From Candidatus Kerfeldbacteria bacterium (lineage in GTDB: Bacteria > Patescibacteriota > Patescibacteriia > UBA9570 > XYC2-FULL-38-9): a DNA stretch of 64,000 nt. How positions within the stretch are numbered: the stretch's first letter is position 1; each line of letters opens with the position of its first letter. Where the stretch lies: contig JACPGJ010000008.1 in NCBI GenBank assembly GCA_016182555.1, forward strand, positions 299,147 to 363,146, written 5' to 3'. Both the position numbers and the translations under genes were made by a program. The notes under the pieces were generated by a model. The model did not search any database. It was not told the DNA's origin and worked only from the letters and a program-made list of their open reading frames with translations. Of this stretch, positions 1-64,000 are shown piece after piece.

Positions 1-1033
1 ACGAAGAACTCCCATAACTAATAAAGGGAAGCGGAATGCCTGTTAGCGGAAACACCGACAACATCGCTCCAATGTTCACAAAGGCTTGAAAACCAATCCA
101 CGTGGCAATGCCCACCGAAAGCAAACGGCCAAATTGATCCGGAGCGTTTTTGGCAATACGCAACGCTTGAAAAATAAATGCGAGAAAAAGGATAATGAGC
201 ATGACAGCAAAAATGAACCCCAATTCTTCGGCAATAACGGCAAAAATTGAATCCGTGGCCGCTTCCGGAAGATAATTATATTTCTGCCGTGAGTGGCCGA
301 GGCCCAGACCAAAAAAACCACCTGATCCAATCGCCAGCAATGCTTGGTTAATATGATACCCAATTCCCTGCGGGTCGAGCTCTGGATTTAAAAATACGGT
401 AATACGATCTGCTCGATACGGCGCAATTTTGACTAGTGCAAAAAATGAAGCAATACCACCAAGGAAAATATATCCTAAATGCTTCCACGGTGCGCCAGCG
501 ACAAAGTACACCACAATCGATATCACCGCAATCACCATAGTCGTGCCCAAATCTTTTTGTGCAATGGCAATAAGTAACACCAAAAAACCCAACATAGAAA
601 GGAAGGATAATAAGCCATAGGAAATATGCTCTACATCTTTTCCGCGTTTTTCCAGCCAGGCTGACAAGTAAATTAAAAAACTCAATTTCACTACTTCAGA
701 CGGTTGAAAGAAAAAACCACCAACATGAATCCAGCGTTTTGCGCCAAGGAGTTCTCTGCCAATGCCCGGGATAAACACTGCAAATAATAATACTAAAGAA
801 AAAACAGCAAGCGGAAATGCATTCTTGCGCCAATAATGATAATCAATTTTGCTCATCACATAAAATGCAATTCCACCCAAAAATAATCCATAAATAATTT
901 GATGCTTCAAATAATAGGCACTGTCATTTTTATCCAGATGCCCTTGAATAGAACTCGCCGAAGAGAGCATAATGAGCCCAAACACTAATAAGACACCCAC
1001 AATAATAAGTAGCTGACTATCAATCGCTTCCAT
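1..1033 (-). CDS. ftsW: SEDS-family peptidoglycan glycosyltransferase (FtsW/RodA-like), C-terminally truncated by window edge
   Basis: Manual reverse-complement translation from ATG at 1033: MEAIDSQLLIIVGVLLVFGLIMLSS... multi-TM; C-terminal end near position 1 reads ...FPLTGIPLPFISYGSS, the canonical SEDS motif. Not in ORF track because the frame runs off the window. Confidence 0.85.
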   Translation of the reverse strand, partial: MEAIDSQLLIIVGVLLVFGLIMLSSASSIQGHLDKNDSAYYLKHQIIYGLFLGGIAFYVMSKIDYHYWRKNAFPLAVFSLVLLFAVFIPGIGRELLGAKRWIHVGGFFFQPSEVVKLSFLIYLSAWLEKRGKDVEHISYGLLSFLSMLGFLVLLIAIAQKDLGTTMVIAVISIVVYFVAGAPWKHLGYIFLGGIASFFALVKIAPYRADRITVFLNPELDPQGIGYHINQALLAIGSGGFFGLGLGHSRQKYNYLPEAATDSIFAVIAEELGFIFAVMLIILFLAFIFQALRIAKNAPDQFGRLLSVGIATWIGFQAFVNIGAMLSVFPLTGIPLPFISYGSSS

Positions 1034-1344
1034 GCCACGAGCATATCGTTTCCGTACGCCTTTTTTCGGTGAAGAAGTTGAATGAATTGTACTACGCACT
1101 TGTCTGCGTGATGCACTATACGCCATAGGCACAGTATAACAAAAAATACCCATTTGCGCATACAGAAAGAGCATAGGAGAAGCACAAGCAGCTCACCATT
1201 TTTTACGTTTTTCTCAGAAAGGTAACGCCAACGTTGGTATACTGAGGAGGAGTCATATACCAGAGGCGTCACCTTCCTGAGTCTCATCTTGAGAAAGCCA
1301 TCCAGATGAGCGAAGTCAAAATTGACCCTTTTGTGTAAGGGAAG

Positions 1345-1372
1345 ATTATACGGGTTTTTGAAAAAGTGTCAA
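1345..1372 (-). promoter_or_regulatory. Consensus sigma70-type promoter (TTGACA-16nt-TATAAT) on minus strand, ~310 nt upstream of SEDS start
   Basis: Plus strand tgtcaa at 1367-1372 and attata at 1345-1350, i.e. minus-strand TTGACA ctttttcaaaaacccg TATAAT. Both hexamers are perfect consensus. Confidence 0.55.
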
Positions 1373-1428
1373 GCCATAAGAAAGTCCATCCGTGGATAAC
1401 TCTTTTTTTTGCGAACATTGGCACTATA

Positions 1429-3237
1429 TTAACGCTTGAGAATCGCAAGAAATGCTTCTTGTGGAATATCCACTTTTCCAATAGACTTCATTTTCTTTTT
1501 CCCTTTTTTCTGTTTTTCCAACAATTTTCGTTTCCGAGTCACGTCACCACCATACAATTTCGCGGTCACATCTTTGCGCATGGGAGCAATACGTTCACCG
1601 GCAATCACTTTACTCCCAATCGTCGCTTGAATTTTGACTTCAAACATTTGCCGTGGCAACACATCTTTTAACGTTTTCACTACTTTGCGACCGACCACCT
1701 GCGCTTCATCACGGTACACCATTGAAGCCAGTGGCCCCACTGATTCTTCGGCCACGACAATATCCATCCGCACAATATCTGCGGGATTGTATCCAAAAAA
1801 TTCATAATTCATCGACGCATAGCCCGAACTCACATTTTTCAATTTGTCATAAAAATCGACCACAATGCCAGCAAGTGGGATATGGTAATGTAAAATGGCT
1901 CTCCGTTCATCCAGGTACTCCACTTCTTGCGCGGTAGGCTTTCCTCGTTTTTCAATAACCAGTTGCATAATCGGACCAATATATTCTGTTGGCGTGACAA
2001 TATCCACAGACATGATTGGTTCTTCCATGTGGTCAATCTGCGTGACGTCTGGTAAATCAAGCGGTGAAGAGATGAGTTCTTCATGACCATCTGTTGTAAA
2101 AATTTTATATGCTACCGATGGAGTGGTGACAATAAGATCAATATCAAATTCACGGCGAATACGTTCGCTAATAATGTCCAGATGCAACATACCTAAAAAA
2201 CCACAACGAAAACCAAATCCCAGCGCCACAGAATTTTCTGTTTCATACACCAATGCAGCGTCATTGAGTTTTAACTTACCCATCGCATCGCGTAACAGCG
2301 GATATTTCGAACTATCTTTTGCATAAATGCCAGCATAGACCATGGGTTTCACAATTTTGTACCCAGGAAGTGCCTCTTGTGCACGCCGATTTTTTAGCGT
2401 CACGGTATCACCAACACGAGCATCTTCTACACCTTTAAAGCCAGTGACAATATACCCAATCTCACCAGCACTCACATGATTCTGTTTCTCGAGTTTGGGT
2501 CGAAAATATCCCACTTCTAAGGCTTCTGAACTCGTATCACGACCCATTAAATAAATGTGGTCACCGCGTTTCACCGAACCATCGATCATGCGGACATACG
2601 TAATCACCCCACGGTAATCATCAAAAACGGAATCAAAAATAAGTGCGCGCACCGGTGCTTGAATATCGCCGCTCGGTGCGGGAACGCGCTCCACAATGGC
2701 TTCCAGAATCGCTTGCACATTTTGCCCGGTTTTTGCCGAAACCGGAATAATCTCTTCTGGCGCACACCCAAGCAAAGAACACACTTCTTGAGTTACACGA
2801 GGAAGATCAGCAGCGGGAAGATCAATTTTATTGATCACCGGAATAATTGTCAGGTTTTGTTCAATAGCCAGGTAGAGATTGGCCAGTGTTTGCGCTTGAA
2901 TGCCCTGTGTCGCATCGACGACTAATAATGCCCCTTCGCACGCTTGAAGTGATCGAGAGACTTCATAGGTAAAATCCACGTGGCCTGGCGTATCAATAAG
3001 GTTTAAGGTATACGGCTGTCCGGCGCGTGTTGTGTATTGCATGCGTACTGGTTGCAGCTTGATGGTAATCCCCCGCTCGCGTTCCAAATCCATCTGGTCA
3101 AGCATTTGCTCCTGCATTTCTCGTTTTTCCACGGTGTGCGTCAATTCCAATAACCGATCGGCTAATGTGGACTTCCCATGATCAATATGGGCCAAAATGG
3201 CAAAATTTTTTATATTACTTTTTTTGTACTCTATCAT
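1429..3237 (-). CDS. lepA: Elongation factor 4 (LepA), translational GTPase
   Basis: N-term NFAILAHIDHGKSTLADRL G1 motif and GHVDFTYEVSRSL; 602 aa full-length LepA architecture including C-terminal LepA domain. Confidence 0.97.
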   Translation of the reverse strand: MIEYKKSNIKNFAILAHIDHGKSTLADRLLELTHTVEKREMQEQMLDQMDLERERGITIKLQPVRMQYTTRAGQPYTLNLIDTPGHVDFTYEVSRSLQACEGALLVVDATQGIQAQTLANLYLAIEQNLTIIPVINKIDLPAADLPRVTQEVCSLLGCAPEEIIPVSAKTGQNVQAILEAIVERVPAPSGDIQAPVRALIFDSVFDDYRGVITYVRMIDGSVKRGDHIYLMGRDTSSEALEVGYFRPKLEKQNHVSAGEIGYIVTGFKGVEDARVGDTVTLKNRRAQEALPGYKIVKPMVYAGIYAKDSSKYPLLRDAMGKLKLNDAALVYETENSVALGFGFRCGFLGMLHLDIISERIRREFDIDLIVTTPSVAYKIFTTDGHEELISSPLDLPDVTQIDHMEEPIMSVDIVTPTEYIGPIMQLVIEKRGKPTAQEVEYLDERRAILHYHIPLAGIVVDFYDKLKNVSSGYASMNYEFFGYNPADIVRMDIVVAEESVGPLASMVYRDEAQVVGRKVVKTLKDVLPRQMFEVKIQATIGSKVIAGERIAPMRKDVTAKLYGGDVTRKRKLLEKQKKGKKKMKSIGKVDIPQEAFLAILKR

Positions 3238-4018
3238 AAATATTCTGTATACAGCGGCTCATGTCCTCAACACGCTTCTTGTGCTTAAGGTGTGGCTTAA
3301 GAAGTGTAAATAATACAATTAATGATCTAACCTTGCTCACACGAATTCTCCACAAATCGTTATGATACTTCCACCCAGTTTTGGTATTATAGATTTGATT
3401 TTTTAATCCAATTTGTTGTGGAGGGGGACAAGAAATTCCATTTATTATAAACCATCTGTAGAACCAAAAGATAACATGTTTATCGTATGTGTCAATCTTC
3501 AAGCGCGCACGACCATCATAGATGCCAATATTTGCCTCTGCATCTATATAACCTGCCGCAAAAGCTGCAGAGCAGTTAGGATCACTCGTAATCCAACGAG
3601 CTACGCGATAGGTATTCTTCGGTAATAGAAAAGCGAACGTCTTATTCATATAGCAATTTACATGGTAAGATTTTGTACGTTTATTCATTGAAATAGTCAC
3701 TTGACCATATGGTTCAAATAATTGACGCATCAGATTGATTTGATCTTGTCTTGTCGTATGACATCGAACAATAATAACTTCTGAAGAATTCACCGTTTGA
3801 TAGACGTTTAAATCTCCTAGTCGAAAGCCAATTAAATAGGCTTTCTCATCACTGTCACCGAAAAAATTTTTTTTCTTATACGTACTTTGAATAATGGATC
3901 TGGAAAGCGATTGAAGACCATACTCTCGCATACGATTTGCTACCGTAGAAAAACTACATTGATAAAGATTGCCAATAGCATATTTAGATTTTTTCTCTCG
4001 GTAATGTAAACGAATCAA
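3215..4018 (-). CDS. Free-standing LAGLIDADG-type homing endonuclease-like protein with N-terminal HTH
   Basis: Two LAGLIDADG-like motifs (KAYLIGFRLGDLNV and AAFAAGYIDAEANIGIY), N-terminal HTH-like AIGNLYQCSFSTVANRMREYGL. Local GC ~33% versus markedly higher in flanking lepA. Overlaps lepA start by 23 nt. Confidence 0.6.
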   Translation of the reverse strand: MIRLHYREKKSKYAIGNLYQCSFSTVANRMREYGLQSLSRSIIQSTYKKKNFFGDSDEKAYLIGFRLGDLNVYQTVNSSEVIIVRCHTTRQDQINLMRQLFEPYGQVTISMNKRTKSYHVNCYMNKTFAFLLPKNTYRVARWITSDPNCSAAFAAGYIDAEANIGIYDGRARLKIDTYDKHVIFWFYRWFIINGISCPPPQQIGLKNQIYNTKTGWKYHNDLWRIRVSKVRSLIVLFTLLKPHLKHKKRVEDMSRCIQNIYDRVQKK

Positions 4019-4058
4019 TTCATCTTTTGGTATCTTTATTGTAAGATTGAAAAAACTC

Positions 4059-5648
4059 TTACCAATATCTTTTCAGGAGAGACCACATTCCAACAATCTT
4101 TGTTTTTACCGCTTCCGCTTCATCAAAATGAAATTGTGTTGCGATAAATAAATACATCATTCCACCGCCAATCAAACTCCCCATGGTTTGCAGAAAAATA
4201 CCCACGAAGGTGTGCATATCCACCGCAGGGGCAATCACATATTTCAACCCTTGAATAATGCAGCCCATGCCTAAAGAAGAAATAATAATTTTCCACGTCG
4301 ATGAAATAATATGATTATCTTCTAAATCGCCATGCCGTGCGCGCAAGGTCACCAGCAAGGTGAGCATTTCAATAATTTCTGCAATGGAAAACGCCAACGC
4401 TAAACCAATAATGCCCCACAGGTGTGCAAACCACCAACCAAGCACCAAGTTCACCACCACCGAACCCAGACTAATGACGACGGGCGTCATGGTATCTTGT
4501 CGCGCAAAAAATGCTCGTGCTAACAACGGGATAAGGCTTTGCGCAAACATGGATAACGCAAACATGCCAAGGGTTTGAGCAGTCAACTTCGTGGCTGTCC
4601 AATCAAATACACCAGCGCCGTACACTAAACGCACAATTTGCGCACGCAATAATAATGTGGCAATAGAAATAGGAATAATAAAAAAGAGAATGCGCCGGAA
4701 ATTTTCCGAAAAAATTTGCTTAAAGCGATGAATATTGTTTTCCGCAAATGCTTCAGAAAACAGTGGAAAAACAGCCAGAGACAACGACACACCAAAAATA
4801 TTGATGGGAAAATGTTGTAAATTATCGGCATATTGCCACACGGATTTCGCACCATCACTGAGTGTAGAAGCGATAATAAAAATAATAAACAAATTCACCT
4901 GAGTGAGCCCAAGCGCAAATGAACGCGAAGGCATGAGCATGAGAATACGCCGCACTCCCGGGTGACGGAGCGAGAGATGCGGACGAAAACGAAAACCGGT
5001 TTTCATTGCGGCCGGAAGCTGCACCAAAAAATGTAATGCCGCACCAAACACCACGCCCCACGGCAACCCGGTGACACCAATGATTGGATACAACACCAAA
5101 ATACCGATGATAATCCCAACATTATACATAATGGGCGCCATCGCATAGACAAAAAAACGTTTATTCGCGTGTAACACACCAGCCAACACATTACTCATGC
5201 CAAAAAAAATCATCGAAAGCAACATGATACGGGTAAAGTGAGTAATCAATACACGCTCTTCACCAGAATCACCATAACCGAGAATATGCACAATGCTCGG
5301 CGCAAAGATAAAACAAATTGCCGCCAATACCACCAACGAAAAAGTGAGAATATTGAGTACATCATTAGCAATATCCATCGCTGCTCGTTCTCCATCTTTT
5401 TTTCGGTATTCAATAAAAATAGGAACAAAAGAAGCAGACAACGCGCCAAGAACAAGAATATTATAAATAAAATCTGGAATACGGAACGCACTAAAATAAC
5501 TATCAGAGATATGCCCAATGCCAAAATGGCTAGAGATCAAACGGTCACGGAAGAGGCCGAGAAAACGGCTGGTAACCGAAGCCGCGCCCAGAATGAGCGC
5601 GCTACCGATAACGGTTTGCTGGAGTCGTTCAATCAATTGTTTTCCCAT
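4059..5648 (-). CDS. murJ: Lipid II flippase MurJ (MviN family)
   Basis: 529 aa, ~14 TM; N-term LGLFRDRLISSHFGIGHISDSYFSAFRIPDFIYNILVLGALSASFVPIF matches MurJ signature. Confidence 0.9.
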   Translation of the reverse strand: MGKQLIERLQQTVIGSALILGAASVTSRFLGLFRDRLISSHFGIGHISDSYFSAFRIPDFIYNILVLGALSASFVPIFIEYRKKDGERAAMDIANDVLNILTFSLVVLAAICFIFAPSIVHILGYGDSGEERVLITHFTRIMLLSMIFFGMSNVLAGVLHANKRFFVYAMAPIMYNVGIIIGILVLYPIIGVTGLPWGVVFGAALHFLVQLPAAMKTGFRFRPHLSLRHPGVRRILMLMPSRSFALGLTQVNLFIIFIIASTLSDGAKSVWQYADNLQHFPINIFGVSLSLAVFPLFSEAFAENNIHRFKQIFSENFRRILFFIIPISIATLLLRAQIVRLVYGAGVFDWTATKLTAQTLGMFALSMFAQSLIPLLARAFFARQDTMTPVVISLGSVVVNLVLGWWFAHLWGIIGLALAFSIAEIIEMLTLLVTLRARHGDLEDNHIISSTWKIIISSLGMGCIIQGLKYVIAPAVDMHTFVGIFLQTMGSLIGGGMMYLFIATQFHFDEAEAVKTKIVGMWSLLKRYW

Positions 5649-5659
5649 ACCGTGTAACG

Positions 5660-8044
5660 TTAGTGCGAACGTTCAAGAATAACTCCAGTAAACAAATCTT
5701 CCTCAAGGAGTGTAGTGTTCTTCCCAGTGTAATCCTCTGGATACGACCGGTCAATGCGCATATCATCAGGCAAGTTCAGTGTACTGCTGAAGAGCATATT
5801 GATACCGGGCTGTTTTTGCACCAGTAATGAATATTGATCGGTATGGTGCCAGAAACGACCGAGAGAAATCGAAAATGGTAGTGTGTATTGAATGACAACT
5901 GTTGAACTATCATTGAGCGGTGTTTGCATCCAGCCCGCAACAACATCTTTATCAAATTCTGTATTCGTGTACACTCCGGTAAGCGGATTGAGGGAAATAT
6001 CGCCAGAAACGGCTAACAAATCTTTATCAAGGACCGCATCCGAGTCTGGCGTGAGGAATAATTTGGAATCTGGTGTTTCAAAACCGGTGGCGGAAATGAG
6101 CGTACTGCCTTTTGGAATATAGAACCGAACAAAGGAGATATGGTTCGTATTCTCAAACGGATCTGTTTCCGAACCTTTGTGCACTGCCGTGAGAGTGACG
6201 GTATTGGTGATCTTTCCACTCTCGTTCACCACGGTATCAAGATGAGCACTATGTTCAACGACTTGGCTTGTTTTTCCACCACCAATATTGGCGACATTGA
6301 TATGCAAGTAATCACGGTCAGTAGACATCAACTCTCCGCTCCAATTTCGCTGCGAAAATAATTGCTCGATTTCCGAATCATTTACCCATACCAAAATATC
6401 TTTTTGATTGAGTGCGGTTTGAAAAACACGCAACATATTCATCATCTGTTTTGGATCTTGCGCAGCAGCAAACACTTTTTCAAATAATGCCGGCGTCATA
6501 TCGGCGATAATGCGTTTCGATTCTCGTGTTTCGTCAAATTTTTTCTCTGCCTCGGTTTGAACAATTGAATAAAAATTTTCTGCGGTAATGATCTGCCCAT
6601 AATCAGTGGTCATGTCAATCGGGCCAGTCAAGGCAAGTAATTTTTCAACAACCGTTGGCGTTAAAGAAATAACACCATCAACCGACACCGGGTCATTGGT
6701 ATGTTCCAAAAACCATTCTACTTTTTGTGCACTGGTTGGATAATGCGGAAACCACAATGCATCTTGAATATTCCACAGCGGGTTTACCACATGTAACGGC
6801 TCCGGAGAGATCAATTTTTCCTGCAGCTGACCAGCGACATCATAAATACCACCGCCAGGAATTTCCGCTTGCGTGACTACGCCTTTTGAAATATCAAAAA
6901 TACCAAAGCTGCCAGGGAAACCGCCACCGGTTGGACGCAGTTCATGGTTGTTGGCAAACAGCACCAGATACCGCTTCGATTCATCATTCCCCAAAAAAGA
7001 TAATAATAACTCATTGGCGGCGAGTGCATCTTGGAGTTGTTGTTCGGCCCGGGGAAGAAACTGTTGAGCAGCAGCCACGAGTGCACGCTTATCTTCTGGT
7101 ACTGCTTTGAGGGAAACACGCCCTAATGCAGTATTGGCTTCCTGAATACCATCAAGCGCTGGAGAAAAACCAGAATGCGCCGCAACGAGAATGCTGGTGA
7201 GTCCAGTATTTGTATCTGACAATTGTGTTTTCCAATCTGCCGTACTCAACAAGTCGAGCGTTTTGGCAATTTGCGCACCGCTATTCGAGAGTGCTTGGGC
7301 TGCAACAATCAAATGCTGCCCGCTTGCAAATTTTTGGCCTGGCCCAGGAAGATATGGAGCAATAGTACGCGCGACAACATTGATATCATCAATACGCGTG
7401 CGTATATCACTCAGTTGCGTATGCGCAGTATCAAATTCTTTCTGTGCATCAATAAAATTCAATTCTTTCATATCTTGTGCCGCTGTTTGCAAATGGGTAA
7501 ATGCTTCTTGAGCTGATTGACTCAATTGATTTTGCATACGTTCGGCGTGGGCAAGCATAGCAAATGCACCAGCTGGGAGAATACAGAGCAGTGCTAAAAA
7601 CAAAAAAACGACTAAGGGTTTACCCACCGCACTAAACGACAGACCAAGTAACGGTAATTCACTCGCACGAAGGCGGTTTAATTCGGCATCTTCCAGTGGT
7701 CGTTCAAAAAAGCGACGCCGCTTACGGGGTGTTTTTTTCTTTTTTGTTCGAGGAGAAACGGTAGGTGAAATCGTTGTTTCTTTTTTCTCTTTTTTTGGTA
7801 CCTGCGTACGAACGCGACGTTCAGGCGAAGCTGTGCGTGTACCCTGCACACGTGGTGCGTGGCGGCGATGTTGAGATTGTGCCGCTTCTCGCTTTGCAAC
7901 CAAGCTGCGTAAATCAAGAATATTATCTTTTGGCACGGTTCCATCCATATGCTTGCGCGGAGTCAACCGTTGTTTTCCATTCTGCGCAATATGAATATTC
8001 TCAATGTGTTCTTTTTTTGATTTTTTATTTGTCATGGATAGCAT
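5660..8044 (-). CDS. DUF4012-like membrane-anchored envelope protein with highly basic N-terminal tail
   Basis: Basic K/R-rich cytoplasmic N-term, single TM (VVFLFLALLCILPAGAFA), large extracytoplasmic domain with NNHELRPTGGGFPGSFGIFDISKG motif reminiscent of DUF4012. Sits between murJ and a GT4 glycosyltransferase. Confidence 0.5.
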   Translation of the reverse strand: MLSMTNKKSKKEHIENIHIAQNGKQRLTPRKHMDGTVPKDNILDLRSLVAKREAAQSQHRRHAPRVQGTRTASPERRVRTQVPKKEKKETTISPTVSPRTKKKKTPRKRRRFFERPLEDAELNRLRASELPLLGLSFSAVGKPLVVFLFLALLCILPAGAFAMLAHAERMQNQLSQSAQEAFTHLQTAAQDMKELNFIDAQKEFDTAHTQLSDIRTRIDDINVVARTIAPYLPGPGQKFASGQHLIVAAQALSNSGAQIAKTLDLLSTADWKTQLSDTNTGLTSILVAAHSGFSPALDGIQEANTALGRVSLKAVPEDKRALVAAAQQFLPRAEQQLQDALAANELLLSFLGNDESKRYLVLFANNHELRPTGGGFPGSFGIFDISKGVVTQAEIPGGGIYDVAGQLQEKLISPEPLHVVNPLWNIQDALWFPHYPTSAQKVEWFLEHTNDPVSVDGVISLTPTVVEKLLALTGPIDMTTDYGQIITAENFYSIVQTEAEKKFDETRESKRIIADMTPALFEKVFAAAQDPKQMMNMLRVFQTALNQKDILVWVNDSEIEQLFSQRNWSGELMSTDRDYLHINVANIGGGKTSQVVEHSAHLDTVVNESGKITNTVTLTAVHKGSETDPFENTNHISFVRFYIPKGSTLISATGFETPDSKLFLTPDSDAVLDKDLLAVSGDISLNPLTGVYTNTEFDKDVVAGWMQTPLNDSSTVVIQYTLPFSISLGRFWHHTDQYSLLVQKQPGINMLFSSTLNLPDDMRIDRSYPEDYTGKNTTLLEEDLFTGVILERSH

Positions 8045-9176
8045 CCTGATAAATCTGCCAGGTACGTTGCATCATTGTTTTCCAAGAATATTGCCGTAAC
8101 TGTGTTGTACTGGCCTGAATCAAATGAGCGCGAAGATGTTCATCGTTCATGATTCTTTCAACAGCATTGATTATACCAGAAATATCATTCGGATCAAAGT
8201 AGAGTGCGGCATCACCAAGAATCTCCGGTAAACAGGATGACCGAGCAGCCAAGACTGGTGTTCCATAGCTCATCGCTTCGAGTGCTGGCAACCCAAACCC
8301 TTCATAATGAGAGGGAAAAATATAGGCCTGAGCGTTAGTATACAGTGCTGGCAATTCATCGTCAGGAACAAAATCGGTGAAGACAATGTACTCATCTATA
8401 TTTTTCGCTCTCGCTTCCGCTTTCAAACGCTTATAAAAATAATCTTCTCGACCCACAAGCACGATATGCCATAGTGGTGGAGTGCCGCGTTTTTTCAATT
8501 CTGCCAACAGGTCAATAACCACTTCCAAATTTTTATGTGGGTAGACATTGCCTACATATAAAAGATAGGGTTTGCTAATATCATATTTTTCTAATACCTT
8601 CGTTATTTCGGCCGCAGTCAAGTGTGCACTCACTGGTTCAGCGGCTTCGTAAGTGACCTGAATTTTTTCTGCAGGCAAATGATAATAACTCATGATATCT
8701 TGCTTGGAAAATTCTGAAACCGTGAGAATATGACGCGCTTGCTTTACCGCATGACGCATCACCAACTTTCCAGCAAGGTGTTTAATGGTATAGAGCAGAG
8801 GCCCTAAGGTCGTTGCACGTTCAGTGGGAAAATGAAGAATAATTAAATCATGCACCGTGACAATAAATGGTCGTAACCAACCATACAGGAGTGGAACATT
8901 GAAATGCGGAAAATGCATTAAGTCAACGTTTGCCGCACGAATTTTCAATGGCATGAGAAGTTGCTCGCGGAAGGTATACCAACGGTATGGCGCCAACACG
9001 GGAGTAAAATTGTTGTTTGGAATATTCCAAGCGTTGAAACCATCTTGCTGCAAAAAAACAACATACTCATTGGTGTGATCATACGCAGCGAGGTGTTCAA
9101 TCAATTTCTGAGTGTATCGACCGAGCCCTTTGGATTGTTCGCCGCCATAAAAACGTGCATCAATACCTATTCTCAT
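8025..9176 (-). CDS. Glycosyltransferase family 4 (GT-B, RfaG-like)
   Basis: C-terminal EGFGLPALEAMSYGTPVLAARSSCLPEILGDAALYFDP motif (E-x7-E GT4 signature). Confidence 0.85.
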   Translation of the reverse strand: MRIGIDARFYGGEQSKGLGRYTQKLIEHLAAYDHTNEYVVFLQQDGFNAWNIPNNNFTPVLAPYRWYTFREQLLMPLKIRAANVDLMHFPHFNVPLLYGWLRPFIVTVHDLIILHFPTERATTLGPLLYTIKHLAGKLVMRHAVKQARHILTVSEFSKQDIMSYYHLPAEKIQVTYEAAEPVSAHLTAAEITKVLEKYDISKPYLLYVGNVYPHKNLEVVIDLLAELKKRGTPPLWHIVLVGREDYFYKRLKAEARAKNIDEYIVFTDFVPDDELPALYTNAQAYIFPSHYEGFGLPALEAMSYGTPVLAARSSCLPEILGDAALYFDPNDISGIINAVERIMNDEHLRAHLIQASTTQLRQYSWKTMMQRTWQIYQDAIHDK

Positions 9177-10324
9177 ATATGTGTTATTGTATCACGAATT
9201 TCCTTCATCAACTGCAAATAAAATGTGAGGTTATGAATCGTTGCCAAACGTGCGGCGAGTGGTTCATTCACGGAAAATAAATGCCGAATATACGCACGTG
9301 AAAATCCAGATGTACAGGTAGAACATAAACAAGCACGGTCGATTGGATTAAAATCTTTACTATATTTATCAGATTTTATGTTGATTCGTTCATACTGAAC
9401 CTCTGAAAGATCATTGGCAACAATGGACTCATGACCGATGCGATGAACAAACAGCGATCCATGTCGTGCATTCCGGGTCGGCAACACACAATCAAACATA
9501 TCCACTCCCCGCTTCACCGCTTCTAAAATCTGCTCCGGAAACCCAACGCCCATTAAATAGCGCGGCCGATCGCTTGGAATATGCGGAACCGTAGACTCCA
9601 AAACACGGTACATCTCTTCAGCCGGTTCCCCTACAGCCAACCCACCAATCGCATATCCATCAAAATCAAGCGCGACCAACTCTTTGGCACTCTGCTCGCG
9701 TAACTTCGCTATTGTCGAACCCTGAACAATGCCAAATAATTTTTGCGTGGTTGCACCCTGCCCTTCACGATAGCTATCCACCCATGCGCGGCATCGTTTC
9801 GCCCACCGTGTAGTGAGTTGCACTGAATGTTCAACATCTTCAGGCGCGGCAGGATATCCAGGAAAATAATCGAATGCCATCCAGATATCCGCTCCAATGA
9901 CAGATTGAATTTCCATCGAAAATTCTGGCGAAATATGATGCATACTCCCATCAATATGAGAACGGAAATTCACCCCCTCTTCGGTGATGGTTCGCAAATG
10001 TGATAAAGAAAAAATTTGAAAACCACCAGAATCTGTGAGCATTGCTCCACCGGCAGGCCAATGCATAAACGGCGCAACTCCACCTGCTTGACGTAACAAC
10101 GCCAAGCCCGGCTTCAAATATAAATGATAGGTATTACTGAGTACAATCGGCGTGGTTTCATTATCAATATCACGCTCCAGCGAAAATAATTCGGGAGCAG
10201 ACAACGTTTTGACTGCACCCTTTGTAGCGATCGGCATAAAAAAAGGCGTACGCAGCGTACCGTGAACGGTCTGCAGCTCACCGTAGCGAGCACCAGAGGA
10301 ATGCGTGCGGATCAGCCTAAACAT
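9173..10324 (-). CDS. tgt: Queuine tRNA-ribosyltransferase (tRNA-guanine transglycosylase)
   Basis: LPTRNARHGSLF and zinc site CLCSTCTSGFSRAYIRHL; 383 aa. Confidence 0.92.
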   Translation of the reverse strand: MFRLIRTHSSGARYGELQTVHGTLRTPFFMPIATKGAVKTLSAPELFSLERDIDNETTPIVLSNTYHLYLKPGLALLRQAGGVAPFMHWPAGGAMLTDSGGFQIFSLSHLRTITEEGVNFRSHIDGSMHHISPEFSMEIQSVIGADIWMAFDYFPGYPAAPEDVEHSVQLTTRWAKRCRAWVDSYREGQGATTQKLFGIVQGSTIAKLREQSAKELVALDFDGYAIGGLAVGEPAEEMYRVLESTVPHIPSDRPRYLMGVGFPEQILEAVKRGVDMFDCVLPTRNARHGSLFVHRIGHESIVANDLSEVQYERINIKSDKYSKDFNPIDRACLCSTCTSGFSRAYIRHLFSVNEPLAARLATIHNLTFYLQLMKEIRDTITHI

Positions 10325-10325
10325 A

Positions 10326-11732
10326 CTACTGAGTATCAGTATTCTGTTTATTGGTATTGCTATTCGTTTGGGTTTTGGTTTTCGTTTGTGGTTGTTCTAC
10401 ATTCATGGAGACCGTTGCCTCATTAGAAAAGGATACCTCTCTGCCTTCCACTTTTGCAGATACCACTGATGCACTTACATTCAAATTTTTTGTATCCGTA
10501 GTTGCATCATCAGCGAGCGTCGTTGCATACGTCAACTTCATGGTTTCCTGTGGAGACAACGTATCAATCACGGGAAAGGTGTATTCATCTTCGGTAAACA
10601 ATCCACCAATAAAACTGAGCACCACCTTCACCTCTTTTATTTCAATATCAGAAGTATTTTTCACTTCAATATTCAACGGCACTTTTTCTCCTGGCGCTAC
10701 GGTTTCTGAAGCACTTATCTGCAAATCAATTTCTGGGTTCACGATCACGACCAATGAACTTTTTTCACTCTGCAAACTGAACGTATTATCTATTTCCACA
10801 ATCCCTAATTTCACATGGAACTCCTTCGTTTCACCTGAATCACCATCGAGCGTGCCAACAATCGTAATCGTTTGCGTTTGTTTTGGTTCCAGAGTATCTA
10901 TCCGCCATTCATTGTCCTCTACAGTTGCAGCAGGGTCTGTGGACGTCACGGAAAATCCATGGGGATATTCCATCAATACTTTCACATGATTGAGCGCTAA
11001 TTTCGAGGTATTCGTATACTGCACTTTGTATGTCAGCTCTTGATTGGACTGCACTTGACTCGGTGCATCGACAGAGACATCAATAATAGAAGAAGTAATC
11101 GTAACTGTTGATTGTGCCGATTCTTGAAAATCGCGTTGGAAGTTCGATGGTTGATACGTGAATAATGCAGAGATAGTTTTCTGTTCATCTTTTTGACCAA
11201 CGAGTTGCCCCGTAATACGAATTTTTCCACCCGTTCCCGCAGGCAAATTTTCAATATTCCAGGAACGATTATTATCGCTTGAAGCGATGGGCAGGCTGCT
11301 TGCGAAGGAAAAACCATCCGGGTACAACAATTCAATTTTTCCTTTTGTCAATGGAACATTTTTATTATTCATGTAATCCAATTCGATCGTCACCACGTCA
11401 CCGGACGCGACCTTGTCTTCCACCTGCATGTTCATTGTGACCTCTCCATGAGCCGAACCGCTTTGCTGACGAAAAACCACATAGCCCAAATACATCACTC
11501 CGAGGAGTAACACCATTATACCAATAGCGAGGACAATCCATTTTCCACGCCGTGGTTTTTTTTCCATCGTGGTCATGTCCACTTCCTCTTCATCGTCATC
11601 AGCGTACATCAAACGCAAATCATCATCTGCATTCACTTCTTGCACTTTTTCATCAGGAATATCGGGTTTCGCAGGAACCGGTGCGGGGTTATATTGTTTT
11701 CTTTTTTTTGATCGTTTTGGGGTGTGTGCCAT
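10326..11732 (-). CDS. Hypothetical membrane-anchored protein with repeated beta-rich extracellular domains (DUF11-like); start codon uncertain
   Basis: ORF 10326..11789; probable start at MAHTPKRSKKRK (11732) or a later Met; acidic N-tail, single TM (WIVLAIGIMVLLLGVMYLGYVVF), then T/S/V-rich repeated modules. Confidence 0.45.
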   Translation of the reverse strand: MAHTPKRSKKRKQYNPAPVPAKPDIPDEKVQEVNADDDLRLMYADDDEEEVDMTTMEKKPRRGKWIVLAIGIMVLLLGVMYLGYVVFRQQSGSAHGEVTMNMQVEDKVASGDVVTIELDYMNNKNVPLTKGKIELLYPDGFSFASSLPIASSDNNRSWNIENLPAGTGGKIRITGQLVGQKDEQKTISALFTYQPSNFQRDFQESAQSTVTITSSIIDVSVDAPSQVQSNQELTYKVQYTNTSKLALNHVKVLMEYPHGFSVTSTDPAATVEDNEWRIDTLEPKQTQTITIVGTLDGDSGETKEFHVKLGIVEIDNTFSLQSEKSSLVVIVNPEIDLQISASETVAPGEKVPLNIEVKNTSDIEIKEVKVVLSFIGGLFTEDEYTFPVIDTLSPQETMKLTYATTLADDATTDTKNLNVSASVVSAKVEGREVSFSNEATVSMNVEQPQTKTKTQTNSNTNKQNTDTQ

Positions 11733-12504
11733 TGATATGCATTGATTGATTGCGATACAAAGCATACCACAACACAGCACCAAAAACAACCATCACCAGA
11801 GAAAGATATTGGGCAACCGTCAAGTGAAAAAAACGAGTATCAGAGAACGGTAAATCCGTGGCACGCCAAAAATCGAGCACAAAACGGGTGATACCATAAA
11901 AAAATAAGAAAAAAATGCTGTAGAATCCTGGGTTGCGTTGCGGCCGTGTGAGCCAGAGAAAGAAAAAAATCATCGCTAAAATGAGCCCATCGATTGAAAG
12001 ATACAACCCATGGTTATGGCGCACAATACCATCAATGTATTTCTGACCCAAAAAAAATGTCGTTGGTGTACCAGGATGATCAAAAATGAAGAAACATCCC
12101 AAACGACCAATGGCCATACCAAGTGGCAAACCGAATACACACACATCCGCATACTCAAAAAAAGATAACTGTCGGCGATGTAAAACAAACCAGCCAGCCA
12201 ATGCTGCTCCGATGAATCCACCAGAAATCGACATTCCCCCTTTCCAAATTTTGAATATCTCGAGCAGATGATGAACGTAATAAGAAAACTCACTGAATAC
12301 AAATACCAGTCGCCCCCCAATGAAACTGGCCAAAATCACCCAAAACGCTAAATCAGCAACAACCCCTTGATCCAGCCCCCGTACCCGAGCGGCGTAGCGA
12401 GCGACAGCAAAACCAGCAATAATACCCAGTGCAACCATGAGCCCCCATATATGAATAGTCAGTGGACCAAGAGAAAATTGCACCCATTGAAAATACGGCA
12501 ACAT
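11689..12504 (-). CDS. lgt: Prolipoprotein diacylglyceryl transferase
   Basis: Multi-TM 271 aa, LGPLTIHIWGLMVALGIIAG N-term and GRLGCFFIFDHPG (Lgt G-R-x-G-N/C-F motif region). Confidence 0.75.
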   Translation of the reverse strand: MLPYFQWVQFSLGPLTIHIWGLMVALGIIAGFAVARYAARVRGLDQGVVADLAFWVILASFIGGRLVFVFSEFSYYVHHLLEIFKIWKGGMSISGGFIGAALAGWFVLHRRQLSFFEYADVCVFGLPLGMAIGRLGCFFIFDHPGTPTTFFLGQKYIDGIVRHNHGLYLSIDGLILAMIFFFLWLTRPQRNPGFYSIFFLFFYGITRFVLDFWRATDLPFSDTRFFHLTVAQYLSLVMVVFGAVLWYALYRNQSMHINGTHPKTIKKKKTI

Positions 12505-12518
12505 AGTGCGCAGAATAA

Positions 12519-13580
12519 TTATTGATTGACATTAAATTCGATCGAGGCTTGTCGTTCTGCTACCCATGCATTGATTTGCTCAAGCGCCGCATCAAAACCC
12601 GCTAATGATGGGGTCGTGAGAAAACCGTTGCCCACAACTGGATCGGTAATTCGGTCAAACGTCAGCAGCTCCGCGTCCATCATGGCGGCCAACATTTCGC
12701 TTTGTGCAATGGGCACAAACGTATCAGCTTCGCTATGCAGAATCAATACCGGTATATCAATATGCAGCACATCCTGTAACGACAACTCATGTAAACACGC
12801 ATCTTGATTTGCCGCAGTATGACAACCGCTTTGTTGCAAAAAATTATCAGCGCTGGTCGCATCAGTCGTCAGTAAATATCGATATTCTTCCGCGGGGTTA
12901 ATATATCCATACGCATCGATCACACCATCAATAGACACATCTTCTTGTGTTGCCAGGAGCGATATATACGCACCATGCTCTATACCAAAAAGAATAATTG
13001 GTTGACTAGCGGTTTCCTGCAATCCACGCACCCAATCAATCGTCGATAATAGATCCGTCAAATCTTCTTGACCGAATGTGCTCTCTCGCCAATCAACCGT
13101 AACAGTCATCATCCCTGTCGATTGCATCAACGGCTCACCAAGCACCTCTGCCATTCGGTCTGTTGATCGCTGCGATGATTGACCACCATGCATCAAAATC
13201 ATCGTTGCAAATGGGCCAACGCCTTCTGGCTTTGAAATTTTCGCATGAATGGTTTGGCTATCTCGAGTAATAAATTCTATTTCTTTATTCATCATTGCCT
13301 CTGTGCGCAGGCTCGCTTGAGATAATTGATCCAGGTTCACATTTTGGGGAATAACAGAATTCAGAAATTCTTCCAACGTGGCTGGTTGGTTTGTGGCTAT
13401 CTGTTTTTTCTCTTCTGGTGCGAAATGGTTATATAAACGTAGCGCAATAAGAGCAACAATCATGAACGCAAAAAAAAGCATGCTCACCGGCCCCATCAGG
13501 CTATTTGATCGATCGTGTTTTGTTGATTTGGTAGATATTGATTTTTTTTTCATACGGCATAGGGCAACGCCCTGTCTCAT
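12519..13580 (-). CDS. Alpha/beta-hydrolase fold protein (S9/dienelactone-hydrolase-like), N-terminal TM anchor
   Basis: TM helix then MILMHGGQSS ... LHSEADTFVP typical alpha/beta hydrolase blocks. Confidence 0.55.
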   Translation of the reverse strand: MRQGVALCRMKKKSISTKSTKHDRSNSLMGPVSMLFFAFMIVALIALRLYNHFAPEEKKQIATNQPATLEEFLNSVIPQNVNLDQLSQASLRTEAMMNKEIEFITRDSQTIHAKISKPEGVGPFATMILMHGGQSSQRSTDRMAEVLGEPLMQSTGMMTVTVDWRESTFGQEDLTDLLSTIDWVRGLQETASQPIILFGIEHGAYISLLATQEDVSIDGVIDAYGYINPAEEYRYLLTTDATSADNFLQQSGCHTAANQDACLHELSLQDVLHIDIPVLILHSEADTFVPIAQSEMLAAMMDAELLTFDRITDPVVGNGFLTTPSLAGFDAALEQINAWVAERQASIEFNVNQ

Positions 13581-13661
13581 GTGAGTATACCCTTTTTCTC
13601 ATGACTATTCAATTATCCAATCGTGAATGGTAATAGCTCGTTGTTTGTCATAAAATATATA

Positions 13662-14672
13662 TTACGCTTTTTTGAGTACGGTGCGTATGCGGTCAATAAT
13701 ATGTGTGGATGTCAGACCATAGTGTTTCCATAGTTCTATGGTTGTGCCAGATTCTCCAAACGTATCTTGCGTGCCCATGCGTTCGAGCGGGGCTGGTTCG
13801 TGCTCCGCGAGTAATTCGGCAACAGCTCCACCAAGTCCGCCAATGACTTGATGCTCTTCAATCGTTACCACGCAACCGGTTTTGCGAACCGAAGCGAGAA
13901 TGGTTTCCGCATCGAGCGGTTTCACCGTATGGGCGTTAATCACTTCTACCCGTATTTCGCCTTCCAGCGCTTTTGCGGCAAGCAATGCTTCATACAACAC
14001 TGCACCGCAACCGACAATGGTAACGTCGGTGCCTTCCAACAATACCTGCGCTTTGCCAATTTCAAATGGTGTTTCTGGCGTCGTAAAAATAGGAAATTTT
14101 TCGCGTGTGAGGCGAATGTATGTTGGACGCGGGTCTTTGGCAATAGCGAGCGTTGCAAGGCGCGCTTGTTCCACATCTACCGGAACGACCACCACCATAT
14201 TCGGCAACACGCGCATGATCGCCATATCTTCAAGCATTTGGTGCGTGGCACCATCTTCGCCTACCGACAAACCCGTATGCGAGCCAACAATTTTAACTGG
14301 TTGATCGTTGTAACAAATAGTCGTGCGAATCTGTTCCCAGTTGCGGCCAGGGGAAAAAGCGGCAAATCCACCAGCAAATGGAATTTTTCCGGCTGCCGCC
14401 ATGCCCGAAGCGACGGTGACCAAATTTTGTTCCGCCACACCCACCTGAAAAAAGCGGTTGGGGAATTTTTCTGCAAACGCGGTCATGCGCACCGATTCCG
14501 TCAGGTCCGCGCACAACCCCACCACGCGTTCGTCAGCTTCTGCGGCTTCCACCAAACCGATGCCAAAACCATCACGCGTTCCGCCACTTTTGAGTTGCGC
14601 TGTATCAAATACATGTTGCGCCAGGTGCGCCTGTGGGTTAATAGTCATAGGTATTTGTTTCAATTTGTTCAC
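13662..14672 (-). CDS. tkt: Transketolase, C-terminal (pyrimidine-binding) subunit
   Basis: FPNRFFQVGVAEQNLVTVASGMAAAGKIPF and IVGSHTGLSVGEDGATHQ motifs; split-gene form. Confidence 0.92.
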   Translation of the reverse strand: MNKLKQIPMTINPQAHLAQHVFDTAQLKSGGTRDGFGIGLVEAAEADERVVGLCADLTESVRMTAFAEKFPNRFFQVGVAEQNLVTVASGMAAAGKIPFAGGFAAFSPGRNWEQIRTTICYNDQPVKIVGSHTGLSVGEDGATHQMLEDMAIMRVLPNMVVVVPVDVEQARLATLAIAKDPRPTYIRLTREKFPIFTTPETPFEIGKAQVLLEGTDVTIVGCGAVLYEALLAAKALEGEIRVEVINAHTVKPLDAETILASVRKTGCVVTIEEHQVIGGLGGAVAELLAEHEPAPLERMGTQDTFGESGTTIELWKHYGLTSTHIIDRIRTVLKKA

Positions 14673-15507
14673 GAATCGTTTGTAATTCTTTCAGTGCGGC
14701 AGCAAGTTCTTCCGGTTTTGGTGCTTTCCCATGCCAAGAATATTGATGTTCCATAAAACTCACTCCTCTACCAGGAACGGTGGTTGCGATAATCACCGTC
14801 GGTTTACCAACGGAATCTTTCGCCCAGTTGATGGCTTCAATAATTTGAGAAAAATTGTGACCGTCAATTTCACGGACATTCCAATTGAATGCGGAGTATT
14901 TTGCGCGCAGGGAATCAAGGGGCATCACGTCTTCAGTGTTGCCTTCAATTTGAATATTATTACGGTCAATTATTTGAATAATGTTGTCGAGTTTATATGC
15001 GGCGGCCATCATCACCCCTTCCCACGTGTTCCCTTCCTGGTGTTCGCCGTCTGAGGTGAGTACATATACATGATGCCGCTTGTTGTCTAAGCGTGCGGCA
15101 AGCGCCATACCCACAGCTTGTGAAACACCTGAGCCCAATGGGCCGCTCGTAGTTTCGATGCCCGGAAGCGCCACGCGGTGTGGGTGACCTTGCAACCGTG
15201 CACCAAATTTCCGAAGCGTCATCAATTCTTCTGTCGGAAAATAGCCAACGTGCGCCATCGCCGCATACATCACCGGACAAATATGACCATTGGAAAGCAG
15301 CAACCGATCACGCTCTTGCCACGTTGGGTTTTGTGGGTCGTGTTTCAACGCATGAAAATAGAGTGCGGTAAAAATATCTGCCATGCCAAGCGAACCACCT
15401 GGGTGCCCAGACCCGGCTGCGGTAAGCGCTTTCAACACATCTTGTCGAATGGTGTTGGCAAGCAGCGCAAGTTGTTTATCATCAGTAATTGGTTGGTGTT
15501 CAGCCAT
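14638..15507 (-). CDS. tkt: Transketolase, N-terminal (TPP-binding) subunit
   Basis: GSGHPGGSLGMADIFTALYF and GDGEHQEGNTWE motifs; overlaps downstream subunit by 35 nt. Confidence 0.92.
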   Translation of the reverse strand: MAEHQPITDDKQLALLANTIRQDVLKALTAAGSGHPGGSLGMADIFTALYFHALKHDPQNPTWQERDRLLLSNGHICPVMYAAMAHVGYFPTEELMTLRKFGARLQGHPHRVALPGIETTSGPLGSGVSQAVGMALAARLDNKRHHVYVLTSDGEHQEGNTWEGVMMAAAYKLDNIIQIIDRNNIQIEGNTEDVMPLDSLRAKYSAFNWNVREIDGHNFSQIIEAINWAKDSVGKPTVIIATTVPGRGVSFMEHQYSWHGKAPKPEELAAALKELQTIREQIETNTYDY

Positions 15508-15560
15508 AGGAATAGTATTGAAATAAGTATAATCAAAATAATCTTACTTTCATAGACGCC

Positions 15561-15932
15561 TCAGCCAGGCACTCTTTTCAAAGTAACAATCTTATATTTG
15601 CAATCTACTATTGCGGTATAAGAAAATTTGCTCAGAAAACTAATTCCAGCTAAAGGCATGCTGTTTGAGATTAGTACTTGAACATAATTTTGACTCTCTT
15701 CCATTTCAGCAATCGCTAAAGCTGTTGGTACTTCTATAATCTGACCATTGGCAATTTTTGTTTTCGTCACTCCGGAAATTTCTAAATTCAATTCTTGAGC
15801 AATGTCAGGAGTCACTTGCAAGTCTCCAGTAAAACCAGTATCTAAAATAAAAAGAGCATATTGCACCGATTGATTCCAACCGATGACAATTTCAATAAAT
15901 GGAACGTTTTCAACAAAAAAACCGTGAATCAT
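15561..15932 (-). CDS. Retropepsin-like (clan AA) aspartic protease, small cytoplasmic form
   Basis: 123 aa with ILDTGFTGDL (D-T/S-G active-site motif) in a retropepsin-sized fold; start overlaps upstream gene stop (ATGA). Confidence 0.6.
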   Translation of the reverse strand: MIHGFFVENVPFIEIVIGWNQSVQYALFILDTGFTGDLQVTPDIAQELNLEISGVTKTKIANGQIIEVPTALAIAEMEESQNYVQVLISNSMPLAGISFLSKFSYTAIVDCKYKIVTLKRVPG

Positions 15933-16207
15933 CAGCTATCAATAAAAGACCGAGCCATCGTTTCGGCTACATCAAATCCGATCTTGACAACATAAAAAAC
16001 GTTGTCCGGGTATCGCTGTTTCGCAATTTCAACCGCTTCTGCACTCGTGTTTCCTAAGAACACGTCTTCAGAGTCAATATCAATGGCTAAAAACTTCCCT
16101 TTCTCTTTCGGATCATACTGCAGCTTAATATGCTCATAGATTCTGCCTCCTTCTTCAGCAATCTTTTGAATATCAGCTCGTTTTATTAAATTTTCACTAT
16201 TGATCAT
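15932..16207 (-). CDS. Small DUF5678-like protein, partner of the downstream retropepsin-like protease
   Basis: 91 aa; GKFLAIDIDSEDVFLGNTSAEAVEIAKQRYPDNVFYVVKIG resembles the DUF5678 pattern; translationally coupled to 15561..15932. Confidence 0.45.
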   Translation of the reverse strand: MINSENLIKRADIQKIAEEGGRIYEHIKLQYDPKEKGKFLAIDIDSEDVFLGNTSAEAVEIAKQRYPDNVFYVVKIGFDVAETMARSFIDS

Positions 16208-16250
16208 GAAAATAGTATAGCCTAATAATCACCCAAATACAAATATTGAA

Positions 16251-16895
16251 TTATTTTTTTGCCGTTTCCCAGTCTTTGAGAAATTTGGCGATGCCAGCGT
16301 CAGTTAAGTGGTGGCTGAACAGTTTCCAAAATACTTCTGGTGGCATGGTGGCAACATCAGCTCCAGCCAGTGCAACCTGTTTCACGTGCAATGGGTTTCG
16401 AATACTTGCCGCAAGAATTTGGGTAGGAAATTGATAATTGTCGTAAATCGCACGAATCTCTTCAATAAGTGCGATGCCTTCTTCTCCAATATCATCTAAC
16501 CTCCCCATAAATGGTGAAACAAAAGTAGCGCCGGCTTTTGCCGCAAGCAAGGCTTGGTTCGCGCTGAACACGAGCGTCACATTCACCTGTACTTTTTGCT
16601 TTGCCAGTTTCACGCAGGCGGCAATCCCTTCCGCAGTCATCGGCACTTTAATAGTAATGTTTTTGTGAATTTTTATGAGCGGCGCGGCTTGTTTCAGCAT
16701 ACCGGCAGTGTCGAGCGCGGTCACTTCCGCGCTAATCGGCCCATTCACCAGCTTGGTAATTTCGCGCACGACTTCGGCAAACTTTCGACCCGATTTGGCA
16801 ATAAGCGATGGGTTTGTGGTAACCCCATCAATAATGCCAACCTCCACCGCTTTGCGAATTTCCTCTACCTCGGCTGTGTCTAAAAAGAATTTCAT
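16251..16895 (-). CDS. tal: Transaldolase / fructose-6-phosphate aldolase (Tal/FsaA type 3B)
   Basis: [36 protein letters not shown] with catalytic Lys context VKIPMT; 214 aa. Confidence 0.9.
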
Positions 16896-16955
16896 ATCAT
16901 AAAAAATAATAATAGAATACTCCTATCATATCATAGAAAAAAATGATAACCAAGT

Positions 16956-17582
16956 TTATTCCACGCCCTGCAACGCCTTCCACGCTGTTCCTAAATCTTC
17001 GGCTTTCCACAGAGCACTGGCGGCACCAATATGCGTCGCGCCAGCAGCTTCAATCATATCTCGATTATACATATTCACTCCTCCATCGACTTCCACCAGC
17101 AATTCCGGTTTCCATTTTTTCATTTCTTTCACCTTTTCCAATACATCTTTCTGAAATTGTTGTCCGGAAAAGCCAGGGTCAACACCCATCACCACCACCA
17201 TATCAACCATATCCAAATAGTCCTTAATTTCGTAGGTCAAGGTTTCTGGGTTAATAGCCAATCCGATTTCTTTTCCACTTGTACGCATCAAGGCGATATC
17301 ATGTTCCATATTCCCAATCGTTTCAAAGTGAACAATCAATCGTTGCACATTTGGCAGAGCCCATTGTTGAAAATACAAAGCAGGTTTGTCGATCATCAAA
17401 TGAATTTCAAGCGTAGCATCAAGCGTGGCAATACGGGCAGCATCTCTAAACGTTTCATTGGGCACAAAGGTATTGTCCATAATATCGATCTGAAGAAAGT
17501 TCGTATATGGTTTAACGCGTGCCACTTTTTCAACCATCTCATTAAATGATTTTTCTAAAATAGCTGGGACAACTTGGAGCAT
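16956..17582 (-). CDS. rpe: Ribulose-phosphate 3-epimerase
   Basis: Start taken at internal Met (MLQVVPAILEKSF..., cat at 17580-17582) 11 nt after rpiB stop; IDIMDNTFVPN and HLMIDKP motifs. Confidence 0.88.
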   Translation of the reverse strand: MLQVVPAILEKSFNEMVEKVARVKPYTNFLQIDIMDNTFVPNETFRDAARIATLDATLEIHLMIDKPALYFQQWALPNVQRLIVHFETIGNMEHDIALMRTSGKEIGLAINPETLTYEIKDYLDMVDMVVVMGVDPGFSGQQFQKDVLEKVKEMKKWKPELLVEVDGGVNMYNRDMIEAAGATHIGAASALWKAEDLGTAWKALQGVE

Positions 17583-17593
17583 AGATGAATAGA

Positions 17594-18046
17594 TTAATGA
17601 TTTTTTTCGTATTCTGTAATTTGTTGCACACGCCGCACATGGCGTTCTTCGTTTGAGAACGGAGTATCGAGCCAAGCAAAAAGCATCTCATGCGCTTGTT
17701 CATCAGTTAACCAATCACCAGAGAGTCCAAGCACATTCGCATCATTATGTTCACGGGAATGATGAGCCGCTTCGACACTGAATGGAGCAACCGCACGGAC
17801 GCCAACCACTTTATTGGCGGCAATCACGACGCCCGCCGCAGAACGACAAGCAAGAATTCCGCGGTTTTCCGCTGGTGCCTTTGCCACGCCTTCCGCTACC
17901 GCAAATGCAAATGCTGGGTAATCATCTTCAGCATCAAATGTATGCGCACCCACATCTGTATACGGCAAATGACGTTCATCAAGCCATTGCACAATTTTTT
18001 TCTTGAGTTCAAACCCGCCGTGGTCGGCACCGATAAAGATCATCAT
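17594..18046 (-). CDS. rpiB: Ribose-5-phosphate isomerase B
   Basis: MMIFIGADHGGFELKKKIVQWL ... GILACRSAAGVVIAANK: RpiB/LacAB signature. Confidence 0.92.
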   Translation of the reverse strand: MMIFIGADHGGFELKKKIVQWLDERHLPYTDVGAHTFDAEDDYPAFAFAVAEGVAKAPAENRGILACRSAAGVVIAANKVVGVRAVAPFSVEAAHHSREHNDANVLGLSGDWLTDEQAHEMLFAWLDTPFSNEERHVRRVQQITEYEKNH

Positions 18047-18780
18047 TAGTTATTTTGGAAATAATTGATAATTTTTTGAAAGCCCGCATACGTAATAACA
18101 CCAGCCAACTTATTTCCATTAAAGAAAAATGTTGGTGTGCCACCGACACCAGCTCGAAGTCCGTCAGCAAAATCGGCTTTCACCTCTTCTGTATATTTGC
18201 CGGAATCAAGGCAATTGTCAAACTGATCCGTATTCAAACCCAGCTGCTGAGCATATTGTTTCAAATATGTCACATCCAATTGTTCTTGATGTTGGAACAA
18301 CATATCATGATATGGCCAAAATTTTCGCTGGTCATTGGCACACTGCCCAGCTTCAGCAGCCGCCTGGGCATGTTCATGCAAATCGGTAATTGGAAAATCG
18401 CGGTAGACAAAACGAATTTGAGAACCATACTGAGACAACATTTGTTTTTCGGCCAAAAATACCTCACCGCAATTCGGACATTGAAAATCTTCAAACGCGA
18501 CGATGGTCAATTTTGCGTCTGCCGGACCAATGCTCGGATCATCGACAAAATTATTCACATACGCCAAATTGGGATTTTTTACCTCTTCAGCGTTGGTTAA
18601 ATTTGTTGTCGCGCCATGTTCAAACTGGCTAAAATCAACCGTGCCTGTTCGAATTTGTTCATAATACGAATAGGTGCGCTTTGCAAAATACATCATGATA
18701 GCGAGCAGGAGAATCGCCCCTACTAATAAAACCACTTTCCCCCATTGTTTCCACCAAGACTGTTCTGCTGCTTGTTCCAT
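18046..18780 (-). CDS. Membrane-anchored DsbA-family thiol:disulfide oxidoreductase (BdbD-like)
   Basis: N-terminal TM, thioredoxin fold with CPNC active site (AFEDFQCPNCGEVF) and C-terminal GTPTFFFNG. Confidence 0.8.
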   Translation of the reverse strand: MEQAAEQSWWKQWGKVVLLVGAILLLAIMMYFAKRTYSYYEQIRTGTVDFSQFEHGATTNLTNAEEVKNPNLAYVNNFVDDPSIGPADAKLTIVAFEDFQCPNCGEVFLAEKQMLSQYGSQIRFVYRDFPITDLHEHAQAAAEAGQCANDQRKFWPYHDMLFQHQEQLDVTYLKQYAQQLGLNTDQFDNCLDSGKYTEEVKADFADGLRAGVGGTPTFFFNGNKLAGVITYAGFQKIINYFQNN

Positions 18781-18788
18781 ATATTCAG

Positions 18789-19730
18789 CTATTGTGCTCC
18801 TAATTTATTAACGTAATCAACGGCAGAAAGTGCAGCAAGAACCCCTTGACCTGTTGCAATAGCAATCTGCTTGTACGGAACATTCGTCACATCACCAGCG
18901 GCATACAATCCCGGAATATTCGTTTCACAGCGGCTATTCACTTCAATTTCTTGAAAACGATTTTTTATCACCTGTTCGGAAACAATGCTGCTATTTGGAA
19001 TCAAGCCAACATGAATAAACACCCCCTGAGTATCAACGCGGCGTTCTTCGCCACTCGGTTTGTGCGTGTACACCACTCGTTCAACAAATTGTGATCCTTC
19101 AATCGCTTTCGTTTGTGCTTCGTACAAAATTTCAATATTTGACTGCGCGGTCACTTTATCAATGAGTACCTGCTCTCCTTTGAACATGGAGTTAATATTG
19201 ATAAGCGTTACGTGGCTGGCAATAGCGGAAAGCATGAGTGCGGATTCGAGCGCACTATTTCCTCCGCCAATAGTGACCACTTTTTTATTTTTAAAGAGTG
19301 GACCGTCACAGGTGGTACAATACGTGACTCCTTTACCGCGAAATTCATCTTCACCTGGCAGGTTCAAATGCCGCGGATGCACACCGGTGGCGATAATCAC
19401 CGTTTTGGCCTGATACAAAATTTCTTTCCCGCTCTTGCGTGCGAAAATATCAAAATGTCCATCTGCCTCTTCTGTTTTGACAACGCGATCCACTCGCACG
19501 CCTAATTCTGGCTCAACGCCGTTGGCTTTCAAATGTTCTCGAAATTTTTCAGACAACGCAATACCATCGGTTTCTACAAAACCGGGGTAATTCCAAATTT
19601 CACCCGACGTGGCTACTTCACCGCCAAAATCTTCGGAAATCATCAGCATCGGTAACTTACGACGTGCGAGATAGATACCCGCAGACGCTCCTGCTGCTGA
19701 ACCTCCAATAATAATACTATCGTAGATCAT
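18789..19730 (-). CDS. trxB: Thioredoxin-disulfide reductase
   Basis: FAD motif IIGGSAAGASAGIY, redox CTTCDGPLF, NADPH motif; 313 aa. Confidence 0.92.
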   Translation of the reverse strand: MIYDSIIIGGSAAGASAGIYLARRKLPMLMISEDFGGEVATSGEIWNYPGFVETDGIALSEKFREHLKANGVEPELGVRVDRVVKTEEADGHFDIFARKSGKEILYQAKTVIIATGVHPRHLNLPGEDEFRGKGVTYCTTCDGPLFKNKKVVTIGGGNSALESALMLSAIASHVTLININSMFKGEQVLIDKVTAQSNIEILYEAQTKAIEGSQFVERVVYTHKPSGEERRVDTQGVFIHVGLIPNSSIVSEQVIKNRFQEIEVNSRCETNIPGLYAAGDVTNVPYKQIAIATGQGVLAALSAVDYVNKLGAQ

Positions 19731-19806
19731 AAAATATGTATCAAATAAAATACTCGGCTATTGTACTCAAAAATAGGCGGGAAGTAAAGATGCTGCGTAT
19801 CCAAGA

Positions 19807-21042
19807 CTATTCAACAATATCTTCAGCGGTAGTCCATTTAAAACCAGACGACCACGCGGAAAATTGTTGTTTGCCATTTTCTTTTTTTCCGAGCACCGCA
19901 CGCACAATTGCACGATATTGCGTATTCGCTTGTAACGCACGAACCGTATGACGGCGTGTTTTAATATTTTTGATCACGCGTATCGTTTGATCATTTTTCG
20001 GATTGAGCAATTTAATTTGATACGATTTTGCTCCTTTCATTTTTACCCATGTCAATACTGCTGAACGATCAGTTATTTTTTCTTCATCACCGGAAAGATG
20101 ACGTACGGCGCGTTGCGTAAATGTATACTGTTCTGTTGCAGTTTCGTCAGCGAGGGTCAACACCGCCCGTCCGGACGAGTCACTAAATGTATCACTATTA
20201 TACATTGCAGCCGATAAATTCACTGTATCGCCATATTTAAAATCTGCGTATTTAAACAATTCAGAAATATCTTGACTCACTTCAAAGGCATAATCTTCTT
20301 TTGACACTATGTCTGCATTACATTCTGCATCATCGCTTGCGTCATTAGAATCGCATGATTGTTCATCTTCTGACAGATCAATAGTCTGTAGTTCCGTATC
20401 TTCATTCGGATCAAACATTGCATCATCAAAGGTCACATCTTCATCCGATTCTTCATACAAGTATAATTTGGGTACACGGTCGTTTTCTTCTGAATCTCCA
20501 TTCAATTCTCGACCTTCATCCATGGTGAGATCCGCAGCAAAATACATAATGGAACCTTCACCAGCAATATCCTGAACTTTCCACACCATCCAATAATGAT
20601 AATCTGCCGGAAGTGTGAAATTGCCACCATCACTTCCATCTTCATTTTCCATACGCGACCAAAAATCCACATACTGATCTTGTTCTTGATCATAGAAATA
20701 CATCATCGGTTCTTCTGTGCGCAACATCATGAAGAACGTATCTGTATTGCAGACCTTCATCTGTTGAATATTCGCTTGTTGTGTCAAATTCGCTGAATAA
20801 CGCCAATTTTCCGGTTCTTCATTCGTCCATTCGCCAGTGTCAGAGTCAAGATAAGAAATGGTACCATCTACTGTTTCATCTGTATCAATTAAATAATTGA
20901 TATTTTCCCAATCTGCAACGTTGCCATCGGTCGTATCAATGCCCGAACAATCGAACGAATTTACGGTTAAGGCGTGCACTGATTGCGAACCAAAACTAAA
21001 GCACAGCATGATCGCTGTCATCAGTAGTAGATTTCTCTTCAT
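19807..21042 (-). CDS. Secreted highly acidic protein with C-terminal lysine-rich FN3-like domain
   Basis: Signal peptide MKRNLLLMTAIMLCFSFGSQSVHA; D/E-rich body; C-terminal ~90 aa (AVLTWVKMKGAKSYQIKLL...YRAIVRAV) resembles the C-terminus of the 1194-aa protein at 59348..62932. Confidence 0.5.
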   Translation of the reverse strand: MKRNLLLMTAIMLCFSFGSQSVHALTVNSFDCSGIDTTDGNVADWENINYLIDTDETVDGTISYLDSDTGEWTNEEPENWRYSANLTQQANIQQMKVCNTDTFFMMLRTEEPMMYFYDQEQDQYVDFWSRMENEDGSDGGNFTLPADYHYWMVWKVQDIAGEGSIMYFAADLTMDEGRELNGDSEENDRVPKLYLYEESDEDVTFDDAMFDPNEDTELQTIDLSEDEQSCDSNDASDDAECNADIVSKEDYAFEVSQDISELFKYADFKYGDTVNLSAAMYNSDTFSDSSGRAVLTLADETATEQYTFTQRAVRHLSGDEEKITDRSAVLTWVKMKGAKSYQIKLLNPKNDQTIRVIKNIKTRRHTVRALQANTQYRAIVRAVLGKKENGKQQFSAWSSGFKWTTAEDIVE

Positions 21043-21123
21043 AATTTTTCCCCCTGTTAATTATTATATTCCATTATAACAACAAGTGGGATGAACAAGC
21101 AAATTCAATATGATGAATGAAAA

Positions 21124-21606
21124 CTATTTTCGAACACTCGTGATGCGAATACGATGACGAAGACCAAAGGTAACCACGGTAAGCCCGAGGAAGATAGAAC
21201 CCACGCTCCAGAGCATTCCATAATACGGCAAGAATATCCATTCATTAAATCCGGTTGGTGTATAAAAAATGAATTCAAACAATACTGCCGATATGATAAA
21301 CACCAACAAAAATGGAAAAATACTAAATTTCGCAATCACTAATGCATCATGAATGGATACGGGGTGATAATAGAATACTATTTGTTGTGTTAACCAGAGC
21401 CAAAATCCAGTGAAAAAAATAGGAGAAACGAGTAGAATATACATTCCAATTGGCACCAAGGGAAGGGAAACAATGGCGAGTATACAAAAGGAAAAAATAA
21501 TGAATGCGTTATACACAGCAAATAATAATCCAATATGATGAGCGTGCAGGCGTTGCTCGCGTAGCTTGTGACCAAATGAAACGCAATACTGTTGAATGGT
21601 CTTCAT
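21124..21606 (-). CDS. Hypothetical integral membrane protein (4-5 TM)
   Basis: Hydrophobic 160-aa ORF, no recognisable motif. Confidence 0.4.
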   Translation of the reverse strand: MKTIQQYCVSFGHKLREQRLHAHHIGLLFAVYNAFIIFSFCILAIVSLPLVPIGMYILLVSPIFFTGFWLWLTQQIVFYYHPVSIHDALVIAKFSIFPFLLVFIISAVLFEFIFYTPTGFNEWIFLPYYGMLWSVGSIFLGLTVVTFGLRHRIRITSVRK

Positions 21607-21642
21607 ACTATTTATGAGTATATCACAAAGCAGAAAAAATGA

Positions 21643-22140
21643 TTACTCCTGCGTAGTCGATGAACGGGCAAACAACGCATCAATCGTATATTTCATGGCG
21701 GGCTTCATATTCAATAAAAACCAGCTCATGGCAACAAGGAGTATGACATCACGAAGTATCACGCTCGACGGTGTTTCTCCTAAACGAATAATACTCCCTG
21801 AACAACCACAATCGGTGAGCACCAACCCTCGTGCGATGGCTTGAGAGAGCGCCGTAATAAACATCAACAGTAAACCGGTAATCCCCCAAGCCGCCAAACG
21901 GGTAAAAAGACCAAGAATCAACAATACCCCCAAGGCAATTTCTATATACATCATGGTGCTGCCGAATGCCGGAACAATACTCACGGGCAGCATCTGATAA
22001 TCACGAATACTACGAAAAAATATTTCGTGCGGTTCAATGACTTTAATTATCCCGAAGAGTAGAAAAATGCCGCCAACGACAATACGAATAATCAAAAATA
22101 CTATCGGGTGTCTAAAAAATTTATTGAGTTGCTGTCGCAT
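21643..22140 (-). CDS. DoxX/MauE-family membrane protein with CGC motif, likely redox partner of adjacent DsbA-like protein
   Basis: 4 TM, LTDCGCSGS motif in a TM segment; overlaps start of downstream thioredoxin-fold gene. Confidence 0.5.
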   Translation of the reverse strand: MRQQLNKFFRHPIVFLIIRIVVGGIFLLFGIIKVIEPHEIFFRSIRDYQMLPVSIVPAFGSTMMYIEIALGVLLILGLFTRLAAWGITGLLLMFITALSQAIARGLVLTDCGCSGSIIRLGETPSSVILRDVILLVAMSWFLLNMKPAMKYTIDALFARSSTTQE

Positions 22141-22873
22141 TCAATGCATCGTCAATAGCTTTTTTTAAATTCACCGAATATGGTGGTTCGGCGACCGGGG
22201 CACCATTCACGAAAAATGTTGGTGTACCGCCGACGCTCAATGCACGACCTTCCGCCATATCTTCATTCACGCGATCGGCAATCGTCTGAGAAGTCACACA
22301 ACTTCCAAAAGCAGTCATGTCTAACCCAACACCCTCGGCATATTGGCTAAATAAATTCTGTGCTTCATCCTTTGTGCTCGCTGCTTCCCATTGTTTTTGT
22401 TTATCAAATATCACATCGTGCAATTCGAAAAATTTATTTTGATCAAAGGCACACTGACCAGCAATCGCCGCAGGAACAGCATATTTATGTTGTGACAGTG
22501 GAAAATCATTATACTCAAACCGAACCTTGTCTCCGTATGCTTTCAACAAATCTTTCACGACTGGATAAACAGCTGCACACGTTGGACATTGAAAATCGCT
22601 ATACTCTTTTAACACCACTGGCGCCTCTGCCGGTCCTTTGGATGGATCAGCAGATACATTAATCCGATCATCCACTGTTTTACGCGCGTACGCGACAACC
22701 ACAACAATGCCAACGACAATACCAATAAGCACAAACGCAAAAACAACCTTTTTCATCATGATTTTCCGCTCTTCTATTTTCCGTTGTTGATCGCGCTGCT
22801 TTTTTTCTTCTTCTCGTTGTTCTTTTTTTGATAATGCGCTGGATGGCGTTGTGGGTATTGAATTATCGGTCAT
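22121..22873 (-). CDS. Membrane-anchored DsbA-like thioredoxin-fold oxidoreductase (second copy)
   Basis: ORF 22121..22975, start placed at internal Met (MTDNSIPTT, 22873) to limit overlap with fba; TM anchor, CPTC active site (YSDFQCPTCAAVYP), C-terminal GGTPTFFVNG. Confidence 0.75.
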   Translation of the reverse strand: MTDNSIPTTPSSALSKKEQREEEKKQRDQQRKIEERKIMMKKVVFAFVLIGIVVGIVVVVAYARKTVDDRINVSADPSKGPAEAPVVLKEYSDFQCPTCAAVYPVVKDLLKAYGDKVRFEYNDFPLSQHKYAVPAAIAGQCAFDQNKFFELHDVIFDKQKQWEAASTKDEAQNLFSQYAEGVGLDMTAFGSCVTSQTIADRVNEDMAEGRALSVGGTPTFFVNGAPVAEPPYSVNLKKAIDDALNATATQ

Positions 22874-23855
22874 AGAATTTTTTCGATTCGTTAAGAGTGA
22901 GTTGATGAATCTTTGGTGCGTTTCCGGCAGCACCAAATTGTTGCATACGCAATTGTACCACATTTTTAAGTGCATCTCGAGCAGGTGCTAAATATTCGCG
23001 TGGATCAAATTTTTCTGGATGCTCCGCAAAAAATTGACGAATGGCACCAGTAATCGCAATGCGACCATCGGTATCCACGTTCACTTTCGCTACTCCGTGC
23101 GGGATGGCTTGTTGAATTTGCGCAATTTCAACACCTTTGGTATTGGGCATTTTACCTCCATATTGATTCACTAATGCAACCAAATCATCTGGTACAGAAG
23201 AAGAACCATGCATGACGAGCGGCATGTCTAAAATGCGACGGTGAATTTCTTCTAACACATCATGCGCTAACACACACTTCTCTTTGAATTTAAAAGCCCC
23301 GTGTGAAGTTCCAATGGCGACGGCAAGCGAATCGACCGCCGCTTGTTTCACAAACTCTACTGCTTGTTCTGGGTCGGTGACATGAATTTGTCCAGAACCC
23401 ACCTCATCTTCAATTCCACCAAGTGTGCCAAGCTCTGCCTCCACGCTTACGCCGAATGGGTGCGCATAGTCCACTACCGCTTTCGTCACTGCCAAATTCT
23501 CTTCAAACGATAATGGAATTTTCCCAGTTTCATCCAAAGAACCGTCAATCATCACTGAAGTGAAACCGAGGTCAATAGCGGTTTTCACAATCTCCAAACC
23601 ATTGCCGTGGTCCAAGTGCATAGCCACAGGAATTTCCGGGTGTTCTTCGGCGGCAGCCAAAATAATATTGCGCAAATAGGTCATACGCGAATATTTCAAT
23701 GCGCCACGGGACACTTGAATAAATACCGGTGATTGTGTTTCGGCGGCGGCATCAATAATGGCTTGCACCTGTTCCATATTGTTGGCGTTAAACGCGCCAA
23801 CAGCATAGTGGTTCGCAAACGCATGATCGAGTAGAATTTTTCCAGGAACTAACAT
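22863..23855 (-). CDS. fba: Fructose-bisphosphate aldolase, class II
   Basis: FNANNMEQVQAIIDAAAETQSPVFIQVS, HLDHG, GVSVEAELG: class II FBA/TBP aldolase blocks. Confidence 0.92.
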   Translation of the reverse strand: MLVPGKILLDHAFANHYAVGAFNANNMEQVQAIIDAAAETQSPVFIQVSRGALKYSRMTYLRNIILAAAEEHPEIPVAMHLDHGNGLEIVKTAIDLGFTSVMIDGSLDETGKIPLSFEENLAVTKAVVDYAHPFGVSVEAELGTLGGIEDEVGSGQIHVTDPEQAVEFVKQAAVDSLAVAIGTSHGAFKFKEKCVLAHDVLEEIHRRILDMPLVMHGSSSVPDDLVALVNQYGGKMPNTKGVEIAQIQQAIPHGVAKVNVDTDGRIAITGAIRQFFAEHPEKFDPREYLAPARDALKNVVQLRMQQFGAAGNAPKIHQLTLNESKKFYDR

Positions 23856-23861
23856 AGAAAT

Positions 23862-25145
23862 TTATTTATTGAATGTCAAACTATACAAATTGTACGATGT
23901 TTGGTTTCGTCCACGTACAAAATACCAGAACGAATCGAACTTGCTCACTTGGCGCGGTGCCGCTTTATCAGCGATCATACAATCGTCATCAAACCAGGTC
24001 ACCGCATCACGGCTCACTAAACAGCGATCAACAACCGTGGCTTCGTCATCGCTATTGGTCGAATTCTCTTGCATGCTCGCAAAGAGCAACCCCGTATCTG
24101 CAGAACCAAAAAGTGTTAAGGAATGATCCACCATATCGATCTCACTTTCAAAACTGAAATTGATTGGCGTAAATGTTTCGCCCGTTGTTGTGTAATACAC
24201 TTGGTTTTTATCATGCGTGAAAAGCGTAGACTGATGGTTCACAAAATCGGTGAACTTGCCGCCCGCACTGCGCCAGACAACGCCATTGGTTGAACGTAAT
24301 GTTCGCCAATTACTGCGTTTCGTGAGTGATTCGGCATCAAGGCTCGGGTTAATATAGCCAGAGATGAATAGCGTGTCGTTAAATGAAACCACTTCCTGAA
24401 CACTCTTGATCGGTAAGTTACCGTTATAATTGCCTAAACCGGCAGGAATAAATTTTTTTCCGTTTGGGGTGAGCGGTGAATACACCACCGATCGATATTT
24501 GGTCATAGGCGCTTCTTCCGTACCGGTCGTATACGAAAGGTTTGCAAACAGATATGGCGTGTCTTCAAGAATTTGGGTAGCGACATATTGTGGGTTATGT
24601 TTGCGCAATACTTTTTTATGCCAATCATCACCGTTGCTGGTGCTGAGTACCGCAATGAGCGAAGTGGGAGTTGTCGTTGTGGACTGCGCAATCACGTACA
24701 GCCGCTGTGGAGTAATGATCAAATCTTTCAACGAGATAGCTGTATCTTTAACGGTGAATGTTTTTTTCTCTTCCCAGGTCGTTCCATCGTCTGTGGATTG
24801 GTAAAGCGTGATGCCGTCTGCGGTGGTCAACGTAAAATAGAGCGCATCATTAAATTCTATCATATCATCATCGGCATCAAGATTACCTTCAGCGGCAAAA
24901 ACAAGACCAACGGCATTCGGGTTCTCGGTTGATTGTCTATATAACCGCTTCTCTTCATAACTCCCACGGTCAATGTGATCGACCAAAAACGTGTAATCAC
25001 CAATAACACGAATCGTGTGAACATCTTCAAGTGAATCATCAAATAATGGACCGTCCAGGGTAAGCTGGTCGGTTTCAATTTGTGCGTGAACAAACGACGG
25101 AAACGTAGCAAGAGCGAACATGAATGTGGCAAGTAGACGTTTCAT
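23862..25145 (-). CDS. Secreted BNR/Asp-box repeat (beta-propeller) protein
   Basis: Signal peptide; four Asp-box repeats (STDDGTTW, STSNGDDW, RSTNGVVW, SRDAVTW). Confidence 0.55.
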   Translation of the reverse strand: MKRLLATFMFALATFPSFVHAQIETDQLTLDGPLFDDSLEDVHTIRVIGDYTFLVDHIDRGSYEEKRLYRQSTENPNAVGLVFAAEGNLDADDDMIEFNDALYFTLTTADGITLYQSTDDGTTWEEKKTFTVKDTAISLKDLIITPQRLYVIAQSTTTTPTSLIAVLSTSNGDDWHKKVLRKHNPQYVATQILEDTPYLFANLSYTTGTEEAPMTKYRSVVYSPLTPNGKKFIPAGLGNYNGNLPIKSVQEVVSFNDTLFISGYINPSLDAESLTKRSNWRTLRSTNGVVWRSAGGKFTDFVNHQSTLFTHDKNQVYYTTTGETFTPINFSFESEIDMVDHSLTLFGSADTGLLFASMQENSTNSDDEATVVDRCLVSRDAVTWFDDDCMIADKAAPRQVSKFDSFWYFVRGRNQTSYNLYSLTFNK

Positions 25146-25152
25146 AAAATAA

Positions 25153-26142
25153 TTATAGTGAAAAAATCATTGGTTTTCGTTTCGGATCAAGCGAATGAAT
25201 AGATTCCACAAAACGGACAGTGCCGGCTTGCAGTGCCATCACCATCGAATTGGTTCGTGCACCACCGGGGAAAAATTGAACCCCATGAAGCAAATCACCA
25301 TTCGTCACGCCCGTCGCCGCAAAGAGCATCTGTTTTCCTGGCGCCAGGTCTTCAATCGTGAGCACGCGCTGAGGTTCAGCGATCCCTGCATGTGTGAGTT
25401 TCGCGCGGTCTTGCGCTTCATCAGCACCGTCGCGGACCACAAAATGCGCTTGCATATATCCATTCAAACATTTGAGCGCCGCCGCCGCAAGAACTCCCTC
25501 TGGTGCACCACCCGTGCCCATCATCGCATGAATATTCGTTCCACGAACTGTTGCGGCAATCGCGGGAAGAATATCACCATCAGTAATCAGTTTGATGCGG
25601 GCACCAGTCGCGCGGATCTCCGCAATCAATGCGGCGTGCCGAGGTCGGTCCAACACAACAACGACCAACTCTCCAAGTGTGCGGCTGAGTGCTTGCGCCA
25701 AGGCTTTAAGGTTTTTTTTCACTGGTGCGTGAATATCAACACGATTAGCAGCCTCTGGGCGAACCACTAATTTATTCATATAGATATCTGGTGCATGGAG
25801 CAACCCACCACGTTCAGCCATTGCCATCACCGTGATTGCGTTATTCATTCCGCTTGCCGTGAGATTTGTGCCTTCGAGTGGATCGACGGCGATATCAATT
25901 TCTTGGCCCGCATCCGGTGACTGTCCAAGTTTCTCACCAATATACAACATGGGTGCTTCATCCAATTCCCCTTCTCCAATCACCACTGTGCCGCGGATAT
26001 CTAATTCATTCAGACGGGTACGCATAGCGGTCGTTGCCGCATCATCAGCACCGATTTTGTCACCAGTTCCCATAAACCGCGCAGCCGCGATTGCCGCTTC
26101 TTCCACGACCCGAATCAAATCTAATTCTAATAGCTTATGCAT
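25153..26142 (-). CDS. glpX: Fructose-1,6-bisphosphatase class II (GlpX)
   Basis: Start at internal Met MHKLLELDLIRVVEEAAIAAARFMGTGDK (cat 26140-26142); GlpX-type FBPase blocks throughout. Confidence 0.9.
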   Translation of the reverse strand: MHKLLELDLIRVVEEAAIAAARFMGTGDKIGADDAATTAMRTRLNELDIRGTVVIGEGELDEAPMLYIGEKLGQSPDAGQEIDIAVDPLEGTNLTASGMNNAITVMAMAERGGLLHAPDIYMNKLVVRPEAANRVDIHAPVKKNLKALAQALSRTLGELVVVVLDRPRHAALIAEIRATGARIKLITDGDILPAIAATVRGTNIHAMMGTGGAPEGVLAAAALKCLNGYMQAHFVVRDGADEAQDRAKLTHAGIAEPQRVLTIEDLAPGKQMLFAATGVTNGDLLHGVQFFPGGARTNSMVMALQAGTVRFVESIHSLDPKRKPMIFSL

Positions 26143-26188
26143 AGGTCTATCATAGCGAAAATTCACTGAAATGACAAAGAAGCAAAAG

Positions 26189-27064
26189 TTACTTTTGAGT
26201 TGTACAAGTAAAATGATCGCCAGGAGTGGTGCAGGTGACGCGACCTTGCTGGTCAGTGCGGAAAACCACCGCCCCACTCTGTTGCAAACGCTTCAGTGTT
26301 GCGAACGTTGGGTGGCCATATTTATTCTGCGCTCCAACAGAAATCAACGCCACTTCCGGCGTGGTTGCCGCTAACAATTCCGGCGTCGTACTATATCGAC
26401 TACCGTGGTGAGACACTTTTAATAAATCAATATCCATACTCGATTGACCAAATTCTGGGTAGCTTGCGACAATCTCATTTTCAATACGGCCAGAGACATC
26501 CCCCATCATGAGCGCCGTCGCATCTTTATAATGCAAAATGATTGAAACCGAATTATCATTCGTCTCGGGTTCTACATGTGCCGGGTCTGCCGGATTCAAA
26601 AACTCTAACCACACCCCGTCTTCTATATCTAAACGCCAGCCACGATATGCTTGCCAGACTTCTATGCCATACCGCTCTGGCCACGCCTGTACCGCCGCCG
26701 CCGCTGCCGTGTCTTTTGGCGCGCCACTAATAATCAGATGTCCAATGGTATAGCGTTCCGGTAATTCACCCAAGCCCGCAATATGGTCGCTATCCGGATG
26801 GGTCGAAATCACTAATTCCAATGTATGGTCATAAGGTGGCATTGCTTCCCCTAATTGATAGAGCACACTGCGATCTGGACCACCGTCGACCAAAATATCA
26901 TTCCCCTGCGGCGTGCGAATATAAATAGAATCTCCCTGGCCAACATTAAGCGCAGTAATGCTGAGCGTATGTGTTGTGGTCGGTTGCCATTGCCATAGGC
27001 AGTACGTCACGAAACCCGCAACACCAAGAACAATGAGTAAAAAATTTTTTTGACGTGTACTCAT
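26189..27064 (-). CDS. comEC: ComEC/Rec2 C-terminal metallo-beta-lactamase domain protein (separate ORF)
   Basis: Start at MSTRQKNFLL (27064) forming an ATGA overlap with the upstream N-terminal ComEC ORF; TM then MBL motifs (ALNVGQGDS, ISTHPDSDHIAGL, VSHHGS). Confidence 0.8.
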   Translation of the reverse strand: MSTRQKNFLLIVLGVAGFVTYCLWQWQPTTTHTLSITALNVGQGDSIYIRTPQGNDILVDGGPDRSVLYQLGEAMPPYDHTLELVISTHPDSDHIAGLGELPERYTIGHLIISGAPKDTAAAAAVQAWPERYGIEVWQAYRGWRLDIEDGVWLEFLNPADPAHVEPETNDNSVSIILHYKDATALMMGDVSGRIENEIVASYPEFGQSSMDIDLLKVSHHGSRYSTTPELLAATTPEVALISVGAQNKYGHPTFATLKRLQQSGAVVFRTDQQGRVTCTTPGDHFTCTTQK

Positions 27065-28494
27065 ATATTTTTTCTTCTCTGTATACGCACAGCAAAAAAA
27101 GCAATCATCACAAACAATGCCAACAACAACAATGGATGGAACGACGGAATGGGTAATGACGCGTATGGAAAACGGGCGAGCACTTGCATAATTTGAATAA
27201 AGAGATGAATAAGAAAATAGAGCGGGAGTGCCAACCACACCGTGACCTTCGGCAGACACAACGCCAATATCGCAATCACAGCTCCAGCAAGCGTGATAAC
27301 CGTCATAATCGGCACTAAAATGATATTCGCAATGAGCGAAATGGCAGAAAAGGTATGAAAATTATAAGCAATAATTGGTGCAGTCGTGGCAGACGCGGAG
27401 AGCGTGGTCGCAACACAGGTTCGCAGCCCAAGCAACTCTGGAATGCGGGTGAATGTCTTTTCAAATGGACGGGTAAATACAATAATCCCGACCGTTGCGG
27501 CAAATGAAAGTTGGAACCCAACATCATAGAGCAGCAATAATGGGTTAACGAATACCATGGCTGTCGCGACAAACAAAATAATACGCAGTGCTTGCCCGCG
27601 CCGACCAAATAATTCTGCAAAAAGAAGCGTGCTGGAGCAAAACACGGCACGCATAGCTGATGCTTGCACGCCCGTAAACACGCCGTACACACCAAGTGAA
27701 ATCATGACGAACAGAATCGCCCATCGTTTTGGTATGGGTAAATATTTCATTGTGGAAATGAGCACCTGCGCGATTAACACAATTTGCATACCGGAAATGA
27801 CTAACAAATGCGTGGTACCCGTGAGTTGAAATTGTTGCAATAATGCTGGGTGCACTGAATGCTGCTCGCCAAACAAAATACCAAGCAGCAACGTATTCTC
27901 TGGAAACGGCATAATTTGTTCTAGCGCATAAACAGCCTTTTGCTTGAACACAAAAAGTGTTCGCATGAACGATTCGTGTTCACCCACCTTTTCTACTGTT
28001 GGAAAAGAGCACAGCGCACCAACGCCATGCCGGGCTAAATATTGATCATAACGAAATTCGTTAAACGCCTCTGGTTTACGGAGGTTACAGGCGACAGTAA
28101 GCCGGTCACCCACTTGAAAACGAGGCTGCAGTGGAAGTGTCAACTGCAACAACCCATGAATATTGCGACTGGAGACCGTAATGCGTTGTTTATCCAACGC
28201 GAGGTCTGGTTCCCGTACGATCTCTGCCGAGATATTGACATACTGGTCATACGGGTTGTCAGAATAATCTGGTAAAAATAATGCGCGCCCAGACGCTATG
28301 CAAAGAGTAATAATGAGAAACACGAAAACGCGAATTTGCGGTGAACGTAACATACTTCCGAAAAATGCGGCAAAAACAAAAACAATGCTGACAACCATCG
28401 CAGACAGCTGCGTGGTTGTTGCGATACCTGTGCCAATAACATACGCTAAGCAACAGAGAACAAGAATCGTCGATTTATGGAGTGATGAAAACAT
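27061..28494 (-). CDS. comEC: ComEC/Rec2 N-terminal membrane channel (competence) domain protein
   Basis: 477 aa polytopic membrane protein with DUF4131-like N-term and Competence domain; stop overlaps start of MBL-domain ORF. Confidence 0.8.
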   Translation of the reverse strand: MFSSLHKSTILVLCCLAYVIGTGIATTTQLSAMVVSIVFVFAAFFGSMLRSPQIRVFVFLIITLCIASGRALFLPDYSDNPYDQYVNISAEIVREPDLALDKQRITVSSRNIHGLLQLTLPLQPRFQVGDRLTVACNLRKPEAFNEFRYDQYLARHGVGALCSFPTVEKVGEHESFMRTLFVFKQKAVYALEQIMPFPENTLLLGILFGEQHSVHPALLQQFQLTGTTHLLVISGMQIVLIAQVLISTMKYLPIPKRWAILFVMISLGVYGVFTGVQASAMRAVFCSSTLLFAELFGRRGQALRIILFVATAMVFVNPLLLLYDVGFQLSFAATVGIIVFTRPFEKTFTRIPELLGLRTCVATTLSASATTAPIIAYNFHTFSAISLIANIILVPIMTVITLAGAVIAILALCLPKVTVWLALPLYFLIHLFIQIMQVLARFPYASLPIPSFHPLLLLALFVMIAFFAVRIQRRKNI

Positions 28495-28522
28495 AAAAAG
28501 CCCTTCAAATACAAGAAGGGCT
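28495..28522 (-). terminator. Intrinsic terminator downstream of glmS (minus strand)
   Basis: 8-bp stem agcccttc/gaagggct with 8-nt loop, followed on minus strand by TTTTTAT; 130 nt after glmS stop, directly before comEC start. Confidence 0.65.
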
Positions 28523-28653
28523 GTCCAATCGCTAAAAACATAGCAAAGATAAAAATTTTTGACAAATCACTATTCAAACAGAGATGGAATCGCCAACATC
28601 ACCCCGTATTCTTTGGAGCATCAACTGGTGTGCAGTGAAGAATGACAAAACAG

Positions 28654-31600
28654 TTATTCTACCGTCACCGACTTGGCTAAATTGCGAGGTTGATCAACAT
28701 CATGGCCACGCAATACCGCCACATGATAGGCAAATAACTGCAATGGAATAATCGACAACATCGGTGTCAACATTTCTAATGTTTTGGGAATATATATCAC
28801 ATCATCTGCTAGTGCCTGCATTTCCGTATTCCCTTCTGTCGTAATCACTAAGACGCGTCCGTGGCGTGCTTTAAATTCTTGAATATTCGAAATATTTTTC
28901 TGATATACAGAATCTTCTGGTGCAATAAAAATAGAATAAAATCGATCATCAATTAACGCCAATGCACCATGTTTGGGTTCGCCGGCAGGATACCCTTCTG
29001 CATGCACATACGAAATTTCTTTCAACTTATGCGCCCCTTCCACTGCCACAGGGTAATTGTATTTTCGTCCAAGAAATAGTGCGTGATCATACGACGAATA
29101 TTTTTTCGCCATTTCTGCAATGTTGTCTGATTGTTGAAAAATGGTTTGCATTTTTTCTGGAATACCCATCAATTCTTTCGCAATGCGTTGACCGGTCACA
29201 AGTGACATATTTCGTTGACGCCCAAGCGCAAGTGTAAGTAATGCAAACATATTTAGCATACCAGTAAACACCTTTGTAGATGCAACTGCTTTTTCTGGAC
29301 CAGAATGAATATACATACCAGCATCAACTTCACGCGCAATAGTGGAACCAATCACATTCACAAGCCCAAAAGTGAATACCCCTCGTCGTTTTGCTTCTCG
29401 AAGTGAAGCAATCGTATCTGCTGTTTCACCGGATTGCGACACCAGCACCACTGCCGTTTTCTCATCCAAAACAGGTTTACGATAACGAAATTCTGAACCA
29501 AATTCAACCTCAACAGGAATTTCTGCATATTCTTCTAACATATATTCTCCTACTTTTGAAGCATACGAAGCCGTGCCGCAGGCAACAATAATAATCCGTT
29601 CAATATTCTTCCATCTTTTGATATTCTCATTAAATCCACCCAAATGCGCAATGCCATCTTCTTCAATCAAACGCCCACGCAATCCATTCAAGATAACCTC
29701 TGGCTGTTCAAGCATCTCTTTGAGCATAAAGTGTTCGTGGCCATTTTTTTCTGCTTGTGCCGCTGTCCATTCCACTCGACTCACTGGGTGTTCAATATGT
29801 TGCTGATCAAGCGTAGTGATTGTATATCCATCGCGCGTTACGGTGACCATTTCTGCTTCTTCCAAATACACTACCTCACGCGTGTGGGGTAAAATGGCAG
29901 AGAGATCTGAGGCAACAATGTATTCACCCACGTTCACAATACCAAGAATAAGAGGGCTGCCCAGGCGAGCGGCGACAATTTTATTTGGTTCACGTGAAGA
30001 AAACACTGCTAAACCATATGTACCTACCACCTCTTTGAGTGCACGACTCACGGCTTGCTCCAGCGAACATTTTTTGTAATACGCTTCTATAAGATGCGCT
30101 AGTACCTCGGTGTCTGTTGCGGTTTTAAATGTATGTTTCTCTTGAATGAGTCGCTGCTTGAGTTTGGAAAAATTTTCAATGATGCCATTGTGAATAATAA
30201 AAATTTCATCGCCGCAATCGGAATGCGGATGCGCGTTTGTGTCATTCGGTTCACCGTGAGTTGCCCACCGGGAATTGTGCGAAACTAAACCATTGGCAAT
30301 AAAATTTTCTGTTCCACTCACTTCTAAATCATAAACGTACGGAAATGTACTTCTCACTGTTTGAACTTCGGTAACTTTTTGAAATACAAGCTCCCCAGTA
30401 AATAACTGTTGTAATTGCTGAATGTAGGGGTGTGCACTCTGTTGAACAGACAGTAATTGAAAAAACTGTTCTATCGTACCTCGAGATGGGCTGCCCTTTC
30501 CATGCAATTGTCTATATGCTGCCCCACGAATACCAATTTTTTTTAATTGAGTGGCGATCTCTGTTTTATCCCACGGAAGCATAGCGTACGAGTTCGTCAC
30601 GTTCATAGCCGATTTTTGTTCTAACACTCGTTGTAATTTTTTTTGCTTCTCCGGTGCGGTGAATCCAATCTCTTTATGAAAACGTGTAATAGAATCCGCA
30701 CCACTCATGCTTACTATATACGTTGCATGCGGTCGTTTCTGCTGAATATTCTTTTTCTGAATACAGACTGAACTCATCATACCGAAACGTAATAACCACT
30801 GTTGAATTCTTCCAACAAAATCTCCATCAATCATTGCAAGAGAAACTTGACCAGCTCGAACACGAATCGTTCCTTCCGCATCAAAAATGCCTCGTAAAAA
30901 CTTGCGCAATTCTCGATCTGGTAATTGCCCAATTTCATCATAAAATGCACGTCGTCTCTCAAGAATATTTGTTTTGAGCCATGCCACCACTTCTGTACTA
31001 TTCACCTCTAATAAAAATGCAGCTACTCCTTTGAGCGGCACTATTCTTCCCGTAATACCAAATACGGTTTTTATCAATTCTCTATACTGCTCGAGAACAG
31101 CTTTTCGTGTATCTTTAAAACGCACACACCGCTCATGCGCATGGCCATCACCAATAAAATATCCTAAAATTTGCATCAATTCAGAGGATGATCGTCTTGG
31201 TAACTGCACAAAATTTCCATGAATACTATTCACTGGAGTCATGCCTTCCAGCGGAAAGGGCAAACTCAAGGTTTTTAAAAAGCGGCGCGTGGAATATTCT
31301 TGTGCATGTCTTTCTTGTCGTAAAAAATGATAAATGAAGGAGCTGGATATACCAGAAACATTTGCCAACCCACGTACATTTATCTCTTGCTGTGCCATTG
31401 TATTACGAACAACCTCTATTGTTTTTGATGTCAGTTGCCAATATCGCTGTGGTTCTTGGCATATAAAAGATATTTTTTGCCCGCGCAGAGATATTTTTTT
31501 TGGTGCACACAGAATATCCCCGGGTTGAATATCACGGGCATACTTTTCTTCTATATGACCATCACGAACAATAAGCATGCGATGATTCTCTGTAGAAGTA

Positions 31601-32007
31601 AATCTGCTGACAGAAGTACGAATTTGAAAAAGCTGCTCTGGAGCCGGATGCTTAAATAGGCGTGCCTTTTTTTTAATAAATTGATTTGTTGTTGTATCCA
31701 ATGAGAGGACATCTGCTTTCTCTGGCATATCTGCAATTTTCATCACCCGCCCGTTTGCTAATTGTATTAACGTATCTGGAACAAGGCAATGCGCAACGCC
31801 CACCGTTCCTTGCACCAAGTGCGTGTCCAACAACTCTTTTAAATTTCCAAGCTTTCCGGCCTTTTTATAGAGGTGCACCTTGCTGTTCTGTGTATCCATA
31901 ATAGCCAAACCCGCTGAATCGTAACCTCTGTATTCCATCCGCTTCAAGCCTTCAAGCAAAATAGGTTTTGCCTCTTGTTTTCCAATATAACCAATGATTC
32001 CACACAT
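28654..32007 (-). CDS. glmS: Glutamine--fructose-6-phosphate aminotransferase (GlmS) interrupted by a 505-aa intein with LAGLIDADG endonuclease domain
   Basis: N-term MCGIIGY (Cys1 nucleophile) ... GVAH | CLVPDTL...LVSHN | SRWATHG. Extein halves reconstitute the GlmS glutaminase motif; SIS domains and C-terminal ...VTVE present. Intein ~30274..31788 with LGYFIGDGHA and LRGIFDAEGT motifs. Confidence 0.93.
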   Translation of the reverse strand: MCGIIGYIGKQEAKPILLEGLKRMEYRGYDSAGLAIMDTQNSKVHLYKKAGKLGNLKELLDTHLVQGTVGVAHCLVPDTLIQLANGRVMKIADMPEKADVLSLDTTTNQFIKKKARLFKHPAPEQLFQIRTSVSRFTSTENHRMLIVRDGHIEEKYARDIQPGDILCAPKKISLRGQKISFICQEPQRYWQLTSKTIEVVRNTMAQQEINVRGLANVSGISSSFIYHFLRQERHAQEYSTRRFLKTLSLPFPLEGMTPVNSIHGNFVQLPRRSSSELMQILGYFIGDGHAHERCVRFKDTRKAVLEQYRELIKTVFGITGRIVPLKGVAAFLLEVNSTEVVAWLKTNILERRRAFYDEIGQLPDRELRKFLRGIFDAEGTIRVRAGQVSLAMIDGDFVGRIQQWLLRFGMMSSVCIQKKNIQQKRPHATYIVSMSGADSITRFHKEIGFTAPEKQKKLQRVLEQKSAMNVTNSYAMLPWDKTEIATQLKKIGIRGAAYRQLHGKGSPSRGTIEQFFQLLSVQQSAHPYIQQLQQLFTGELVFQKVTEVQTVRSTFPYVYDLEVSGTENFIANGLVSHNSRWATHGEPNDTNAHPHSDCGDEIFIIHNGIIENFSKLKQRLIQEKHTFKTATDTEVLAHLIEAYYKKCSLEQAVSRALKEVVGTYGLAVFSSREPNKIVAARLGSPLILGIVNVGEYIVASDLSAILPHTREVVYLEEAEMVTVTRDGYTITTLDQQHIEHPVSRVEWTAAQAEKNGHEHFMLKEMLEQPEVILNGLRGRLIEEDGIAHLGGFNENIKRWKNIERIIIVACGTASYASKVGEYMLEEYAEIPVEVEFGSEFRYRKPVLDEKTAVVLVSQSGETADTIASLREAKRRGVFTFGLVNVIGSTIAREVDAGMYIHSGPEKAVASTKVFTGMLNMFALLTLALGRQRNMSLVTGQRIAKELMGIPEKMQTIFQQSDNIAEMAKKYSSYDHALFLGRKYNYPVAVEGAHKLKEISYVHAEGYPAGEPKHGALALIDDRFYSIFIAPEDSVYQKNISNIQEFKARHGRVLVITTEGNTEMQALADDVIYIPKTLEMLTPMLSIIPLQLFAYHVAVLRGHDVDQPRNLAKSVTVE
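30274..31788 (-). mobile_element. GlmS intein (Cys1 ... His-Asn, +1 Ser) with double-LAGLIDADG homing endonuclease domain
   Basis: Residues 74-578 of the ORF; codons verified manually at both junctions (tgc at 31786-31788; aat/tcc at 30271-30276). Confidence 0.85.
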
Positions 32008-32113
32008 AGATAAAATATCAATTTTAATTCACCTATTCTAGCAGCTTTACAGTTGAGGAGCAAAATTGGTACACTAAAAAATAATCACCAGGAGTACGCT
32101 ATAAAAATACGCT

Positions 32114-33325
32114 ATGCAGCCTGAAACACACTATCCCACAACCCAACAAGGAGTCGTTTTTGTATCTCTCAATACCGTTCGTTGTATGCAAAAATCGATT
32201 CGACCACTCAGGGATAATGAAATTTTAGTACAGATAGAATTAGCGGGCATTTGTGGTGCGGAATCTCGTGCAATTAAAGGTGGGAAAAAAGGTGTAAATG
32301 CTACTAGTGTCAAATCAGGGATTATTTTAGGTCATGAAGGCGTCGGGATTATTCATGCAATAGGTTCTGCTGTTTCCCATTATGCGATTGGTGATCGAGT
32401 AGCTATCCTCTCCCATGTACCTTGTGGAAATTGTACTTCTTGTACACAAGGCCATACGAATCGATGCCTAAAATTGGAACATATCGGCTTTACTAGAGAT
32501 GGCAGCGCTGCGGAATACATTATTCTTCCGGCTCAACATCCAACCATTATGAAAATTCCACATGATATTCCTGCAAAAATTGGAACACTCATAGAACCAC
32601 TATCCTGTGTACTCCATGGATTGCGACGCCTACATCCAGATTATTTTTATGCCCTCCATCAAAAACAGGTGCTCATTTTAGGAGCAGGACCGATTGGGAT
32701 GATTTGGGCACTTTTTGGATTGTCGAATGGAGCAACATCTATTACGATTGTTGATCCACAAAAAAATATTGATCTGATATACAAAGCTATTCCCCATATC
32801 TACAAAAATCGTGTTCACGTGTTATCTTCAATAGAGCATGTGCCAAAGAATTCTGTTGATACAGCAATCATAGCAAACTCTGATCCACAATCAGCGTCTC
32901 TATTACCTCCATACCTCACGCAGGAATCAGAAATCGTTTCTTTTGCTGGATTAAATGGATATTCACCAAAATTACAATCAGATGGCACCTATGGTTTTGA
33001 TCTAGATACAGATACATGGCAGTCACTCAACCCAATACTTCTCTCTGAAGTGCATTATAAAGAAATTCGCCATGCGATATTTTTAGACAATACGAAAATC
33101 ATTTATCTCGTGGGGTCATCGGGTTATACCATTGACGATGCAGAAATGGTATTGAAATTATTCATTAAGAAACCAAATCTTTATGAGTTATTTACTCCTA
33201 TAATCACCCATGAACTCAACCTTCGTGAAGCAGCAGAGGTCTATAGTCATTTTGGAGATCATGCTCAACTCTCACAAGGCACCTATAATGCAGATCAAGC
33301 AATACAAATGATTATTCGCCCATAA
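32114..33325 (+). CDS. Zinc-dependent medium-chain dehydrogenase (threonine/sorbitol dehydrogenase-like) with C-terminal extension
   Basis: GHEGVGIIHAIG, structural-Zn CGNCTSCTQGHTNRC, Rossmann LILGAGPIGM. Apart from the partial LCP gene at the right-hand edge, the only complete plus-strand CDS in the window. Confidence 0.8.
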   Translation: MQPETHYPTTQQGVVFVSLNTVRCMQKSIRPLRDNEILVQIELAGICGAESRAIKGGKKGVNATSVKSGIILGHEGVGIIHAIGSAVSHYAIGDRVAILSHVPCGNCTSCTQGHTNRCLKLEHIGFTRDGSAAEYIILPAQHPTIMKIPHDIPAKIGTLIEPLSCVLHGLRRLHPDYFYALHQKQVLILGAGPIGMIWALFGLSNGATSITIVDPQKNIDLIYKAIPHIYKNRVHVLSSIEHVPKNSVDTAIIANSDPQSASLLPPYLTQESEIVSFAGLNGYSPKLQSDGTYGFDLDTDTWQSLNPILLSEVHYKEIRHAIFLDNTKIIYLVGSSGYTIDDAEMVLKLFIKKPNLYELFTPIITHELNLREAAEVYSHFGDHAQLSQGTYNADQAIQMIIRP

Positions 33326-33336
33326 AAAACCTTGTG

Positions 33337-34443
33337 CTAACGATTGTTCTGTTCCTGTTTCCAGCGCAAATAGGCTTCCATAAAGGGTTGTAGGTCGCCA
33401 TTGAGTACGCGGTCCGGGTTATTGGATTCATGCTCGCTGCGATGATCTTTCACCAATTTATACGGATGCAACACGTATGAACGAATTTGGTTCCCCCACT
33501 CGGCTGAAGAATATTCACCGCGCAACTTGCGTTTCTCCGTTTCTTGTTCTTCACGGTACAATTTATGCAATTTCGATTTCAAAATTTTCATGGCCGAAGC
33601 TTTATTCTGGTGCTGCGATTTTTCATTTTGGCAACTCACGGTAATACCCGTGGGAATATGGACAATACGCACGGCTGAGTCGGTGGTATTCACACTCTGC
33701 CCACCGTTACCACCGGCACGAAACACATCAATACGCAAATCTTGAGGGGCAATTTCGATTTCCGCAATGTCGCCTAAATCTGGAATCACTTCCATAAGCG
33801 CAAAACTGGTATGTCGCATTTGTTCGGCATCAAACGGTGAAATGCGCACTAACCGATGCACACCATTTTCTGATTGCAAATAGCCGTATGCATACCGTCC
33901 GGCAATATGCAGTGTCACACTTTTTACCCCCGCTTCTCCACCGCGTGACAAATCTAACACCTGCACGCGCCAACCACGCTGTTCACAAAAACGTGTCATC
34001 ATCCGTAACAACATCTCTGCCCAATCTTGCGCATCTACTCCGCCTGCGCCTGCATGAATCGATACAATGGCATCATGTGCATCATATTCACCGCTGAGCA
34101 TGATATAAAATTCTAACTCTTCAAAGCGCTGTTGTAATTCGAGAACTTTTTTCTCAATATCTGCTTGCAATGATTCATCGTGTTCCTCTTCTGCAATCGC
34201 GACCAATGCAAGCGTATCCTCTACTTCTGTTTTAATCTTCTCCCATGTATCTAATTCTTGTCGAAGATCATTCAGCTCTTGCGAAACCGCACGCGCCTGC
34301 TCTTGATTATTCCAAAACGCTGGCTCCAATGTTTTCCCTTCCAAATCCAAAATCCGCTGCCGTGTTTCGTCTAGTCGCAACAACTTCCACGTATCTATAA
34401 TTTTTTGCTGCAATTCCTGCAACTGTTCAAACGATGATGCCAT
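33337..34443 (-). CDS. prfB: Peptide chain release factor 2
   Basis: SPF tripeptide (RISPFDA) and GGQ motif (RAGGNGGQSVNTTDSAVRIVHIPTGI); uninterrupted 368-aa frame with no +1 frameshift site. Confidence 0.92.
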   Translation of the reverse strand: MASSFEQLQELQQKIIDTWKLLRLDETRQRILDLEGKTLEPAFWNNQEQARAVSQELNDLRQELDTWEKIKTEVEDTLALVAIAEEEHDESLQADIEKKVLELQQRFEELEFYIMLSGEYDAHDAIVSIHAGAGGVDAQDWAEMLLRMMTRFCEQRGWRVQVLDLSRGGEAGVKSVTLHIAGRYAYGYLQSENGVHRLVRISPFDAEQMRHTSFALMEVIPDLGDIAEIEIAPQDLRIDVFRAGGNGGQSVNTTDSAVRIVHIPTGITVSCQNEKSQHQNKASAMKILKSKLHKLYREEQETEKRKLRGEYSSAEWGNQIRSYVLHPYKLVKDHRSEHESNNPDRVLNGDLQPFMEAYLRWKQEQNNR

Positions 34444-34475
34444 ACTGGGCTATCCTAGCAAATCTTTCCGGAGTA

Positions 34476-34503
34476 TAAAAGAGGGGCGTGTTTACACCCC
34501 TCT
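34476..34503 (-). terminator. Intrinsic terminator downstream of htrA (minus strand)
   Basis: 7-bp stem agagggg/cccctct, 10-nt loop, followed on minus strand by TTTTATACT. Confidence 0.6.
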
Positions 34504-34522
34504 CCAGCTTAACCGAAATGTG

Positions 34523-35827
34523 CTATTGCGCCTCTTCCGGTAATTCTTCTAATGTCACAGTCATCGTTTTTTCCTGGCCATCAGTAAATACTTTTATTTT
34601 CACCGTATCACCAACAACGTGGTCTTTAATCAGACTCGCCAACGAATGATCTTCATCCACTTTCGTTCCATCAACTTCGAGAATAATATCCCCTTCTTTC
34701 AAACCTGCTTTGTCTGCCGCGCTCTCTGGAATAACACCAGGTTCTTTCTGCGACCCTTTAATATAGGCGCCATAATCGTAGAGTAAATGGTTCACCTGGG
34801 CGACTTCAGGAGTAATTTGAACATAGCGAATACCAAGACCAGGGTGAATAATGCGACCATTTTTCTGAACACTATCGATAGCTGATTTTGCTTCGTTAAT
34901 CGCAATCGCAAACCCAATCCCTTCACCAGATCGATCCACGGCGGTGTTAATACCAATCACTTGTCCATTGATATTAATAAGCGGCCCACCAGAATTCCCT
35001 TGGTTAATTGCGGCATCAGTTTGAATTAAGCCACTATATTCACCACCCAAGTTACGGCTCAAACCGGAAACGATTCCTTTAGTGACGGTATTACTATATT
35101 CACCGAGTGTATTGCCAATAGCAATAACGGTATCACCAACAGCGGCTTGGTCAGAATCCGCTAATTCCAGGGGCGTTAACCCCATCGCATCAATTTTGAG
35201 AAGCGCTAAATCGGTAAGAGCATCGCGCGCTAAAATCTTTGCATCGTAACTCGTGGCGTCATCAAAAATAACCGTGTACTGCGCGTCATCAATATTCACC
35301 ACATGACGGTTGGTCAGAATCATACCATCGGCGGAAACCACAAACCCGCTTCCTTCTTGCACTTCAATTTCTTTATTTACATCATCTTCAAATGGCGTAT
35401 TTTGGTCAAATAGATTTCCACCATTGCCAAAAAATTGATTAAAAAATGGATCATTCTGAAATGGGCTCACGGAATTTTGTGACTGCAGCTTACTCGCTTT
35501 TTCACTCACCACAATGCTGACCACGGATGGTTTGGATTTTTCCACCACACTCTTCGTGGCGGATTCTTCTTGCACCTGAATGGTGTTCACGGTTTTTGAA
35601 ATTGGAGTAGAAGTTGCCTGACGGGATGCATACAGTTTCGTGAAACCGGGAATACGGTCAAGAATACCTGCATTATACAAAAAGAAAAAGAGCGCTGCGC
35701 CAAGCATACCAACAATCAATGATCTAAAGAGTCCACGACCTGATTGTGATGGATATTGATAGGAGCGTACCTCTGGTGGTTGGAGTGGTTCCATAAAATA
35801 GAAATTACTTATCCTGCTCATCGACAA
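34523..35827 (-). CDS. htrA: HtrA/DegP-family serine protease with PDZ domain
   Basis: TM anchor, catalytic triad context (TNRHVV, DLALLK, GNSGGPLININGQVIGINTA), C-terminal PDZ. Confidence 0.92.
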   Translation of the reverse strand: MSMSRISNFYFMEPLQPPEVRSYQYPSQSGRGLFRSLIVGMLGAALFFFLYNAGILDRIPGFTKLYASRQATSTPISKTVNTIQVQEESATKSVVEKSKPSVVSIVVSEKASKLQSQNSVSPFQNDPFFNQFFGNGGNLFDQNTPFEDDVNKEIEVQEGSGFVVSADGMILTNRHVVNIDDAQYTVIFDDATSYDAKILARDALTDLALLKIDAMGLTPLELADSDQAAVGDTVIAIGNTLGEYSNTVTKGIVSGLSRNLGGEYSGLIQTDAAINQGNSGGPLININGQVIGINTAVDRSGEGIGFAIAINEAKSAIDSVQKNGRIIHPGLGIRYVQITPEVAQVNHLLYDYGAYIKGSQKEPGVIPESAADKAGLKEGDIILEVDGTKVDEDHSLASLIKDHVVGDTVKIKVFTDGQEKTMTVTLEELPEEAQ

Positions 35828-36026
35828 CGGCTTGTAAATCAGCCACCATCAAATTCGCCACTTCATCTGGTAAGCCATGGAGTAATACGCCATTGCCAAT
35901 GGTATCAAACATTTTTCCTGGGCAGCTTAAACAATACGCTTCACCAAGGTATTTTTTCAATACCTCTTCAGATGCTGGATATTCTTCTAAAATTTCACCA
36001 AAAATAGTATCAAGTGTGACTTTCAT
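35805..36026 (-). CDS. DUF1858-like small redox protein (hybrid-cluster-protein-associated disulfide domain)
   Basis: Start taken at MKVTLDTIFGEILEEYP; CLSCPG motif; 74 aa. Confidence 0.5.
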   Translation of the reverse strand: MKVTLDTIFGEILEEYPASEEVLKKYLGEAYCLSCPGKMFDTIGNGVLLHGLPDEVANLMVADLQAVVDEQDK

Positions 36027-36048
36027 ACAATAGAGACTACGAAAGCAC

Positions 36049-36645
36049 TTATTCTTTTGTGACAATCGCTTGCGCGCGCAGTATCGCCGCCTGTCGCCGA
36101 TCTGCCAAAAACACCGGTAATGCATTCCACACTGTCAACGCCACAATAGAAACTGATGGCACAATGATGAGCGTACTGATGAATTGATATTTCAGAAATG
36201 GGAGGCCCATGATATATGATTGTGCTAAACCATTCAGCGTATGTGGATACAACCCACCAATATGCCACACACCAAAGTTGGTCAAAAGGTAAAAGAAGAC
36301 GTTTCCTAATATGCCCATACCCGTCAATGCCAAGGCATGGCGGAACGGTTTCTTCTCACGTTTCCGCAACACCCAACCAAACACACCCATCGCTGTCCAC
36401 GCTGACCACGTGTAGAGCAGAATGCTCGTATTGCCAATAAGCATATCGGTCGTGGCAACCACGGCCAAACCAACAACAAGAGTCCACACACCACCAAGCA
36501 GTGATCCCGCCAACAGTGAAACAACCGTAATTGTTTCAATATTGGGGATATCTTTTAGCAGATAGCGGCCCACGGCTCCAAACAGGATAAGTATCGCCAC
36601 GGTGATGAGTTTTTTTTTCGTAAACTGTTCTGGGGATATACGCAT
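36049..36645 (-). CDS. Hypothetical polytopic membrane protein (ECF-transporter S-component-like)
   Basis: 198 aa, 5-6 TM, no diagnostic motif. Confidence 0.35.
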   Translation of the reverse strand: MRISPEQFTKKKLITVAILILFGAVGRYLLKDIPNIETITVVSLLAGSLLGGVWTLVVGLAVVATTDMLIGNTSILLYTWSAWTAMGVFGWVLRKREKKPFRHALALTGMGILGNVFFYLLTNFGVWHIGGLYPHTLNGLAQSYIMGLPFLKYQFISTLIIVPSVSIVALTVWNALPVFLADRRQAAILRAQAIVTKE

Positions 36646-36680
36646 AGAGTAAAAATTATCTAGAAACTATTGTATCATAG

Positions 36681-39600
36681 TTACGCACATTTCGAATAGC
36701 CGCATCCATGGCACATCATGCATCCTTCAGCCATAGCGAGTACTGATCCGCACTCTGGGCATTCTGGTGCCACTCCGGCATCAGCAATAGAACTCGCTTT
36801 CATCGAAATGGTTGTTTGATGGGTGGTTGCCGTATCTGTTTGCGTGACGGTTACGGATTCTTGCGTTTTCACTGGGCTACTGTTGCCTAATAATTCATCT
36901 GCTGTTTGCAATGGTGCTGGCGTCGCGGCAAACTGTAAATTCAACGTGCCTTGAGCAGAATTCACATGGTTAGCCAGTACCTGAGCAATCGCATCAGCAA
37001 TCGAGAGAATTTGACCATTCTTTCCCCACGTTGGTGCTGGGCCACGAATACCTTTAATTTGATCTACCACTGTTTCTACTGGAATACCAGAACGCAATGC
37101 CAAAGAAACTAAACGGCAGATCGCTTCTGATTTCGCGGCAAAAAACCCGCCCGATTTTCCAATAGTCGCAAACACCTCAAATGGTCGGCCAGCTTCATCG
37201 TGGTTAATAGTCACGAACATTGTACCGTAACCGGTTTTAATTTTATAGGTGAATCCAGGCACCATCTCTGGGCGAGAACGTGGTGATGGAGGTGTTAAAC
37301 CAGGCCCCGTGTTCATTGGTTGGGCAACTGCAGGTGCTGCAGCAGCGAATTGAGCGGGAACCGCTGTTTGTACCTCTTCTTTTTTCACTTCTTTTTTATC
37401 ACCAGCATCTTTTTTATCTAAAGATTCCAATACAGAAATATCACGAGAGCCATCACGATAATAGGTCACCCCTTTGCATCCCATTTTGTACGCTTGCATA
37501 TACAATTCTTTCACCTGTTCCATGGTATGTTCATTTGGCGCGTTCACCGTTTTGGAAATAGATGAATCAGTATATTTTTGTGCCACAGCTTGCATGTTCA
37601 CGTGTTCCATTGGACTCAGCTCCTTGGCACTCACAAAATATGCTGGTTTTTCTTCTTCTGGCACATTCGGGTGTGCTTTTCGCCACTCTTCATATAATGG
37701 ATGGTAGACAATATGTTCTCCTAAACGATCTTTCCGTTTGAAAGCAAAATCATATACCGGTTCAATACCAGAACTGACGCCGGCAAGAATACTCGTTGTA
37801 CCAGTTGGTGCTTGGGTAAGAATCACCGCATTACGCACGCCGAATTGTGCAATATCGGCTTGTAAGTCGCGCGGTAAACGTTGAATAAACTTCCCTTGCA
37901 TATATTTTTCGCTTTCAAAACCGGGAAACGCTCCTTTCTCTTTCGCAATTTCCATAGACATGCGGTAGGATTCATCGCGAATCACCCGATAGACCTCTTC
38001 ACACCATGCGACAGCTTCTTCTGATCCATAACGAATCTTCATTTTAATGAGCGCATCGCCCAAACCCATGGTACCCAAACCGGTACGACGAATTTTTTTC
38101 TGCATCTCTTCATTTTCTTTGAAGAAGTACGGAGTTGAATCAATCACGTTATCTAAGAAGCGAATCGCCGTGTGCACTGTTTCTTTGAGCGCAGCGGTAT
38201 CAAAGACCCCATCGTTCACAAATGCTGCCAAATTCACCGCACCCAAATTACACACACTCCATGCGCCAAGACCTTGTTCCCCACAATTGTGCACTATTAA
38301 CCCATTGGCTGCAAAAGAATGTGTCACTGGTTCTGTCAGATCATACACCATTTCCTGACCAAGATGCTCTAACCCGACAAATGTCGCTACAAATTTTTGT
38401 GTATATGGCCCATCGGTATATTGACTAAGTAATTTTGTTAGCTTTTGTTGTTTTGCAGATGATAAAAATCCTACGGATGTAGCAAATATCTTCAACCCGG
38501 CCTTGCTAATCACCAAATCATGTTGCGCCTGACAAGGATATGATGCTAATCCACCGCGACCATCGGGCAGTTCTCGCACTTGTTCCATGCGCCGATTCGC
38601 ATACAAACGACTCACGATACCAAAATTTAACAGTAATTGTTGCACTTCTTTCAATAGATCTTCTGAAATAGAAGTGAGCCGAATACTCACACCTTTTTCT
38701 GGTGAACCAGCGACATGTCCATCGGCAGTAAACAACCCTTGCAAAAATCCCTTCTGCATTTCTGCTGTGCCTTCCCATACTGGTTGTGGCACACGCAACT
38801 TCGATTCTACCGTCATCCCTACGTTAGTGAATATCTGATTCAACCGTTGGGATGAAATCCGAGCTTCATCACGGCCGGCAACTTCGGCAACAGTCACCGC
38901 AACAGATGAATGTTTGCCATTGGTATTGTTGGTTGAAGCGTTAATCGCACCATTAACGGCTTGAACAAGCCGCGGTGCTACTTCTCGTTTTTCTTCACCA
39001 AAAAATGACAGTACCGCCGTATGCTTAGATTGATTAAAATGACCATCACCGATAAACCAGCCTAACACTTGACCCCAAGATTGATCACCGGTGGTCCCAA
39101 AACCGCCAACGCGATCAAGTAATAATATCTGATCACCTGTTTGCAAATGCTGCGCTTCTACCCAACCACGTGCTGTGCGTACTTGATGATTGGCCGTCAG
39201 TTTGAGTTCATATCCTTCTTTGGTTTGTAATCGATACACATCTTTGATGCCCGTTTCAATAATTTGCGATGTGCGCTCCGTTGACTGTGCACCCAAACGA
39301 CTATCAATAGTCAAGTTCACTTGCTGTTGCGCCTCGTATAATGCTTTGATCGTTTTGAGCCCGTCGGTCGTTGAAACACGCGTATCGCCCGTGACGCACG
39401 GATTCACACAAATAATTTTTTCAAAATACCACGTATTTGATTCCTTGTTATAACGCTCCATAAACACCAAGCCCGGCTCACCAGATGCATGAGCAGATTC
39501 GCAAATCAAATCCCACAATGTGCGGGCTTTGATTGTTTTATAGACTTTACCTCCCCATTTTAAATCCCAATCTCCGTTCTGTTCCACGGCTTCCATGAAC

Positions 39601-40205
39601 CGATCAGAAACACAGACAGAAAGATTGGCATTCGTGACCAAACCCATGGTGCGTTTTACGGTAATAAACTCTTCAATGTCTGGGTGATCGTCATTCAGCA
39701 TTAACATCAGTGCACCGCGGCGAGATCCACCTTGAATCACCAAGCCAGTCGCATGCGAATACAACCCACCAAAAGACACCGCACCAGAAGCAGTACCATT
39801 CACTCCTTTGACATACGCACCACGTGGACGCAGTGAAGAAAGGTTCACACCCACGCCGCCACCACGAGACATAATTTCGACCATGGTTTTCACTGAATCA
39901 AAAATGCCACCGCGACTATCTTCTGGAGATGGGATGACATAACAATTATAGAATGTGAGGTCTACACCAGAACCGGCGCCAGCCAAAATACGACCACCGG
40001 GTAAAAACTTGAATCCTTCCAAAGCCTGATAAAACTTCTCTTCCCATTCTTTCTTTTTTTCAACCGTGGTTTCAATGCTGGCAATACCGCGAGCAACGCG
40101 GTGCCACATCTGTTCGGGGGTATCTTCAACACGACTCCCGTTTTCATCTTTGAGTGCGTAGCGATCAAAAAACACTTTTTGGCGCAATCCAGTAAGGTGC
40201 TCCAT
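36681..40205 (-). CDS. nrdJ: Adenosylcobalamin-dependent (class II) ribonucleotide reductase NrdJ, interrupted by a 371-aa intein
   Basis: Active-site motif split as ...ICVNP | CVTGDTRV...LIVHN | CGEQGL (NPCGEQ of class II RNR). The gene start (40203-40205) was confirmed by eye to be cat/ATG. C-terminal CxxC...CxxC tail (CPECGS...CMMCHGCGYSKCA). Intein 38286..39398 with LGWFIGDGHF and LQGLFTADGHV. Confidence 0.9.
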   Translation of the reverse strand: MEHLTGLRQKVFFDRYALKDENGSRVEDTPEQMWHRVARGIASIETTVEKKKEWEEKFYQALEGFKFLPGGRILAGAGSGVDLTFYNCYVIPSPEDSRGGIFDSVKTMVEIMSRGGGVGVNLSSLRPRGAYVKGVNGTASGAVSFGGLYSHATGLVIQGGSRRGALMLMLNDDHPDIEEFITVKRTMGLVTNANLSVCVSDRFMEAVEQNGDWDLKWGGKVYKTIKARTLWDLICESAHASGEPGLVFMERYNKESNTWYFEKIICVNPCVTGDTRVSTTDGLKTIKALYEAQQQVNLTIDSRLGAQSTERTSQIIETGIKDVYRLQTKEGYELKLTANHQVRTARGWVEAQHLQTGDQILLLDRVGGFGTTGDQSWGQVLGWFIGDGHFNQSKHTAVLSFFGEEKREVAPRLVQAVNGAINASTNNTNGKHSSVAVTVAEVAGRDEARISSQRLNQIFTNVGMTVESKLRVPQPVWEGTAEMQKGFLQGLFTADGHVAGSPEKGVSIRLTSISEDLLKEVQQLLLNFGIVSRLYANRRMEQVRELPDGRGGLASYPCQAQHDLVISKAGLKIFATSVGFLSSAKQQKLTKLLSQYTDGPYTQKFVATFVGLEHLGQEMVYDLTEPVTHSFAANGLIVHNCGEQGLGAWSVCNLGAVNLAAFVNDGVFDTAALKETVHTAIRFLDNVIDSTPYFFKENEEMQKKIRRTGLGTMGLGDALIKMKIRYGSEEAVAWCEEVYRVIRDESYRMSMEIAKEKGAFPGFESEKYMQGKFIQRLPRDLQADIAQFGVRNAVILTQAPTGTTSILAGVSSGIEPVYDFAFKRKDRLGEHIVYHPLYEEWRKAHPNVPEEEKPAYFVSAKELSPMEHVNMQAVAQKYTDSSISKTVNAPNEHTMEQVKELYMQAYKMGCKGVTYYRDGSRDISVLESLDKKDAGDKKEVKKEEVQTAVPAQFAAAAPAVAQPMNTGPGLTPPSPRSRPEMVPGFTYKIKTGYGTMFVTINHDEAGRPFEVFATIGKSGGFFAAKSEAICRLVSLALRSGIPVETVVDQIKGIRGPAPTWGKNGQILSIADAIAQVLANHVNSAQGTLNLQFAATPAPLQTADELLGNSSPVKTQESVTVTQTDTATTHQTTISMKASSIADAGVAPECPECGSVLAMAEGCMMCHGCGYSKCA
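38286..39398 (-). mobile_element. NrdJ intein at the catalytic-cysteine site, with LAGLIDADG endonuclease domain
   Basis: Residues 270-640 of the ORF; junction codons verified manually (tgc 39396-39398; aat 38286-38288, tgt 38283-38285). Confidence 0.85.
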
Positions 40206-40279
40206 AAATAGTAACGAATTTAGCGAGTTATATAGGTTTGGCGTGATGCAAGCATCATATCAAACCGGTATCTCCCGTT

Positions 40280-40295
40280 TTACTATATATAGTGT
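40280..40295. promoter_or_regulatory. NrdR box 1 upstream of nrdJ
   Basis: ttACTATATATAGTGt matches the NrdR-box consensus acaCwAtATaTwGtgt at 14/16 positions. Confidence 0.7.
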
Positions 40296-40311
40296 TTATT
40301 TATTGCTGTGG

Positions 40312-40327
40312 TGCCTATATATAGTAT
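40312..40327. promoter_or_regulatory. NrdR box 2 upstream of nrdJ
   Basis: tgcCTATATATAGTat; centre 32 bp from box 1, matching the typical tandem spacing of NrdR boxes. Confidence 0.6.
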
Positions 40328-40379
40328 TTTCTCTAGTGCTGTTGTATTCTAGCATATTTCTTTTTGAGTCACAATTATC

Positions 40380-40400
40380 AAAAAACCGCCTTTCGGCGAC
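40380..40400 (-). terminator. Possible short intrinsic terminator after cobO (minus strand)
   Basis: Minus strand CGCC-GAAA-GGCG followed by GTTTTTT; only a 4-bp stem. Confidence 0.3.
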
Positions 40401-40470
40401 TTCGATGTGGATAAGTCTTACTTTATCCTGTGACACCACTATATATGGTGGTGTATACGCTGTCAGCTTT

Positions 40471-41037
40471 CTAATGCTCAACACCAAAACGCGGAATAAA
40501 ATCTTCACCGTATGGACTTTTTGTGGTCGTCATCACCGTAATTAAATCTGCTGCATTTAATAACTCTTTAGGAGCATTCCGACCAGTCAGTATCACCTCT
40601 GTTTCCTGATGCTTATTATCTAAAAAATCCAACATATCAGTCGTTTTAATCAACCCATGGTGCATGGCCGTATTCACTTCATCAAGAATCAAAATATCTG
40701 GGCGTTTCATCACCATGGCTCGCCGTGCATAATCCAACCCTTGGTTTGCCAAGTAGACATCCATAGCGGACGGATCGTGCAAATTCGTGAATTCTGGTGT
40801 ACCGAACTGAACAATATCTACATACGGTTTTAAACGATCATGCGCCAAGAGTTCACCAAAATCTTTATGGCCCTTGAGAAATTGAATCACTAGTACATTC
40901 ATCTTTGCTCCGGCTGCACGAAGAGCTACGCCCAACGCTGCGGTCGTCTTGCCTTTTCCATCACCCGTATACACATGGATATAGCCCAAGCGTTTTTTCG
41001 GGTTGAATTCGTTTGTGGGTCGTTTATGCCAATACAT
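40471..41037 (-). CDS. cobO: Cob(I)alamin adenosyltransferase (CobO/BtuR family)
   Basis: P-loop YTGDGKGKTTAALG and overall 188-aa CobA/CobO architecture. Confidence 0.85.
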   Translation of the reverse strand: MYWHKRPTNEFNPKKRLGYIHVYTGDGKGKTTAALGVALRAAGAKMNVLVIQFLKGHKDFGELLAHDRLKPYVDIVQFGTPEFTNLHDPSAMDVYLANQGLDYARRAMVMKRPDILILDEVNTAMHHGLIKTTDMLDFLDNKHQETEVILTGRNAPKELLNAADLITVMTTTKSPYGEDFIPRFGVEH

Positions 41038-41039
41038 AG

Positions 41040-41522
41040 TTACCCCTTCTTTTTACCATATTTTCTCTGTTTTGGGGAGAGCTTCTTCAGTGCATCAGCA
41101 AACTCGTCCACATCTTCAAATGAACGATACACAGAAGCAAAACGAATATACGCTACTTTATCTAATTTTCGTAAGTATTTCATCGCGATTTCTCCAATAG
41201 TCGTCGTAGAAATATGATCCTTTCTGGCTTTTGCTTGTATTTCTTGTTCAATTTGTTGCACTACCCGTTTAAGGCGTTCTGGAGAAATAGGGCGTTTTTG
41301 TAAAGGTAATTTCAAACTGCGAACGAGCTTCTCTTTATCATACGCTTCTTGGGTACCGTTCACCTTATCTACAGTCAACGTCAAAATTTCAATTTCTTCA
41401 ATGGTAGAATAGCGAAAATGACAACTTGGGCACTCCCTGCGTCGTCGAATAGTTGAACCATCTTCAATCACGCGAGTATCAATAACTCGAGTGTCTTCAG
41501 TGTGGCAGGACAAGCAGCGCAT
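41040..41522 (-). CDS. nrdR: Transcriptional repressor NrdR
   Basis: Zn ribbon MRCLSCHTEDTRVIDTR...CPSCHFRYSTIEEIE plus ATP-cone (KRPISPERLKRVVQQIEQEI). Confidence 0.95.
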   Translation of the reverse strand: MRCLSCHTEDTRVIDTRVIEDGSTIRRRRECPSCHFRYSTIEEIEILTLTVDKVNGTQEAYDKEKLVRSLKLPLQKRPISPERLKRVVQQIEQEIQAKARKDHISTTTIGEIAMKYLRKLDKVAYIRFASVYRSFEDVDEFADALKKLSPKQRKYGKKKG

Positions 41523-41541
41523 AATTATGTAATCATAGTTA

Positions 41542-43230
41542 CTACCTGGGATTTAAACTCTGTAGTGTTGCTTCTTGAGGAGGTTGTTCATTCAATAATA
41601 CAGTTTTGATAAGTGAAAAAAATATATCTGAATATTTCTCCCATAACGCATAGAGAATAACACTAGCATCGTCCCGAACAGCAGAATCAACAGTGTAGCC
41701 ACTATTGACCAGCATGGCATCCATCAAAGCAATATCCACCGCCCCTCCTCGTTGAATGGCATCTCTACCCCGTTTAGTAGTTGCTACAACATCGCTCAAA
41801 GATTCCGGACGGACAATGCCTGGTTTCAAAACACGTTTTTTGCCATTCATATTTGCTGCCCAAAATGTTCCGTTGACTTGTGTAATATTTTTATCACCGT
41901 TCGGTTCTTGGCCTATCACTAATCCAGATTGTTGCACTGGAATTCCCGGTATAGCCTCTATCGTTTGATTAATATCGGCAATACGTTTTACTTCTTTCAG
42001 CAATTTTTCTGCTGTTCTTTGATTTAAAAAATCTGGATTAAAGAAAACTTGAATATGAGCTTGCTCTACTACTAAGCCCAAAAAATCAACTGTATGCCTC
42101 ACGAACTCTTGCAAACCCGACACACCACATCCTCTATGAAGATATTCAGCACGTGCGGAAGACGCAACATTTCTTATCCTTGCTACATCCACTGCAATAG
42201 GCTGATATCCTTTTTTAGACATTTCTGCATCTTGTCTTGCTAAAACGTCGGAGACTGTTAAAGCATTTTGAGTTGTAGAATTTTTAGAAACTTTATTAGT
42301 GTGTAGAACTACTACTCTATATGCTGAATCGGCAACTTGTTCATGATCTTCACCGTCATGGGTAACCTGTGCAAGGGCATCTCTCACAGTACACACCTGT
42401 TGCAACCCAGGAACTGTTTCCGGTATATTTGTGGATTCTAAATTTTGTATGCTCTCTTTCAGTAATGGATAATAATAATCTCTAATAGCGGCATTTAAAA
42501 GTGCATGGCATTCCTGCCTATCCGCAATCATATTTTCTTCTGTTTGTTTCAATGCATTCTTGTTTTCCAAAAAAACATAACGAATCGCTTGCAAAACTTC
42601 TGATAATTGCTGCACCACTGCTTGAATATTTTTTGTATCTACATGTATCAATGCATGAAAACGTCGTACTCTTGCTTCAGTGCGTTTTGGAACAATGTGT
42701 TGACCAAAAAATTCCATAACTGCAGCAGGCGCGGAATCAGAAAATCCAACAGTAGCTAAACTATCCAGAAGCGTTTCTTCCCATAGATGATGTTGTATTG
42801 GATCTCCGCCTTCACTCGACAGCGGTAACGGCATATCGAGTATTTGTTTCAGGCTGATTAATAGAGTTTTTAATTGTTGTTCGTATGCCTTATTTTTTGC
42901 ATTTCCTGTTTGTGTGCGTGAATATTCCGCAAGAAGTTGATCAAGAATAATCACACGGCGCAGCAGCGATTTTTTTAAAGCCCATGTTGCTTCAGCCTCT
43001 GGATTAGACTGTGTCAATTGTTGACCCAATAAATCCAATTCACATAAAATAGTTTGATCAGCTTCGACAATCCCCTGCTGCAATCGCTCTGGATCACACG
43101 CAGGAATCTGGCGAATTGCTTGTTCGAATGCTACTGCTGACTGTCCTGCTTTGTTTCTTTCTCTTCGTGTTGGTAATTCAGACATAAAAATAGCGATAGT
43201 GTTCTTTCTACTATTGAAATCTGTATACAA
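41542..43230 (-). CDS. Hypothetical 562-aa cytoplasmic protein of unknown function
   Basis: No TM, no signal peptide, no motif I recognise; patches of ~27-32% GC. Wedged between ftsZ and nrdR with 5-19 nt spacers. Confidence 0.5.
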   Translation of the reverse strand: MYTDFNSRKNTIAIFMSELPTRRERNKAGQSAVAFEQAIRQIPACDPERLQQGIVEADQTILCELDLLGQQLTQSNPEAEATWALKKSLLRRVIILDQLLAEYSRTQTGNAKNKAYEQQLKTLLISLKQILDMPLPLSSEGGDPIQHHLWEETLLDSLATVGFSDSAPAAVMEFFGQHIVPKRTEARVRRFHALIHVDTKNIQAVVQQLSEVLQAIRYVFLENKNALKQTEENMIADRQECHALLNAAIRDYYYPLLKESIQNLESTNIPETVPGLQQVCTVRDALAQVTHDGEDHEQVADSAYRVVVLHTNKVSKNSTTQNALTVSDVLARQDAEMSKKGYQPIAVDVARIRNVASSARAEYLHRGCGVSGLQEFVRHTVDFLGLVVEQAHIQVFFNPDFLNQRTAEKLLKEVKRIADINQTIEAIPGIPVQQSGLVIGQEPNGDKNITQVNGTFWAANMNGKKRVLKPGIVRPESLSDVVATTKRGRDAIQRGGAVDIALMDAMLVNSGYTVDSAVRDDASVILYALWEKYSDIFFSLIKTVLLNEQPPQEATLQSLNPR

Positions 43231-43235
43231 TAAAC

Positions 43236-44399
43236 CTACATCATCTTCTTTCTAATGAAGGCTGGGATATCTAAATCTGAATCATCAGAATTATCGACTT
43301 TATCTTGATCCATAATAGACCGAGCAGCTGGAGCAGATGAAGATGGTGCTGGTGTGGAAGCAGATTGTGGCTGTTCATCCATGCTACGGTTCAAACTGCT
43401 GATATCACGAAATGGATTCGAAGCCTGTATTTTTGTTGTAGAACGAGCAACATTACCGAAACCCGTGGCCACGACCGTCACCTTCAACTCATCTTTCATA
43501 CTTTCATCAATAACTGAACCGAAAATAATGCGCGCGTTCGGGTCAGCAGATTCGGTAATAATCCGTGCCGCTTCATTCACTTCAAACATACCCAAATTTG
43601 CTCCACCCGTGATGGTAAACAGAATTCCCTTCGCGCCATCAATGGACATTTCAAGTAATGGGCTGTCGATGGCTGCTTTAGCGGCGTCAATTGCGCGATT
43701 TTCGCCACTCGCTTGACCGATGCCCATGAGGGCAGAACCGGCGTTGGACATGACGGACTTCACATCGGCAAAGTCGACGTTGATTAAACCCGGAACGGTG
43801 ATTAAATCAGAAATACCTTGCACACCTTGGCGCAGTACTTCATCCACAATACCAAACGCTTCAAGCAAAGATGTTTTCTTATCAATAATTTGGAGTAAGC
43901 GGTCATTCGGAATAGTAATGATGGTATCTACTTGTTCAGAGAGTTGATGATAAGCCGCTTCCGCAATTTGCCGACGTTGTGCTCCTTCAAATTCAAATGG
44001 TTTTGTCACAACAGCGACAGTAAGCGCACCAGCTTCGCGAGCAAGTTGCGCTACACGTGGCCCAGCGCCAGAACCCGTACCTCCACCCAAACCACAGGTA
44101 ATGAACACCATATCTGCACCTTTGATGGCTTCTTTAATTTCATCTTGGTTTTCTTCGGCCGCCTTATATCCCATTTCCGGATCCATACCCGCACCTAACC
44201 CACGAGTGGTGGTTTGGCCAATATGAATTTTCTGTTTTGCTGGCGAATGATGCAATGCTTGGGCATCCGTATTCACAGCGATAAATTCCACGCCTTTGAG
44301 TCCGGCGTCGATCATACGTGAGATGGCTGAACCTCCTGAACCACCAACACCGATCACTTTAATTTTGGCAAAGGTTTCGATTGCTGGTTTCACTTCCAT
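43236..44399 (-). CDS. ftsZ: Cell division GTPase FtsZ
   Basis: [13 protein letters not shown], tubulin signature [11 protein letters not shown]-terminal conserved tail DIPAFIRKK. Confidence 0.97.
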
Positions 44400-44436
44400 A
44401 AAATAATTGTCGTGTTTAATTTTTTCTGATTTATTA

Positions 44437-44545
44437 TGTGTACAAAAAATGTATTCAGTTTGTACAATGAAAAAAATCTACGATCACATTCTACAATATA
44501 TGCCAAAATATGACAAGTCTTCTTGTATACAAAATGTATTCAGTT
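44437..44545. repeat. Two ~22-bp direct repeats (TACAAAA(A)ATGTATTCAGTT) containing TGTACA/TGTATACA palindromes, in the ftsZ upstream region
   Basis: Copy 1 at 44437-44460, copy 2 at 44524-44545; a further TGTACA at 44462-44467. Confidence 0.6.
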
Positions 44546-44699
44546 GAATGTTGAAATAACCACTTGAATTATTTGATGACTTACCAGTGTTCGAATTGAA
44601 TTTAGAAAATCAGTCATAACAATTGATTACTCTTGATCGAATACCAACAGCTTTAGCCCGAAGAGGAAACTTAACTTGACAGTACGTGGTTCGCGCACA

Positions 44700-44927
44700 T
44701 TATTTTCTTCTCAATGCATCGTACTCCTTAACTGAAATTTGAATATCATTCAATATTTTTCGTAACAATCCACGACTAATTTCTTTGTTGTGAACAGGAA
44801 CAACAGTTGTACGGCCATCGGCGTGTCTAAAAAAAACATGCGAACCTTCAGCGTCTCTTTGTACAAAGCCTAACTTCAACAGTATTTTAATAAAAGGTTT
44901 TGGTTTAATCGGAACCAATTTAGGCAT
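44700..44927 (-). CDS. hicA: Type II toxin HicA (mRNA interferase)
   Basis: 75 aa; KILLKLGFVQRDAEGSHVFFRHADGRTTVVPVHNKEISRGLLRKIL is the HicA/YcfA family signature. Confidence 0.85.
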   Translation of the reverse strand: MPKLVPIKPKPFIKILLKLGFVQRDAEGSHVFFRHADGRTTVVPVHNKEISRGLLRKILNDIQISVKEYDALRRK

Positions 44928-45156
44928 GTGAAAATTCTAGATTTTGGATACCTACAAAACGATGTTTTTTTATTTCTTCGGTATCATCATTACGGAGACA
45001 CAATTTAATAACTTCTGATAAATTTTTTAACATTTCTTCTTGCGTATCTCCTTGTGCGTGACAACCAGAAAGAGCGGGTATAGAACCAATAAAAACACTA
45101 TCCTCGTCTTGTTCAATATAAACAGTGAATTGTAGATTTTTAGAATATTTTTTCAT
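44920..45156 (-). CDS. hicB: Type II antitoxin HicB (UPF0150 family)
   Basis: 78 aa; FTVYIEQDEDSVFIGSIPALSGCHAQGDTQEEMLKNLSEVIKLCL matches the HicB N-domain; overlaps hicA by 8 nt. Confidence 0.8.
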   Translation of the reverse strand: MKKYSKNLQFTVYIEQDEDSVFIGSIPALSGCHAQGDTQEEMLKNLSEVIKLCLRNDDTEEIKKHRFVGIQNLEFSHA

Positions 45157-45262
45157 ATACTTTATACTACCACAGAAAAAAAATAATGCAAACTACGGTA
45201 ACAGTGACTACGCAGGCGAACGACCATTCGACAGACTCAGGATGACAAACCGAATCGCACAA

Positions 45263-46513
45263 TTACGGCATCAAGGATTTAAACCACTTCCCCATTTTAC
45301 TGGTCACGTTTGCGACAGAAGAAAAATTGGTAATGCTTGGGCGGTTCAGGCCAGCATGCAACCCATGGCCCCACTGCACCAACCCAACAGCTGTGGCAAA
45401 AACAGGGTCTTGGACTTTATCAATCGCTGTTTGAATATTGAGCGGTGTGCCAATAGATGCAGATGTTCGGAAATGATCTTTGGCCATTTCAATAAGACCG
45501 TTCAACTTTGCTCCCCCACCCGTAAACACAATTCCGGCTGGCAATTTACTATCACGGTCCACGGCCTGTAATTCCTTTTTAATCATGTGAAAAATTTCCT
45601 CTATGCGGGCTTGAATAATTTCAGCGACTTCTTTGCGAGAAACTAACACCTGCTCTTTGGCATCGATACTCGCTAAATCAATATCATCATGTTTACTCAC
45701 TTGGTCCGCCAGAGCCGTGCCAAATTGAATCTTCACCGTTTCCGCTACATCAACTGAAGTCCGCAAGCCAATGGCAATATCATTCGTAATATGCCCAGAA
45801 CCGACTGGTAAAATTTTGGTATGAATGACATCGCCTTCTTCAAATACCATCAAGCTCGTGGTTGCACCACCAAAATTGACTAAAGCAACGCCCAAATCTT
45901 TTTGACGCTTTGTTAATACGCTTTCCGAAGCGGCTAAAATTTCCACCACTAAATCATCTACATCTACGCCCGTGCGATAAATAGATTTGGTAATATTTTT
46001 AACTTGTGAAGTCATGCCTAAAATAATCTGTGCATCAACTTCAAGTTTAATACCGGTCATGCCCACTGGATCTTTGATTCCTTTCTGGTCATCCACAGAA
46101 AATGTGCGTGGAATGACATGCAAAATTTCATAATTTGGTGGTGTTGCCACACTTTGAGCGGCTTCAATCACCCGTTCCACATCATCTTCCGCTACTTCGC
46201 CATTCGCTTTTGAAATAGCCACCACACCATGACTTTCTTGCGCAATAACATGCGCGCCATTTACACTCACCAACGCATGCTCAATCGGCACACCGGTCAT
46301 CCGTTCACATTTTTCCAATGCCGAAGAAATGCTCGATACGGCATCTTCAATGCTCGTCACTGTGCCCTTATTAATACCTTCTGCTACTGATTCGGCTGCG
46401 CCAATAACCTGTACCATCTGGCCACCATCAGGAGCCGGTTTCATTTGCGCACTCACCACACGAATAGTGGTGGAACCAATATCGAGGCCGGTGATAATAT
46501 CTTCTCGAGGCAT
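45263..46513 (-). CDS. ftsA: Cell division protein FtsA
   Basis: Actin-like ATPase: GLDIGSTTIRVV ... VNFGGATTSLMVFE ... GIVFTGGGAKLNGL. Confidence 0.95.
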   Translation of the reverse strand: MPREDIITGLDIGSTTIRVVSAQMKPAPDGGQMVQVIGAAESVAEGINKGTVTSIEDAVSSISSALEKCERMTGVPIEHALVSVNGAHVIAQESHGVVAISKANGEVAEDDVERVIEAAQSVATPPNYEILHVIPRTFSVDDQKGIKDPVGMTGIKLEVDAQIILGMTSQVKNITKSIYRTGVDVDDLVVEILAASESVLTKRQKDLGVALVNFGGATTSLMVFEEGDVIHTKILPVGSGHITNDIAIGLRTSVDVAETVKIQFGTALADQVSKHDDIDLASIDAKEQVLVSRKEVAEIIQARIEEIFHMIKKELQAVDRDSKLPAGIVFTGGGAKLNGLIEMAKDHFRTSASIGTPLNIQTAIDKVQDPVFATAVGLVQWGHGLHAGLNRPSITNFSSVANVTSKMGKWFKSLMP

Positions 46514-46570
46514 AAGAAATAATGAATAGAGTTGAGTTCAAATCTTCTCGTGTGAATTATACCATATTTC

Positions 46571-46939
46571 TCACAGCAGCGCTATAACGTAGGGGGTGAA
46601 AATGATGAATCCCACGACAATAGACCCACAAGCGGCCAAAAACACAGCCGCAGCCATCATATCTTTAATAATGGCCACTTCATCATGCAATCGAGGTTTG
46701 AGAATATCGATAAACCGCTCAACAATCGTGTTCAAAATTTCCAAAACCAGCACGGCCACAATCATAAAAATGAGTGCGACGGCTTCTGCTGGTGTCACAC
46801 GGAAAAATACCATAGCCAAAATCACCAAGACACCCATCAGATTTTGTAAACGAAAATTCTGTTCATTGCGGAATGTATACATAAATCCCTTCCATGCATA
46901 CAGGAAACTTTTTCTTAACGTGCGAATGCTAATCCACAT
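46571..46939 (-). CDS. dgkA: Diacylglycerol/undecaprenol kinase (DgkA family)
   Basis: 122 aa, 3 TM, NEQNFRLQ and EILNTIVERFIDI (DgkA E-x-N-T/S-A-I-E motif). Confidence 0.8.
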   Translation of the reverse strand: MWISIRTLRKSFLYAWKGFMYTFRNEQNFRLQNLMGVLVILAMVFFRVTPAEAVALIFMIVAVLVLEILNTIVERFIDILKPRLHDEVAIIKDMMAAAVFLAACGSIVVGFIIFTPYVIALL

Positions 46940-47340
46940 AGGCGTAAAATAGTATGTTCTAATTGTCTCATTTCTCGAGCTTCACGAGCTGACCGTTCAT
47001 GATCCCACCCCAAAATATGGAGAATGCCATGCACCAGCATAAATGCAGCCTCTACTTGAACCGTATGTCCAAATGCTTGTGCTTGAGCACGAATACGATC
47101 AGCGGAAAGCAGAATTTCACCAGAAACATCGCTGTAACGAAACGAAAGTACATCTGTTGGTGTATTTTTATGGCGATAGCGCTGATTAGCTATCTTGATG
47201 GTCGCATCTGAAACAACAGCAATAGAAAAATGAAAAGATGCCGGGATATCGACAGTCTTGCCCGCCGCACGAAACAATTGACGAATCAATGGAGTAGGGA
47301 GAGCAGAAAAACGCACGGCTCGATGAATATCAAATGTCAT
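46915..47340 (-). CDS. ybeY: Endoribonuclease YbeY (rRNA maturation factor)
   Basis: HGILHILGWDHE zinc-binding H3xH5xH motif. Confidence 0.92.
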   Translation of the reverse strand: MTFDIHRAVRFSALPTPLIRQLFRAAGKTVDIPASFHFSIAVVSDATIKIANQRYRHKNTPTDVLSFRYSDVSGEILLSADRIRAQAQAFGHTVQVEAAFMLVHGILHILGWDHERSAREAREMRQLEHTILRLCGLAFAR

Positions 47341-47354
47341 GGAAGAACGACGAT

Positions 47355-48593
47355 TTACGAATTAGTATTGTCGTTATTGCTATTGTTGTTGGCATTACCA
47401 TTGGTATTCTTCGATTTCGCTGTATAGGTAAAACTCGCCACCATCATATCAAAGGTCGTACGGAAGTGAATAGTTGTTGTTGTACCATAATTATACACAA
47501 TACCAATGATATACTGATCATTTGCCAAATAATAGGTTAAACCATTATTCACAACAATACCCTCTAGCCCACCGACCGTTGTAGTTTCCAAATCATCCAC
47601 CGTGATATCACTATAGAGTGATGCGTACCACTGAGCAGCACTTTGGTGCTTTGTATTTTCGGTTACAATGACTTCCACAAACTCCCCTTCAATCGTGTCT
47701 GGAGTAAAAATAATCTCACTATTACTGTCGTTCAACGATTCCACTAACCACTGTGCCGGATAATCAATTTTCCAAGAAAATTCGCCATTCTTTTCTTCAA
47801 TAACCAAACCACTATTCAACAAACTCTGGTTCGCTTTTGTTGGAGAGTATAGGTTCGCTACTTCCGTTCCGTCGATATACCCATCTTTATCTGTATCCGG
47901 TAAGCCCGATTGGGTGCCATAGATTTTCTCTTCTTCATCAGTTAAATGGTCTTTATCTTTATCTGAAGCATCGGTCACTTCTTCACCATTCGTTGGCGTG
48001 TTGGTATTGATTGCTGTATTTGTATTGCCATTGATATTGGCGTTCAGGTTAGTATTGGCATTGGCGTTTGCGTTGGTATTATCATTGAGGCCAACGTTGG
48101 CGTTCTGATTTGCTGGTTGGTTTGTATTAGCCGGATTCGTATTCGTGTTGGCATTTGCCACAGATGAAGGAGTGTTCGTATTATTGGTTTGCGCTGGAGT
48201 ATTGCTATTTTTATTTGTCTGTACTGGTTGAGCCTTTTGTTGCAACATAAATACCACCACGACACCAACGACGACTAAAATAAAAAGGATAATCGCTATG
48301 AACAAGAACAATTTCTTTTTTCCACCACGAGCAGAACCGGTTTTTGGAGGCATAAAACGCTCCGGCATCGTATAGACTCGCTCCGGCGTTGGTGAACCCT
48401 GGCCAGGAATAGCACCAGGCCCAGCTGCACCCGTCGTATTTAAAACTGGCACATTCATTGGCCCAGCATTTTGGTTGGGCAATGGGTAAGGTGTTTGTGC
48501 TTGCATCGGAACCGCAGGAGAAAATGGTTGCGGTTGTGGTGGCACAGGTTGTGGTTGTTGAGGCATTCCTGGTGTCTGTTCAAACATAGGCAT
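47355..48593 (-). CDS. Bitopic membrane protein: Pro/Gln-rich N-tail, TM, Asn/Thr low-complexity spacer, TSP3-like Ca-binding repeat, C-terminal globular domain
   Basis: MPMFEQTPGMPQQPQPVPPQPQP..., TM LFLFIAIILFILVVVGVVVVF, NTNTN... low complexity, DTDKDGYIDGTE repeat. Confidence 0.6.
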   Translation of the reverse strand: MPMFEQTPGMPQQPQPVPPQPQPFSPAVPMQAQTPYPLPNQNAGPMNVPVLNTTGAAGPGAIPGQGSPTPERVYTMPERFMPPKTGSARGGKKKLFLFIAIILFILVVVGVVVVFMLQQKAQPVQTNKNSNTPAQTNNTNTPSSVANANTNTNPANTNQPANQNANVGLNDNTNANANANTNLNANINGNTNTAINTNTPTNGEEVTDASDKDKDHLTDEEEKIYGTQSGLPDTDKDGYIDGTEVANLYSPTKANQSLLNSGLVIEEKNGEFSWKIDYPAQWLVESLNDSNSEIIFTPDTIEGEFVEVIVTENTKHQSAAQWYASLYSDITVDDLETTTVGGLEGIVVNNGLTYYLANDQYIIGIVYNYGTTTTIHFRTTFDMMVASFTYTAKSKNTNGNANNNSNNDNTNS

Positions 48594-49207
48594 TATTGGT
48601 TATTGGTGTTTGCTTGTTGAATCACATCTGGCACAGCGAGCATTTTCCCGCTGCCGTTGGGATTATAGAAATTGCGTACCTCTTCGCCATCGGGAAAGCC
48701 ATCCTTATCGGTGTCTTTCTCGTTCGGATTGGTAGAATAAATCTTGACCTCTTGCCGATCAGACAATCCATCATGATCCGAATCCACATCTTTCGGGTCG
48801 GTGCGATAATTTTGTTCTTCAGAATCTAATAATCCGTCGCCATCTGAATCCACAATCGTACCATTCGTATTGGATGCAGCATTAGCCGCTGCATTATTCA
48901 ACGGCTGCACATGATTTAAGTTCTCTTCCGTAACAGGAGCAGATCCTTGTTGCCGACCAGACCAATACTGCCAACCCACAAACAATAAGGCTATAAGCAA
49001 TACCACCCCTGCACCAATCATCACCCATAAACGTTTTTGTGAAATAGACCGTCGAGGCGCCTCTGAATCGATAGTCGTATCGATAGTCGTTGGTACAGCA
49101 TGGACAATAGCTGGAGTAGGCGGAGTAGGATTCACCGAATCAAACAAGTCTTCCACCGGCCCCGGTTGCTGATCATTTGGGAATGTCGACGGTTGATTTG
49201 TTGGCAT
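48593..49207 (-). CDS. Bitopic membrane protein with Pro-rich N-tail and three TSP3-like (DxDxDG) calcium-binding repeats
   Basis: MPTNQPSTFPNDQQPGP..., TM, DSDGDGLLDSEE / DSDHDGLSDRQE / DTDKDGFPDGEE; 1-nt overlap with next gene. Confidence 0.6.
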   Translation of the reverse strand: MPTNQPSTFPNDQQPGPVEDLFDSVNPTPPTPAIVHAVPTTIDTTIDSEAPRRSISQKRLWVMIGAGVVLLIALLFVGWQYWSGRQQGSAPVTEENLNHVQPLNNAAANAASNTNGTIVDSDGDGLLDSEEQNYRTDPKDVDSDHDGLSDRQEVKIYSTNPNEKDTDKDGFPDGEEVRNFYNPNGSGKMLAVPDVIQQANTNNQ

Positions 49208-49213
49208 AGAGAC

Positions 49214-52200
49214 TTAAGGAGTAATAGTATACCACGTTCCTCCTGGGTCAAATTGACTCGTTATACCATAATTATAACAAGAACATTCAGCATTTGAAAT
49301 ATCTTCACACGCATCAAATATCGCTGTCGTGTCGGTATATGCCCCTTCCCCATCATATTCTAAATGAGCATAAATGGAAGCGGTTTGGGAATCGTCAGGG
49401 TTATTCGCATCGACTTTCCACATATACGTAAAGGAATTCGCTGGGCAGAAGAAATGCTGGTTGACGGTATCCCAACAAGTTCCGCCTTCTTGGTCATAAT
49501 ATGCATTATCTTCGGGTGCAGACGGGCAATCCTGCACATGTTCTTCTCCCTCATAAACCCACGGCGTTGATCCGGCGTTCCAAGGGTCAGCTTGATCGGC
49601 AGCATAGAAGATATTGTACTGATCGGTTGGCAATGTTTGACCGAATAGATTACCCAGTGCTCCTTGCCAAGATGGCCACACGCTGGTCGTCATCGTTTTC
49701 ACATACGAACCAAATGTATCACTTTGTGGTCGTGGATAATACCCGTGTTGCGCATAAAAATCATTTGCCAAATTACTAATGGTGGTAATGTCATTCACGC
49801 GCTTGGTGTCACGAATCAATTTCTCTTGGTCAGAATTTTCACATTCCGCATGGCTCAAATTCATGTTAAACCGAACGTTATTGATCAATTGATCGGCAAT
49901 TTTCAATAGGGTCTCTTCGTCGCTAAACGTAAAAAGATAGATGTTATTATAAATTGTTCCATCTAATACATTGCTAGCAGCAACATAATAACTTAATCCA
50001 TCTTGTACCGCTTCATAGCCGTTTACTTGCAATGAAGAGACCTCCCCTGGGTTTGGTACATTTTGAGCATACCATTGGTCTGGGGTGAGGTCTTCGGTGT
50101 TTGGATACACACGAATACCAACCACCTGTTCTTCATTTTCTGGGTTCACAAACAAATATTGTCGGAAAAAATCTCCATCCGGATCAGTGGTAATAATTGG
50201 TTCTTCTGTTAAAGTAGGTAAGCCATTATCTTTACAGTAAAGCAAGTCAAAATTTTGCCGTAAATCATCACTTTCATCTGTATTCGCATATTCCCACACA
50301 TTGTCTTCTCCGCAGAAAAATACATTCACATTGGCTGTAACATCATCCACAGACCAATCTGCTTCCGTGGTGGGAGTTGCCGTGACCGTAATGCCATCTT
50401 CGGCATGATTTTCATCACCGGCCGTGACCGTTTGGGTTTCGGCATTCGGATCACTGCCTAGCTCAACCCAAGCGGTATTATTACAACGCGCATCGTCTTT
50501 ATATGGGCTCCAGGTATATTCCCAACCCATGATATTTGTGGGAATAATTTCTTGATCATCTGATGTATGCATACTCACCGTAAATGTGGTTTGTGCTCCC
50601 GATGAAGTAAACGTATACGTAGCTGTATCACCTTCCGAAGAACTCCCATTGTCATTATTGATAAGTACCAGATGATCTGGTTCACATTCGTTAGCTGCCG
50701 TCATGAAATAGATCTCTTGGGTGCCTTGCTCCACAGCCAGCGTATTGGCTTCGCTCACGATTCCGGTGTCTGTATCTGTATTACTCACGAACGTCAATCG
50801 ATATACCGTATTTGTTTTCCAGCCATCATTTGGCGTCACGGTGATTGTTTTTCCATCTGCGCTATCAACCGTAATCGCAACAACCGTATCATTAGCAATA
50901 CCTTCAGAAAAATCATCGGTTGAGTAACCATCTTCATAGTCTAATGCGTTGAGTCTGACCGTATCGGTTGCCGAATCGCCGGTCGCCAAAAAACCAGTCA
51001 TCGGTTCACTAAATACCGCACTAAATTCTCTATTTGGACAAACCTCCGTATCACCATTGACTGGATCAGAAGAAACAAATGTTGGTCTTTCTGCACAATA
51101 GGTTTCGCCAGTATCATCCACGACACATTCTCCATCACTACCACACACAGTATCTTCTGTTCCTTCCGTACATTCACCGCTAGAATCATCATCGCACACA
51201 CCATCTACACAATAATATCCCTCTTCACAATCATCGGCGGTGATACAAGATGTACCAAAATCTAACCCATTGCTCAAACAAGCATTGACCGACACCACTG
51301 CTGGTCCAGAGGTGGCGCCATACGGAACAGTGGCAGAAGATTTGCCTGTTCCCACATACGTATAGTTGTCACCACTAATATAATCGATGGTATCATCAAA
51401 CGTACTTTCCGGATCAGCACCTTCTACTACCTCATCAGTAAATAAATCTCCTGTACTTTGGCCATCGGCTGGGTTTCCAAATTGGTCACCCATAAATGTG
51501 ATGGAATCGCCATCCTGAGTTCCCTCCGCTGAAGCGGCATATCCTTCAACCGAAGAGAGCTTACACAATACCGGTACTCCGGAATCTGGCACATCGGCAC
51601 CACTGCTACACTGTGCCGTGGTAGAAAAAGTTTTATCATCATTACTATTATACCCATTATTGGAAACCACCACCGCATAAGACTGCCCTGTATCTAACGC
51701 TTCCGGTACATTGGCAATAATTTGCGTATTTGACCACCCATCGGTGCAATACAATGCCGCTTCCTCACCACCAAATGTCACCGAGGCATCGGAATCATAA
51801 GATCCAAAAAAGCAGCCGTTAATCGTTGTGGGTCCACCAGCAGGACCGGAATCTTGTACAATGCTTGTCACCACCGGTGTGCACACACCTTCTTCAGAAC
51901 AGGTAGCTTGGTCACTGCCGCAGGATTCCTGACATTGTTCATCTGTTGTACAGGTATTACAAAACTCCGCAGCTTGGCAGATACCATCTCCAGAACAGCA
52001 GCCGCTGCCGCATTCATTATTGGCGCTACAAGAAACCGAAAACTCTAATGAGTTGGAACAATATTCTGAAGCAGCAGCACAATCCACATCTCCACCTTGT
52101 GTTACGGCACGGAACCCATCTTCTCCACTCACCGCACCAGAGGCTACTTCTGTACTTACGCGCTCTGGTGTCCAGGCAGTTGCTTCTTCGGACGCAGCAA

Positions 52201-55200
52201 CACGTGTACCGGAATCCGCTTCCGTTCCATAATCATCATCACCTAAAAAGCTTGCGAGTCCTTCTTCGTCACCCAATGCTTTTCCATAGATCGTTACAGC
52301 ATCTTCTTCTGCGCCTGCTTCTGGGCTAATAGCACAAATACCGGGGTAAAAATTTTGATCAATATGATAATCCGTACCGGCTTCCGTCGAATCACCATAT
52401 TGTGTTTCTACTTGTAGTTTATAATCCTGTGTTGGTAAATCGAGCGGCATTTCAACAATAATTTGACTATCATCCCAGGTATCTCCACACGTTGCGCTAT
52501 TTGGCCAATCAGTTTCCGTTGAAGTTGCACCATCCAGCGTATTCCAGTACACATTTCCTTTTTGAGAGCCAAACATACACCCTTGAATAGTCACCCAGGT
52601 ACCCTGAATCGCACTATTTGGCGTAAAACTCTTAATCACTGGGGTACAATGTCCGGTATCGGTATTACATGTAGATGTGTTGCCACTCCCATCGCTGCAC
52701 GATGCACAGTCTGCATTGGTCGTACATGCACCAAGATCAACAATAAATTCCGCATCATCTGTTTCCAAATCCACAGCCGTTTGAATCGTTGCCGTTCCTT
52801 CATTCTCTGCATCATCTCCAACAACAAATATTTCCATCAGTGGATCATGATCATCTTCACCGGTCGCAAATTTCGCTACCGTATGATCTGCTGGGTCAGT
52901 GCTCGGAATACTCCAATTCCAACTATACGAAGAACTATCCAGTAATGCACAAGCCGGGCCATAGGCATTTCCGCTATATACTTCACTCTGACCATCCGCA
53001 TTTTTAATGGTAGATCTGCTCGGAGAAACATTCACACTCTCAATCGCACACGGCGTTGTGGTGTTATCGGTTTTGAAATGCATGGTATATGCACTTTCCA
53101 TGGCAATACCGGAGGTACCGGTAATACCAGTGGTGAGCGTCAACTGGTACCACGTATTTGGTTGTAAGTAAGATGAATCTGTCCCGGGTCCATCAGTTTG
53201 CCCATCCTGATTACTATCTTGAACTGTTCGATCAATGGCATATTGGAAACCGTAATAGTTCGTACTACCAGAAAGATATGACCACTCCGTATTCGTAAAG
53301 TGCCCATAAACCGGCAATGGTGAAAATGCACTATTGAATGTGTCTCCAGCGTTATATTGTTCTAAAAAAACCGTATCGCTATTGAATGTATCGGTGTTAA
53401 TTTGTTGGTCAAACAGTACCCCAAGAGCAGCATTGATACACGCCCGTTCTTCATTCGGTTGTGGATTTGGTGAAGGGTACACATCTGCTTCGGCATCGCA
53501 AGAATTTAATTCGGCAACACGTGGCCCAGCACTGCACGGGAAATTGTATTCACGACCATTACTACTCAAACCGGTATCGCCATCATAAATTGTTACCCAA
53601 TAATCACCAGGGGTCATGGATTCATTTGTCGTGCCTTGAATAGATGTATCCGTCCAGTCACCGGAAGGAGTTTCCGGATGAAAATAGACGCTAGAATCTG
53701 CCAAAGAAGTAAAGGGTACCTCGCTTCCACCTTGAGCAGTTCCAAAACCATCGCCGGTAATGGTAAAGCTGGCTCCAGCGGAATTATCACAACTGGGCAC
53801 AATTTCACATAAGTTCGGCCGAACATTATCTGAGTAGGTAAATTTTTGAAGATCCGAATAATGGCCATCTGCATGAATCACCTGGATATAGCCCACATCA
53901 CCCGTAACCCATTGGTGTTCTCCGGTGGCATCAGTATAAGTTTCTGGTGCAATCGCCACAATTTCATCATTGGTCCATACATTACCGCAGGCCGTTGGTT
54001 GCGCCATGGTGGATGTGCGAGTACCATCCAAGGAACGCATAATCACGGTGCCAGGCGTATCACCATAATTATCTCCACTCATCGTAATATATTGACCAAC
54101 TGCCCCATCACTTGGATCTACGGATTGAATATACGGGCTATACACATCAACTTCAGAAGATGATGGGTCACTTTCTTCTCCAGCCACACTCACGCGCAGC
54201 GTGGAATCATTCGTGCCGACTGGCGTACGCAATGATAATTGATCGCTGCGTTGATCTGCTTCATCCATACAAATATCTCCAGCCGACGTATTATCTTGCA
54301 TGTTACCGTAATGATCGGTATTGAAACAGGTATTCACGGTTTCTGCGGCGTAAATATTGCCATCTTGAAAAATGACCTCGGCATGCGGCGCCAAATACAA
54401 ACCTGATATGGCGAGTGTGCCTTGGCCATATTCCACGCAAACACCGGCTTCGCAGCTACCAGAGCCACATTCGGTATTGGTTGTACAACTTTGACCGCTG
54501 TGTAAGCCGGCATAGTCACCATAATAATCTCCACCAGGATTCACCGATTCAATCACCGGTGTACAGGAAGCATTATCTCCAGTTTCCCATGTGATGGGGT
54601 CTTCAGTTGCACCCGCGGCCTCATCAAAACCATAAAAGTTATCCACGGTGGAACCTTCAGCAATACCGTCACCATCGCCATCGAGTGCGTTTCCACAATA
54701 ATCGGTAAGCGCACCTGCAAAATCGTTACTGGCATCGCCACCATATAATCGCGTACTATAATATGAAAAACTATTCAACGTGGTTTCTGGTCGAACTTGA
54801 GCGTAATCAAAATCTCCACCGAAACTCCACCCTTTTAATGCGAGTGGGTCCGCCCAATCTGGTGCAAATGGCACATCTGGTGTACCGGCGCTATCTAAGA
54901 CAAATGATTGATCATCGTTGAATGTGGACGTCAACATTGGCTCAGAAAAATCGAAGTTAATCACTGTATTCGTACAGACCTCTGCTTCACCATCTGCCGG
55001 AAATGGTGAATTGGAATGAACTTGTACTGTTGGTGGTGTCTCATCTTTTTCACTACCTGTCGTAAACTGCCAAATATAGGAAGAGGTGAGCGCCAACCGA
55101 TCATCAATACCATCATCTGGCGTATCGTCATAACTGAATACACCATCAGTTCCACCCACAATAACCGCTTCATACGTGGTGTTTATTTCTAAATCTGTAT

Positions 55201-55936
55201 CTGGAACAAAATTGAATGTCGAGGTGGTGTCCCCCGGACCAAATGCAATAACGCCAGCAACCGTATCACCCACACAGCGGTTTTCCTGACACAAGCCTGA
55301 CCCACAAACATTATTACTTGAACATTCCCCGCCGTCTGCTACACCCCCAGGAATATGGAGGTACCAGGTATCTGGTGTCACGGTACTGGTATCAATATCT
55401 TTGCTCATGCGTACTTGAACGGCACAGAGGGAAGCACCCGTTTCTCCTGATTCCGGATCTGTAGACAACACATAAAAACTGGAATCGCTGGTGGGAATAT
55501 ACCCACCACCACTCGTGCCGCTAGCATCATCTATAGACCCACCAGTTGCATCACTAAAAAACCCAATAAGCCAGAGCACCAGGCCCCATGAGACCATAAT
55601 AATCACCAGGCCAATCCCCGCATTGCGTAATACCGCCTTGGCTTTGTTCACTTTATCTGGGTTACCGGCGGAGGTCAGCCACATGTAGCCGCCATAGATA
55701 ATAAAAATAACCGCCACCAAGGCCATGAGCGATAGAGCAACATTCACAATATCTACCACGATGGAAATAATATCGTTATTTCCTAAAGAGCTGGCAATAC
55801 CGGCGTAATCTGTTGTTATTTGGGCGTATGCAGGAGTGACAGTTGCAAATATTCCGAAAAGAAAAAAGCTCATGGCGGTAAAACAACCACGCATGGCTTT
55901 TTTCAGATTTCTATTTTTCGGAAGACGTTCCCGCAT
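49214..55936 (-). CDS. Giant (2240 aa) cysteine-rich surface protein: signal peptide + pilin-like double-TM N-domain, then repeated PSI-like Cys modules each followed by IPT/TIG-like domains
   Basis: SP MRGCFTAMSFFLFGIFATVTPAYA; two hydrophobic helices flanking YGGYMWLTSAGNPDKVNKAKAVLRNAGIG (TrbC/VirB2- or T4SS-pilin-like topology). At least five CxxxxCGSGxC modules followed by TPVI(x)S(x)xP...G...VTIxG..FG segments. Confidence 0.7.
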   Translation of the reverse strand: MRERLPKNRNLKKAMRGCFTAMSFFLFGIFATVTPAYAQITTDYAGIASSLGNNDIISIVVDIVNVALSLMALVAVIFIIYGGYMWLTSAGNPDKVNKAKAVLRNAGIGLVIIMVSWGLVLWLIGFFSDATGGSIDDASGTSGGGYIPTSDSSFYVLSTDPESGETGASLCAVQVRMSKDIDTSTVTPDTWYLHIPGGVADGGECSSNNVCGSGLCQENRCVGDTVAGVIAFGPGDTTSTFNFVPDTDLEINTTYEAVIVGGTDGVFSYDDTPDDGIDDRLALTSSYIWQFTTGSEKDETPPTVQVHSNSPFPADGEAEVCTNTVINFDFSEPMLTSTFNDDQSFVLDSAGTPDVPFAPDWADPLALKGWSFGGDFDYAQVRPETTLNSFSYYSTRLYGGDASNDFAGALTDYCGNALDGDGDGIAEGSTVDNFYGFDEAAGATEDPITWETGDNASCTPVIESVNPGGDYYGDYAGLHSGQSCTTNTECGSGSCEAGVCVEYGQGTLAISGLYLAPHAEVIFQDGNIYAAETVNTCFNTDHYGNMQDNTSAGDICMDEADQRSDQLSLRTPVGTNDSTLRVSVAGEESDPSSSEVDVYSPYIQSVDPSDGAVGQYITMSGDNYGDTPGTVIMRSLDGTRTSTMAQPTACGNVWTNDEIVAIAPETYTDATGEHQWVTGDVGYIQVIHADGHYSDLQKFTYSDNVRPNLCEIVPSCDNSAGASFTITGDGFGTAQGGSEVPFTSLADSSVYFHPETPSGDWTDTSIQGTTNESMTPGDYWVTIYDGDTGLSSNGREYNFPCSAGPRVAELNSCDAEADVYPSPNPQPNEERACINAALGVLFDQQINTDTFNSDTVFLEQYNAGDTFNSAFSPLPVYGHFTNTEWSYLSGSTNYYGFQYAIDRTVQDSNQDGQTDGPGTDSSYLQPNTWYQLTLTTGITGTSGIAMESAYTMHFKTDNTTTPCAIESVNVSPSRSTIKNADGQSEVYSGNAYGPACALLDSSSYSWNWSIPSTDPADHTVAKFATGEDDHDPLMEIFVVGDDAENEGTATIQTAVDLETDDAEFIVDLGACTTNADCASCSDGSGNTSTCNTDTGHCTPVIKSFTPNSAIQGTWVTIQGCMFGSQKGNVYWNTLDGATSTETDWPNSATCGDTWDDSQIIVEMPLDLPTQDYKLQVETQYGDSTEAGTDYHIDQNFYPGICAISPEAGAEEDAVTIYGKALGDEEGLASFLGDDDYGTEADSGTRVAASEEATAWTPERVSTEVASGAVSGEDGFRAVTQGGDVDCAAASEYCSNSLEFSVSCSANNECGSGCCSGDGICQAAEFCNTCTTDEQCQESCGSDQATCSEEGVCTPVVTSIVQDSGPAGGPTTINGCFFGSYDSDASVTFGGEEAALYCTDGWSNTQIIANVPEALDTGQSYAVVVSNNGYNSNDDKTFSTTAQCSSGADVPDSGVPVLCKLSSVEGYAASAEGTQDGDSITFMGDQFGNPADGQSTGDLFTDEVVEGADPESTFDDTIDYISGDNYTYVGTGKSSATVPYGATSGPAVVSVNACLSNGLDFGTSCITADDCEEGYYCVDGVCDDDSSGECTEGTEDTVCGSDGECVVDDTGETYCAERPTFVSSDPVNGDTEVCPNREFSAVFSEPMTGFLATGDSATDTVRLNALDYEDGYSTDDFSEGIANDTVVAITVDSADGKTITVTPNDGWKTNTVYRLTFVSNTDTDTGIVSEANTLAVEQGTQEIYFMTAANECEPDHLVLINNDNGSSSEGDTATYTFTSSGAQTTFTVSMHTSDDQEIIPTNIMGWEYTWSPYKDDARCNNTAWVELGSDPNAETQTVTAGDENHAEDGITVTATPTTEADWSVDDVTANVNVFFCGEDNVWEYANTDESDDLRQNFDLLYCKDNGLPTLTEEPIITTDPDGDFFRQYLFVNPENEEQVVGIRVYPNTEDLTPDQWYAQNVPNPGEVSSLQVNGYEAVQDGLSYYVAASNVLDGTIYNNIYLFTFSDEETLLKIADQLINNVRFNMNLSHAECENSDQEKLIRDTKRVNDITTISNLANDFYAQHGYYPRPQSDTFGSYVKTMTTSVWPSWQGALGNLFGQTLPTDQYNIFYAADQADPWNAGSTPWVYEGEEHVQDCPSAPEDNAYYDQEGGTCWDTVNQHFFCPANSFTYMWKVDANNPDDSQTASIYAHLEYDGEGAYTDTTAIFDACEDISNAECSCYNYGITSQFDPGGTWYTITP

Positions 55937-55978
55937 CTATTTGTATTTTTATCGATGTTTATACCTACTCACTCATCA

Positions 55979-56422
55979 CTATTGAGCCGTATATTTCTGT
56001 ACCAGTGTGCGCACGGTATTTCCATCAGCCTGCCCGTGTAATTTTTTCATGACGGCGCCCATCAATGCGCCGAAATTCTGCGTACCCACCTCTGCGGCAA
56101 CACGAGCCACAACCTGCATAATTTCGTCTTCGGAAAGCTGTGCCGGTAGATACCGTTCAATCAAGGATAATTCTTTCTCTTCTTTTTCTGCAAGGTCTAC
56201 GCGGTTTCCTTGTCGAAATGCCGTAGCGGATTCCTGTCGTTTTTTGGCTTCTTTGCGCAACAGGGCAAGTACAATTTCGTCGCTGAGTTCCTCCGAACCT
56301 CCCGCTTCTTTACTAGCCAAGATGAAGGAAGATTTGATCATGCGGAGAACAGATACGGTATCTGCATCTCGTTCTTTCATGGCATGAGTGAGATCTGCCA
56401 GAATAGTCTGTTGCAAAGACAT
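55979..56422 (-). CDS. GatB/YqeY domain protein
   Basis: MSLQQTILADLTHAMKERD...VLRMIKSS...LSLIERYLP: typical YqeY family. Confidence 0.75.
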   Translation of the reverse strand: MSLQQTILADLTHAMKERDADTVSVLRMIKSSFILASKEAGGSEELSDEIVLALLRKEAKKRQESATAFRQGNRVDLAEKEEKELSLIERYLPAQLSEDEIMQVVARVAAEVGTQNFGALMGAVMKKLHGQADGNTVRTLVQKYTAQ

Positions 56423-56440
56423 AAAAATACGCTAGATATA

Positions 56441-56710
56441 TTATGATTTTTTCTGTTGAGTACTTTTTTTCGCAGGTTTACCAAATTTCGTCACCACTTC
56501 TTTTTTGCCAATACGAATGAGATATTCATCTTCTTTTCGCATGCGTTCACGCCGAATTGCGCTTTCGCGACGTTGTGTTCGCGTAGGTTGTTTTTCACGA
56601 AATTGTCTTTTTTTATTTCGTTTAAACATCCCCGTAGATTGTACTTTACGGGAAAAACGACGCATCAAACTTTCGTTTGATTCATGTTCTTTCTTTTCGA
56701 CTTCGATCAC
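56441..56710 (-). CDS. rpsU: 30S ribosomal protein S21 (with basic C-terminal extension)
   Basis: NESLMRRFSRKVQSTGMFKRNKKRQFREKQPTRTQRRESAIRR parallels the S21 core (ALRRFKRSCEKAG...EFYEKPT..RK). Confidence 0.7.
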   Translation of the reverse strand: MIEVEKKEHESNESLMRRFSRKVQSTGMFKRNKKRQFREKQPTRTQRRESAIRRERMRKEDEYLIRIGKKEVVTKFGKPAKKSTQQKKS

Positions 56711-56862
56711 GGAGTATTCACCGACCTCTCTAGTACATTATGTAATAAAATTCACTCTTTGAATATACCATTTATAGATGACTGGTGTCAAACACTATTT
56801 CTTACGCCCGCAAGAATATTTCATTCCCGTTCTATGTAATACTAATCGTCATGGCCGTAGTC

Positions 56863-56920
56863 GGCAATTCCGGAGAGAGCACGTATTTGCGAAGCAAAAC
56901 GAAGCTCTCGAGGAATTGCC
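56863..56920. repeat. Long imperfect inverted repeat (GGCAATTCC-GGAGAGAGC ...23 nt... GCTCTCGAG-GAATTGCC) in the 233-nt rpsU upstream gap
   Basis: 9-bp perfect outer arms plus 6-bp inner arms; no flanking T-run on either strand. Confidence 0.5.
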
Positions 56921-56943
56921 GCGAAGGATCATGTACACCACAA

Positions 56944-57285
56944 TTACACCGGCACCCGAATGGGTTCGCCGCCAACGAGGTGGAGATGAAAATGTTGAAT
57001 AATTTGGCCACCATTATCACCCACATTATTAACGACCTTATATCCACTTTGGTCAATCCCTAATACTTTTGCCTGTTCAGCAGCACGCAACATCAACTTC
57101 CCGAGCAACAGAGCATCATCGGCAGTGGCCGCATTCAAACTTTCAAAATGTTTTTTTGGAATGACTAACAAATGCACCGGCGCTTTCGGACGAATATCAC
57201 GAATCACGATCATATCCGCGTCTTCGTACAACAATTCAGATTCCGCTTCTTTGCGAATAATCTTACAAAAAATACAATCCCCCAT
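56944..57285 (-). CDS. HIT-family (histidine triad) nucleotide hydrolase
   Basis: QHFHLHLVGG histidine triad; 113 aa. Confidence 0.9.
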   Translation of the reverse strand: MGDCIFCKIIRKEAESELLYEDADMIVIRDIRPKAPVHLLVIPKKHFESLNAATADDALLLGKLMLRAAEQAKVLGIDQSGYKVVNNVGDNGGQIIQHFHLHLVGGEPIRVPV

Positions 57286-57296
57286 ACAATGAATGG

Positions 57297-58667
57297 TTAT
57301 TTTTTTAGTTGCTTCTTCAAGAAGTCAATCAACTTCGTTTGGAGAATGGTTTCCTGCGAACCATTTTCCATGTCGCGCGCAATAATGGTGTTATCAATCA
57401 TCTCTTTTTGACCGAGAATAAGGGTAATCTTTGCTTGCGATTTGTTGGCAAGCGATAACTGATCAGATAGTCCATTCTTACTAATGTTGGCTGCCACCGC
57501 AATTTCCGCCTGACGCAAATCTTCAAATAATTGCAATGCACGCTTACGAGCTGTTTCCCCAATCTGCGCCAAAAACACATCTGGCGTTGGTGGTTGAGCT
57601 ACTGGCACACCCGCTTCTTTAATCGCCAAAATCACCCGTTCAATGCCCATGGCCATACCGACCGCCGGCGTTTCGCCAGGACCACCTAAATCTTGAATCA
57701 AATAATCATACCGACCACCACCTAATAATGCTGCTGGGCTTGCTTCTTCCTGATCTTTTTGTAAATAGAATTCAAATACGGTATGGGAATAATAATCTAA
57801 CCCCCGTACCAACCGTGGGTGCAAATGGTAGACCACATCGCCTTCATCTAAATATTCCAATACTTTCATAAAATGCTCACGACAGGCTTCACACAAATGA
57901 TCGACAATTTGCGGTGCTTCAGCAGCAATAGCCTGACACGCTTCTTCTTTACAATCGAGGACACGCAACGGATTTTTCAATAATCGATTTTTACAATCTT
58001 CACACAAATTTTTCTTGTGGGTTTTAAAATATTCTTTCAATACCGCAATATAGGCTGGTCGGCATTCGCGACATCCAATGGAATTCACACGTGCCATAAC
58101 CTCTAACCCTAAATCACCCAACAAATGACTGCCTAATGAAATCAATTCCGCGTCAATGGCTGGTTGGTGAGAACCGATAATTTCCCAATCCACTTGGTGC
58201 AATTGACGATATCTGCCTGCTTGTGGGCGGTCATACCGAAACAGTGGCCCGTCTGTCCACAGCTTCACTGGCTGCGGGATATTCTTCATACCGTGCTCAA
58301 TAAACGCGCGGCAAATACCCGCAGTAAATTCCGGGCGCAGCGCCACATGGTCTCCACCAGGAGTTTCAAAATCATACATTTCCTTAGACACAATATCAGA
58401 AGATTCACCTACCGTACGGGCAAAAAGTTGATATTCTTCTAAGACCGGTACCTCGATACGCTGGTAACCATAGGCACGAGATGCTTGCTGCGCAGATTCC
58501 TGCACATATTCCCAATACGGCTGCTCTTGTGGAAGGATGTCTTTCATTCCACGAAGCAGTTGCGGTTTTTTGGAAGATTTTTTTGGAGTCATTTTTTTGA
58601 GTGGTTCATTATCTTTAAGGGAATTCTGGGGCACAGGTTTCTTTTTCATGAATTGCTTGTGAGCCAT
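57297..58667 (-). CDS. hisS: Histidyl-tRNA synthetase with Lys-rich N-extension and Cys-rich insertion
   Basis: Class II motifs (GMKDILP, RYDRPQAGRYRQLHQVD, GGGRYD), anticodon-binding C-term; insertion with CRECR...CEDC...C...CEAC. Confidence 0.9.
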   Translation of the reverse strand: MAHKQFMKKKPVPQNSLKDNEPLKKMTPKKSSKKPQLLRGMKDILPQEQPYWEYVQESAQQASRAYGYQRIEVPVLEEYQLFARTVGESSDIVSKEMYDFETPGGDHVALRPEFTAGICRAFIEHGMKNIPQPVKLWTDGPLFRYDRPQAGRYRQLHQVDWEIIGSHQPAIDAELISLGSHLLGDLGLEVMARVNSIGCRECRPAYIAVLKEYFKTHKKNLCEDCKNRLLKNPLRVLDCKEEACQAIAAEAPQIVDHLCEACREHFMKVLEYLDEGDVVYHLHPRLVRGLDYYSHTVFEFYLQKDQEEASPAALLGGGRYDYLIQDLGGPGETPAVGMAMGIERVILAIKEAGVPVAQPPTPDVFLAQIGETARKRALQLFEDLRQAEIAVAANISKNGLSDQLSLANKSQAKITLILGQKEMIDNTIIARDMENGSQETILQTKLIDFLKKQLKK

Positions 58668-58669
58668 AA

Positions 58670-59233
58670 TTATTTATATTCTACTTGTGAAAAATGATCA
58701 ACCTTATTTGGCGGCCAAGCACGTAACCAGGTACGACCGATAATGGAATCGCCGCTGATGGAACCAAAACGACGAGAATCGAGACTTTCATTTCGGTTGT
58801 CCCCCATCACGTAATATTGATTTTCACCGAGGGTTTCTTTTTTATTTCCGAATGTGTCTACCGTATCAGCTAAATATGCGGATTCATCGATTTCTTGTCC
58901 ATTAATATAGACATGCCGATTTTTGACTTCAATAGTTTCGCCTGGCAAGCCAATAACCCGTTTAATAAAGAACTGTGATGGATCGGTAGGGTTATGGAGC
59001 ACAACCACATCGCCTCGGTAGGGTTCATGAAAGCGATAACTGAGCTCATCAATAATTAAATACTGATTTTCATGAAAATTTGGCTCCATTGATGCGCCTT
59101 TCACATAGAATGGCTGAATCAAAAAATAGCGAACCGGAATAATAATCGCTAATGAAATAACAACAACTTTAATGACTTCCCACGTAAACTCCTTGGCGTT
59201 TTCTAAACGCTCTTTTTTTTCTTCTTCTTTCAT
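58670..59233 (-). CDS. lepB: Signal peptidase I
   Basis: GASMEPNF (Ser nucleophile box), KRVIGLPGE (Lys box), GDNRNESLDSR. Confidence 0.92.
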   Translation of the reverse strand: MKEEEKKERLENAKEFTWEVIKVVVISLAIIIPVRYFLIQPFYVKGASMEPNFHENQYLIIDELSYRFHEPYRGDVVVLHNPTDPSQFFIKRVIGLPGETIEVKNRHVYINGQEIDESAYLADTVDTFGNKKETLGENQYYVMGDNRNESLDSRRFGSISGDSIIGRTWLRAWPPNKVDHFSQVEYK

Positions 59234-59284
59234 GAAATCGACGTTACTAAATGAACTGCGCTAGTATACCACAGGATACAAATA

Positions 59285-59322
59285 AATCAAAGCGCGCCAG
59301 CACAGAAATGGTGTGGCGCGCC
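59285..59322 (-). terminator. Intrinsic terminator after the 1194-aa surface-protein gene (minus strand)
   Basis: 8-bp GC-rich stem gcgcgcca/tggcgcgc with 14-nt loop, T-rich tract (TTTGATTTATTTG) following on minus strand. Confidence 0.55.
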
Positions 59323-59347
59323 AAAAACTATTGTACGGAAATGGTAT

Positions 59348-62300
59348 TTACTCTGTCGTCGAAAATGCCTGCCATTTGGTAAACGCCGAGCAAGATTTCT
59401 TTTTGCATGCCTTCACGCGTACCTGATAGTTGGTATTTGCAGACAATTTTTTGATCTCTTTTTGAGTTTTCTTCACTGTGGTATATTTCGTCCACTGTTT
59501 CTGTTTTTTTACACCGTTTGGCCGTACCTGCACCACATATCGGGTAATTTTTTTCTTGCCCTGTGGTTTCTTCCATGTAGCAAGTGCAGATTCATCGGTG
59601 ATATTCTTCACCCGTAAGTGACGCGGTTTATTGATCTTTACTCCAGCGGCAGTTTTTAATTGATTGTTGTACACAATACCCACTTGGGAAAAATGCTGCA
59701 AAGTGAACGTAATGGAGCCCTGGGTTTCATCACCTTCAATGAGGTCTTGTGATGCATTGTCCACATCTTGCCACGCACCAAGTTCCTCGTCCCAATATTT
59801 TGGCACCAGAATAGATTGATCCGTAATACCCAACCGTTCTAACGAATCTTTTGTATAATTCAGTGTCAACGTGATCGCCGAATTGAAATCTCCGGAGATC
59901 AATACACCGTCGGCATCATAAACTTCCAATTGACGTGCCGGACCAAATGGTGAATCAAAGGATGTTTTAATGGCGTTCAATTCCGGTTCAATGGTAATAG
60001 TGACGTTGCCGGAGTTCTGAATTGCTCCAGCGGGTATATCGAGCTGGAATCCACCATCGTCAAGGACAATCGTTTTTGCTTGCGACGAGTCGAATGTTTC
60101 GGTTACTGAATCTGGAATTTCAAATACCGATTCACCCAAAGTAACATTTTTCGTAATATTGTCATCATTTTTCCCCACATTCACCTCCACATCATCCTGC
60201 GTATTGTACCATACACGCTCACCATTATCATTCACGATTTCCGTGCTGCACCACAGGTGCCAAGTGCCTTCCAACGCATTAAGAGAAAATTCATTATCGA
60301 AACTTTCATCCCAGGCACTATACCCTTCTTCTGCCCATGCACCGCACCAGAGACGATCCACATCTTCTGCGGCCAGGCCAGATGCTTCAGAGAATTTCGC
60401 CTTTCCGGTAATCGTTGCGGTAGCTTCACGAAATGTAAAGTTCAGTGTTTGGTCACTCGATTTTTTGGTAATTTTCACACGCTGGGATTCCGGGCCAATC
60501 AGGTTGGAATAATCGGAATGTACGCCAACCCAACATTCATATTCGTGGCCAGTGACGAGCCCCACAACCGCCACACCGTCTTGGCCAGACTGTGAACCAT
60601 TTTCAATCACGCGTCCGGCATCAAAATCTCCCTTAGCACTATCTTCCAATTCCGGCCAGTTGCCACAACCTACCCAGGCATTTGCAACCGGGTCTCCATT
60701 ATTATCTTCCAAAAATGCGGTCACCGAACCACTCACTTTCTGAACGGTAATCGTTTTCGTTTTCGTTTCTCCTTCGGCAATGGTCACATCTTTTTCCTGT
60801 GCCCAACTGGCGATATAGTCATTGCGATCTTCAAACCACACACCCACACGATAGCTTCCTGGCGCAACGCGCAATGTTCCCACGCCGCCTTCTGGGCGCG
60901 TATCCGACCACCCACCATCTTCACTATTGGCGTAGATTTGTGCGTTATCGGAATCAATGAATTCATTATCCGTATCTTTAATATTCACCGTGATCGTTGC
61001 TGAACGTTCGACTAACGTGAATTCTAACGCCACATCTTCACCATCCGTAAATTCTTGCTGCTGTTCTCCAATGGCTTGATAATTTTGATCGTTAATCCAG
61101 ACATTGCAAAAATATTCCCCTCCAATAGCACCAAAACTACCGGTACCATATTCCACAGAGCCGCCAAAACCATAGCCTTCATTACTCCAACAGTTTGCCC
61201 AGCCGTTTACTGCTGCCACACTTCCATCTTCAGCAAGCGTCGTCACATTGACCGTCAGTGTCGTTGCTGTCAGCGTAAAGGTCAACGAACCGGTATCACC
61301 AGATTCAACGGTCACCTTCTCTTCCGGGCCCGCATAAATATATTGAGTCGTGCTCCACGTAGATGGACGAATGGTCCAATCTCCCTCATATAAATACAAA
61401 ACCGCTTCTCCGTTTTCGTCAGTTTGCGCATTATTCCACCCACCTTCTTGCTGCCAAGCGTCTACATACAAATCAGGAACAGGGTTGCCATTGTCATCCA
61501 ACAATGTAACGGTATATACCACATCGCGTTCTTTTAATGCAATGGTGCCAAGGTCTAGATCCTCATCCGCTTGTACCGTGACTGTTGCTGCATCCCAATA
61601 GGTGTGCTCTTCTGCATTATTTGAATTATATTGAACAAAATAGGTCGTACTGCCTATAGAGCGTGCGCGCAACGAAGTGGATTGAATATCAGAAGAATTG
61701 CCTCCTACAACGGCGATAGAAAAAGTGCCATCTTCAGCATTTACATTTCCACCAAACCAATATTGGTCATTCCACATTGATACCCAACCAGAAGCCGGAA
61801 ATGAACCATCCGGATTTGTAAACACGGCGGTGACGGTTGCATCTGCGCGCTGTACTTCAAAATCAAGTGTTTCAGATTCTTCGGAAGAATCATCGGCAAA
61901 CGACACATGCTGACAATTATTACCATTGGGCATATACCAATCTTTCTCAACACGGTCGCCATTTTCATCGTATTTATCACCTAAACAAATATCATATTCG
62001 CCTCCAGAAATAGCCATTGAATATACACCATTTTCATCAACGTCCGCGCTACTCCATGAACCCGTACCGTTGGCGTTCACAGAAACAGCGGTGACCGGAT
62101 CACCAGTATCGGCATACGTAATCGTTCCATTCACGATTTTACTTGCTTCCTCAACCATAATATCTTGGTTCACGGTTGAGCCGGAATAGGTAAAGGATAC
62201 AGAAGTGTTAAATAAACCAGTGGAAGTATCCGGGTAAACTTGAATATTCACCGTATCCCCAGAGTCAAACCCAGGATTTTGAACAGTATAATATCCCCAT

Positions 62301-62932
62301 TCATCGCTATTAAACCAGGCATAGAGCGACCAATCCTCATTATACACATTGCCATATAACTGCACTGGGTTGCTATCTGGATCCGTCAGTGTCCCATACG
62401 CCAAAGGAGTGCCAAGAATAAATGGATCACTCACGGTGGATATGTTGTCACCGTCTGACACTGAAGACATATCCGTTCGAGATGCTCGAATAGCGAACCG
62501 ATAGCCGCCCACATCCGATGGGTTCACCACATTATTGAGTGTCGTGGTATATGTACCCGCAGGAAGATCGCTCGTATTGGAAAAATCAAAAATAAAGGAA
62601 TTATCGCTAGCAACAATATCTCCATCAATGCCTGTCAACGTGCTATTGCTGAAATCACCCTGGCAAGCGGTATAATCAGCCATACAATTCGTAGGCGAAA
62701 ATTCAATATTAAAACCCGTGAGCGCATCTATAACTGCTGCTGTTGTAAAACTCACGCTGTAATTGGTGGTCGCTCCAGGGGTAAGCGATTCTGGCGTGAC
62801 CGAGATGCTCGTAATCGTTTCGTCTGGTATTGTTGTTGCGTACGTTGGTGTGGTGGTGGCCATACCAAATAGAACGAATGAGGCGAGTGTGATGCTTTGA
62901 ATCACTCGCCGCACAAAAAATCTGTTGTTCAT
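59348..62932 (-). CDS. Secreted 1194-aa multidomain surface protein (Ig-like/CarboxypepD_reg-like beta-sandwich repeats) with C-terminal Lys-rich FN3 domain
   Basis: Signal peptide MNNRFFVRRVIQSITLASFVLFGMATTTPTYA; T/S/D/G-rich beta-rich repeats; C-terminal PRHLRVKNITDESALATWKKPQGKKKITRYVVQVRPNG...YQVRVKA (FN3). Confidence 0.65.
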   Translation of the reverse strand: MNNRFFVRRVIQSITLASFVLFGMATTTPTYATTIPDETITSISVTPESLTPGATTNYSVSFTTAAVIDALTGFNIEFSPTNCMADYTACQGDFSNSTLTGIDGDIVASDNSFIFDFSNTSDLPAGTYTTTLNNVVNPSDVGGYRFAIRASRTDMSSVSDGDNISTVSDPFILGTPLAYGTLTDPDSNPVQLYGNVYNEDWSLYAWFNSDEWGYYTVQNPGFDSGDTVNIQVYPDTSTGLFNTSVSFTYSGSTVNQDIMVEEASKIVNGTITYADTGDPVTAVSVNANGTGSWSSADVDENGVYSMAISGGEYDICLGDKYDENGDRVEKDWYMPNGNNCQHVSFADDSSEESETLDFEVQRADATVTAVFTNPDGSFPASGWVSMWNDQYWFGGNVNAEDGTFSIAVVGGNSSDIQSTSLRARSIGSTTYFVQYNSNNAEEHTYWDAATVTVQADEDLDLGTIALKERDVVYTVTLLDDNGNPVPDLYVDAWQQEGGWNNAQTDENGEAVLYLYEGDWTIRPSTWSTTQYIYAGPEEKVTVESGDTGSLTFTLTATTLTVNVTTLAEDGSVAAVNGWANCWSNEGYGFGGSVEYGTGSFGAIGGEYFCNVWINDQNYQAIGEQQQEFTDGEDVALEFTLVERSATITVNIKDTDNEFIDSDNAQIYANSEDGGWSDTRPEGGVGTLRVAPGSYRVGVWFEDRNDYIASWAQEKDVTIAEGETKTKTITVQKVSGSVTAFLEDNNGDPVANAWVGCGNWPELEDSAKGDFDAGRVIENGSQSGQDGVAVVGLVTGHEYECWVGVHSDYSNLIGPESQRVKITKKSSDQTLNFTFREATATITGKAKFSEASGLAAEDVDRLWCGAWAEEGYSAWDESFDNEFSLNALEGTWHLWCSTEIVNDNGERVWYNTQDDVEVNVGKNDDNITKNVTLGESVFEIPDSVTETFDSSQAKTIVLDDGGFQLDIPAGAIQNSGNVTITIEPELNAIKTSFDSPFGPARQLEVYDADGVLISGDFNSAITLTLNYTKDSLERLGITDQSILVPKYWDEELGAWQDVDNASQDLIEGDETQGSITFTLQHFSQVGIVYNNQLKTAAGVKINKPRHLRVKNITDESALATWKKPQGKKKITRYVVQVRPNGVKKQKQWTKYTTVKKTQKEIKKLSANTNYQVRVKACKKKSCSAFTKWQAFSTTE

Positions 62933-63082
62933 AGATTCCTCCTTAATGAATAATTATCTCTAGTATATACCTCAACAACAAAAGTGCAAAGTGTATTCAT
63001 CCACAGCCGCACAGGCGGTCCCTTATACCCTTGCCGTGGAGATACATTCTCAGTATAATGACCGTCGTCTATCAAAAAAAAT

Positions 63083-64000
63083 ATGGCAGAAAATAATTTC
63101 CCCATTGAAGAAGAAAAAAATAATCCATCGCCAGCAATATCGCTTGAGCCGCTCACACCAACGAACGAATCTGAACCCGCGCATGTTGACCTACACCCTG
63201 AACACCGGAAGCGACACCGTGTACGAAATGCGATATCTATTTTGGTTGGATTGATTGGAATTGGTATGATCGCGTTTGGTGCGTATGCCTATTCACTGAC
63301 AAAAAATGAAATTGTTGATAAAGAAAACCAAACGAATTTTTTTGGACAGTTACATCGCATTATTGATAACGACGTAGAACCCTTGCAAGGTGAACAAGAT
63401 GATCGAATAAATATTGCCCTATTTGGTATTGGTGGCGAAGGTCATGAAGGTGGACAACTCACAGACACCATGATGGTCGCTTCTATTAAACCATCTACCC
63501 ACCAAGTGGCGCTCATCTCGATTCCACGTGATTTACAGGTCGCTTTTTATAATGAGAAAGATACGAAAGAACAATACCCTGAATATTATAAAATGAATTC
63601 TGCCCTATTTCGCGGTGGCATTGACTTGGCGATTGATAAAGTAGAAGAGGTCACCGGATTGCCGATGCATTATTATGTGTTGGTCGATTTTGCTGGCTTT
63701 CGAGATTTGATCGATACCGTTGGTGGGTTGGACATTACGATTGACACCAGTTTTAGCGATAGCCAATATCCCAATTATAATTATGGGTATTTGCCCACGT
63801 TGTACTTCAAAGCCGGCCCTGAACAGATGAATGGAGAACGTGCATTGCAATTTTCTCGTTCACGGCATGGCACTAATGGTGAAGGTAGTGACTTCTCTCG
63901 TGCACGCCGACAACAAAAAATATTAGAAGCATTACGTGAAAAAATGCTGTCAACATCGACATTGTTGAACCCAGCAACATTAAGCGGCATATTAAAAGAT
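63083..64000 (+). CDS. LytR-CpsA-Psr (LCP) family cell-envelope phosphotransferase, C-terminally truncated by window edge
   Basis: Manual translation from ATG 63083: acidic N-tail, TM (ISILVGLIGIGMIAFGAYAY), then LCP core INIALFGIGGEG...TDTMMVASI...ISIPRDL...GGIDLAIDKVEEVTGLPMHYYVLVDFAGF. Confidence 0.85.
   Translation, partial: MAENNFPIEEEKNNPSPAISLEPLTPTNESEPAHVDLHPEHRKRHRVRNAISILVGLIGIGMIAFGAYAYSLTKNEIVDKENQTNFFGQLHRIIDNDVEPLQGEQDDRINIALFGIGGEGHEGGQLTDTMMVASIKPSTHQVALISIPRDLQVAFYNEKDTKEQYPEYYKMNSALFRGGIDLAIDKVEEVTGLPMHYYVLVDFAGFRDLIDTVGGLDITIDTSFSDSQYPNYNYGYLPTLYFKAGPEQMNGERALQFSRSRHGTNGEGSDFSRARRQQKILEALREKMLSTSTLLNPATLSGILKD

What the first reader, a model, noticed from the sequence alone, without database searches (positions are those of the whole stretch)
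3215..4018. Free-standing HTH + double-LAGLIDADG ORF in an AT-rich patch overlapping the lepA start
- A 267-aa ORF has two LAGLIDADG-like helices (YLIGFRLGDLNV; AGYIDAEANIG) and an N-terminal HTH.
- It is not embedded in any host protein or obvious intron.
- Local GC is ~33%, far below the flanks, and its stop lies 23 nt inside lepA.
- Free-standing LAGLIDADG genes in bacteria usually mark a mobile insertion. This one may home into the lepA-murJ junction, or it may be the remnant of a former intein or intron.
Basis: partly seen in the sequence, partly recalled or inferred. Interest (0 to 1): 0.55.

Follow-up and report, generated by a model that had tools for sequence, protein, structure and literature searches.

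The report
Free-standing homing endonuclease gene at lepA
A selfish DNA-cutting enzyme gene has been inserted at the very start of the essential translation gene lepA in this ultra-small (CPR) bacterium, and wherever this gene family sits, the otherwise near-invariant first motif of LepA is altered, as if the host gene had been made resistant to the cutter.

Summary
A 267-aa ORF (3215..4018, minus strand) lies between murJ and lepA, overlaps lepA by 23 nt and is AT-rich. It folds as an N-terminal helix-turn-helix plus a single-chain double-LAGLIDADG nuclease (AlphaFold pLDDT 94; best PDB matches PI-PfuI, I-DmoI, I-AniI, I-SceI). Both catalytic acidic residues are kept in about 260 of 260 relatives.

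It belongs to a large, unnamed family found mainly in CPR bacteria. Almost every member examined sits at the same place, with its stop overlapping the lepA start.

The window's copy is an insertion:
- Its two nearest LepA neighbours and a third close relative (LepA 76-80% identical) share the GT4-DUF4012-murJ-lepA synteny but have only 32-43 nt between murJ and lepA.
- The window's LepA is nested in a clade of about 75 LepA sequences that lack its variant motif.

All 54 distinct ORF-bearing lepA alleles deviate from the canonical CIIAHIDHGKST motif just downstream. The window reads AILAHID. Twelve of 17 verified ORF-less CPR alleles are canonical.

Best reading: a free-standing LAGLIDADG homing endonuclease that moves by intronless homing, with a linked resistant lepA 5' end. 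Cleavage, target and immunity are inferred, not shown. The intein or intron remnant idea is not supported. New variant of a known kind; interest about 0.6.

The parts
3215..4018 (-). 267-aa ORF as listed (TTG start): HTH plus single-chain double-LAGLIDADG endonuclease
   Evidence: ORF. AlphaFold model pLDDT 94, pTM 0.87. Foldseek top hits are LAGLIDADG homing endonucleases. Family-level Pfam hits to LAGLIDADG_3 and HTH_50.
4019..4058 (-). Left junction: 40 nt between the murJ stop and the TTG. In the ORF frame it encodes '...FNLTIKIPKDE', which is homologous to the family N-terminus but has no canonical start. ATA at 4039..4037 is a candidate start.
   Evidence: Alignment A1 and the in-frame translation. 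The start may have been clipped at the left junction.
3869..4018 (-). N-terminal helix-turn-helix module (residues 1 to about 50)
   Evidence: Helices H2-7, H12-19 and H23-32 in the model. HTH_50, HTH_23 and HTH_28 hits in family members. A weak profile match to the TyrR HTH, 1g2h, E=0.18.
3803..3844 (-). LAGLIDADG motif 1 'KAYLIGFRLGDLNV', with catalytic D69
   Evidence: G68 and D69 are invariant in 260 of 260 relatives. D69 sits at the end of helix H56-69.
3524..3565 (-). LAGLIDADG motif 2 'AFAAGYIDAEANIG', with catalytic E161
   Evidence: G156 is invariant and E161 is E or D in 259 of 260 relatives. E161 sits at the end of helix H147-161. It aligns with PI-PfuI 'FIAGLFDAEG'.
3215..3237 (-). 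23-nt dual-coding overlap. The ORF tail '..YDRVQKK*' and lepA codons 1-7 'MIEYKKS' share this DNA, and the lepA ATG lies inside ORF codons Y261-D262.
   Evidence: The same arrangement (xAT GAT AGA read as ATG ATA GA.) is seen in L005, L003, L095 and L099.
3173..3207 (-). lepA codons N-F-A-I-L-A-H-I-D-H-G-K: the variant of the G1-adjacent motif (canonical N-F-C-I-I-A-H-I-D-H-G-K). Proposed resistant form of the homing site. The variant codons GCC ATT TTG GCC are at 3201..3190.
   Evidence: This is the only such site in the window. Among the window's 120 closest LepA proteins it is the only AILAHID. None of the 54 ORF-bearing alleles is canonical.
1429..3237 (-). lepA (elongation factor 4), the host gene whose 5' end is joined to the element
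   Evidence: From about codon 27 onward it matches its Kerfeldbacteria sisters nearly codon for codon.
4059..5648 (-). murJ, the upstream flank. In the closest relatives it lies directly next to lepA.
   Evidence: Pfam MurJ 3e-96. Empty sites in L172, L173 and L174.

Best explanation
The ORF is a free-standing homing endonuclease gene. It encodes a single-chain, two-domain LAGLIDADG nuclease with an extra N-terminal helix-turn-helix DNA-binding module. It belongs to a large family whose main branch is integrated site-specifically at the 5' boundary of lepA in CPR bacteria.

Proposed mechanism (intronless homing):
1. In a cell that receives or holds an ORF-less lepA allele, the enzyme recognises a roughly 20-bp stretch of the strongly conserved DNA coding for N-F-C-I-I-A-H-I-D-H-G-K. 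This stretch begins 13 nt downstream of the ORF stop in this window (4-38 nt across the family).
2. The enzyme cuts that site.
3. The break is repaired by recombination with an ORF-bearing allele.
4. Repair copies the ORF, a short upstream leader, and the first lepA codons, which overlap the ORF's end.

The ORF-bearing allele would be protected because its copy of the site carries substitutions (A-I-L-A-H-I-D in this window). lepA expression is kept because its start codon is embedded in the ORF's last codons, giving stop/start overlap and probably translational coupling.

In this genome the element was gained horizontally by a Kerfeldbacteria lineage whose relatives lack it. Its canonical start codon is missing, so this copy may be starting to decay.

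Shown here: the fold, the catalytic residues, the site specificity, the empty sites, the nesting among ORF-less relatives, the link with variant lepA motifs, one cassette-like transfer, and purifying selection.

Inferred: cleavage activity, the exact target, immunity, and how DNA passes between cells.
For: **Fold and chemistry**
- AlphaFold model: pLDDT 94, pTM 0.87, with the alpha-beta-beta-alpha-beta-beta-alpha fold twice.
- Foldseek PDB hits: PI-PfuI 5e-9, then E-DreI, I-AniI, I-DmoI and I-SceI.
- LAGLIDADG_3 is hit by 17 of 24 family members.
- D69 is kept in 260 of 260 relatives and E161 (E or D) in 259 of 260.

**Site specificity**
- In 6 independent loci found through encoding contigs, and in nearly all of 80 metagenome loci with enough downstream DNA, the ORF abuts or overlaps the lepA start. 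This holds for ORFs only 35-64% identical to the window's.
- The outer flanks of these loci differ.

**Insertion in this genome**
- L172, L173 and L174 have LepA 80, 80 and 76% identical to the window's and the same GT4-DUF4012-murJ-lepA synteny. They have only 43, 40 and 32 nt between murJ and lepA, and no ORF.
- No ORF homologue above 64% identity exists among 5.8 billion proteins.
- In a LepA tree built without the N-terminus, the window is nested in about 75 sequences that read CII, CIV or CIL. Its nearest neighbours, L173 and L172, are verified empty sites.
- In another clade, filled and empty alleles are sister pairs: L003 with L021, and L005 with L032.

**Linked target variation**
- The canonical motif occurs in 0 of 54 distinct ORF-bearing alleles, against 12 of 17 verified ORF-less CPR alleles (Fisher p = 5e-10, not corrected for phylogeny).
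- The differences are confined to an 18-nt stretch.
- Of the window's 120 closest LepA proteins, 113 read CIIAHID. Only the window reads AILAHID.

**Cassette transfer**
- L154 and L163 share an 85-93% identical block. It runs from about 70 nt upstream of the ORF to about 150 nt into lepA.
- That block is flanked by unrelated DNA upstream and by 65-75% identity in the rest of lepA. ORF dS is 0.54 against 2.5 for lepA.
- The window's lepA start and first codons are physically part of the ORF. From about codon 27 on, lepA matches the Kerfeldbacteria sisters.

**Composition**
- ORF GC3 is 0.26-0.37 whatever the host flanks are (0.24-0.65).

**Function maintained**
- ORF dN/dS is 0.04-0.13.

**Concept**
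- Intronless homing by free-standing endonucleases is established in T4-like phages (PMC2988022, PMC2790892).
Against: - No biochemical evidence. Cleavage, target and immunity all rest on comparative patterns.
- ORF and LepA identities correlate overall (Pearson 0.77 over 630 pairs). Most history inside clades is therefore vertical, and transfers look rare or old.
- There is no general excess similarity of the lepA 5' 165 nt among ORF-bearing alleles.
- Among about 54 alleles none was visibly degenerate. dN/dS is as low as for LepA itself. This also fits a host-useful protein.
- The loci found through the ORF are biased towards filled sites, and the Fisher test ignores shared ancestry.
- Variant motifs occur without the ORF (L017 AILAHID; L174 CILAHID), so the variant motif does not by itself prove the presence or action of the nuclease.
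- The window's nearest ORF relative is only 64% identical, so no donor is identified.
- The window copy lacks a canonical start codon and may not be expressed at full length.
- The identical-then-divergent pair L099/L100 may be an assembly chimera.
Confidence: 0.68

Rival explanations
1. A domesticated LAGLIDADG/HTH protein. It would be a host DNA-binding or regulatory factor, analogous to WhiA, co-transcribed and translationally coupled with lepA. It would be inherited vertically in CPR lineages and lost repeatedly where it is dispensable.
For: - Strong purifying selection: dN/dS 0.04-0.13, similar to LepA.
- ORF and LepA identities correlate (r = 0.77).
- The stop/start overlap with lepA is conserved over deep divergence.
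- No degenerate copies were seen.
- WhiA appears among the structural matches, at rank 45.
Against: - Absent from the window's nearest relatives and from sister genomes in another clade.
- Both catalytic acidic residues are essentially invariant, unlike in WhiA or maturases.
- GC3 stays low whatever the host composition.
- The cassette-like block shared by hosts with divergent lepA.
- A regulator gives no reason for all 54 linked lepA alleles to carry amino-acid changes in a near-universal GTPase motif.
- WhiA_N is hit by only 1 of 24 members (E 0.017), and the domain order is reversed.
Confidence: 0.14
2. An active site-specific nuclease kept for a benefit to its carrier rather than only for its own spread. 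One option is exclusion or degradation of incoming or competitor DNA that carries the canonical lepA site (marker exclusion, strain competition). Another is an addiction-like pairing of the nuclease with a resistant lepA.
For: - The same evidence for an active nuclease and for a resistant linked allele.
- Long-term purifying selection without visible decay.
- The canonical site is present in nearly all bacteria sampled.
Against: - No defence-system context around the gene, apart from one locus with GmrSD nearby (L009).
- No relative found in viral contigs.
- Nothing here separates this reading from plain homing.
- Entirely inferential.
Confidence: 0.1
3. A remnant of a former intein or group I intron of lepA or a neighbouring gene.
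For: - The best structural match is the endonuclease domain of an intein (PI-PfuI).
- The Pfam family hit is LAGLIDADG_3, which is common in inteins.
- The same genome does carry a LAGLIDADG intein, in glmS.
Against: - No Hint or splicing domain. The N-terminus is an HTH.
- The ORF is upstream of lepA and out of frame with it.
- LepA is uninterrupted.
- No ribozyme match in the flanks.
- The architecture is the same in hundreds of relatives.
Confidence: 0.02

Closest known systems
Free-standing homing endonucleases of T4-like phages (SegA-G, MobE; 'intronless homing')
   Same: - An ORF inserted between or next to conserved genes.
- Present or absent at the same place in relatives.
- The target is thought to lie in the neighbouring conserved gene of the ORF-less genome.
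- The ORF-bearing genome is protected by site polymorphism.
- Flanking markers travel with the ORF (PMC2988022, PMC2790892).
- Here these features correspond to the empty sites, the variant lepA motif and the L154/L163 block.
   Different: - Those enzymes are GIY-YIG or HNH, and they act during mixed phage infections.
- This one is a LAGLIDADG enzyme in the chromosomes of cellular CPR bacteria.
- Its 3' end overlaps the host gene's start, so the host gene's first codons are part of the element.
- Cleavage has not been tested.
Monomeric LAGLIDADG homing endonucleases (I-DmoI, I-AniI, I-SceI; the endonuclease domain of PI-PfuI)
   Same: - The same two-domain fold.
- One catalytic acidic residue at the end of each LAGLIDADG helix.
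   Different: - Those enzymes are encoded inside group I or archaeal introns or inteins. This one is free-standing.
- It carries an added N-terminal HTH, repeated 2-5 times in some relatives.
- Sequence identity to solved structures is only 11-18%.
LAGLIDADG endonucleases in the rRNA insertion sequences of CPR bacteria
   Same: - The same host group and the same enzyme superfamily.
- Insertion at highly conserved sites, with a patchy distribution attributed to homing (PMC11270868).
   Different: - Those lie inside 16S or 23S rRNA genes, often with intron-like RNA, and are removed from the transcript.
- This family lies at the 5' end of a protein-coding gene, with no intron.
WhiA (DUF199)
   Same: A bacterial protein that combines a double LAGLIDADG scaffold with an HTH. 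It is a weak structural match (3hyi, rank 45).
   Different: - In WhiA the HTH is C-terminal and the catalytic acidic residues are lost. It is a conserved regulator, not a presence/absence element.
- Here the HTH is N-terminal and the catalytic residues are invariant.
- WhiA_N is matched by only 1 of 24 members.
Free-standing HEGs of fungal and other mitochondria that fuse to or replace the ends of host genes (recalled from memory, not checked here)
   Same: A free-standing endonuclease ORF joined to the end of a conserved gene, with the adjoining host coding segment replaced along with it.
   Different: Those cases involve organelle genomes, mostly the 3' ends of genes and often GIY-YIG enzymes. 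Here it is the 5' end of a bacterial chromosomal gene.

Membership tests
LAGLIDADG homing endonuclease, single-chain type | Two LAGLIDADG helices packed in a pseudo-dimeric alpha-beta-beta-alpha-beta-beta-alpha fold | tested here: met
   AlphaFold pLDDT 94 with that secondary-structure order, twice. Foldseek hits to PI-PfuI, E-DreI, I-AniI, I-DmoI and I-SceI at E 5e-9 to 1e-6. Pfam LAGLIDADG_3 in 17 of 24 members, although the window protein alone gives no Pfam hit.
LAGLIDADG homing endonuclease, single-chain type | An acidic catalytic residue at the C-terminal end of each LAGLIDADG helix | tested here: met
   D69 in 260 of 260 relatives. E161 is E or D in 259 of 260.
LAGLIDADG homing endonuclease, single-chain type | Site-specific cleavage of a long (about 14-40 bp) DNA target | not testable with these tools
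   Needs an enzyme assay. There is only indirect evidence: variation confined to an 18-nt stretch of lepA in ORF-bearing alleles.
Free-standing homing endonuclease gene (intronless homing) | ORF present or absent at one genomic site among close relatives, with the flanks otherwise collinear | tested here: met
   L172, L173 and L174 are empty beside the filled window. L032 and L021 are empty beside filled L005 and L003.
Free-standing homing endonuclease gene (intronless homing) | The ORF-bearing allele carries a variant of the target site (self-immunity) | tested here: inconclusive
   0 of 54 ORF-bearing alleles are canonical against 12 of 17 ORF-less CPR alleles. However, the target is not known experimentally, and variant alleles also exist without the ORF (L017, L174).
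Free-standing homing endonuclease gene (intronless homing) | Co-transfer (co-conversion) of flanking host sequence with the ORF | tested here: met
   L154/L163 share an 85-93% block covering the ORF plus about 150 nt of lepA in otherwise 65-75% identical lepA genes, with an unrelated upstream flank. The window's lepA start and first codons lie inside the ORF. No general excess similarity was found across all pairs.
Intein | In-frame insertion in a host protein, with Hint splicing blocks flanking the endonuclease | tested here: not met
   The ORF is upstream of lepA and out of frame with it. The N-terminus is an HTH, and no family member hits Intein_splicing. The glmS intein in the same window does hit it.
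Group I or II intron-encoded endonuclease | A ribozyme structure around the ORF, interrupting a host gene | tested here: not met
   No Rfam match at gathering score in the window, and no intron family at E<=10 in 2900..4400. lepA and murJ are uninterrupted.
WhiA | A degenerate (non-catalytic) double LAGLIDADG domain followed by a C-terminal HTH; a conserved housekeeping regulator | tested here: not met
   The catalytic residues are invariant. The HTH is N-terminal. WhiA_N is hit by 1 of 24 members at E 0.017. The gene is absent from the nearest relatives.

The most novel reading that the evidence does not exclude
This family would represent a general, undescribed strategy of free-standing homing endonucleases in ultra-small prokaryotes (CPR bacteria and DPANN archaea).

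- The element homes to the extreme 5' end of an essential translation gene.
- It takes over or overlaps that gene's start codon.
- It targets the DNA that encodes the catalytic signature motif a few codons downstream: the G1/P-loop neighbourhood of LepA, or the HIGH motif of MetRS.
- It thereby drives amino-acid substitutions in residues that are otherwise almost invariant across life.

In the strongest version, the nuclease also acts against canonical alleles of competitors, as a gene drive or an exclusion weapon.
Probability: 0.35. Interest if true: 0.75.

Novelty: new variant of a known kind. Interest (0 to 1): 0.6.

Why it matters
- It would extend intronless homing, known mainly from phages and organelles, to the chromosomes of cellular bacteria with minimal genomes. 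It would also add a protein-coding target to the rRNA and tRNA insertions already known in CPR bacteria.
- The strict link between the element and non-canonical residues beside the LepA P-loop suggests that selfish nucleases can force change in some of the most conserved codons in biology. A parallel pattern appears at the MetRS HIGH motif in DPANN archaea. This bears on the use of such genes as phylogenetic markers and on how motif 'exceptions' are read.
- The presence/absence pattern implies homologous DNA exchange among CPR lineages, for which there is little direct evidence.
- Practically, the family offers hundreds of compact HTH-LAGLIDADG enzymes with predictable natural targets for meganuclease engineering.
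- It also shows that current annotation ('hypothetical protein', truncated by 29 or more residues) misses the family.

Tried and rejected
1. **Single-sequence searches of the window protein.** Pfam gave 0 hits. NCBIfam and PDB gave only chance-level hits. PHROGs gave a weak 'endonuclease' hit on the HTH part only. Family-level and structure-based searches were needed.
2. **LepA scan of genome contigs.** It was useful only for about 17 CPR empty sites and as a control for the canonical motif.
3. **Test for a general co-conversion signal.** I asked whether the lepA 5' 165 nt are more alike among ORF-bearing alleles than expected from the rest of lepA. The result was negative.
4. **Prediction that non-canonical motifs mark filled sites.** This failed for MetRS. 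P0398 and P0458 read HIGT but have no ORF upstream. For lepA, L017 and L174 are variant but empty. Only the reverse implication holds: filled means non-canonical.
5. **Search for ORF remnants in empty lepA junctions** (L017, L025, L019, L012, L058, L172-174). Nothing convincing was found; the best E-values were 0.004-4.
6. **L099/L100.** The ORF is identical while the distal lepA is about 70% identical. The switch from 100% identity could be an assembly chimera, so I did not use it as evidence.
7. **Intron or intein remnant.** Rejected.
8. **Viral origin.** No relative in IMG/VR.
9. **Promoter and terminator scan of 3000..4400.** At background level.
10. **Literature.** No paper links LAGLIDADG with lepA in bacteria or describes free-standing LAGLIDADG genes in CPR.
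Full report
**1. What is in the sequence**

A 267-aa ORF runs from 4018 to 3215 on the minus strand. Upstream on that strand is a MurJ flippase gene (4059..5648; Pfam MurJ 3e-96). Downstream is lepA (3237..1429), whose product is 100% identical to an NCBI 'elongation factor 4' of a Candidatus Kerfeldbacteria MAG.

- The ORF's last 23 nt (3215..3237) are also the first 23 nt of lepA.
- The ORF has GC 0.350 and GC3 0.298. murJ has 0.432/0.432 and lepA 0.443/0.406.
- Rfam finds nothing in the 64-kb window at gathering score and nothing intron-like around the ORF.

One correction concerns the start. The frame stays open upstream of the TTG and encodes '...FNLTIKIPKDEL', which aligns with the family consensus 'MRKKIxIPKxEL'. 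There is no ATG, GTG or TTG in that stretch. The NCBI model (238 aa, starting at M29) truncates the protein further.

**2. What the protein is**

The window protein alone matches no Pfam model. It has 432 relatives in the 5.8-billion-protein collection, all unnamed and mostly from Falkowbacteria or Parcubacteria MAGs. A profile search of 1.84 billion cluster representatives finds 321 at E<=1e-30 and 3982 at E<=1e-3. Many of these carry 2-5 N-terminal repeats of the HTH.

- Scanned one by one, 17 of 24 relatives hit LAGLIDADG_3 (best 2e-8) and 12 of 24 hit HTH_50 (best 2e-6).
- An AlphaFold model built on the alignment is confident (pLDDT 94, pTM 0.87). It shows a three-helix N-terminal module followed by the alpha-beta-beta-alpha-beta-beta-alpha unit twice.
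- Foldseek against the PDB returns LAGLIDADG homing endonucleases: PI-PfuI at 5e-9, then E-DreI, I-AniI, I-DmoI and I-SceI. WhiA appears only at rank 45.
- The acidic residue that ends each LAGLIDADG helix is conserved. D69 is present in 260 of 260 relatives, and E161 is E or D in 259 of 260.

This is the signature of catalytically competent enzymes, not of domesticated scaffolds.

**3. Where the family sits**

Six independent loci were found through encoding contigs, with ORFs 44-66% identical to each other and to the window's. In every one the ORF lies immediately upstream of lepA, overlapping its start by 4-26 nt. The outer flanks differ from locus to locus.

Among 80 metagenome loci (35-64% identity to the window ORF), almost all with enough downstream DNA show the same arrangement. 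The ORF stop ends 4-38 nt before the codons x-x-x-x-H of the LepA G1 region.

In the main clade the lepA ATG lies inside the ORF's conserved C-terminal '[Y/H/N]-[D/E]-R' codons: xAT GAT AGA in one frame reads ATG ATA GA. in the other. The first lepA codons are therefore physically part of the element.

A few distant members sit elsewhere:
- before a MetRS gene (L152, L164);
- between groES and uvrA (L160, L161);
- before other genes (L138, L171).

**4. The window's copy is an insertion**

The 120 closest LepA proteins (63-80% identical) come from Kerfeldbacteria and related CPR lineages. Three of them were looked up: L172, L173 and L174, at 80, 80 and 76% identity.

- All three have the window's synteny (GT4, DUF4012, murJ, lepA).
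- murJ and lepA are only 43, 40 and 32 nt apart, with no ORF.
- No ORF homologue above 64% identity exists in the collection. The ORF is otherwise about as conserved as LepA, so a copy in those relatives would have been seen.

In a neighbour-joining tree of LepA built without its first ~45 residues, the window is nested inside about 75 sequences of that clade. Its nearest neighbours are the verified empty sites L173 and L172. One gain explains this far more simply than many losses.

In a second clade, filled and empty alleles are sister pairs: L003 with L021, and L005 with L032 (LepA about 81%, MurJ 73% for the latter pair). At the junction, L032 has murJ stop, 5 nt, then lepA ATG.

**5. A linked change in lepA**

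The LepA residues just before the P-loop are normally [C/S]-I-I-A-H-I-D-H-G-K-S-T.

- 113 of the window's 120 closest LepA proteins read CIIAHID. Only the window reads AILAHID.
- 79 of 80 ORF-less lepA loci from across bacteria keep the I-[I/V]-A core.
- Among 54 distinct ORF-bearing alleles, none is canonical. They read AILAHID (16), VIIAHVD (6), VIVAHVD (5), CIISHVD (4), CVVAHID (3) and a dozen other forms.
- Among 17 verified ORF-less CPR alleles, 12 are canonical. Fisher p = 5e-10, uncorrected for shared ancestry.
- The differences are confined to 18 nt (codons x1-x4, H, I). This is about the size of a LAGLIDADG target.
- The variant type tends to follow the ORF sub-family.
- Empty sisters of filled alleles are canonical or nearly so: L032 CII and L021 CVI, against L005 and L003 AIL.

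From about codon 27 onward the window's lepA matches its Kerfeldbacteria sisters almost codon for codon. Its first 17 codons (MIEYKKSNIKNFAILAH) resemble the ORF-bearing alleles of other lineages, for example MIEEISKIRNFAILAH in L005.

The implication runs one way only. Variant motifs also occur without the ORF (L017 AILAHID; L174 CILAHID).

**6. Evidence on mobility and selection**

ORF and LepA identities correlate over 630 pairs (Pearson 0.77), so inheritance within clades is largely vertical. There are exceptions.

- L154 and L163 share an 85-93% identical block. It starts about 70 nt upstream of the ORF and ends about 150 nt into lepA. It lies between an unrelated upstream flank and a lepA remainder that is only 65-75% identical. 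ORF dS is 0.54 against a saturated 2.5 for lepA.
- L099 and L100 are identical through the ORF and the first ~400 nt of lepA, then about 70% identical. This could be an assembly chimera, so I do not lean on it.
- The ORF is under strong purifying selection (dN/dS 0.04-0.13; lepA 0.03-0.10).
- ORF GC3 stays at 0.26-0.37 while the flanking genes range from 0.24 to 0.65.
- A test for generally raised similarity of the lepA 5' end among filled alleles was negative.
- No relative occurs in viral contigs.

**7. An independent parallel**

In L152 (Micrarchaeota, a DPANN archaeon) and L164, a family member overlaps the start of the MetRS gene. Its own N-terminus ('VINFERVV...') begins with the codons that start MetRS in ORF-less relatives ('VINFEKFYVTT'). 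MetRS restarts at 'MNKFYVTT', overlapping the ORF stop.

The HIGH signature a few codons downstream reads HIGT or HVGS. Among the 120 closest MetRS proteins, 49 read HIGH and 13 read H[VL]GH.

I predicted that HIGT alleles would be filled. That failed: P0398 and P0458 have no ORF upstream, while the canonical P0396 is empty as expected. P0398's locus, L175, keeps the restart N-terminus. It also has a 52-nt spacer that resembles the 3' end of the L152 ORF (35 of 1000 shuffles score as high). This suggests a deletion scar but does not prove one.

**8. Interpretation**

The best-supported reading is a free-standing LAGLIDADG homing endonuclease gene that persists at the lepA 5' boundary by intronless homing. 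The process is established for the Seg and Mob endonucleases of T4-like phages (PMC2988022, PMC2790892).

The proposed steps are:
- the enzyme cuts the conserved lepA sequence of ORF-less alleles;
- repair copies the ORF together with the adjoining lepA codons;
- the carrier allele is protected by substitutions in the site.

The fold, catalytic residues, site specificity, empty sites, nested position, motif association, one cassette-like transfer and purifying selection are shown. Cleavage, the exact target, immunity and the route of DNA exchange are inferred.

The window's copy lacks the family's start codon, perhaps clipped at the left junction, and may be decaying.

Rival readings:
- The main rival is a domesticated, lepA-coupled DNA-binding protein. 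It fits the selection data. It does not fit the absence from the closest relatives, the invariant catalytic residues, the composition or the lepA motif changes.
- A carrier-beneficial nuclease (exclusion or competition) cannot be separated from plain homing with these data.
- An intein or intron remnant is contradicted.

**9. Comparison and novelty**

The enzyme is a member of the LAGLIDADG superfamily by fold and active-site residues. The element works like a phage free-standing homing endonuclease.

What differs is the combination of:
- a LAGLIDADG enzyme with N-terminal HTH module(s);
- a chromosomal home in CPR bacteria;
- integration at the 5' end of a protein-coding gene, with dual-coding overlap of the host start codon;
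- a consistent footprint in a near-universal GTPase motif.

CPR LAGLIDADG genes described so far lie inside rRNA genes (PMC11270868). A recent survey states that free-standing HEGs are generally limited to intergenic targets (PMC13619312). My searches found no report linking LAGLIDADG genes with lepA.

I rate it a new variant of a known kind, with interest about 0.6.

Noticed in passing
window 28654..32007 (-): The glmS gene (1117 aa) carries an intein with a LAGLIDADG endonuclease domain. Pfam hits: Intein_splicing 4e-22, LAGLIDADG_3 6e-22, flanked by GATase and SIS domains. This is a second, unrelated LAGLIDADG element in the same genome.
   Followed up: partly
L152 3953..4777 and L164 581..1699 (DPANN archaea); L175, L176, L177: Family members are inserted at the 5' end of the MetRS gene. 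The ORF starts with MetRS's own first codons (VINFE/K..), and MetRS restarts at MNKFYVTT over the ORF stop. The HIGH motif reads HIGT or HVGS. HIGT alleles also exist without the ORF (L175, L176). L175 has a possible 52-nt deletion scar.
   Followed up: partly
L163 about 1985..2525; also protein P0384 (759 aa): Some CPR LepA proteins carry an in-frame insertion of about 180 aa. It is a PD-(D/E)XK (PDDEXK_3, 6e-32) domain between 'MQPVRM' and 'LNLIDTPGH' of the GTPase domain.
   Followed up: partly
window 4019..4058 and 3932..4018: The family's canonical start codon is missing in this copy, and the public annotation starts at M29 (238 aa), cutting the HTH. The frame is open back to a TGA inside the last codons of murJ.
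   Followed up: partly
proteins P0123-P0268: Many family members are 320-556 aa long with 2-5 matched stretches. These are tandem N-terminal HTH repeats ahead of the nuclease core, as in P0107 and P0111, which have two.
   Followed up: no
L014 3350..5000; L025 4342..4988; L019 4370..5003; L009 3659..5931: The murJ-lepA junction is variable in other CPR genomes. L014 has a Zn-ribbon-repeat protein plus a NUDIX-like ORF there. L025 (Falkowbacteria UBA11705) has a 650-nt stretch with no clear gene. L019 has a 122-aa ORF. L009 has a GmrSD-like gene plus a 175-aa ORF between murJ and the endonuclease gene.
   Followed up: no
L160 908..2122 / L161 2853..4067; L167 3623..6610; L138; L171: More distant family members sit in other contexts. 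One is a 404-aa copy between groES (divergent) and uvrA (convergent, with 3' ends overlapping). One is a 995-aa ORF that fuses the HTH-LAGLIDADG part to a further long region. Others lie before a BY-kinase-like gene and before a methyltransferase-like gene.
   Followed up: no
L099 vs L100 (metagenome contigs Ga0210042_1002529, Ga0210023_1001419): The two contigs are 100% identical for 5.1 kb, including the ORF and the first ~400 nt of lepA. They then drop to about 70% identity inside lepA. This is either a recombination breakpoint or an assembly chimera.
   Followed up: partly

Follow-up and report, generated by a model that had tools for sequence, protein, structure and literature searches.

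A divergent LAGLIDADG intein at the GF-6P site of GlmS in a Kerfeldbacteria-like bacterium

Selfish inteins generally insert at conserved active-site motifs because such sites offer their nuclease a conserved target. The described element that shares its host protein with the intein reported here is the InBase 'Mja GF-6P' intein (499 aa), which we take to be represented in this work by locus L082 of Methanocaldococcus sp. 28A. Hint domains interrupted by a two-motif LAGLIDADG nuclease, as in the present intein, are also found in TliVMA (7qss/7qsu), PI-PkoII/PI-TkoII (2cw7/2cw8), PI-PfuI (1dq3) and PI-SceI (1vde/1lws). All of them share with it an extra module between Hint-N and the nuclease that contacts DNA in the characterised inteins; the accessory part of PI-SceI is a DNA-recognition region and that of PI-PfuI a 'stirrup' domain. 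A literature search returned no relevant paper on GF-6P, GlmS or glutamine-fructose-6-phosphate inteins, nor on inteins of the candidate phyla radiation.

The glmS gene of the window (the whole stretch of 64,000 nucleotides of DNA that was analysed) codes for a precursor in which glutamine--fructose-6-phosphate aminotransferase is split by an intein (Table 1). The initial annotation had given this frame 1117 aa and placed the intein within it exactly as found here from the ORF list and codon mapping, the codon of residue 74 (Cys) being 31786-31788 and that of residue 578 (Asn) 30274-30276. The splice junctions, marked here by a slash, are ...QGTVGVAH/CLVPDTLIQL... and ...FIANGLVSHN/SRWATHGEPN..., so that residues 74-578 read as had been proposed, from Cys to His-Asn followed by Ser, between GVAH and SRWATHG.

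Table 1. Features of the intein-containing glmS gene, in window coordinates
Feature	Position	Strand	Description	Basis
glmS precursor ORF	28654..32007	(-)	1117 aa + stop; glutamine--fructose-6-phosphate aminotransferase split by intein	ORF list, Pfam, PDB
N-extein	31789..32007	(-)	GlmS residues 1-73 (MCGIIGY...GTVGVAH), including Ntn nucleophile Cys2	Alignment with residues 1-71 of E. coli GlmS
C-extein	28654..30273	(-)	GlmS residues 579-1117 + stop; first residue is the +1 nucleophile Ser579 of SRWATHG	Alignment with residues 72-608 of E. coli GlmS
Intein	30274..31788	(-)	505 aa, precursor residues 74-578, Cys1 to His504-Asn505	Junctions, Pfam
Hint splicing domain, N-terminal half	31435..31788	(-)	Intein residues 1-118; block A Cys1, block B Thr66-x-x-His69	
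XRE/Cro-C1-type helix-turn-helix domain	31261..31434	(-)	Four-helix; intein residues about 119-176	
LAGLIDADG homing endonuclease domain	30601..31191	(-)	Intein residues about 200-396; LGYFIGDGHA (Asp214), LRGIFDAEGT (Glu305)	
Second four-helix domain	30394..30576	(-)	Intein residues about 405-465	Model helices 408-417, 422-428, 436-446, 450-464
Hint domain, C-terminal part	30274..30393	(-)	Intein residues 466-505; block F VYDLEV (Asp487), block G NGLVSHN	

The host protein is a GlmS with an MCGIIGY start carrying the Cys nucleophile, a class-II GATase domain, two SIS domains and a ...KSVTVE end, its carboxyl terminus NLAKSVTVE being the same in relatives. Pfam GATase_6/7 and SIS domains are found in the precursor on both flanks of the insert (SIS in two stretches, 2.5e-48), the C-extein comprising the remaining glutaminase domain and the two SIS domains, and the precursor matches GlmS structures in the PDB at 3.5e-139. 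The extein-only GlmS (612 aa) aligns to the glutaminase domain of E. coli GlmS (1xff) in one stretch with an ungapped junction (E 1.3e-61); the two halves are thus contiguous. The insertion point falls between His71 and Thr72 of the E. coli protein. This alignment and the Pfam domains support the earlier assignment of the insertion to the Ntn-glutaminase block GxxH/(T)RWATHG. By its GlmS extein alone the host is putatively assigned as a Kerfeldbacteria-like bacterium of the Patescibacteria. For annotation purposes glmS is intact though almost double its usual length, with a mature enzyme predicted to have 612 aa.

The Pfam Intein_splicing profile matches the precursor at 3.9e-22, split over residues 81-578, and LAGLIDADG_3 matches it in two stretches (6.1e-22; 3.8e-23 in a further Pfam search). 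The insert is therefore an intein and not a chance resemblance, since Intein_splicing (3.9e-22) and LAGLIDADG_3 (6.1e-22) are both recognised and the exteins rejoin ungapped. A Hint fold is built from its N- and C-terminal segments. The two LAGLIDADG motifs already named in the initial annotation occupy intein residues 207-216 (LGYFIGDGHA) and 298-307 (LRGIFDAEGT), and both have the terminal acidic residue with Gly after it (D214-G, E305-G). Residues T66, H69, D214, E305, D487, H504 and N505 are all in place and nearly invariant across 40 relatives (alignment A2), as are C1, G213, G215, D303, A304, G306 and N495. The modelled nuclease domain has the pseudo-dimeric alpha-beta-beta-alpha-beta-beta-alpha fold, with pLDDT mostly >90, and superposes on I-DmoI and PI-PfuI. 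The element is a class-1 intein carrying a LAGLIDADG homing endonuclease domain, for which splicing and cleavage are predicted from motifs and fold. The previous description of an intact homing endonuclease thus holds for motifs and fold, nuclease activity being a deduction from sequence and model. The XRE-type helix-turn-helix (HTH) domain is probably an accessory DNA-binding module.

The origin of the window in a metagenome-type assembly would be compatible with an insert that is not a functional intein, whether a chimera of the assembly or a domain insertion that does not splice and turns glmS into a pseudogene. This is extremely improbable: the insert preserves the reading frame exactly, the 3351 nt of the glmS ORF being free of stop codons, and the identical 1117-aa protein was found again on a Logan contig (30,650 nt) that had been assembled separately. 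Its boundaries match to the residue the site occupied in 72 other genomes and its catalytic residues are all kept. The exteins retain the GlmS catalytic motifs and, compared over 100% of their length, show 69-74% identity to GlmS proteins about 610 aa long.

A scan of 185,579 species-representative genomes for the junction pattern HN-x-RWATHG gave 85 matches, from which 13 chance ones outside glmS inteins (Providencia, Streptomyces, Nocardioides and others) were removed. The 72 genuine inteins occupy the identical GlmS site, 37 of them in genomes labelled archaeal (including Methanocaldococcus) and 35 in genomes labelled bacterial. Bacterial carriers include Omnitrophota, Patescibacteria/Saccharibacteria, Acidobacteriota, Chloroflexi, Elusimicrobia and Abditibacteriales. 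GlmS inteins had been called rare in bacteria, which is right as to frequency (35 bacterial-labelled among 185,579 genomes) but understates a distribution that covers several phyla. The GlmS (GF-6P) intein, hitherto known from a few methanogens, now has a range of at least 72 species-level genomes, around half bearing a bacterial label, and gains a Kerfeldbacteria-like host. The junction consensus is G-x-[GA]-H/C-L-x-P ... [STQN]-H-N/S-R-W-A-T-H-G. The junction residues singled out in the initial annotation are conserved in the homologues: Cys1 and the terminal His-Asn in 72/72, Ser at +1 in 70/72 (Cys in the other 2/72). The domain order, including the HTH segment, is common to the whole GlmS-site family.

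Some relatives of 144-250 aa are devoid of nuclease (L063, L020, L042, L054, P0009 and P0016), among them bacterial ones (L054, L063, P0009, P0016) that differ in this respect from the window intein, which has a nuclease domain. They represent the homing-cycle decay expected inside such a family. The second helical domain is retained in the nuclease-less P0009 and P0016 and present in the window intein, whereas Omnitrophota inteins of 441-443 aa have lost it. The frequency of decay in the family is one argument for a reading in which the window intein splices but has a dead or dying endonuclease, being a fixed passenger, passed on vertically, that has reached a late stage of the homing cycle and lost the ability to home. 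In addition, its HTH segment gives no match to Pfam HTH_3, to which 6/7 aligned relatives do match, a divergence that could reflect decay of the part used for DNA binding and homing. Among 5.8 billion protein clusters and 1.84 billion representatives no relative exceeded 43% identity, and this absence of a close copy goes against recent spread. We regard a defunct nuclease as possible but doubtful. The acidic residues D214 and E305 are kept in both LAGLIDADG motifs, the domain is modelled in its entirety with the confidence and superpositions given above, and nothing is deleted from the intein when it is compared with its full-length relatives (495-514 aa).

The distribution of the intein among host genes also speaks against long vertical inheritance. 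The 120 nearest GlmS proteins retrieved, with 57-74% identity and in several cases the name Candidatus Kerfeldbacteria, are all about 587-624 aa long and therefore none carries an intein; its gain is thus not ancient. The residue equivalent to +1 in these empty proteins is Ile in 53 and Thr in 66 of the 119 in which the motif was read, never Ser, and it is Ile in each of the 24 closest. Ser74 of the extein is one of 9 positions out of 612 whose residue occurs in none of the 120 relatives. Its codon may have come with the intein or have been selected later. Note that +1 Ser is strictly tied to the presence of the intein, Ile or Thr being found in empty alleles, which provides a marker for past invasion or co-conversion.

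In neighbour-joining (NJ) bootstraps the window intein is sister to a clade of inteins from Acidobacteriota, Chloroflexi, Elusimicrobia and L007 in 191/200 replicates, and groups with other Patescibacteria-type inteins in 9/200; this donor clade is tentative because simple (Kimura) distances were used on sequences that are only 30-43% identical. Horizontal acquisition is suggested by the combination of close GlmS relatives without intein and grouping with inteins of other phyla. The compositional deviation of the intein is mild: its GC3 is 0.30, compared with 0.395 +/- 0.041 for the window genes, and its codon-usage distance of 0.110 lies inside the range of the other window genes (maximum 0.111). 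A viral vector is unsupported, since a scan of viral contigs gave no match to the junction pattern. Taken as a whole, the explanation that we favour, and hold to be reasonably probable, is that of a class-1 LAGLIDADG intein at the GlmS site that splices, is mobile and was gained horizontally by a Kerfeldbacteria-like host.

The mechanism proposed for such an intein follows from its residues and from established intein chemistry. Translation would yield the 1117-aa precursor, in which Cys74 (intein Cys1) would attack the His73-Cys74 peptide bond in an N-S acyl shift assisted by block B Thr66 and His69. Transesterification would then move the N-extein onto Ser579 (+1), and the intein would be released through cyclisation of Asn578, helped by His577 and block F Asp487. 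A final O-N shift would give the normal 612-aa GlmS with the sequence ...GVAH-SRWATHG.... With its LAGLIDADG domain (Asp214/Glu305) the freed intein, or the precursor, would be able to cleave DNA site-specifically, probably aided in DNA binding by the XRE-type HTH domain. The cut would be made in glmS alleles that lack the intein, within the conserved GxGH(T/I)RWATHG coding sequence, with a GGTATTGGTCAT/ATTCGTTGGGCAACTCACGG-like site as predicted target, and the intein would be copied into the cut allele during repair. Being compact and confidently modelled, with Ser at its +1 junction, the intein may attract protein engineers, and a LAGLIDADG enzyme whose predicted target is a highly conserved 30-bp glmS sequence may be of interest to meganuclease developers.

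A second, unrelated intein is found at the catalytic Cys of a ribonucleotide reductase 4.7 kb away. That the two are copies of each other was considered and rejected: they are only 25% identical, in a region confined to the nuclease domain, and are therefore independent. Rfam and tRNA scans of the window detected no glmS ribozyme or other RNA family and no tRNA.

The insertion point lies one residue ahead of the Arg73-Trp74 segment in the glutamine-binding loop of GlmS. Unspliced, the precursor should therefore be devoid of glutaminase activity, in which case the cell would rely on splicing for GlcN-6-P. A precursor inactive until spliced would also suit an intein co-opted as a post-translational switch, with splicing conditional on redox state, temperature or a ligand and gating GlmS and the supply of peptidoglycan precursors. 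The presence of the other intein at the catalytic Cys of ribonucleotide reductase points the same way, yet conserved active-site motifs are the usual location of selfish inteins, no sensor is indicated by the sequence and a sporadic distribution suits a parasite more than a regulator. Conditional splicing has been proposed for other active-site inteins (Novikova et al. 2016, PMC4760082), in a paper whose main text makes no mention of GlmS. Weighing both sides, we consider a regulatory role quite improbable.

The GlmS intein of Methanocaldococcus sp. 28A (L082) has the same insertion point (GIGH/CLHPDTYI...NHN/SRWATHG, compared with GVAH/C...HN/SRWATHG in the window), which bears out the statement in the initial annotation that GlmS inteins are known from archaea. 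Both have Cys1, His-Asn and +1 Ser, similar lengths (499 and 505 aa) and, in order, Hint-N, XRE-type HTH, LAGLIDADG, helical domain and Hint-C. They align end to end, but with only 29.7% identity (full-length BLASTP, residues 1-505; E 6e-63), the host is a methanogen in one case and a bacterium (Patescibacteria) in the other, and the HTH that is a textbook HTH_3 (6.5e-13) in Methanocaldococcus has diverged past Pfam detection in the window. In the NJ tree the window intein belongs to a mostly bacterial cluster, apart from the Methanocaldococcus/Thermoplasmata cluster. Its nearest relatives are bacterial GlmS inteins of metagenome-assembled genomes, which share its site and architecture and are 38-43% identical over the full length, with 42.6% for L034 (E 5e-136 at best) and 41.6% for L052 in the same BLASTP search. 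The bacterial set compared comprises HGW-Chloroflexi-1 (L034), Acidobacteriota/Blastocatellia (L052, L028, L045 and P0001), Elusimicrobia, Omnitrophota and Saccharibacteria; a Kerfeldbacteria-like lineage is not among these hosts.

Inteins of RadA and eRF1 from DPANN (P0006-P0047) come next after the GlmS inteins, with 22-29% identity over the whole 505 aa and a shared domain set (Intein_splicing, HTH_3/HTH_19 and LAGLIDADG_3), but they belong to the archaeal domain and differ in host gene and insertion site. It is conceivable, though rather unlikely, that a Hint/XRE-HTH/LAGLIDADG/helical intein family crosses the boundary between archaea and bacteria, mainly in uncultivated and often ultra-small or episymbiotic lineages (DPANN, Patescibacteria, Omnitrophota, Elusimicrobia), and hops between glmS, radA and eRF1, the present copy, at the first residue of the GlmS glutamine-binding loop, possibly also making cell-wall precursor synthesis conditional on splicing. 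The characterised TliVMA, PI-PkoII/PI-TkoII, PI-PfuI and PI-SceI inteins are more distant, with other hosts (VMA, DNA polymerase, RNR) and 15-22% identity. Compared with them the window intein has an additional four-helix domain between nuclease and Hint-C, and its accessory module is of the XRE/Cro-type HTH, unlike those of PI-SceI and PI-PfuI. The window intein behaves as inteins normally do and holds no biological surprise: it is a divergent additional member of the known GlmS-site (GF-6P) family, real but ordinary.

Translation of the minus strand gives a glmS precursor in which Cys is residue 74 (codon 31786–31788) and Asn is residue 578 (codon 30274–30276), in agreement to the base with the boundaries 30274–31788 proposed by the initial annotation. 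The junctions read ...QGTVGVAH/CLVPDTLIQL... and ...FIANGLVSHN/SRWATHGEPN.... Pfam assigns GATase_6/7 and two SIS stretches to the flanks, while the insert matches Intein_splicing (3.9e-22, split over residues 81–578) and LAGLIDADG_3 (6.1e-22, two stretches). After removal of the 505 residues the 612-residue product aligns to the glutaminase domain of E. coli GlmS (1xff) in a single stretch that is ungapped at the junction (gtvgvahSRWATHGEP versus GGTGIAHTRWATHGEP; E 1.3e-61), so the two extein halves are contiguous, as claimed initially, and in E. coli numbering the insertion point falls between His71 and Thr72. In-frame insertion of an intein in GlmS is confirmed, far beyond chance. The identical 1117-residue protein is called on a separately assembled Logan contig (SRR12113422, 30,650 nt), which argues against an assembly artefact as the source of the insert. 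Apart from the insert, the isomerase domain carries GYPAGEPKHGALALID at residues about 1010–1025 (within 28654..30273, minus strand) versus GYAAGEMKHGPIALID in most GlmS; a few of the closest relatives (proteins P0051 and P0055) share the GEPKHGA variant, which is therefore a feature of the lineage, not damage.

The residues that define class 1 inteins are all found: Cys1, block B Thr66-x-x-His69, block F Asp487 (VYDLEV), His504-Asn505 and Ser at +1. Both LAGLIDADG motifs noted initially are present, as LGYFIGD214G and LRGIFDAE305G; each retains its acidic residue ahead of the glycine, at positions nearly invariant in an alignment of 40 sequences of relatives. The AlphaFold2 model built from that alignment is confident (mean pLDDT 92.6, pTM 0.91) and shows five parts. 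Known structures tabulated beside the model, with unlabelled figures, are the TliVMA intein (29.3), PI-PkoII (27.7), PI-PfuI (24.3), mini-inteins and the hedgehog Hint domain (about 19–22), I-DmoI (16.7) and the XRE/Cro-C1 HTH proteins C.AhdI and P22 c2 (8.5 and 8.3, with 61–64 residues aligned). Every sequence and structure comparison tested places the insert in the intein family, the LAGLIDADG family and the GlmS/GF-6P insertion allele, with activities that are predicted.

Features of the window and parts of the modelled GlmS intein
Feature	Position	Strand	Description
glmS precursor ORF	28654..32007	-	1117 aa
Ser579 (+1) codon	30271..30273	-	
GlmS intein	30274..31788	-	505 aa
Hint-N	intein residues 1–118		AlphaFold2 model
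Four-helix domain (HTH)	intein residues about 119–176		AlphaFold2 model
LAGLIDADG domain	intein residues about 200–396		AlphaFold2 model
Second four-helix domain	intein residues about 405–465		AlphaFold2 model
Hint-C	intein residues 466–505		AlphaFold2 model
Ribonucleotide reductase gene	36681..40205	-	1174 aa; Ribonuc_red_lgN/lgC, TSCPD; 4.7 kb from glmS
Second intein	38286..39398	-	371 aa; Intein_splicing, LAGLIDADG_3; inside ribonucleotide reductase
2240-aa ORF	49214..55936	-	N-terminal T4SS_pilin; TIG and Big_5 Ig-like domains
fn3-containing ORF	59348..62932		1194 aa

In six of seven relatives tested, the segment that matches residues 112–185 of the window intein scores as a genuine Pfam HTH_3/HTH_31 domain (6.5e-13 in Methanocaldococcus, 6.7e-08 in the nearest relative, from HGW-Chloroflexi-1), while the window intein's own segment is too diverged to score in Pfam. 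PI-SceI and PI-PfuI have extra DNA-contact modules at the matching position; the HTH domain would extend DNA recognition for homing. Shortened inteins of 144–250 residues that lack the LAGLIDADG domain occupy the same glmS site (loci L063, L020, L042 and L054; proteins P0009 and P0016). The second helical domain is missing from the 441–443-residue inteins of Omnitrophota. Its retention by Hint-C in the nuclease-less P0009 and P0016 suggests a role in folding or splicing rather than in DNA cleavage.

The distribution of the family was surveyed, in one genome per GTDB species, with a degenerate DNA pattern back-translated from the C-junction His-Asn-x-Arg-Trp-Ala-Thr-His-Gly, which intein-less glmS cannot match (one match in the window, none in 100 shuffles). 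The scan gave 85 loci, 72 of them inteins at the exact same glmS site, a lower bound since the pattern demands terminal His-Asn and exact RWATHG; the other 13, chance matches outside glmS, were left out. The junctions follow G-x-[GA]-H/C-L-x-P-[DE]-T and [STQN]-H-N/[SC]-R-W-A-T-H-G, Cys1 and His-Asn being found in all 72 (the pattern presupposes His-Asn). Thirty-seven are labelled archaeal (Methanocaldococcus, Nitrososphaerota/Thaumarchaeota, Micrarchaeota, Hadarchaeota, Thermoplasmata, Archaeoglobaceae, Bathyarchaeia, Aenigmatarchaeota) and 35 bacterial (Omnitrophota, Saccharibacteria and other Patescibacteria, Blastocatellia/Acidobacteriota, Chloroflexi/Anaerolineae, Elusimicrobia, Abditibacteriales, a few unclassified), although labels of a few short contigs may be binning errors. 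By this evidence, the GlmS intein is equally common among archaea and uncultivated bacteria: its supposed rarity in bacteria holds as a frequency, not as an archaeal restriction.

The collections searched contain no close copy of the window intein. Among 5.8 billion protein clusters, the best match is full-length with 42% identity (Acidobacteriota MAG), besides a 280-residue fragment with 48% identity to part of it; the best in species-representative genomes reach 41–43%, and HMMER, run exhaustively over 1.84 billion representatives, gave at most 37–40% (53 matches with E <= 1e-30). The host was identified through the GlmS exteins: the best 120 matches (57–74% identity, lengths about 587–624 residues) all lack the intein, and those named are from Candidatus Kerfeldbacteria or other Patescibacteria. 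Unlike this extein, which is nearest to Patescibacteria GlmS, the intein is sister to an Acidobacteriota/Chloroflexi/Elusimicrobia/Omnitrophota (locus L007) clade in 191 of 200 bootstraps of a neighbour-joining tree built from 49 full-length inteins of this site, and groups with other Patescibacteria-type inteins in only 9. Its GC3 is 0.30 versus 0.395 ± 0.041 in other window genes, and its codon-usage distance lies at the upper edge of their range. Tree, extein, absence in relatives and composition favour, tentatively given the simple tree method and weak compositional signal, horizontal acquisition from another phylum.

To the observed residues, fold, site and distribution, standard intein chemistry adds a predicted order of splicing steps, in which an N-S acyl shift at Cys74 would be followed by Ser579 transesterification, cyclisation of Asn578 and an O-N shift that yields mature 612-residue GlmS. 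The insertion lies one residue ahead of Arg73 and Trp74, which in E. coli GlmS act in glutamine binding and ammonia channel gating, so that the unspliced precursor should be inactive and the cell dependent on splicing. Of the 72 intein-bearing alleles, 70 have Ser at +1 and two have Cys. Among the close intein-less relatives (proteins P0050–P0169), the motif was read in 119, of which 53 have Ile and 66 Thr at this position and none has Ser; the 24 closest all have GIGH-I-RWATHG. Only 9 of 612 extein positions, among them Ser74 of the spliced product, have a residue that is absent from all 120 relatives. The +1 Ser thus goes with the intein: either it came by co-conversion at invasion or it is needed for splicing. 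Ile cannot serve as nucleophile. A Ser at this site of glmS could mark intein occupancy, present or past.

For its spread, the LAGLIDADG domain, aided by the HTH domain, would cleave intein-less glmS at the strongly conserved sequence coding for GxGH(T/I)RWATHG, and repair would then copy the intein into the cut allele. Loss of homing with splicing maintained is a rather unlikely alternative, to which the drifted HTH segment and lack of close copies lend some weight but against which stand the intact LAGLIDADG motifs and nuclease fold.

The intein of the ribonucleotide reductase gene has junctions ...ICVNP/CVTGDTRV...GLIVHN/CGEQGLG, so that the conserved NPCGE motif supplies its +1 Cys. Identity to the GlmS intein is only 25% and confined to the nuclease domain; the two are therefore independent invasions. 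Elsewhere in the 64-kb window, 44 of 47 ORFs (>=150 residues, not overlapping a longer ORF) are on the minus strand. The 2240-residue ORF, near which the fn3-containing ORF lies, resembles a giant surface or pilus-associated protein. A tRNA scan found no tRNA genes in the window, and there is no Rfam match, hence no glmS ribozyme.

The literature that could be searched gave no description of bacterial GlmS inteins; databases already annotate such proteins automatically. The novelty is modest and lies in the host lineage, the very divergent sequence, the evidence for equal occurrence in archaea and uncultivated bacteria and the +1 Ser versus Ile/Thr marker. Next closest after GlmS inteins are RadA and eRF1 inteins of DPANN archaea (P0006–P0047; Pacearchaeota, Micrarchaeota, Woesearchaeota, Aenigmatarchaeota, Nanoarchaeota), which share the domain set Intein_splicing, HTH_3 and LAGLIDADG_3, so that a single intein lineage seems to have spread into several host genes. 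The 499-residue same-site intein of Methanocaldococcus sp. 28A aligns end to end with the window intein (29.7% identity, E 6e-63), which bears out the link to the M. jannaschii GF-6P intein drawn initially: allele and architecture are the same.

Follow-up and report, generated by a model that had tools for sequence, protein, structure and literature searches.

The 64,000-nucleotide stretch of Candidatus Kerfeldbacteria DNA that we analysed (the window) comes from a tiny-genome groundwater bacterium. CPR bacteria (Patescibacteria) have genomes of about 0.6 Mb and take cofactors from their neighbours, and class II RNR is the O2-independent, B12-dependent form of the enzyme. A single minus-strand cluster in the window encodes an NrdR repressor, a CobA/CobO-type cobalamin adenosyltransferase (CobO) and a class II RNR (NrdJ), followed by a DUF6580 membrane protein and a small DUF1858 protein (Table 1). 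The order nrdR, adenosyltransferase, class II RNR had been proposed in a sequence-only reading of this DNA, and profile matches bore out nrdR and nrdJ and placed the adenosyltransferase in the CobA/CobO/BtuR family. The region also holds features that lay beyond that reading, namely a DnaA box, a third NrdR-box-like palindrome (box U), a terminator, an intein in nrdJ and the downstream DUF6580 gene.

Table 1. Genes and sequence features of the nrdR–nrdJ region, in window positions.
Feature	Position	Strand	Length or extent	Description
nrdR	41040-41522	minus	160 aa	predicted dATP/ATP-sensing repressor of RNR genes
cobO	40471-41037	minus	188 aa	cobO/cobA/btuR-type ATP:cob(I)alamin adenosyltransferase
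Box U	40436-40451	not assigned		solitary NrdR-box-like palindrome
DnaA box	40406-40414	minus		consensus TTATCCACA on gene strand
Terminator	40380-40400	minus		intrinsic-terminator-like hairpin followed by U6
nrdJ promoter (predicted)	40346-40374	minus		-35 and extended -10
NrdR box, promoter-proximal	40312-40327	not assigned		gene strand ATACTATATATAGGCA
NrdR box, distal	40280-40295	not assigned		gene strand ACACTATATATAGTAA
nrdJ	36681-40205	minus	1174 aa, intein included	class II adenosylcobalamin-dependent RNR
Intein	38286-39398	minus	aa 270-640 of NrdJ	with LAGLIDADG endonuclease
DUF6580 gene	36049-36645	minus		membrane protein folded like an ECF S component; probably transports corrinoid (B12)
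DUF1858 gene	35805-36026	minus		small protein with CxxC motif (CLSC); probable start MKVTLDT

NrdR scored 168.6 bits against TIGR00244 (cutoff 124.65) and combines a Zn-ribbon (PF22811) with an ATP-cone (PF03477). It retains all four zinc-ribbon cysteines (C3, C6, C31 and C34) and, by comparison with PMC9110341, the residues that contact DNA (R12, D15, R17, R26–R29 and R37), so that D15, R17 and the RRRR motif, which read the DNA, are intact. The cobO gene starts 2 nt past the nrdR stop codon. Its product matched PF02572 (the CobA/CobO/BtuR family) with 177 bits and fell below the NCBIfam equivalog cutoffs (TIGR00708, 136 bits with a cutoff of 167.75; NF004637, 154.6 bits with a cutoff of 185); the P-loop GxGKGKT and 43 further columns are invariant across 13 CPR CobO homologues. 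The arrangement nrdR-cobO-...-nrdJ-DUF6580-DUF1858 recurs in 10 related loci (CobO identity 55–79%; individual loci carry L numbers below), and a metagenome search with a single CobO protein returned three loci. A search of genome contigs with a CobO alignment matched on a generic P-loop pattern, and the matches listed, all of them non-CPR (L001–L080), served as a background set; among them, nrdR or nrdJ lay near cobO in 1 of 80 loci and DUF6580 in 0 of 80.

NrdJ scored 576 bits against TIGR02504 (cutoff 399.95) and matched PF02867, PF00317 and PF12637. An intein with PF14890 and PF14528 domains sits within its active-site motif (VNP|CGEQ), with boundaries (CVTGDT...LIVHN|C) taken from an alignment with the intein-free NrdJ of L092. 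Removing the intein restores the NPCGE motif, and the NrdJ of L091 has an insertion at the same position. The window contains no RNR gene besides nrdJ, no cob/cbi gene besides cobO, no ECF module and no riboswitch. One Patescibacteria-like relative (L099) carries nrdD-nrdG beside cobO-DUF4430-DUF6580; with its NrdD as the query, the source contig (598,550 bp) was absent among the best 120 matches, all of them at least 66% identical. A B12 riboswitch or another known type of leader RNA ahead of nrdJ was considered and rejected: Rfam was empty across the window at gathering thresholds, and an E-value search of 40150–40520 gave one chance-level match (TMV_UPD-PK3, E 8.7, 10.1 bits with a cutoff of 34).

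Upstream of nrdJ, the two 16-mers that had been proposed as NrdR boxes stand exactly where they had been placed (TTACTATATATAGTGT, distal, and TGCCTATATATAGTAT, promoter-proximal), with their centres 32 bp apart, as had also been claimed, and a linker of 16 bp. Six positions of the NrdR box are highly conserved (C4, A6, A8, T9, T11 and G13), and an NrdR operator needs two boxes with a linker of 15–16 bp (PMC13584703). Read on the gene strand, both boxes have all six. Their centres lie 82–114 bp 5′ of the nrdJ ATG, just downstream of a conserved extended −10, and the proximal box spans about +13 to +28, counted from the predicted start of transcription. Allowing up to three mismatches, ACACTATATATAGTGT occurs at two sites in 64 kb (the distal box and box U), against 0.12 expected. 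Scoring against a lineage motif, a PWM built from other loci only with the window excluded, also upheld the boxes, giving 19.5, 10.9 and 17.3 for the three window sites (17.3 being box U). The window has one pair of sites that score at least 10 at a spacing of 30–34 bp; 500 dinucleotide shuffles gave none. Paired boxes 32–33 bp apart also precede nrdJ in nine other loci (L081, L082, L083, L085, L087, L088, L090, L091 and L092). An alignment of six loci (A3) has invariant columns in box U, TTATCCACA, the TTG and TGnTAnAAT of the promoter and both box cores (ACTAnATnTAG in the proximal box, CACnAnATnTnG in the distal one), while the flanks diverge. Four distant relatives (L085, L087, L088 and L090) have one NrdR box within the −35/−10 spacer; neither NrdR boxes nor DnaA boxes were found in L095, L098 and L099.

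The spacer between cobO and nrdJ, 265 bp long, bears on how these genes are transcribed. Read directly, its sequence contains a terminator-like hairpin (GUCGCC-GAAA-GGCGG, then U6), which a simple terminator scan did not pick up, and the minus-strand RNA of 40372–40472 folds with −27.6 kcal/mol (z = −3.5). A promoter scan, in which sites overall were no more numerous than in shuffles, gave a −35 of TTGTGA (40374–40369), a 17-bp spacer and an extended −10 of TGcTAGAAT (40354–40346), which contain the invariant TTG and TGnTAnAAT columns of A3. In relatives, a further gene separates cobO from nrdJ (same orientation in L081, opposite orientation in L083/L084), yet nrdJ always keeps its boxes, promoter and DnaA box. 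Given the terminator, the promoter and the inserted genes, the boxes most likely control nrdJ-DUF6580(-DUF1858), with nrdR-cobO transcribed separately, which departs from the single nrdR-cobO-nrdJ operon of the sequence-only reading.

Two other accounts of the boxes and the spacer have to be set against these observations. The boxes could be chance AT-rich palindromes or TATA-like promoter sequence rather than NrdR operators, as their TATATATA-like cores would allow; the bare six-position pattern is by itself uninformative (24 window matches with 22 expected from shuffles), and a PWM match of 13.5 falls inside an unrelated ORF at 21375. Yet no shuffle produced a canonically spaced pair, both boxes and box U are packed within 172 bp beside an RNR gene, the critical positions and the 32–33-bp spacing persist in nine other loci with diverged linkers, and the adjoining gene encodes a cognate NrdR with intact reading residues, leaving chance a very improbable explanation. 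By their sequence, spacing, position and cognate NrdR, the tandem boxes should therefore constitute an NrdR operator, at which NrdR would be expected to bind. A single nrdR-cobO-nrdJ operon, in which the boxes would act as an internal operator or roadblock and NrdR would also regulate itself, seems to us unlikely. It would suit the closeness of the genes on one strand (only 2 nt between nrdR and cobO), the tight packing of nrdR, nrdJ and cobO in L089 and L049, whose NrdR box lies on the nrdR side, the Streptomyces nrdRJ operon as a precedent (PMC9110341) and a weak terminator that might permit read-through; against it stand the hairpin with its U-run, the invariant promoter, the splitting of cobO from nrdJ by an opposite-strand gene (L083/L084) or an extra gene (L081), and the finding of no NrdR box 5′ of nrdR in the window. 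Two adjacent units, nrdR-cobO and nrdJ-DUF6580(-DUF1858), are thus the most likely arrangement, provided that the predicted promoter and terminator are used.

The DnaA box is the sole exact copy of TTATCCACA in the 64 kb. It is invariant 5′ of nrdJ in L081–L083, L085, L087, L088 and L090–L092 and 5′ of nrdR in L089, and it lies 12–33 bp upstream of the −35 in six of the 10 related loci (32 bp in the window). In L083, CTATCCAC directly abuts it. It counts against DnaA control that E. coli DnaA favours double boxes and passes over many consensus boxes that stand alone; beside the window's box we saw no second one by eye. A replication origin was considered and rejected, the box being single, the GC skew uniformly negative and the genes all on one strand. 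By analogy with E. coli nrdAB, the consensus box probably adds replication-coupled control of nrdJ through bound DnaA.

Box U (minus strand CCACCATATATAGTGG) lies within a 20-bp palindrome (40434–40453) and has all six critical positions. A partner box 32 bp away was sought and rejected, as that place is taken by the DnaA box, which mismatches the NrdR pattern. Six loci keep box U, always 29.5–30.5 bp from the DnaA box, and as RNA it forms a 7-bp hairpin directly after cobO.

The DUF6580 protein has the six-helix fold of an ECF S component, and a profile search gave the B12 transporter CbrT as its only PDB sequence match (E = 7e-5); phmmer with single DUF6580 sequences gave no meaningful PDB match. 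The link to CbrT is a remote profile link only, since DUF6580 falls outside the CbrT sequence family: the window protein matches PF20221 only, and a CbrT fragment matches PF12822 and not PF20221. The invariant residues of DUF6580 (R27, N35, D67, NFGVW 123–127, Y133 and P149) do not include the Cys/His cobalt ligand known from BtuM. Elsewhere the family follows a cobalamin riboswitch and a BtuB-like receptor (L094 and L096/L097), with two riboswitch classes represented 5′ of such receptor–DUF6580 operons (RF00174, 86.7 bits; RF01689, 90.8 bits); it also occurs in nrdJ-PduO-DUF6580-thioredoxin (L095) and in cobO-DUF4430-DUF6580 (L089 and L099). The DUF1858 protein, which scored below cutoffs (PF08984, 30.1 bits with a cutoff of 32.2; TIGR03980, 31.6 bits with a cutoff of 44.95), is kept downstream of DUF6580 in most relatives, its place being taken in L095 by the thioredoxin. 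The fold, the CbrT link and the riboswitch, BtuB, PduO and CobO contexts of the family support the idea of B12 salvage, and the earlier claim of a module joining B12 salvage to a B12-dependent RNR emerges strengthened by a probable corrinoid transporter. As to the B12 transporters and riboswitches that might be expected with such a module, the window thus holds a probable transporter and no riboswitch.

For both box U and DUF6580 we weighed an alternative role. Box U may be merely the stem-loop of a cobO terminator, or a relic, without NrdR binding: it stands alone, 124 bp away from the pair, and NrdR requires two boxes; E. coli box 0 is not bound by NrdR (PMC13584703); box U folds into its hairpin, is GC-armed and runs directly into a T-run in L081, L083, L091 and L092; and its distance to the box pair varies (114–125 bp). 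Set against this are a loop that retains A6, A8, T9 and T11 of the NrdR pattern, which a hairpin loop does not need, the lack of a T-run in the window, where a separate terminator comes after, and a DnaA-box distance that is fixed in six loci despite differing spacer sequence. We find the two sides evenly balanced; more speculatively, this palindrome, with its constant spacing to the DnaA box, might double as terminator and operator. For DUF6580, the fold cannot reveal the substrate, which could be a non-corrinoid (another vitamin, cobalt or a nucleoside), its place beside nrdJ then being incidental. With CbrT as the sole PDB sequence match, two different cobalamin riboswitch classes ahead of BtuB-like receptor–DUF6580 operons, and four distinct gene architectures in which family members adjoin DUF4430 and adenosyltransferases of the CobO and PduO types, we rate this as rather unlikely, if less so than the single operon, and take DUF6580 to be a probable corrinoid (B12) transporter. 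We lean slightly towards a broader proposal, that DUF6580 is a third, undescribed family of S-component-like corrinoid transporters beside CbrT and BtuM, found in Gram-negatives (with riboswitch and BtuB-like receptor) and in CPR, where it would be wired to NrdR and probably DnaA instead of a riboswitch. If so, CPR would switch B12 import together with its only known B12 consumer, NrdJ. Our literature searches on DUF6580, on NrdR in Patescibacteria and on adenosyltransferases in Patescibacteria found nothing relevant.

Together, these results make it likely that Kerfeldbacteria-like Patescibacteria share a conserved module for deoxynucleotide supply at this locus, organised most likely as two adjacent transcription units. 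The first, nrdR-cobO, might be reached by read-through from the upstream ftsZ and orf562 and would end at the hairpin and U-run; the second, nrdJ-DUF6580(-DUF1858), would start at the sigma-70-type promoter with its extended −10. A rise in dATP relative to ATP would bring an NrdR tetramer onto the two boxes, which are separated by three helical turns and follow closely on the −10, and the RNR and transporter genes would be blocked at the same time. It counts against this mode of repression that both boxes follow the predicted −10 and do not overlap it. Replication-coupled control would probably be added from the DnaA box. Corrinoid imported by DUF6580 would be adenosylated by CobO to AdoCbl and used by NrdJ after its intein has spliced out, and the small CxxC protein (DUF1858) may supply reducing power. 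The locus is a concrete case of how one CPR lineage secures its DNA precursors, with RNR placed beside a B12-activating enzyme, a probable importer and a nucleotide-sensing repressor, and it yields two predictions: a corrinoid-transporter function for the uncharacterised Pfam family DUF6580, and dual NrdR/DnaA control of RNR outside model organisms.

Much of this has parallels, and current understanding is not overturned: NrdR boxes, nrdR-nrdJ linkage and nrdJ-adenosyltransferase-transporter clusters are already documented. BtuM, a solitary S-component-like B12 transporter of Gram-negatives (PDB 8C7P and 8OVV), has no detectable sequence similarity to DUF6580. The nrdAB operon of E. coli likewise has an RNR promoter with NrdR boxes and TTATCCACA upstream of the −35 (PMC4009431, PMC11317965), but encodes a class Ia enzyme and has a double DnaA box that is bound cooperatively, whereas the Kerfeldbacteria enzyme is class II and its box is single in most loci. 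The closest precedents are Streptomyces nrdRJ and the Lactobacillus nrdJ-cbrS-cbrT-pduO cluster. In Streptomyces coelicolor (PMC9110341, PMC13584703), nrdR is likewise linked to a class II RNR gene, two partially palindromic 16-bp boxes are spaced by about three helical turns, and the repressor has the Zn-ribbon, ATP-cone, D15, R17 and RRRR; in Kerfeldbacteria, by contrast, cobO stands between nrdR and nrdJ, nrdJ seemingly has its own promoter past a terminator, the pair of boxes follows the −10, no boxes were found 5′ of nrdR, and the region adds a DnaA box and a solitary third box. The cluster of Lactobacillus delbrueckii, with ECF-CbrT, similarly unites a class II RNR, a corrinoid adenosyltransferase and a B12 ECF S component in one locus of a B12 auxotroph (PMC5997447, citing Rodionov et al. 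2009). Compared with that cluster, the Kerfeldbacteria adenosyltransferase is of the CobA/CobO type and not the PduO type (which the relative L095 has), its S component is DUF6580 where CbrT is PF12822, and its cluster includes NrdR, with no ECF module (EcfA/EcfT) in the 64-kb window.

The sequence-only reading had called an NrdR repressor, an adenosyltransferase and a class II ribonucleotide reductase (RNR) on the minus strand, and these gene calls proved sound. NrdR scored 168.6 bits against an NCBIfam equivalog cutoff of 124.65 and retains the four zinc cysteines together with R12, D15, R17, R26-R29 and R37, the residues that contact DNA in the cryo-EM structure of the S. coelicolor NrdR-DNA complex (PMC9110341). 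NrdJ scored 576 bits on TIGR02504 (cutoff 399.95), and the adenosyltransferase, which has an invariant P-loop, belonged to Pfam PF02572 (177 bits) without reaching the NCBIfam equivalog cutoffs. Within its active-site motif (VNP/CGEQ), nrdJ is interrupted by an intein of 371 aa that carries a LAGLIDADG homing endonuclease (boundaries CVTGDT...LIVHN/C). Among the relatives, NrdJ of L091 also contains an insertion here; L092 and the others (NrdJ of 749-827 aa) lack it. GlmS (GATase and SIS domains; 28654-32007, minus strand) contains a second intein with a LAGLIDADG domain, placing inteins in two essential genes inside 12 kb.

Positions of features in the nrdR-nrdJ region (window coordinates unless another locus is named)
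Feature	Position	Strand	Remarks
ftsA	upstream of ftsZ	minus	
ftsZ	43236-44399	minus	
562-aa ORF	41542-43230	minus	between ftsZ and nrdR; no Pfam or NCBIfam match
nrdR	41040-41522	minus	
cobO	40471-41037	minus	
cobO-nrdJ spacer			265 bp
Block 1, palindrome	40434-40453		CACCACCATATATAGTGGTG; directly 3' of cobO; a 16-mer within it carries the six NrdR positions
Box U	40436-40451		solitary NrdR-box-like palindrome
Block 2, consensus DnaA box	40406-40414		TTATCCACA on the gene strand
Hairpin and U6	40400-40380		GUCGCC-GAAA-GGCGG
Block 3, -35 element			TTG
Block 4, extended -10 element	40354-40346		TGnTAnAAT
Block 5, cores of both NrdR boxes			
NrdR box pair	40312-40327 and 40280-40295		ATACTATATATAGGCA and ACACTATATATAGTAA on the gene strand
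nrdJ	36681-40205	minus	
nrdJ intein	38286-39398	minus	
DUF6580 gene	36049-36645	minus	
DUF1858 gene	35805-36026	minus	small CxxC protein
htrA	downstream of DUF1858 gene	minus	
Cobalamin riboswitch RF00174	L094 4661-4833		86.7 bits
Cobalamin riboswitch AdoCbl-II RF01689	L096 4897-4976		90.8 bits

The window is part of a 598,550-bp contig from a Candidatus Kerfeldbacteria bacterium (Patescibacteria/CPR), and NCBI entries of that contig match its CobO and DUF6580 proteins at 100% identity. All assigned genes of the window but one, an alcohol-dehydrogenase-like ORF (32114-33325), are encoded on the minus strand, with negative GC skew throughout. The place of the 562-aa ORF is taken by unrelated proteins of ~890 aa in L088 and L090 and is empty in the other loci; the ftsZ-nrdR interval is therefore a variable insertion slot. 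Upstream of the ybeY-dagK-ftsA-ftsZ block is a 2240-aa ORF (49214-55936, minus strand), at whose equivalent position all close relatives encode proteins of 2230-2524 aa with precomputed T4SS_pilin and Big_5 annotations. The window also encodes a thioredoxin reductase (18789-19730) and two DsbA-like proteins.

Using CobO and DUF6580 homologues as queries, we retrieved related loci and found nrdR, cobO, nrdJ and the DUF6580 gene kept together in ten independent CPR loci (L081-L083, L085, L087-L092), with CobO identities of 55-79% and ftsA-ftsZ usually adjoining the cluster. Among 80 non-CPR CobO loci examined as background, one (L049, labelled Woesearchaeota; nrdR-nrdJ-cobO) had nrdR or nrdJ within reach, and none had DUF6580 near cobO. 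An NrdR box pair, 32-33 bp apart, precedes nrdJ in nine of the ten CPR loci; in the tenth (L089), where the genes run nrdR-nrdJ-cobO-DUF4430-DUF6580, a DnaA box and a box-like palindrome precede nrdR.

In the window, the two 16-mers lie exactly where the sequence-only reading had placed them. Both carry C4, A6, A8, T9, T11 and G13, the six highly conserved positions of the NrdR consensus, and their 16-bp linker matches its predominant 15-16 bp (PMC13584703). The bare six-position pattern is uninformative (24 matches in the window versus 22 in shuffles). With an NrdR-box matrix (PWM) built from the other loci only, the three top intergenic matches of the 64 kb all fell within 172 bp, upstream of nrdJ, and a properly spaced pair arose in none of 500 shuffles. 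The earlier observation is real and non-random. A lone PWM match (ATACTATTTGTTGTGT, 21375-21390, score 13.5), inside an unannotated 160-aa ORF and lacking a partner box, is probably due to chance. A predicted start at ~40339 would put the paired boxes at about +13 to +28 and +45 to +60. The more distant L085, L087, L088 and L090 differ, the first box there filling the interval between the -35 and -10 elements of a promoter reading TGACA-16/17-TATACT.

Alignment of the cobO-nrdJ spacer with those of five relatives yielded a clean phylogenetic footprint, with invariant blocks (1-5 of the table, in that order) amid divergent sequence and no conservation between the blocks or in the leader to the ATG; Rfam detected no riboswitch in spacer or leader. 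In the window, RNA folding showed a hairpin followed by U6 that lies downstream of the DnaA box and upstream of the -35 element. One relative (L081) has an additional same-strand gene between cobO and the regulatory block, L083/L084 have one on the opposite strand, and the block always stays with nrdJ. We therefore read the locus as two units, nrdR-cobO and nrdJ-DUF6580(-DUF1858); these inserted genes, with the hairpin and the predicted promoter within the spacer, speak against the single nrdR-cobO-nrdJ operon proposed earlier.

Box U, which scored 17.3 with the PWM and stands 124 bp from the pair, could act as a terminator stem, as an operator or in both roles, with roughly even chances for each. 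A T-run follows the upstream palindrome in L081, L083, L091 and L092, where the palindrome itself is probably the terminator. NrdR requires two boxes, and it does not bind the solitary E. coli box 0 (PMC13584703), which argues against its binding at the equally solitary box U; in favor of some function, however, 29.5-30.5 bp separate the center of box U from where the DnaA box starts in six of six loci despite differing spacer sequence. One exact copy of the DnaA box occurs in the window, where chance predicts about 0.5, and every related CPR locus (L081-L092) retains the box, upstream of nrdJ or, in L089, of nrdR. E. coli DnaA targets nrdA and, by ChIP-seq, nrdD; it prefers double boxes, however, and does not bind many of the single consensus copies. 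Replication-coupled control of nrdJ through this box may reasonably be inferred.

The most useful by-product of the locus is a functional prediction for DUF6580, which is annotated as a putative transport protein, nothing more, and of which our literature search found no mention. AlphaFold models the protein with high confidence (pLDDT 95), and a profile of 36 family members matched a single PDB sequence (E = 7e-5), the chain labelled "Membrane protein" in 6FNP, a structure of the ECF-CbrT vitamin B12 transporter. On two Gram-negative-type contigs (L094, L096), a BtuB-like TonB-dependent receptor is followed by DUF6580, and a cobalamin riboswitch precedes each operon. L095 has the order nrdJ, PduO-type adenosyltransferase, DUF6580, thioredoxin, a non-orthologous replacement of CobO with its partners unchanged. 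A cobO-DUF4430-DUF6580 triad recurs in L089 (8001-9794) and in L099 (1-5402), where class III nrdD-nrdG and a NUDIX gene are its neighbors; the B12 module and an anaerobic RNR can therefore occur together in some related bacteria. That DUF6580 is a corrinoid transporter is thus a well-supported functional prediction. Its predicted role resembles that of CbrT and BtuM, and profile and sequence searches placed it in neither the CbrT family (PF12822) nor BtuM. The DUF1858 protein (CLSC; a redox-disulfide-like domain slightly under family cutoffs), encoded 3' of DUF6580 in most relatives and replaced at the equivalent position of L095 (7568-7855) by the thioredoxin, may serve as reductant for NrdJ or cobalamin.

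The 64-kb window (11% of the contig) contained no other RNR, cob/cbi genes, EcfA/T or riboswitch, and at gathering thresholds Rfam matched no tRNA, riboswitch or other known RNA across positions 1-64000. A search seeded with a CPR NrdD returned no protein of the source contig among its best 120 matches, which closer relatives filled.

The earlier idea of an NrdR-controlled class II RNR grouped with B12 salvage thus survives in spirit, strengthened by DUF6580, while its operon structure probably does not; the predicted transporter, DnaA box, box U, predicted terminator and nrdJ intein go beyond it. The concept itself is known, since the L. delbrueckii cluster nrdJ-cbrS-cbrT-pduO (Santos et al., PMC5997447) already follows the same logic, with a transporter and an adenosyltransferase feeding NrdJ. 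Streptomyces nrdRJ, and E. coli nrdAB with its control by NrdR and DnaA, are likewise known kinds akin to this locus.

Follow-up and report, generated by a model that had tools for sequence, protein, structure and literature searches.

A 547-codon orphan gene between ftsZ and nrdR in a Candidatus Kerfeldbacteria genome, probably imported into a variable intergenic slot

The DNA analysed here, referred to throughout as the window, is a stretch of 64,000 nucleotides from contig JACPGJ010000008.1 (assembly GCA_016182555.1) of a Candidatus Kerfeldbacteria bacterium. On its minus strand a long open reading frame, referred to here as the orphan, fills the space between the cell division gene ftsZ and nrdR (Table 1). 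A preliminary description of the locus had placed this frame in tight packing between ftsZ and nrdR, near a toxin-antitoxin pair. These neighbours were confirmed, the pair being hicBA, and lepA also lies in the window. The 562-codon frame is separated from the ftsZ stop codon by 5 nt and from the nrdR start codon by 19 nt. The hicBA pair and an intein in nrdJ constitute two other lineage-specific selfish elements, both less than 7 kb from the orphan. Rfam and tRNA scans of the entire window returned no RNA gene.

Table 1. Coordinates of the orphan, its neighbours and the junction features, numbered from the first letter of the window
Feature	Position	Strand	Remarks
Orphan CDS	41542..43185	-	547 aa from ATG 43185; stop TAG 41542-41544
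ftsZ	43236-44399	-	Flank upstream of the orphan; DNA homology to relatives stops exactly at the ftsZ stop codon
nrdR	41040-41522	-	Flank downstream of the orphan; DNA homology to relatives restarts at the nrdR start codon
ftsA	45263-46513
hicB	44920-45156
hicA	44700-44927
Corrinoid adenosyltransferase	40471-41037
B12-dependent ribonucleotide reductase	36681-40205
lepA	1429-3237
Ancestral ftsZ 3'-UTR remnant	43186..43235	-	50 nt from ftsZ stop to ATG 43185; holds AGAACACTATCGCT and the alternative TTG 43230
Orphan-nrdR spacer	41523..41541	-	19 nt, TAACTATGATTACATAATT, from orphan stop to nrdR ATG
Direct repeat, left copy AGAAAGAACACTA	43197..43209	-	Imperfect, 13 nt; at the 5' junction; family D10
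Direct repeat, right copy AGAAGCAACACTA	41563..41575	-	Imperfect, 13 nt; 21 nt ahead of the orphan stop codon; family D10

Counted from a TTG, the minus-strand frame 41542..43230 runs for 562 codons without a stop, whereas 2000 shuffles of its bases never produced a stop-free run of more than 210 codons. The GC contents of its three codon positions (GC1/GC2/GC3) are 0.56/0.37/0.27, and GC1 and GC2 are like those of the neighbouring genes. Because the frame is so much longer than the shuffled maximum and has neighbour-like GC1 and GC2, the orphan is a genuine coding sequence, which bears out the earlier claim of a long uninterrupted frame. The 562-aa product given in that description holds in so far as the frame is open from the TTG at 43230, but the ATG at 43185, giving 547 aa, is the likelier start. 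This start is preferred because the TTG sits in the ancestral ftsZ 3'-UTR, to which the 45 nt from TTG to ATG belong, and because the ATG lies in an SD-less "ATTTTT-ATG" context common to the orphan, ftsZ and many genes of the genome. The 547-aa form is the one annotated by NCBI in this Candidatus Kerfeldbacteria MAG as hypothetical protein HYV32_05545. Its calculated mass is 60.9 kDa and its pI 5.8, and it is rich in Q, L and R and poor in G. Self-blastp revealed no internal repeats, and the preliminary reading that the protein has neither a TM segment nor a recognisable domain was upheld: no TM segment was found by the Kyte-Doolittle 19-residue mean, which peaks at 1.04 at residue 481, and no family was assigned by Pfam or NCBIfam under strict thresholds. 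From these properties we infer a soluble cytoplasmic protein of 61 kDa.

The base composition of the orphan leans foreign, with a modest deviation of approximately 1.7-2.3 sd. Its GC content is 39.8% compared with 43.6% for the window, and the deficit is located in the third codon position, where a GC3 of 0.265 is the lowest among 47 ORFs of the window (mean 0.397, sd 0.057; z approximately -2.3). Its codon bias lies at a distance of 0.34 from that of the pooled genes, the highest among genes of at least 300 aa, for which the figure is 0.236 +/- 0.062; by dinucleotide signature it ranks at the 91st percentile among segments of its own length. The lower mean is thus in agreement with the AT-richness noted previously, but the AT-rich patches that had been described as a distinct feature are rejected, since GC content in 60-nt windows varies as much within the orphan (sd 0.074, range 25-55%) as across the whole window (sd 0.075). 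Similarly, a sharp contrast in GC with ftsZ had been drawn from sampled 60-nt windows; the orphan mean does lie below that of the window, but the 60-nt windows of ftsZ themselves span 32-65% GC.

Extensive searches for relatives recovered the orphan itself and nothing else. This was the outcome of a word-indexed search of 5.8 billion clusters at both E ≤ 0.001 and E ≤ 10, in which the sole match was the 547-aa orphan on one 598,550-bp contig, and of an exhaustive HMMER search over 1.84 billion representatives at E ≤ 0.001; the gene is known from that single MAG contig. There was no match in PHROGs, in PDB sequences, in the INPHARED phages and PLSDB plasmids (tblastn), or in IMG/VR and JGI metagenome contigs, and 0 families of the PADLOC-DB defence models were detected at E ≤ 1. 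None of the collections searched yielded a donor. Among the papers available for searching, none unites nrdR, ftsZ and 'candidate phyla radiation'.

When the whole protein, its halves and its thirds were compared with Pfam at E ≤ 10, nothing was returned except a sub-threshold hint of the acetyl-CoA hydrolase/transferase family PF02550 at residues 287-380 (E = 0.03-0.07, 80 of 198 profile positions). This candidate was rejected: its score of 13.5-14.6 bits lies under the Pfam cut-off of 24, and it has no fold support. The same residues show a beta-alpha-beta pattern in a low-confidence prediction of secondary structure. AlphaFold2 in single-sequence mode gave a pLDDT of 36 for the full-length protein and likewise for residues 286-547, and low pLDDT is expected of any single-sequence prediction. 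Foldseek comparison of these models with the PDB gave only noise at E > 2, which was discarded. At low confidence, the orphan is predicted to comprise a helical N-terminal part of approximately 290 aa and an alpha/beta C-terminal part of approximately 260 aa. None of these results assigns it a biochemical activity.

The history of the locus is best read from its relatives. With FtsZ as the anchor of synteny, nine genomes of the closest relatives (FtsZ 78-84% identical) were fetched. Where contigs reach, these share with the window a block comprising a T4SS-pilin/Big_5 giant gene, TSP3, a hypothetical gene, ybeY, dagK, ftsA, ftsZ, nrdR, cobO and nrdJ, and in L081, L087 and L090 a DUF6580 gene follows nrdJ. 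The slot between ftsZ and nrdR is readable in eight of the nine, and the orphan is in none of them. Six slots are empty (14-358 bp), with ftsZ followed directly by nrdR, as the synteny check proposed in the preliminary description had envisaged. The gaps measure 71 bp in L081, 88 bp in L085, 14 bp in L088, 137 bp in L089 and 49 bp in L090; the gap of 169 bp in the ninth genome, L082/L083, is counted among the empty slots, and that of L087, at 358 bp, contains at most one small reverse ORF. The other two slots carry cargo bearing no resemblance to the orphan sequence. That of L086 holds a gene for an 888-aa NosD-like protein (Pfam 1e-16) with a beta-helix and a hydrophobic, signal-peptide-like N-terminus, and that of L091 holds an ECF sigma factor gene together with a 345-aa gene. 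The spacer between ftsZ and nrdR is therefore shown to be a variable slot in the Kerfeldbacteria clade that has repeatedly taken different cargo.

Beyond the clade, GTDB species representatives with FtsZ 54-71% identical carry ftsA-ftsZ-nrdR, in many cases with nrdJ and cobO after it, and this arrangement is widespread among Patescibacteria. Among these more distant Patescibacteria, 24 loci with both genes have ftsZ and nrdR 2-613 bp apart, with no large gene between them. Searching all of the fetched related loci with the orphan by tblastn gave no match at E ≤ 10. As blastn homology of the flanks breaks at the ftsZ stop and the nrdR start, and as no related locus contains a match, the orphan is an insertion specific to the lineage of the window. 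The earlier suggestion of an unrecognisable gene that is lineage-specific or else acquired is supported by these results, and neither of the outcomes named as contrary to it, a confident family match or universal presence at this position, occurred.

The junctions of the insertion are informative as to what was lost. Of the six empty slots, five have a strong hairpin and a U-tract after ftsZ (fold z = -2.5 to -6.5), and in the relatives a TGnTACA(A/G)T box lies 6-9 nt ahead of the nrdR ATG, beyond the hairpin. Within the remnant of the ftsZ 3'-UTR in the window, AGAACACTATCGCT (43205..43192) is identical at 13 of 14 positions to the 5' arm of the ftsZ terminator hairpin of L081, a score matched by 1 of 300 shuffles (p about 0.003). 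This remnant has neither the 3' (loop-distal) arm nor the U-tract, and on folding, the ftsZ-orphan spacer gave no stable structure relative to shuffles (z = 0.10). At the other end the orphan-nrdR spacer contains no terminator (z = +1.33 against shuffles), and a consensus scan of the minus strand from ftsZ to cobO found no terminator-like site. This spacer does hold a -10-like TGATTACATAAT resembling the box of the relatives; homology of the 3' junction with ancestral spacers was not significant. Judged by comparison of these sequences, the insertion is shown to have destroyed the rho-independent terminator of ftsZ and to have supplied none in its place.

No inverted terminal repeats were found at the insert, nor any transposase, integrase, reverse transcriptase domain, tRNA or Rfam element, and neither a donor nor mobility machinery of the kind that might accompany an acquired gene was identifiable. 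The imperfect repeat formed by AGAAAGAACACTA and AGAAGCAACACTA brackets the insert and may be a weak hint of microhomology, but it is not read as a target-site duplication, because approximately 20 equally good 13-nt repeat pairs arise by chance in the region.

A model of expression may be proposed from this arrangement. Insertion into the short ftsZ-nrdR spacer took away the loop-distal half of the terminator of ftsZ, and transcription of the orphan would now depend on read-through from the promoter of that gene; the best promoter-like site lies at 44516..44488 in an AT-rich spacer upstream of ftsZ. Read-through is probable, to judge from the absence of the hairpin alone. Translation would begin at the ATG at 43185, in the SD-less, A/T-rich context typical of the genome, and nrdR might be on the same transcript, be made from the residual -10 box in the 19-nt spacer, or both. 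If the gene is expressed, the insertion joins the transcription unit of ftsZ to that of nrdR and places the orphan protein under division-gene control.

Taken together, the orphan is likely to be a taxonomically restricted accessory gene that was imported into one Kerfeldbacteria lineage at the ftsZ-nrdR spacer. Import from an unsampled source is favoured over birth in situ because the ancestral spacer is too short, because nothing resident resembles the gene, and because its GC3 is low and its codon usage atypical. A native origin, whether by de novo birth from the spacer or from a resident gene by runaway divergence or overprinting, is accordingly very unlikely: the 50 nt before the orphan ATG are indeed ancestral spacer, and the last codons may be so too, but ancestral spacers of 14-358 bp stand against a gene of 1.64 kb, blastn and tblastx turned up no similar sequence, whatever the frame, either elsewhere in the window or in the related loci that were fetched, and there are no internal repeats. 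A chimera produced in assembly of the MAG is likewise very unlikely. The presence of the orphan on one contig only could be read in that way, but the flanks are the collinear halves of one conserved syntenic block, in correct order and orientation, and each junction coincides exactly with the end of a gene, the ancestral terminator being partly kept.

What the imported gene does is a matter of more tentative judgement. It may be a functionless passenger, that is, an intact ORF recently imported, neutral or spuriously expressed, and destined for loss. As a singleton in one MAG, with no sister or population copies, a pLDDT of 36 for the whole protein and for its C-terminal part, and the minimum GC3 of the window, it would fit such a description, yet a 1.6-kb stop-free frame with protein-like GC1 and GC2 is unlikely to last without selection, the start context is host-like, and the low pLDDT is normal for prediction from a single sequence. 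The small size and deletion bias of CPR genomes also weigh against the retention of a passenger. Some function is argued for by a long intact frame in a small genome, and we regard the passenger explanation as rather unlikely. Also unlikely is that the orphan encodes a lineage-specific division factor, a helical cytoplasmic protein co-expressed with FtsZ that would bind or regulate the Z-ring or couple division to NrdR and dNTP supply. Such a protein would be a functional analogue of EzrA, ZapA or SepF and not a homologue. The orphan resembles these Z-ring regulators encoded beside ftsZ in its adjacency, its cytoplasmic nature and its predicted wealth of helix (the N-terminal approximately 290 aa, at low confidence), and EzrA is similar in size to its product. 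It follows ftsZ directly and in the same orientation, and the terminator that once stood between them is lost, which makes stoichiometric co-transcription plausible, and it is an intact ORF of 547 codons in a streamlined genome. Against this, no profile of EzrA (PF06160), SepF (PF04472), ZapA (PF05164) or any other Z-ring regulator family matched in Pfam even at E ≤ 10, or in NCBIfam, there is no TM anchor such as EzrA has at its N-terminus, the codon usage is atypical, and the relatives whose division cluster is otherwise identical all lack the gene. The idea that its position hinted at a role in division or with the toxin-antitoxin pair is not sustained, as the same slot in sister genomes holds unrelated cargo or nothing. 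If the division reading were true, this episymbiotic CPR bacterium would possess a private division regulator.

Within the explanation by import, our best guess is that a phage or mobile element not yet sampled supplied the orphan as cargo, and that its role is conflict-type or niche-specific, not that of a core division factor. This guess is offered tentatively, at somewhat less than even chances; its sole positive evidence is the context provided by the nearby hicBA and intein, and the cargo in the sister slots is not defence-related. A bolder proposal, which we hold to be improbable, is that the orphan encodes a protein of new fold, wired into the ftsZ transcript, that acts on the divisome or couples division to the NrdR-controlled supply of dNTPs; an alternative of equal standing is a new single-gene defence or conflict protein.

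The phenomenon itself is an ordinary one in uncultivated bacteria. By its want of any homolog outside the lineage in comprehensive databases and its absence from the orthologous position in close relatives the orphan is an ORFan, and its deviating composition and codon usage, although modest in size, are those of a horizontally acquired gene. The usual bacterial ORFan is much shorter than 547 aa, and the orphan is unusual in this length, in having landed inside the ftsZ terminator and in its missing transcription signals. It has been reported that the ORFans of E. coli are mostly imported and not invented (uz-Zaman and Ochman, 2026; PMC13012023), a finding with which the import reading agrees. 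Like those horizontally acquired ORFans, the orphan has no assignable function, is an insertion relative to the synteny of relatives, is AT-richer and is atypical in codon usage; it differs from them in lying inside the ftsZ-nrdR core cluster of a CPR symbiont instead of in a prophage or island, and in having neither promoter nor terminator signals of its own. It is otherwise one of many unclassifiable singletons and opens no long-standing question. Its value lies in being a clean and well-delimited gene gain in a streamlined CPR genome, and in an insertion point that can be located within the ancestral terminator of ftsZ. The closest parallel is with the cargo of L086 and L091, which shares slot, orientation and lineage-specificity with the orphan; those unrelated insertions retain the ftsZ terminator and finish with terminators of their own, whereas the orphan has neither. 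The ftsZ-nrdR slot is a recurrent landing site for unrelated cargo.

The spacer between ftsZ and nrdR, which in the window holds the orphan (a 547-aa singleton gene), is a recurrent landing site in the clade. Among the loci L081-L091, fetched from the genomes of the nine closest relatives, this spacer holds a beta-helix protein in one and a sigma factor gene with a companion in another, while a third may have a small ORF on the reverse strand (see table). The spacer between cobO and nrdJ is a second variable slot in the relatives, occupied in four loci, two of which share one kind of gene; that of the window is empty, AT-rich and 265 bp long.

The hicB/hicA toxin-antitoxin pair is a second lineage-specific insertion within the same gene cluster as the orphan, a conclusion drawn from its restriction to this genome and its very low GC3 (0.165 for hicB and 0.263 for hicA). 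The pair was found between ftsA and ftsZ in this genome only; in all of the close relatives showing both genes ftsA is directly followed by ftsZ, with gaps of about 155-395 bp.

Features of the window and of the relatives' loci
Feature	Source	Coordinates	Strand	Location
NosD-like beta-helix protein, 888 aa, hydrophobic N-terminus	L086	7320-9986		ftsZ-nrdR spacer
ECF sigma factor and 345-aa protein	L091	7434-9033		ftsZ-nrdR spacer
Possible small ORF	L087	7275-7535	-	ftsZ-nrdR spacer
CarboxypepD_reg-like protein, 275 aa	L086; L089	11127-11954; 8356-9183		cobO-nrdJ spacer
Gene, 296 aa	L087	8608-9498	-	cobO-nrdJ spacer
Gene, 230 aa	L091	10219-10911		cobO-nrdJ spacer
hicB/hicA pair	window	44700-45156	-	between ftsA and ftsZ
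NrdR-box-like palindromes TTACTATATATAGTGT and CCACTATATATGGTGG	window	40280-40295 and 40436-40451		cobO-nrdJ spacer, upstream of nrdJ
Extended -10-like box TGnTACA(A/G)T	L081; L085; L086; L089	9215-9235; 1575-1594; 10030-10048; 7262-7280		ahead of nrdR
AT-rich spacer, 300 bp, 26-35% GC	window	44400-44700		upstream of ftsZ
T4SS-pilin (N-terminal), TIG and Big_5 Ig-like domain protein, 2240 aa	window	49214-55936	-	
nrdJ, B12-dependent ribonucleotide reductase, 1174 aa	window	36681-40205	-	

In the relatives the -10-like box lies just 6-9 nt upstream of the nrdR ATG, a spacing that suggests a leaderless or near-leaderless nrdR mRNA. Within 41523-41541 the window retains TGATTACATAATT immediately 5' of its nrdR ATG. 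NrdR-box-like matches number four in the window against 0.98 expected, two of them forming the pair upstream of nrdJ. Of the sigma-70-like sites in the region, the best one (10/12 matches) is at 44516..44488, in the AT-rich spacer upstream of ftsZ. A survey of start contexts at 31 gene starts across the whole window showed that a Shine-Dalgarno match is absent in most genes (mean anti-SD duplex energy -1.9 kcal/mol) and that an A/T-rich 'ATTTT' run precedes many starts, including those of ftsZ and the orphan.

The most atypical dinucleotide and tetranucleotide signatures in the window belong to the gene for the 2240-aa pilin-like protein, which together with the downstream TSP3-repeat protein is conserved upstream of ybeY-dagK-ftsA in all of the relatives whose contigs reach far enough. 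In NrdJ of the window, residues ~270-640 are taken up by an intein that includes a LAGLIDADG homing-endonuclease domain; the NrdJ proteins of the relatives (781-827 aa) have no intein. The GC3 of the intein, at 0.367, is host-like.
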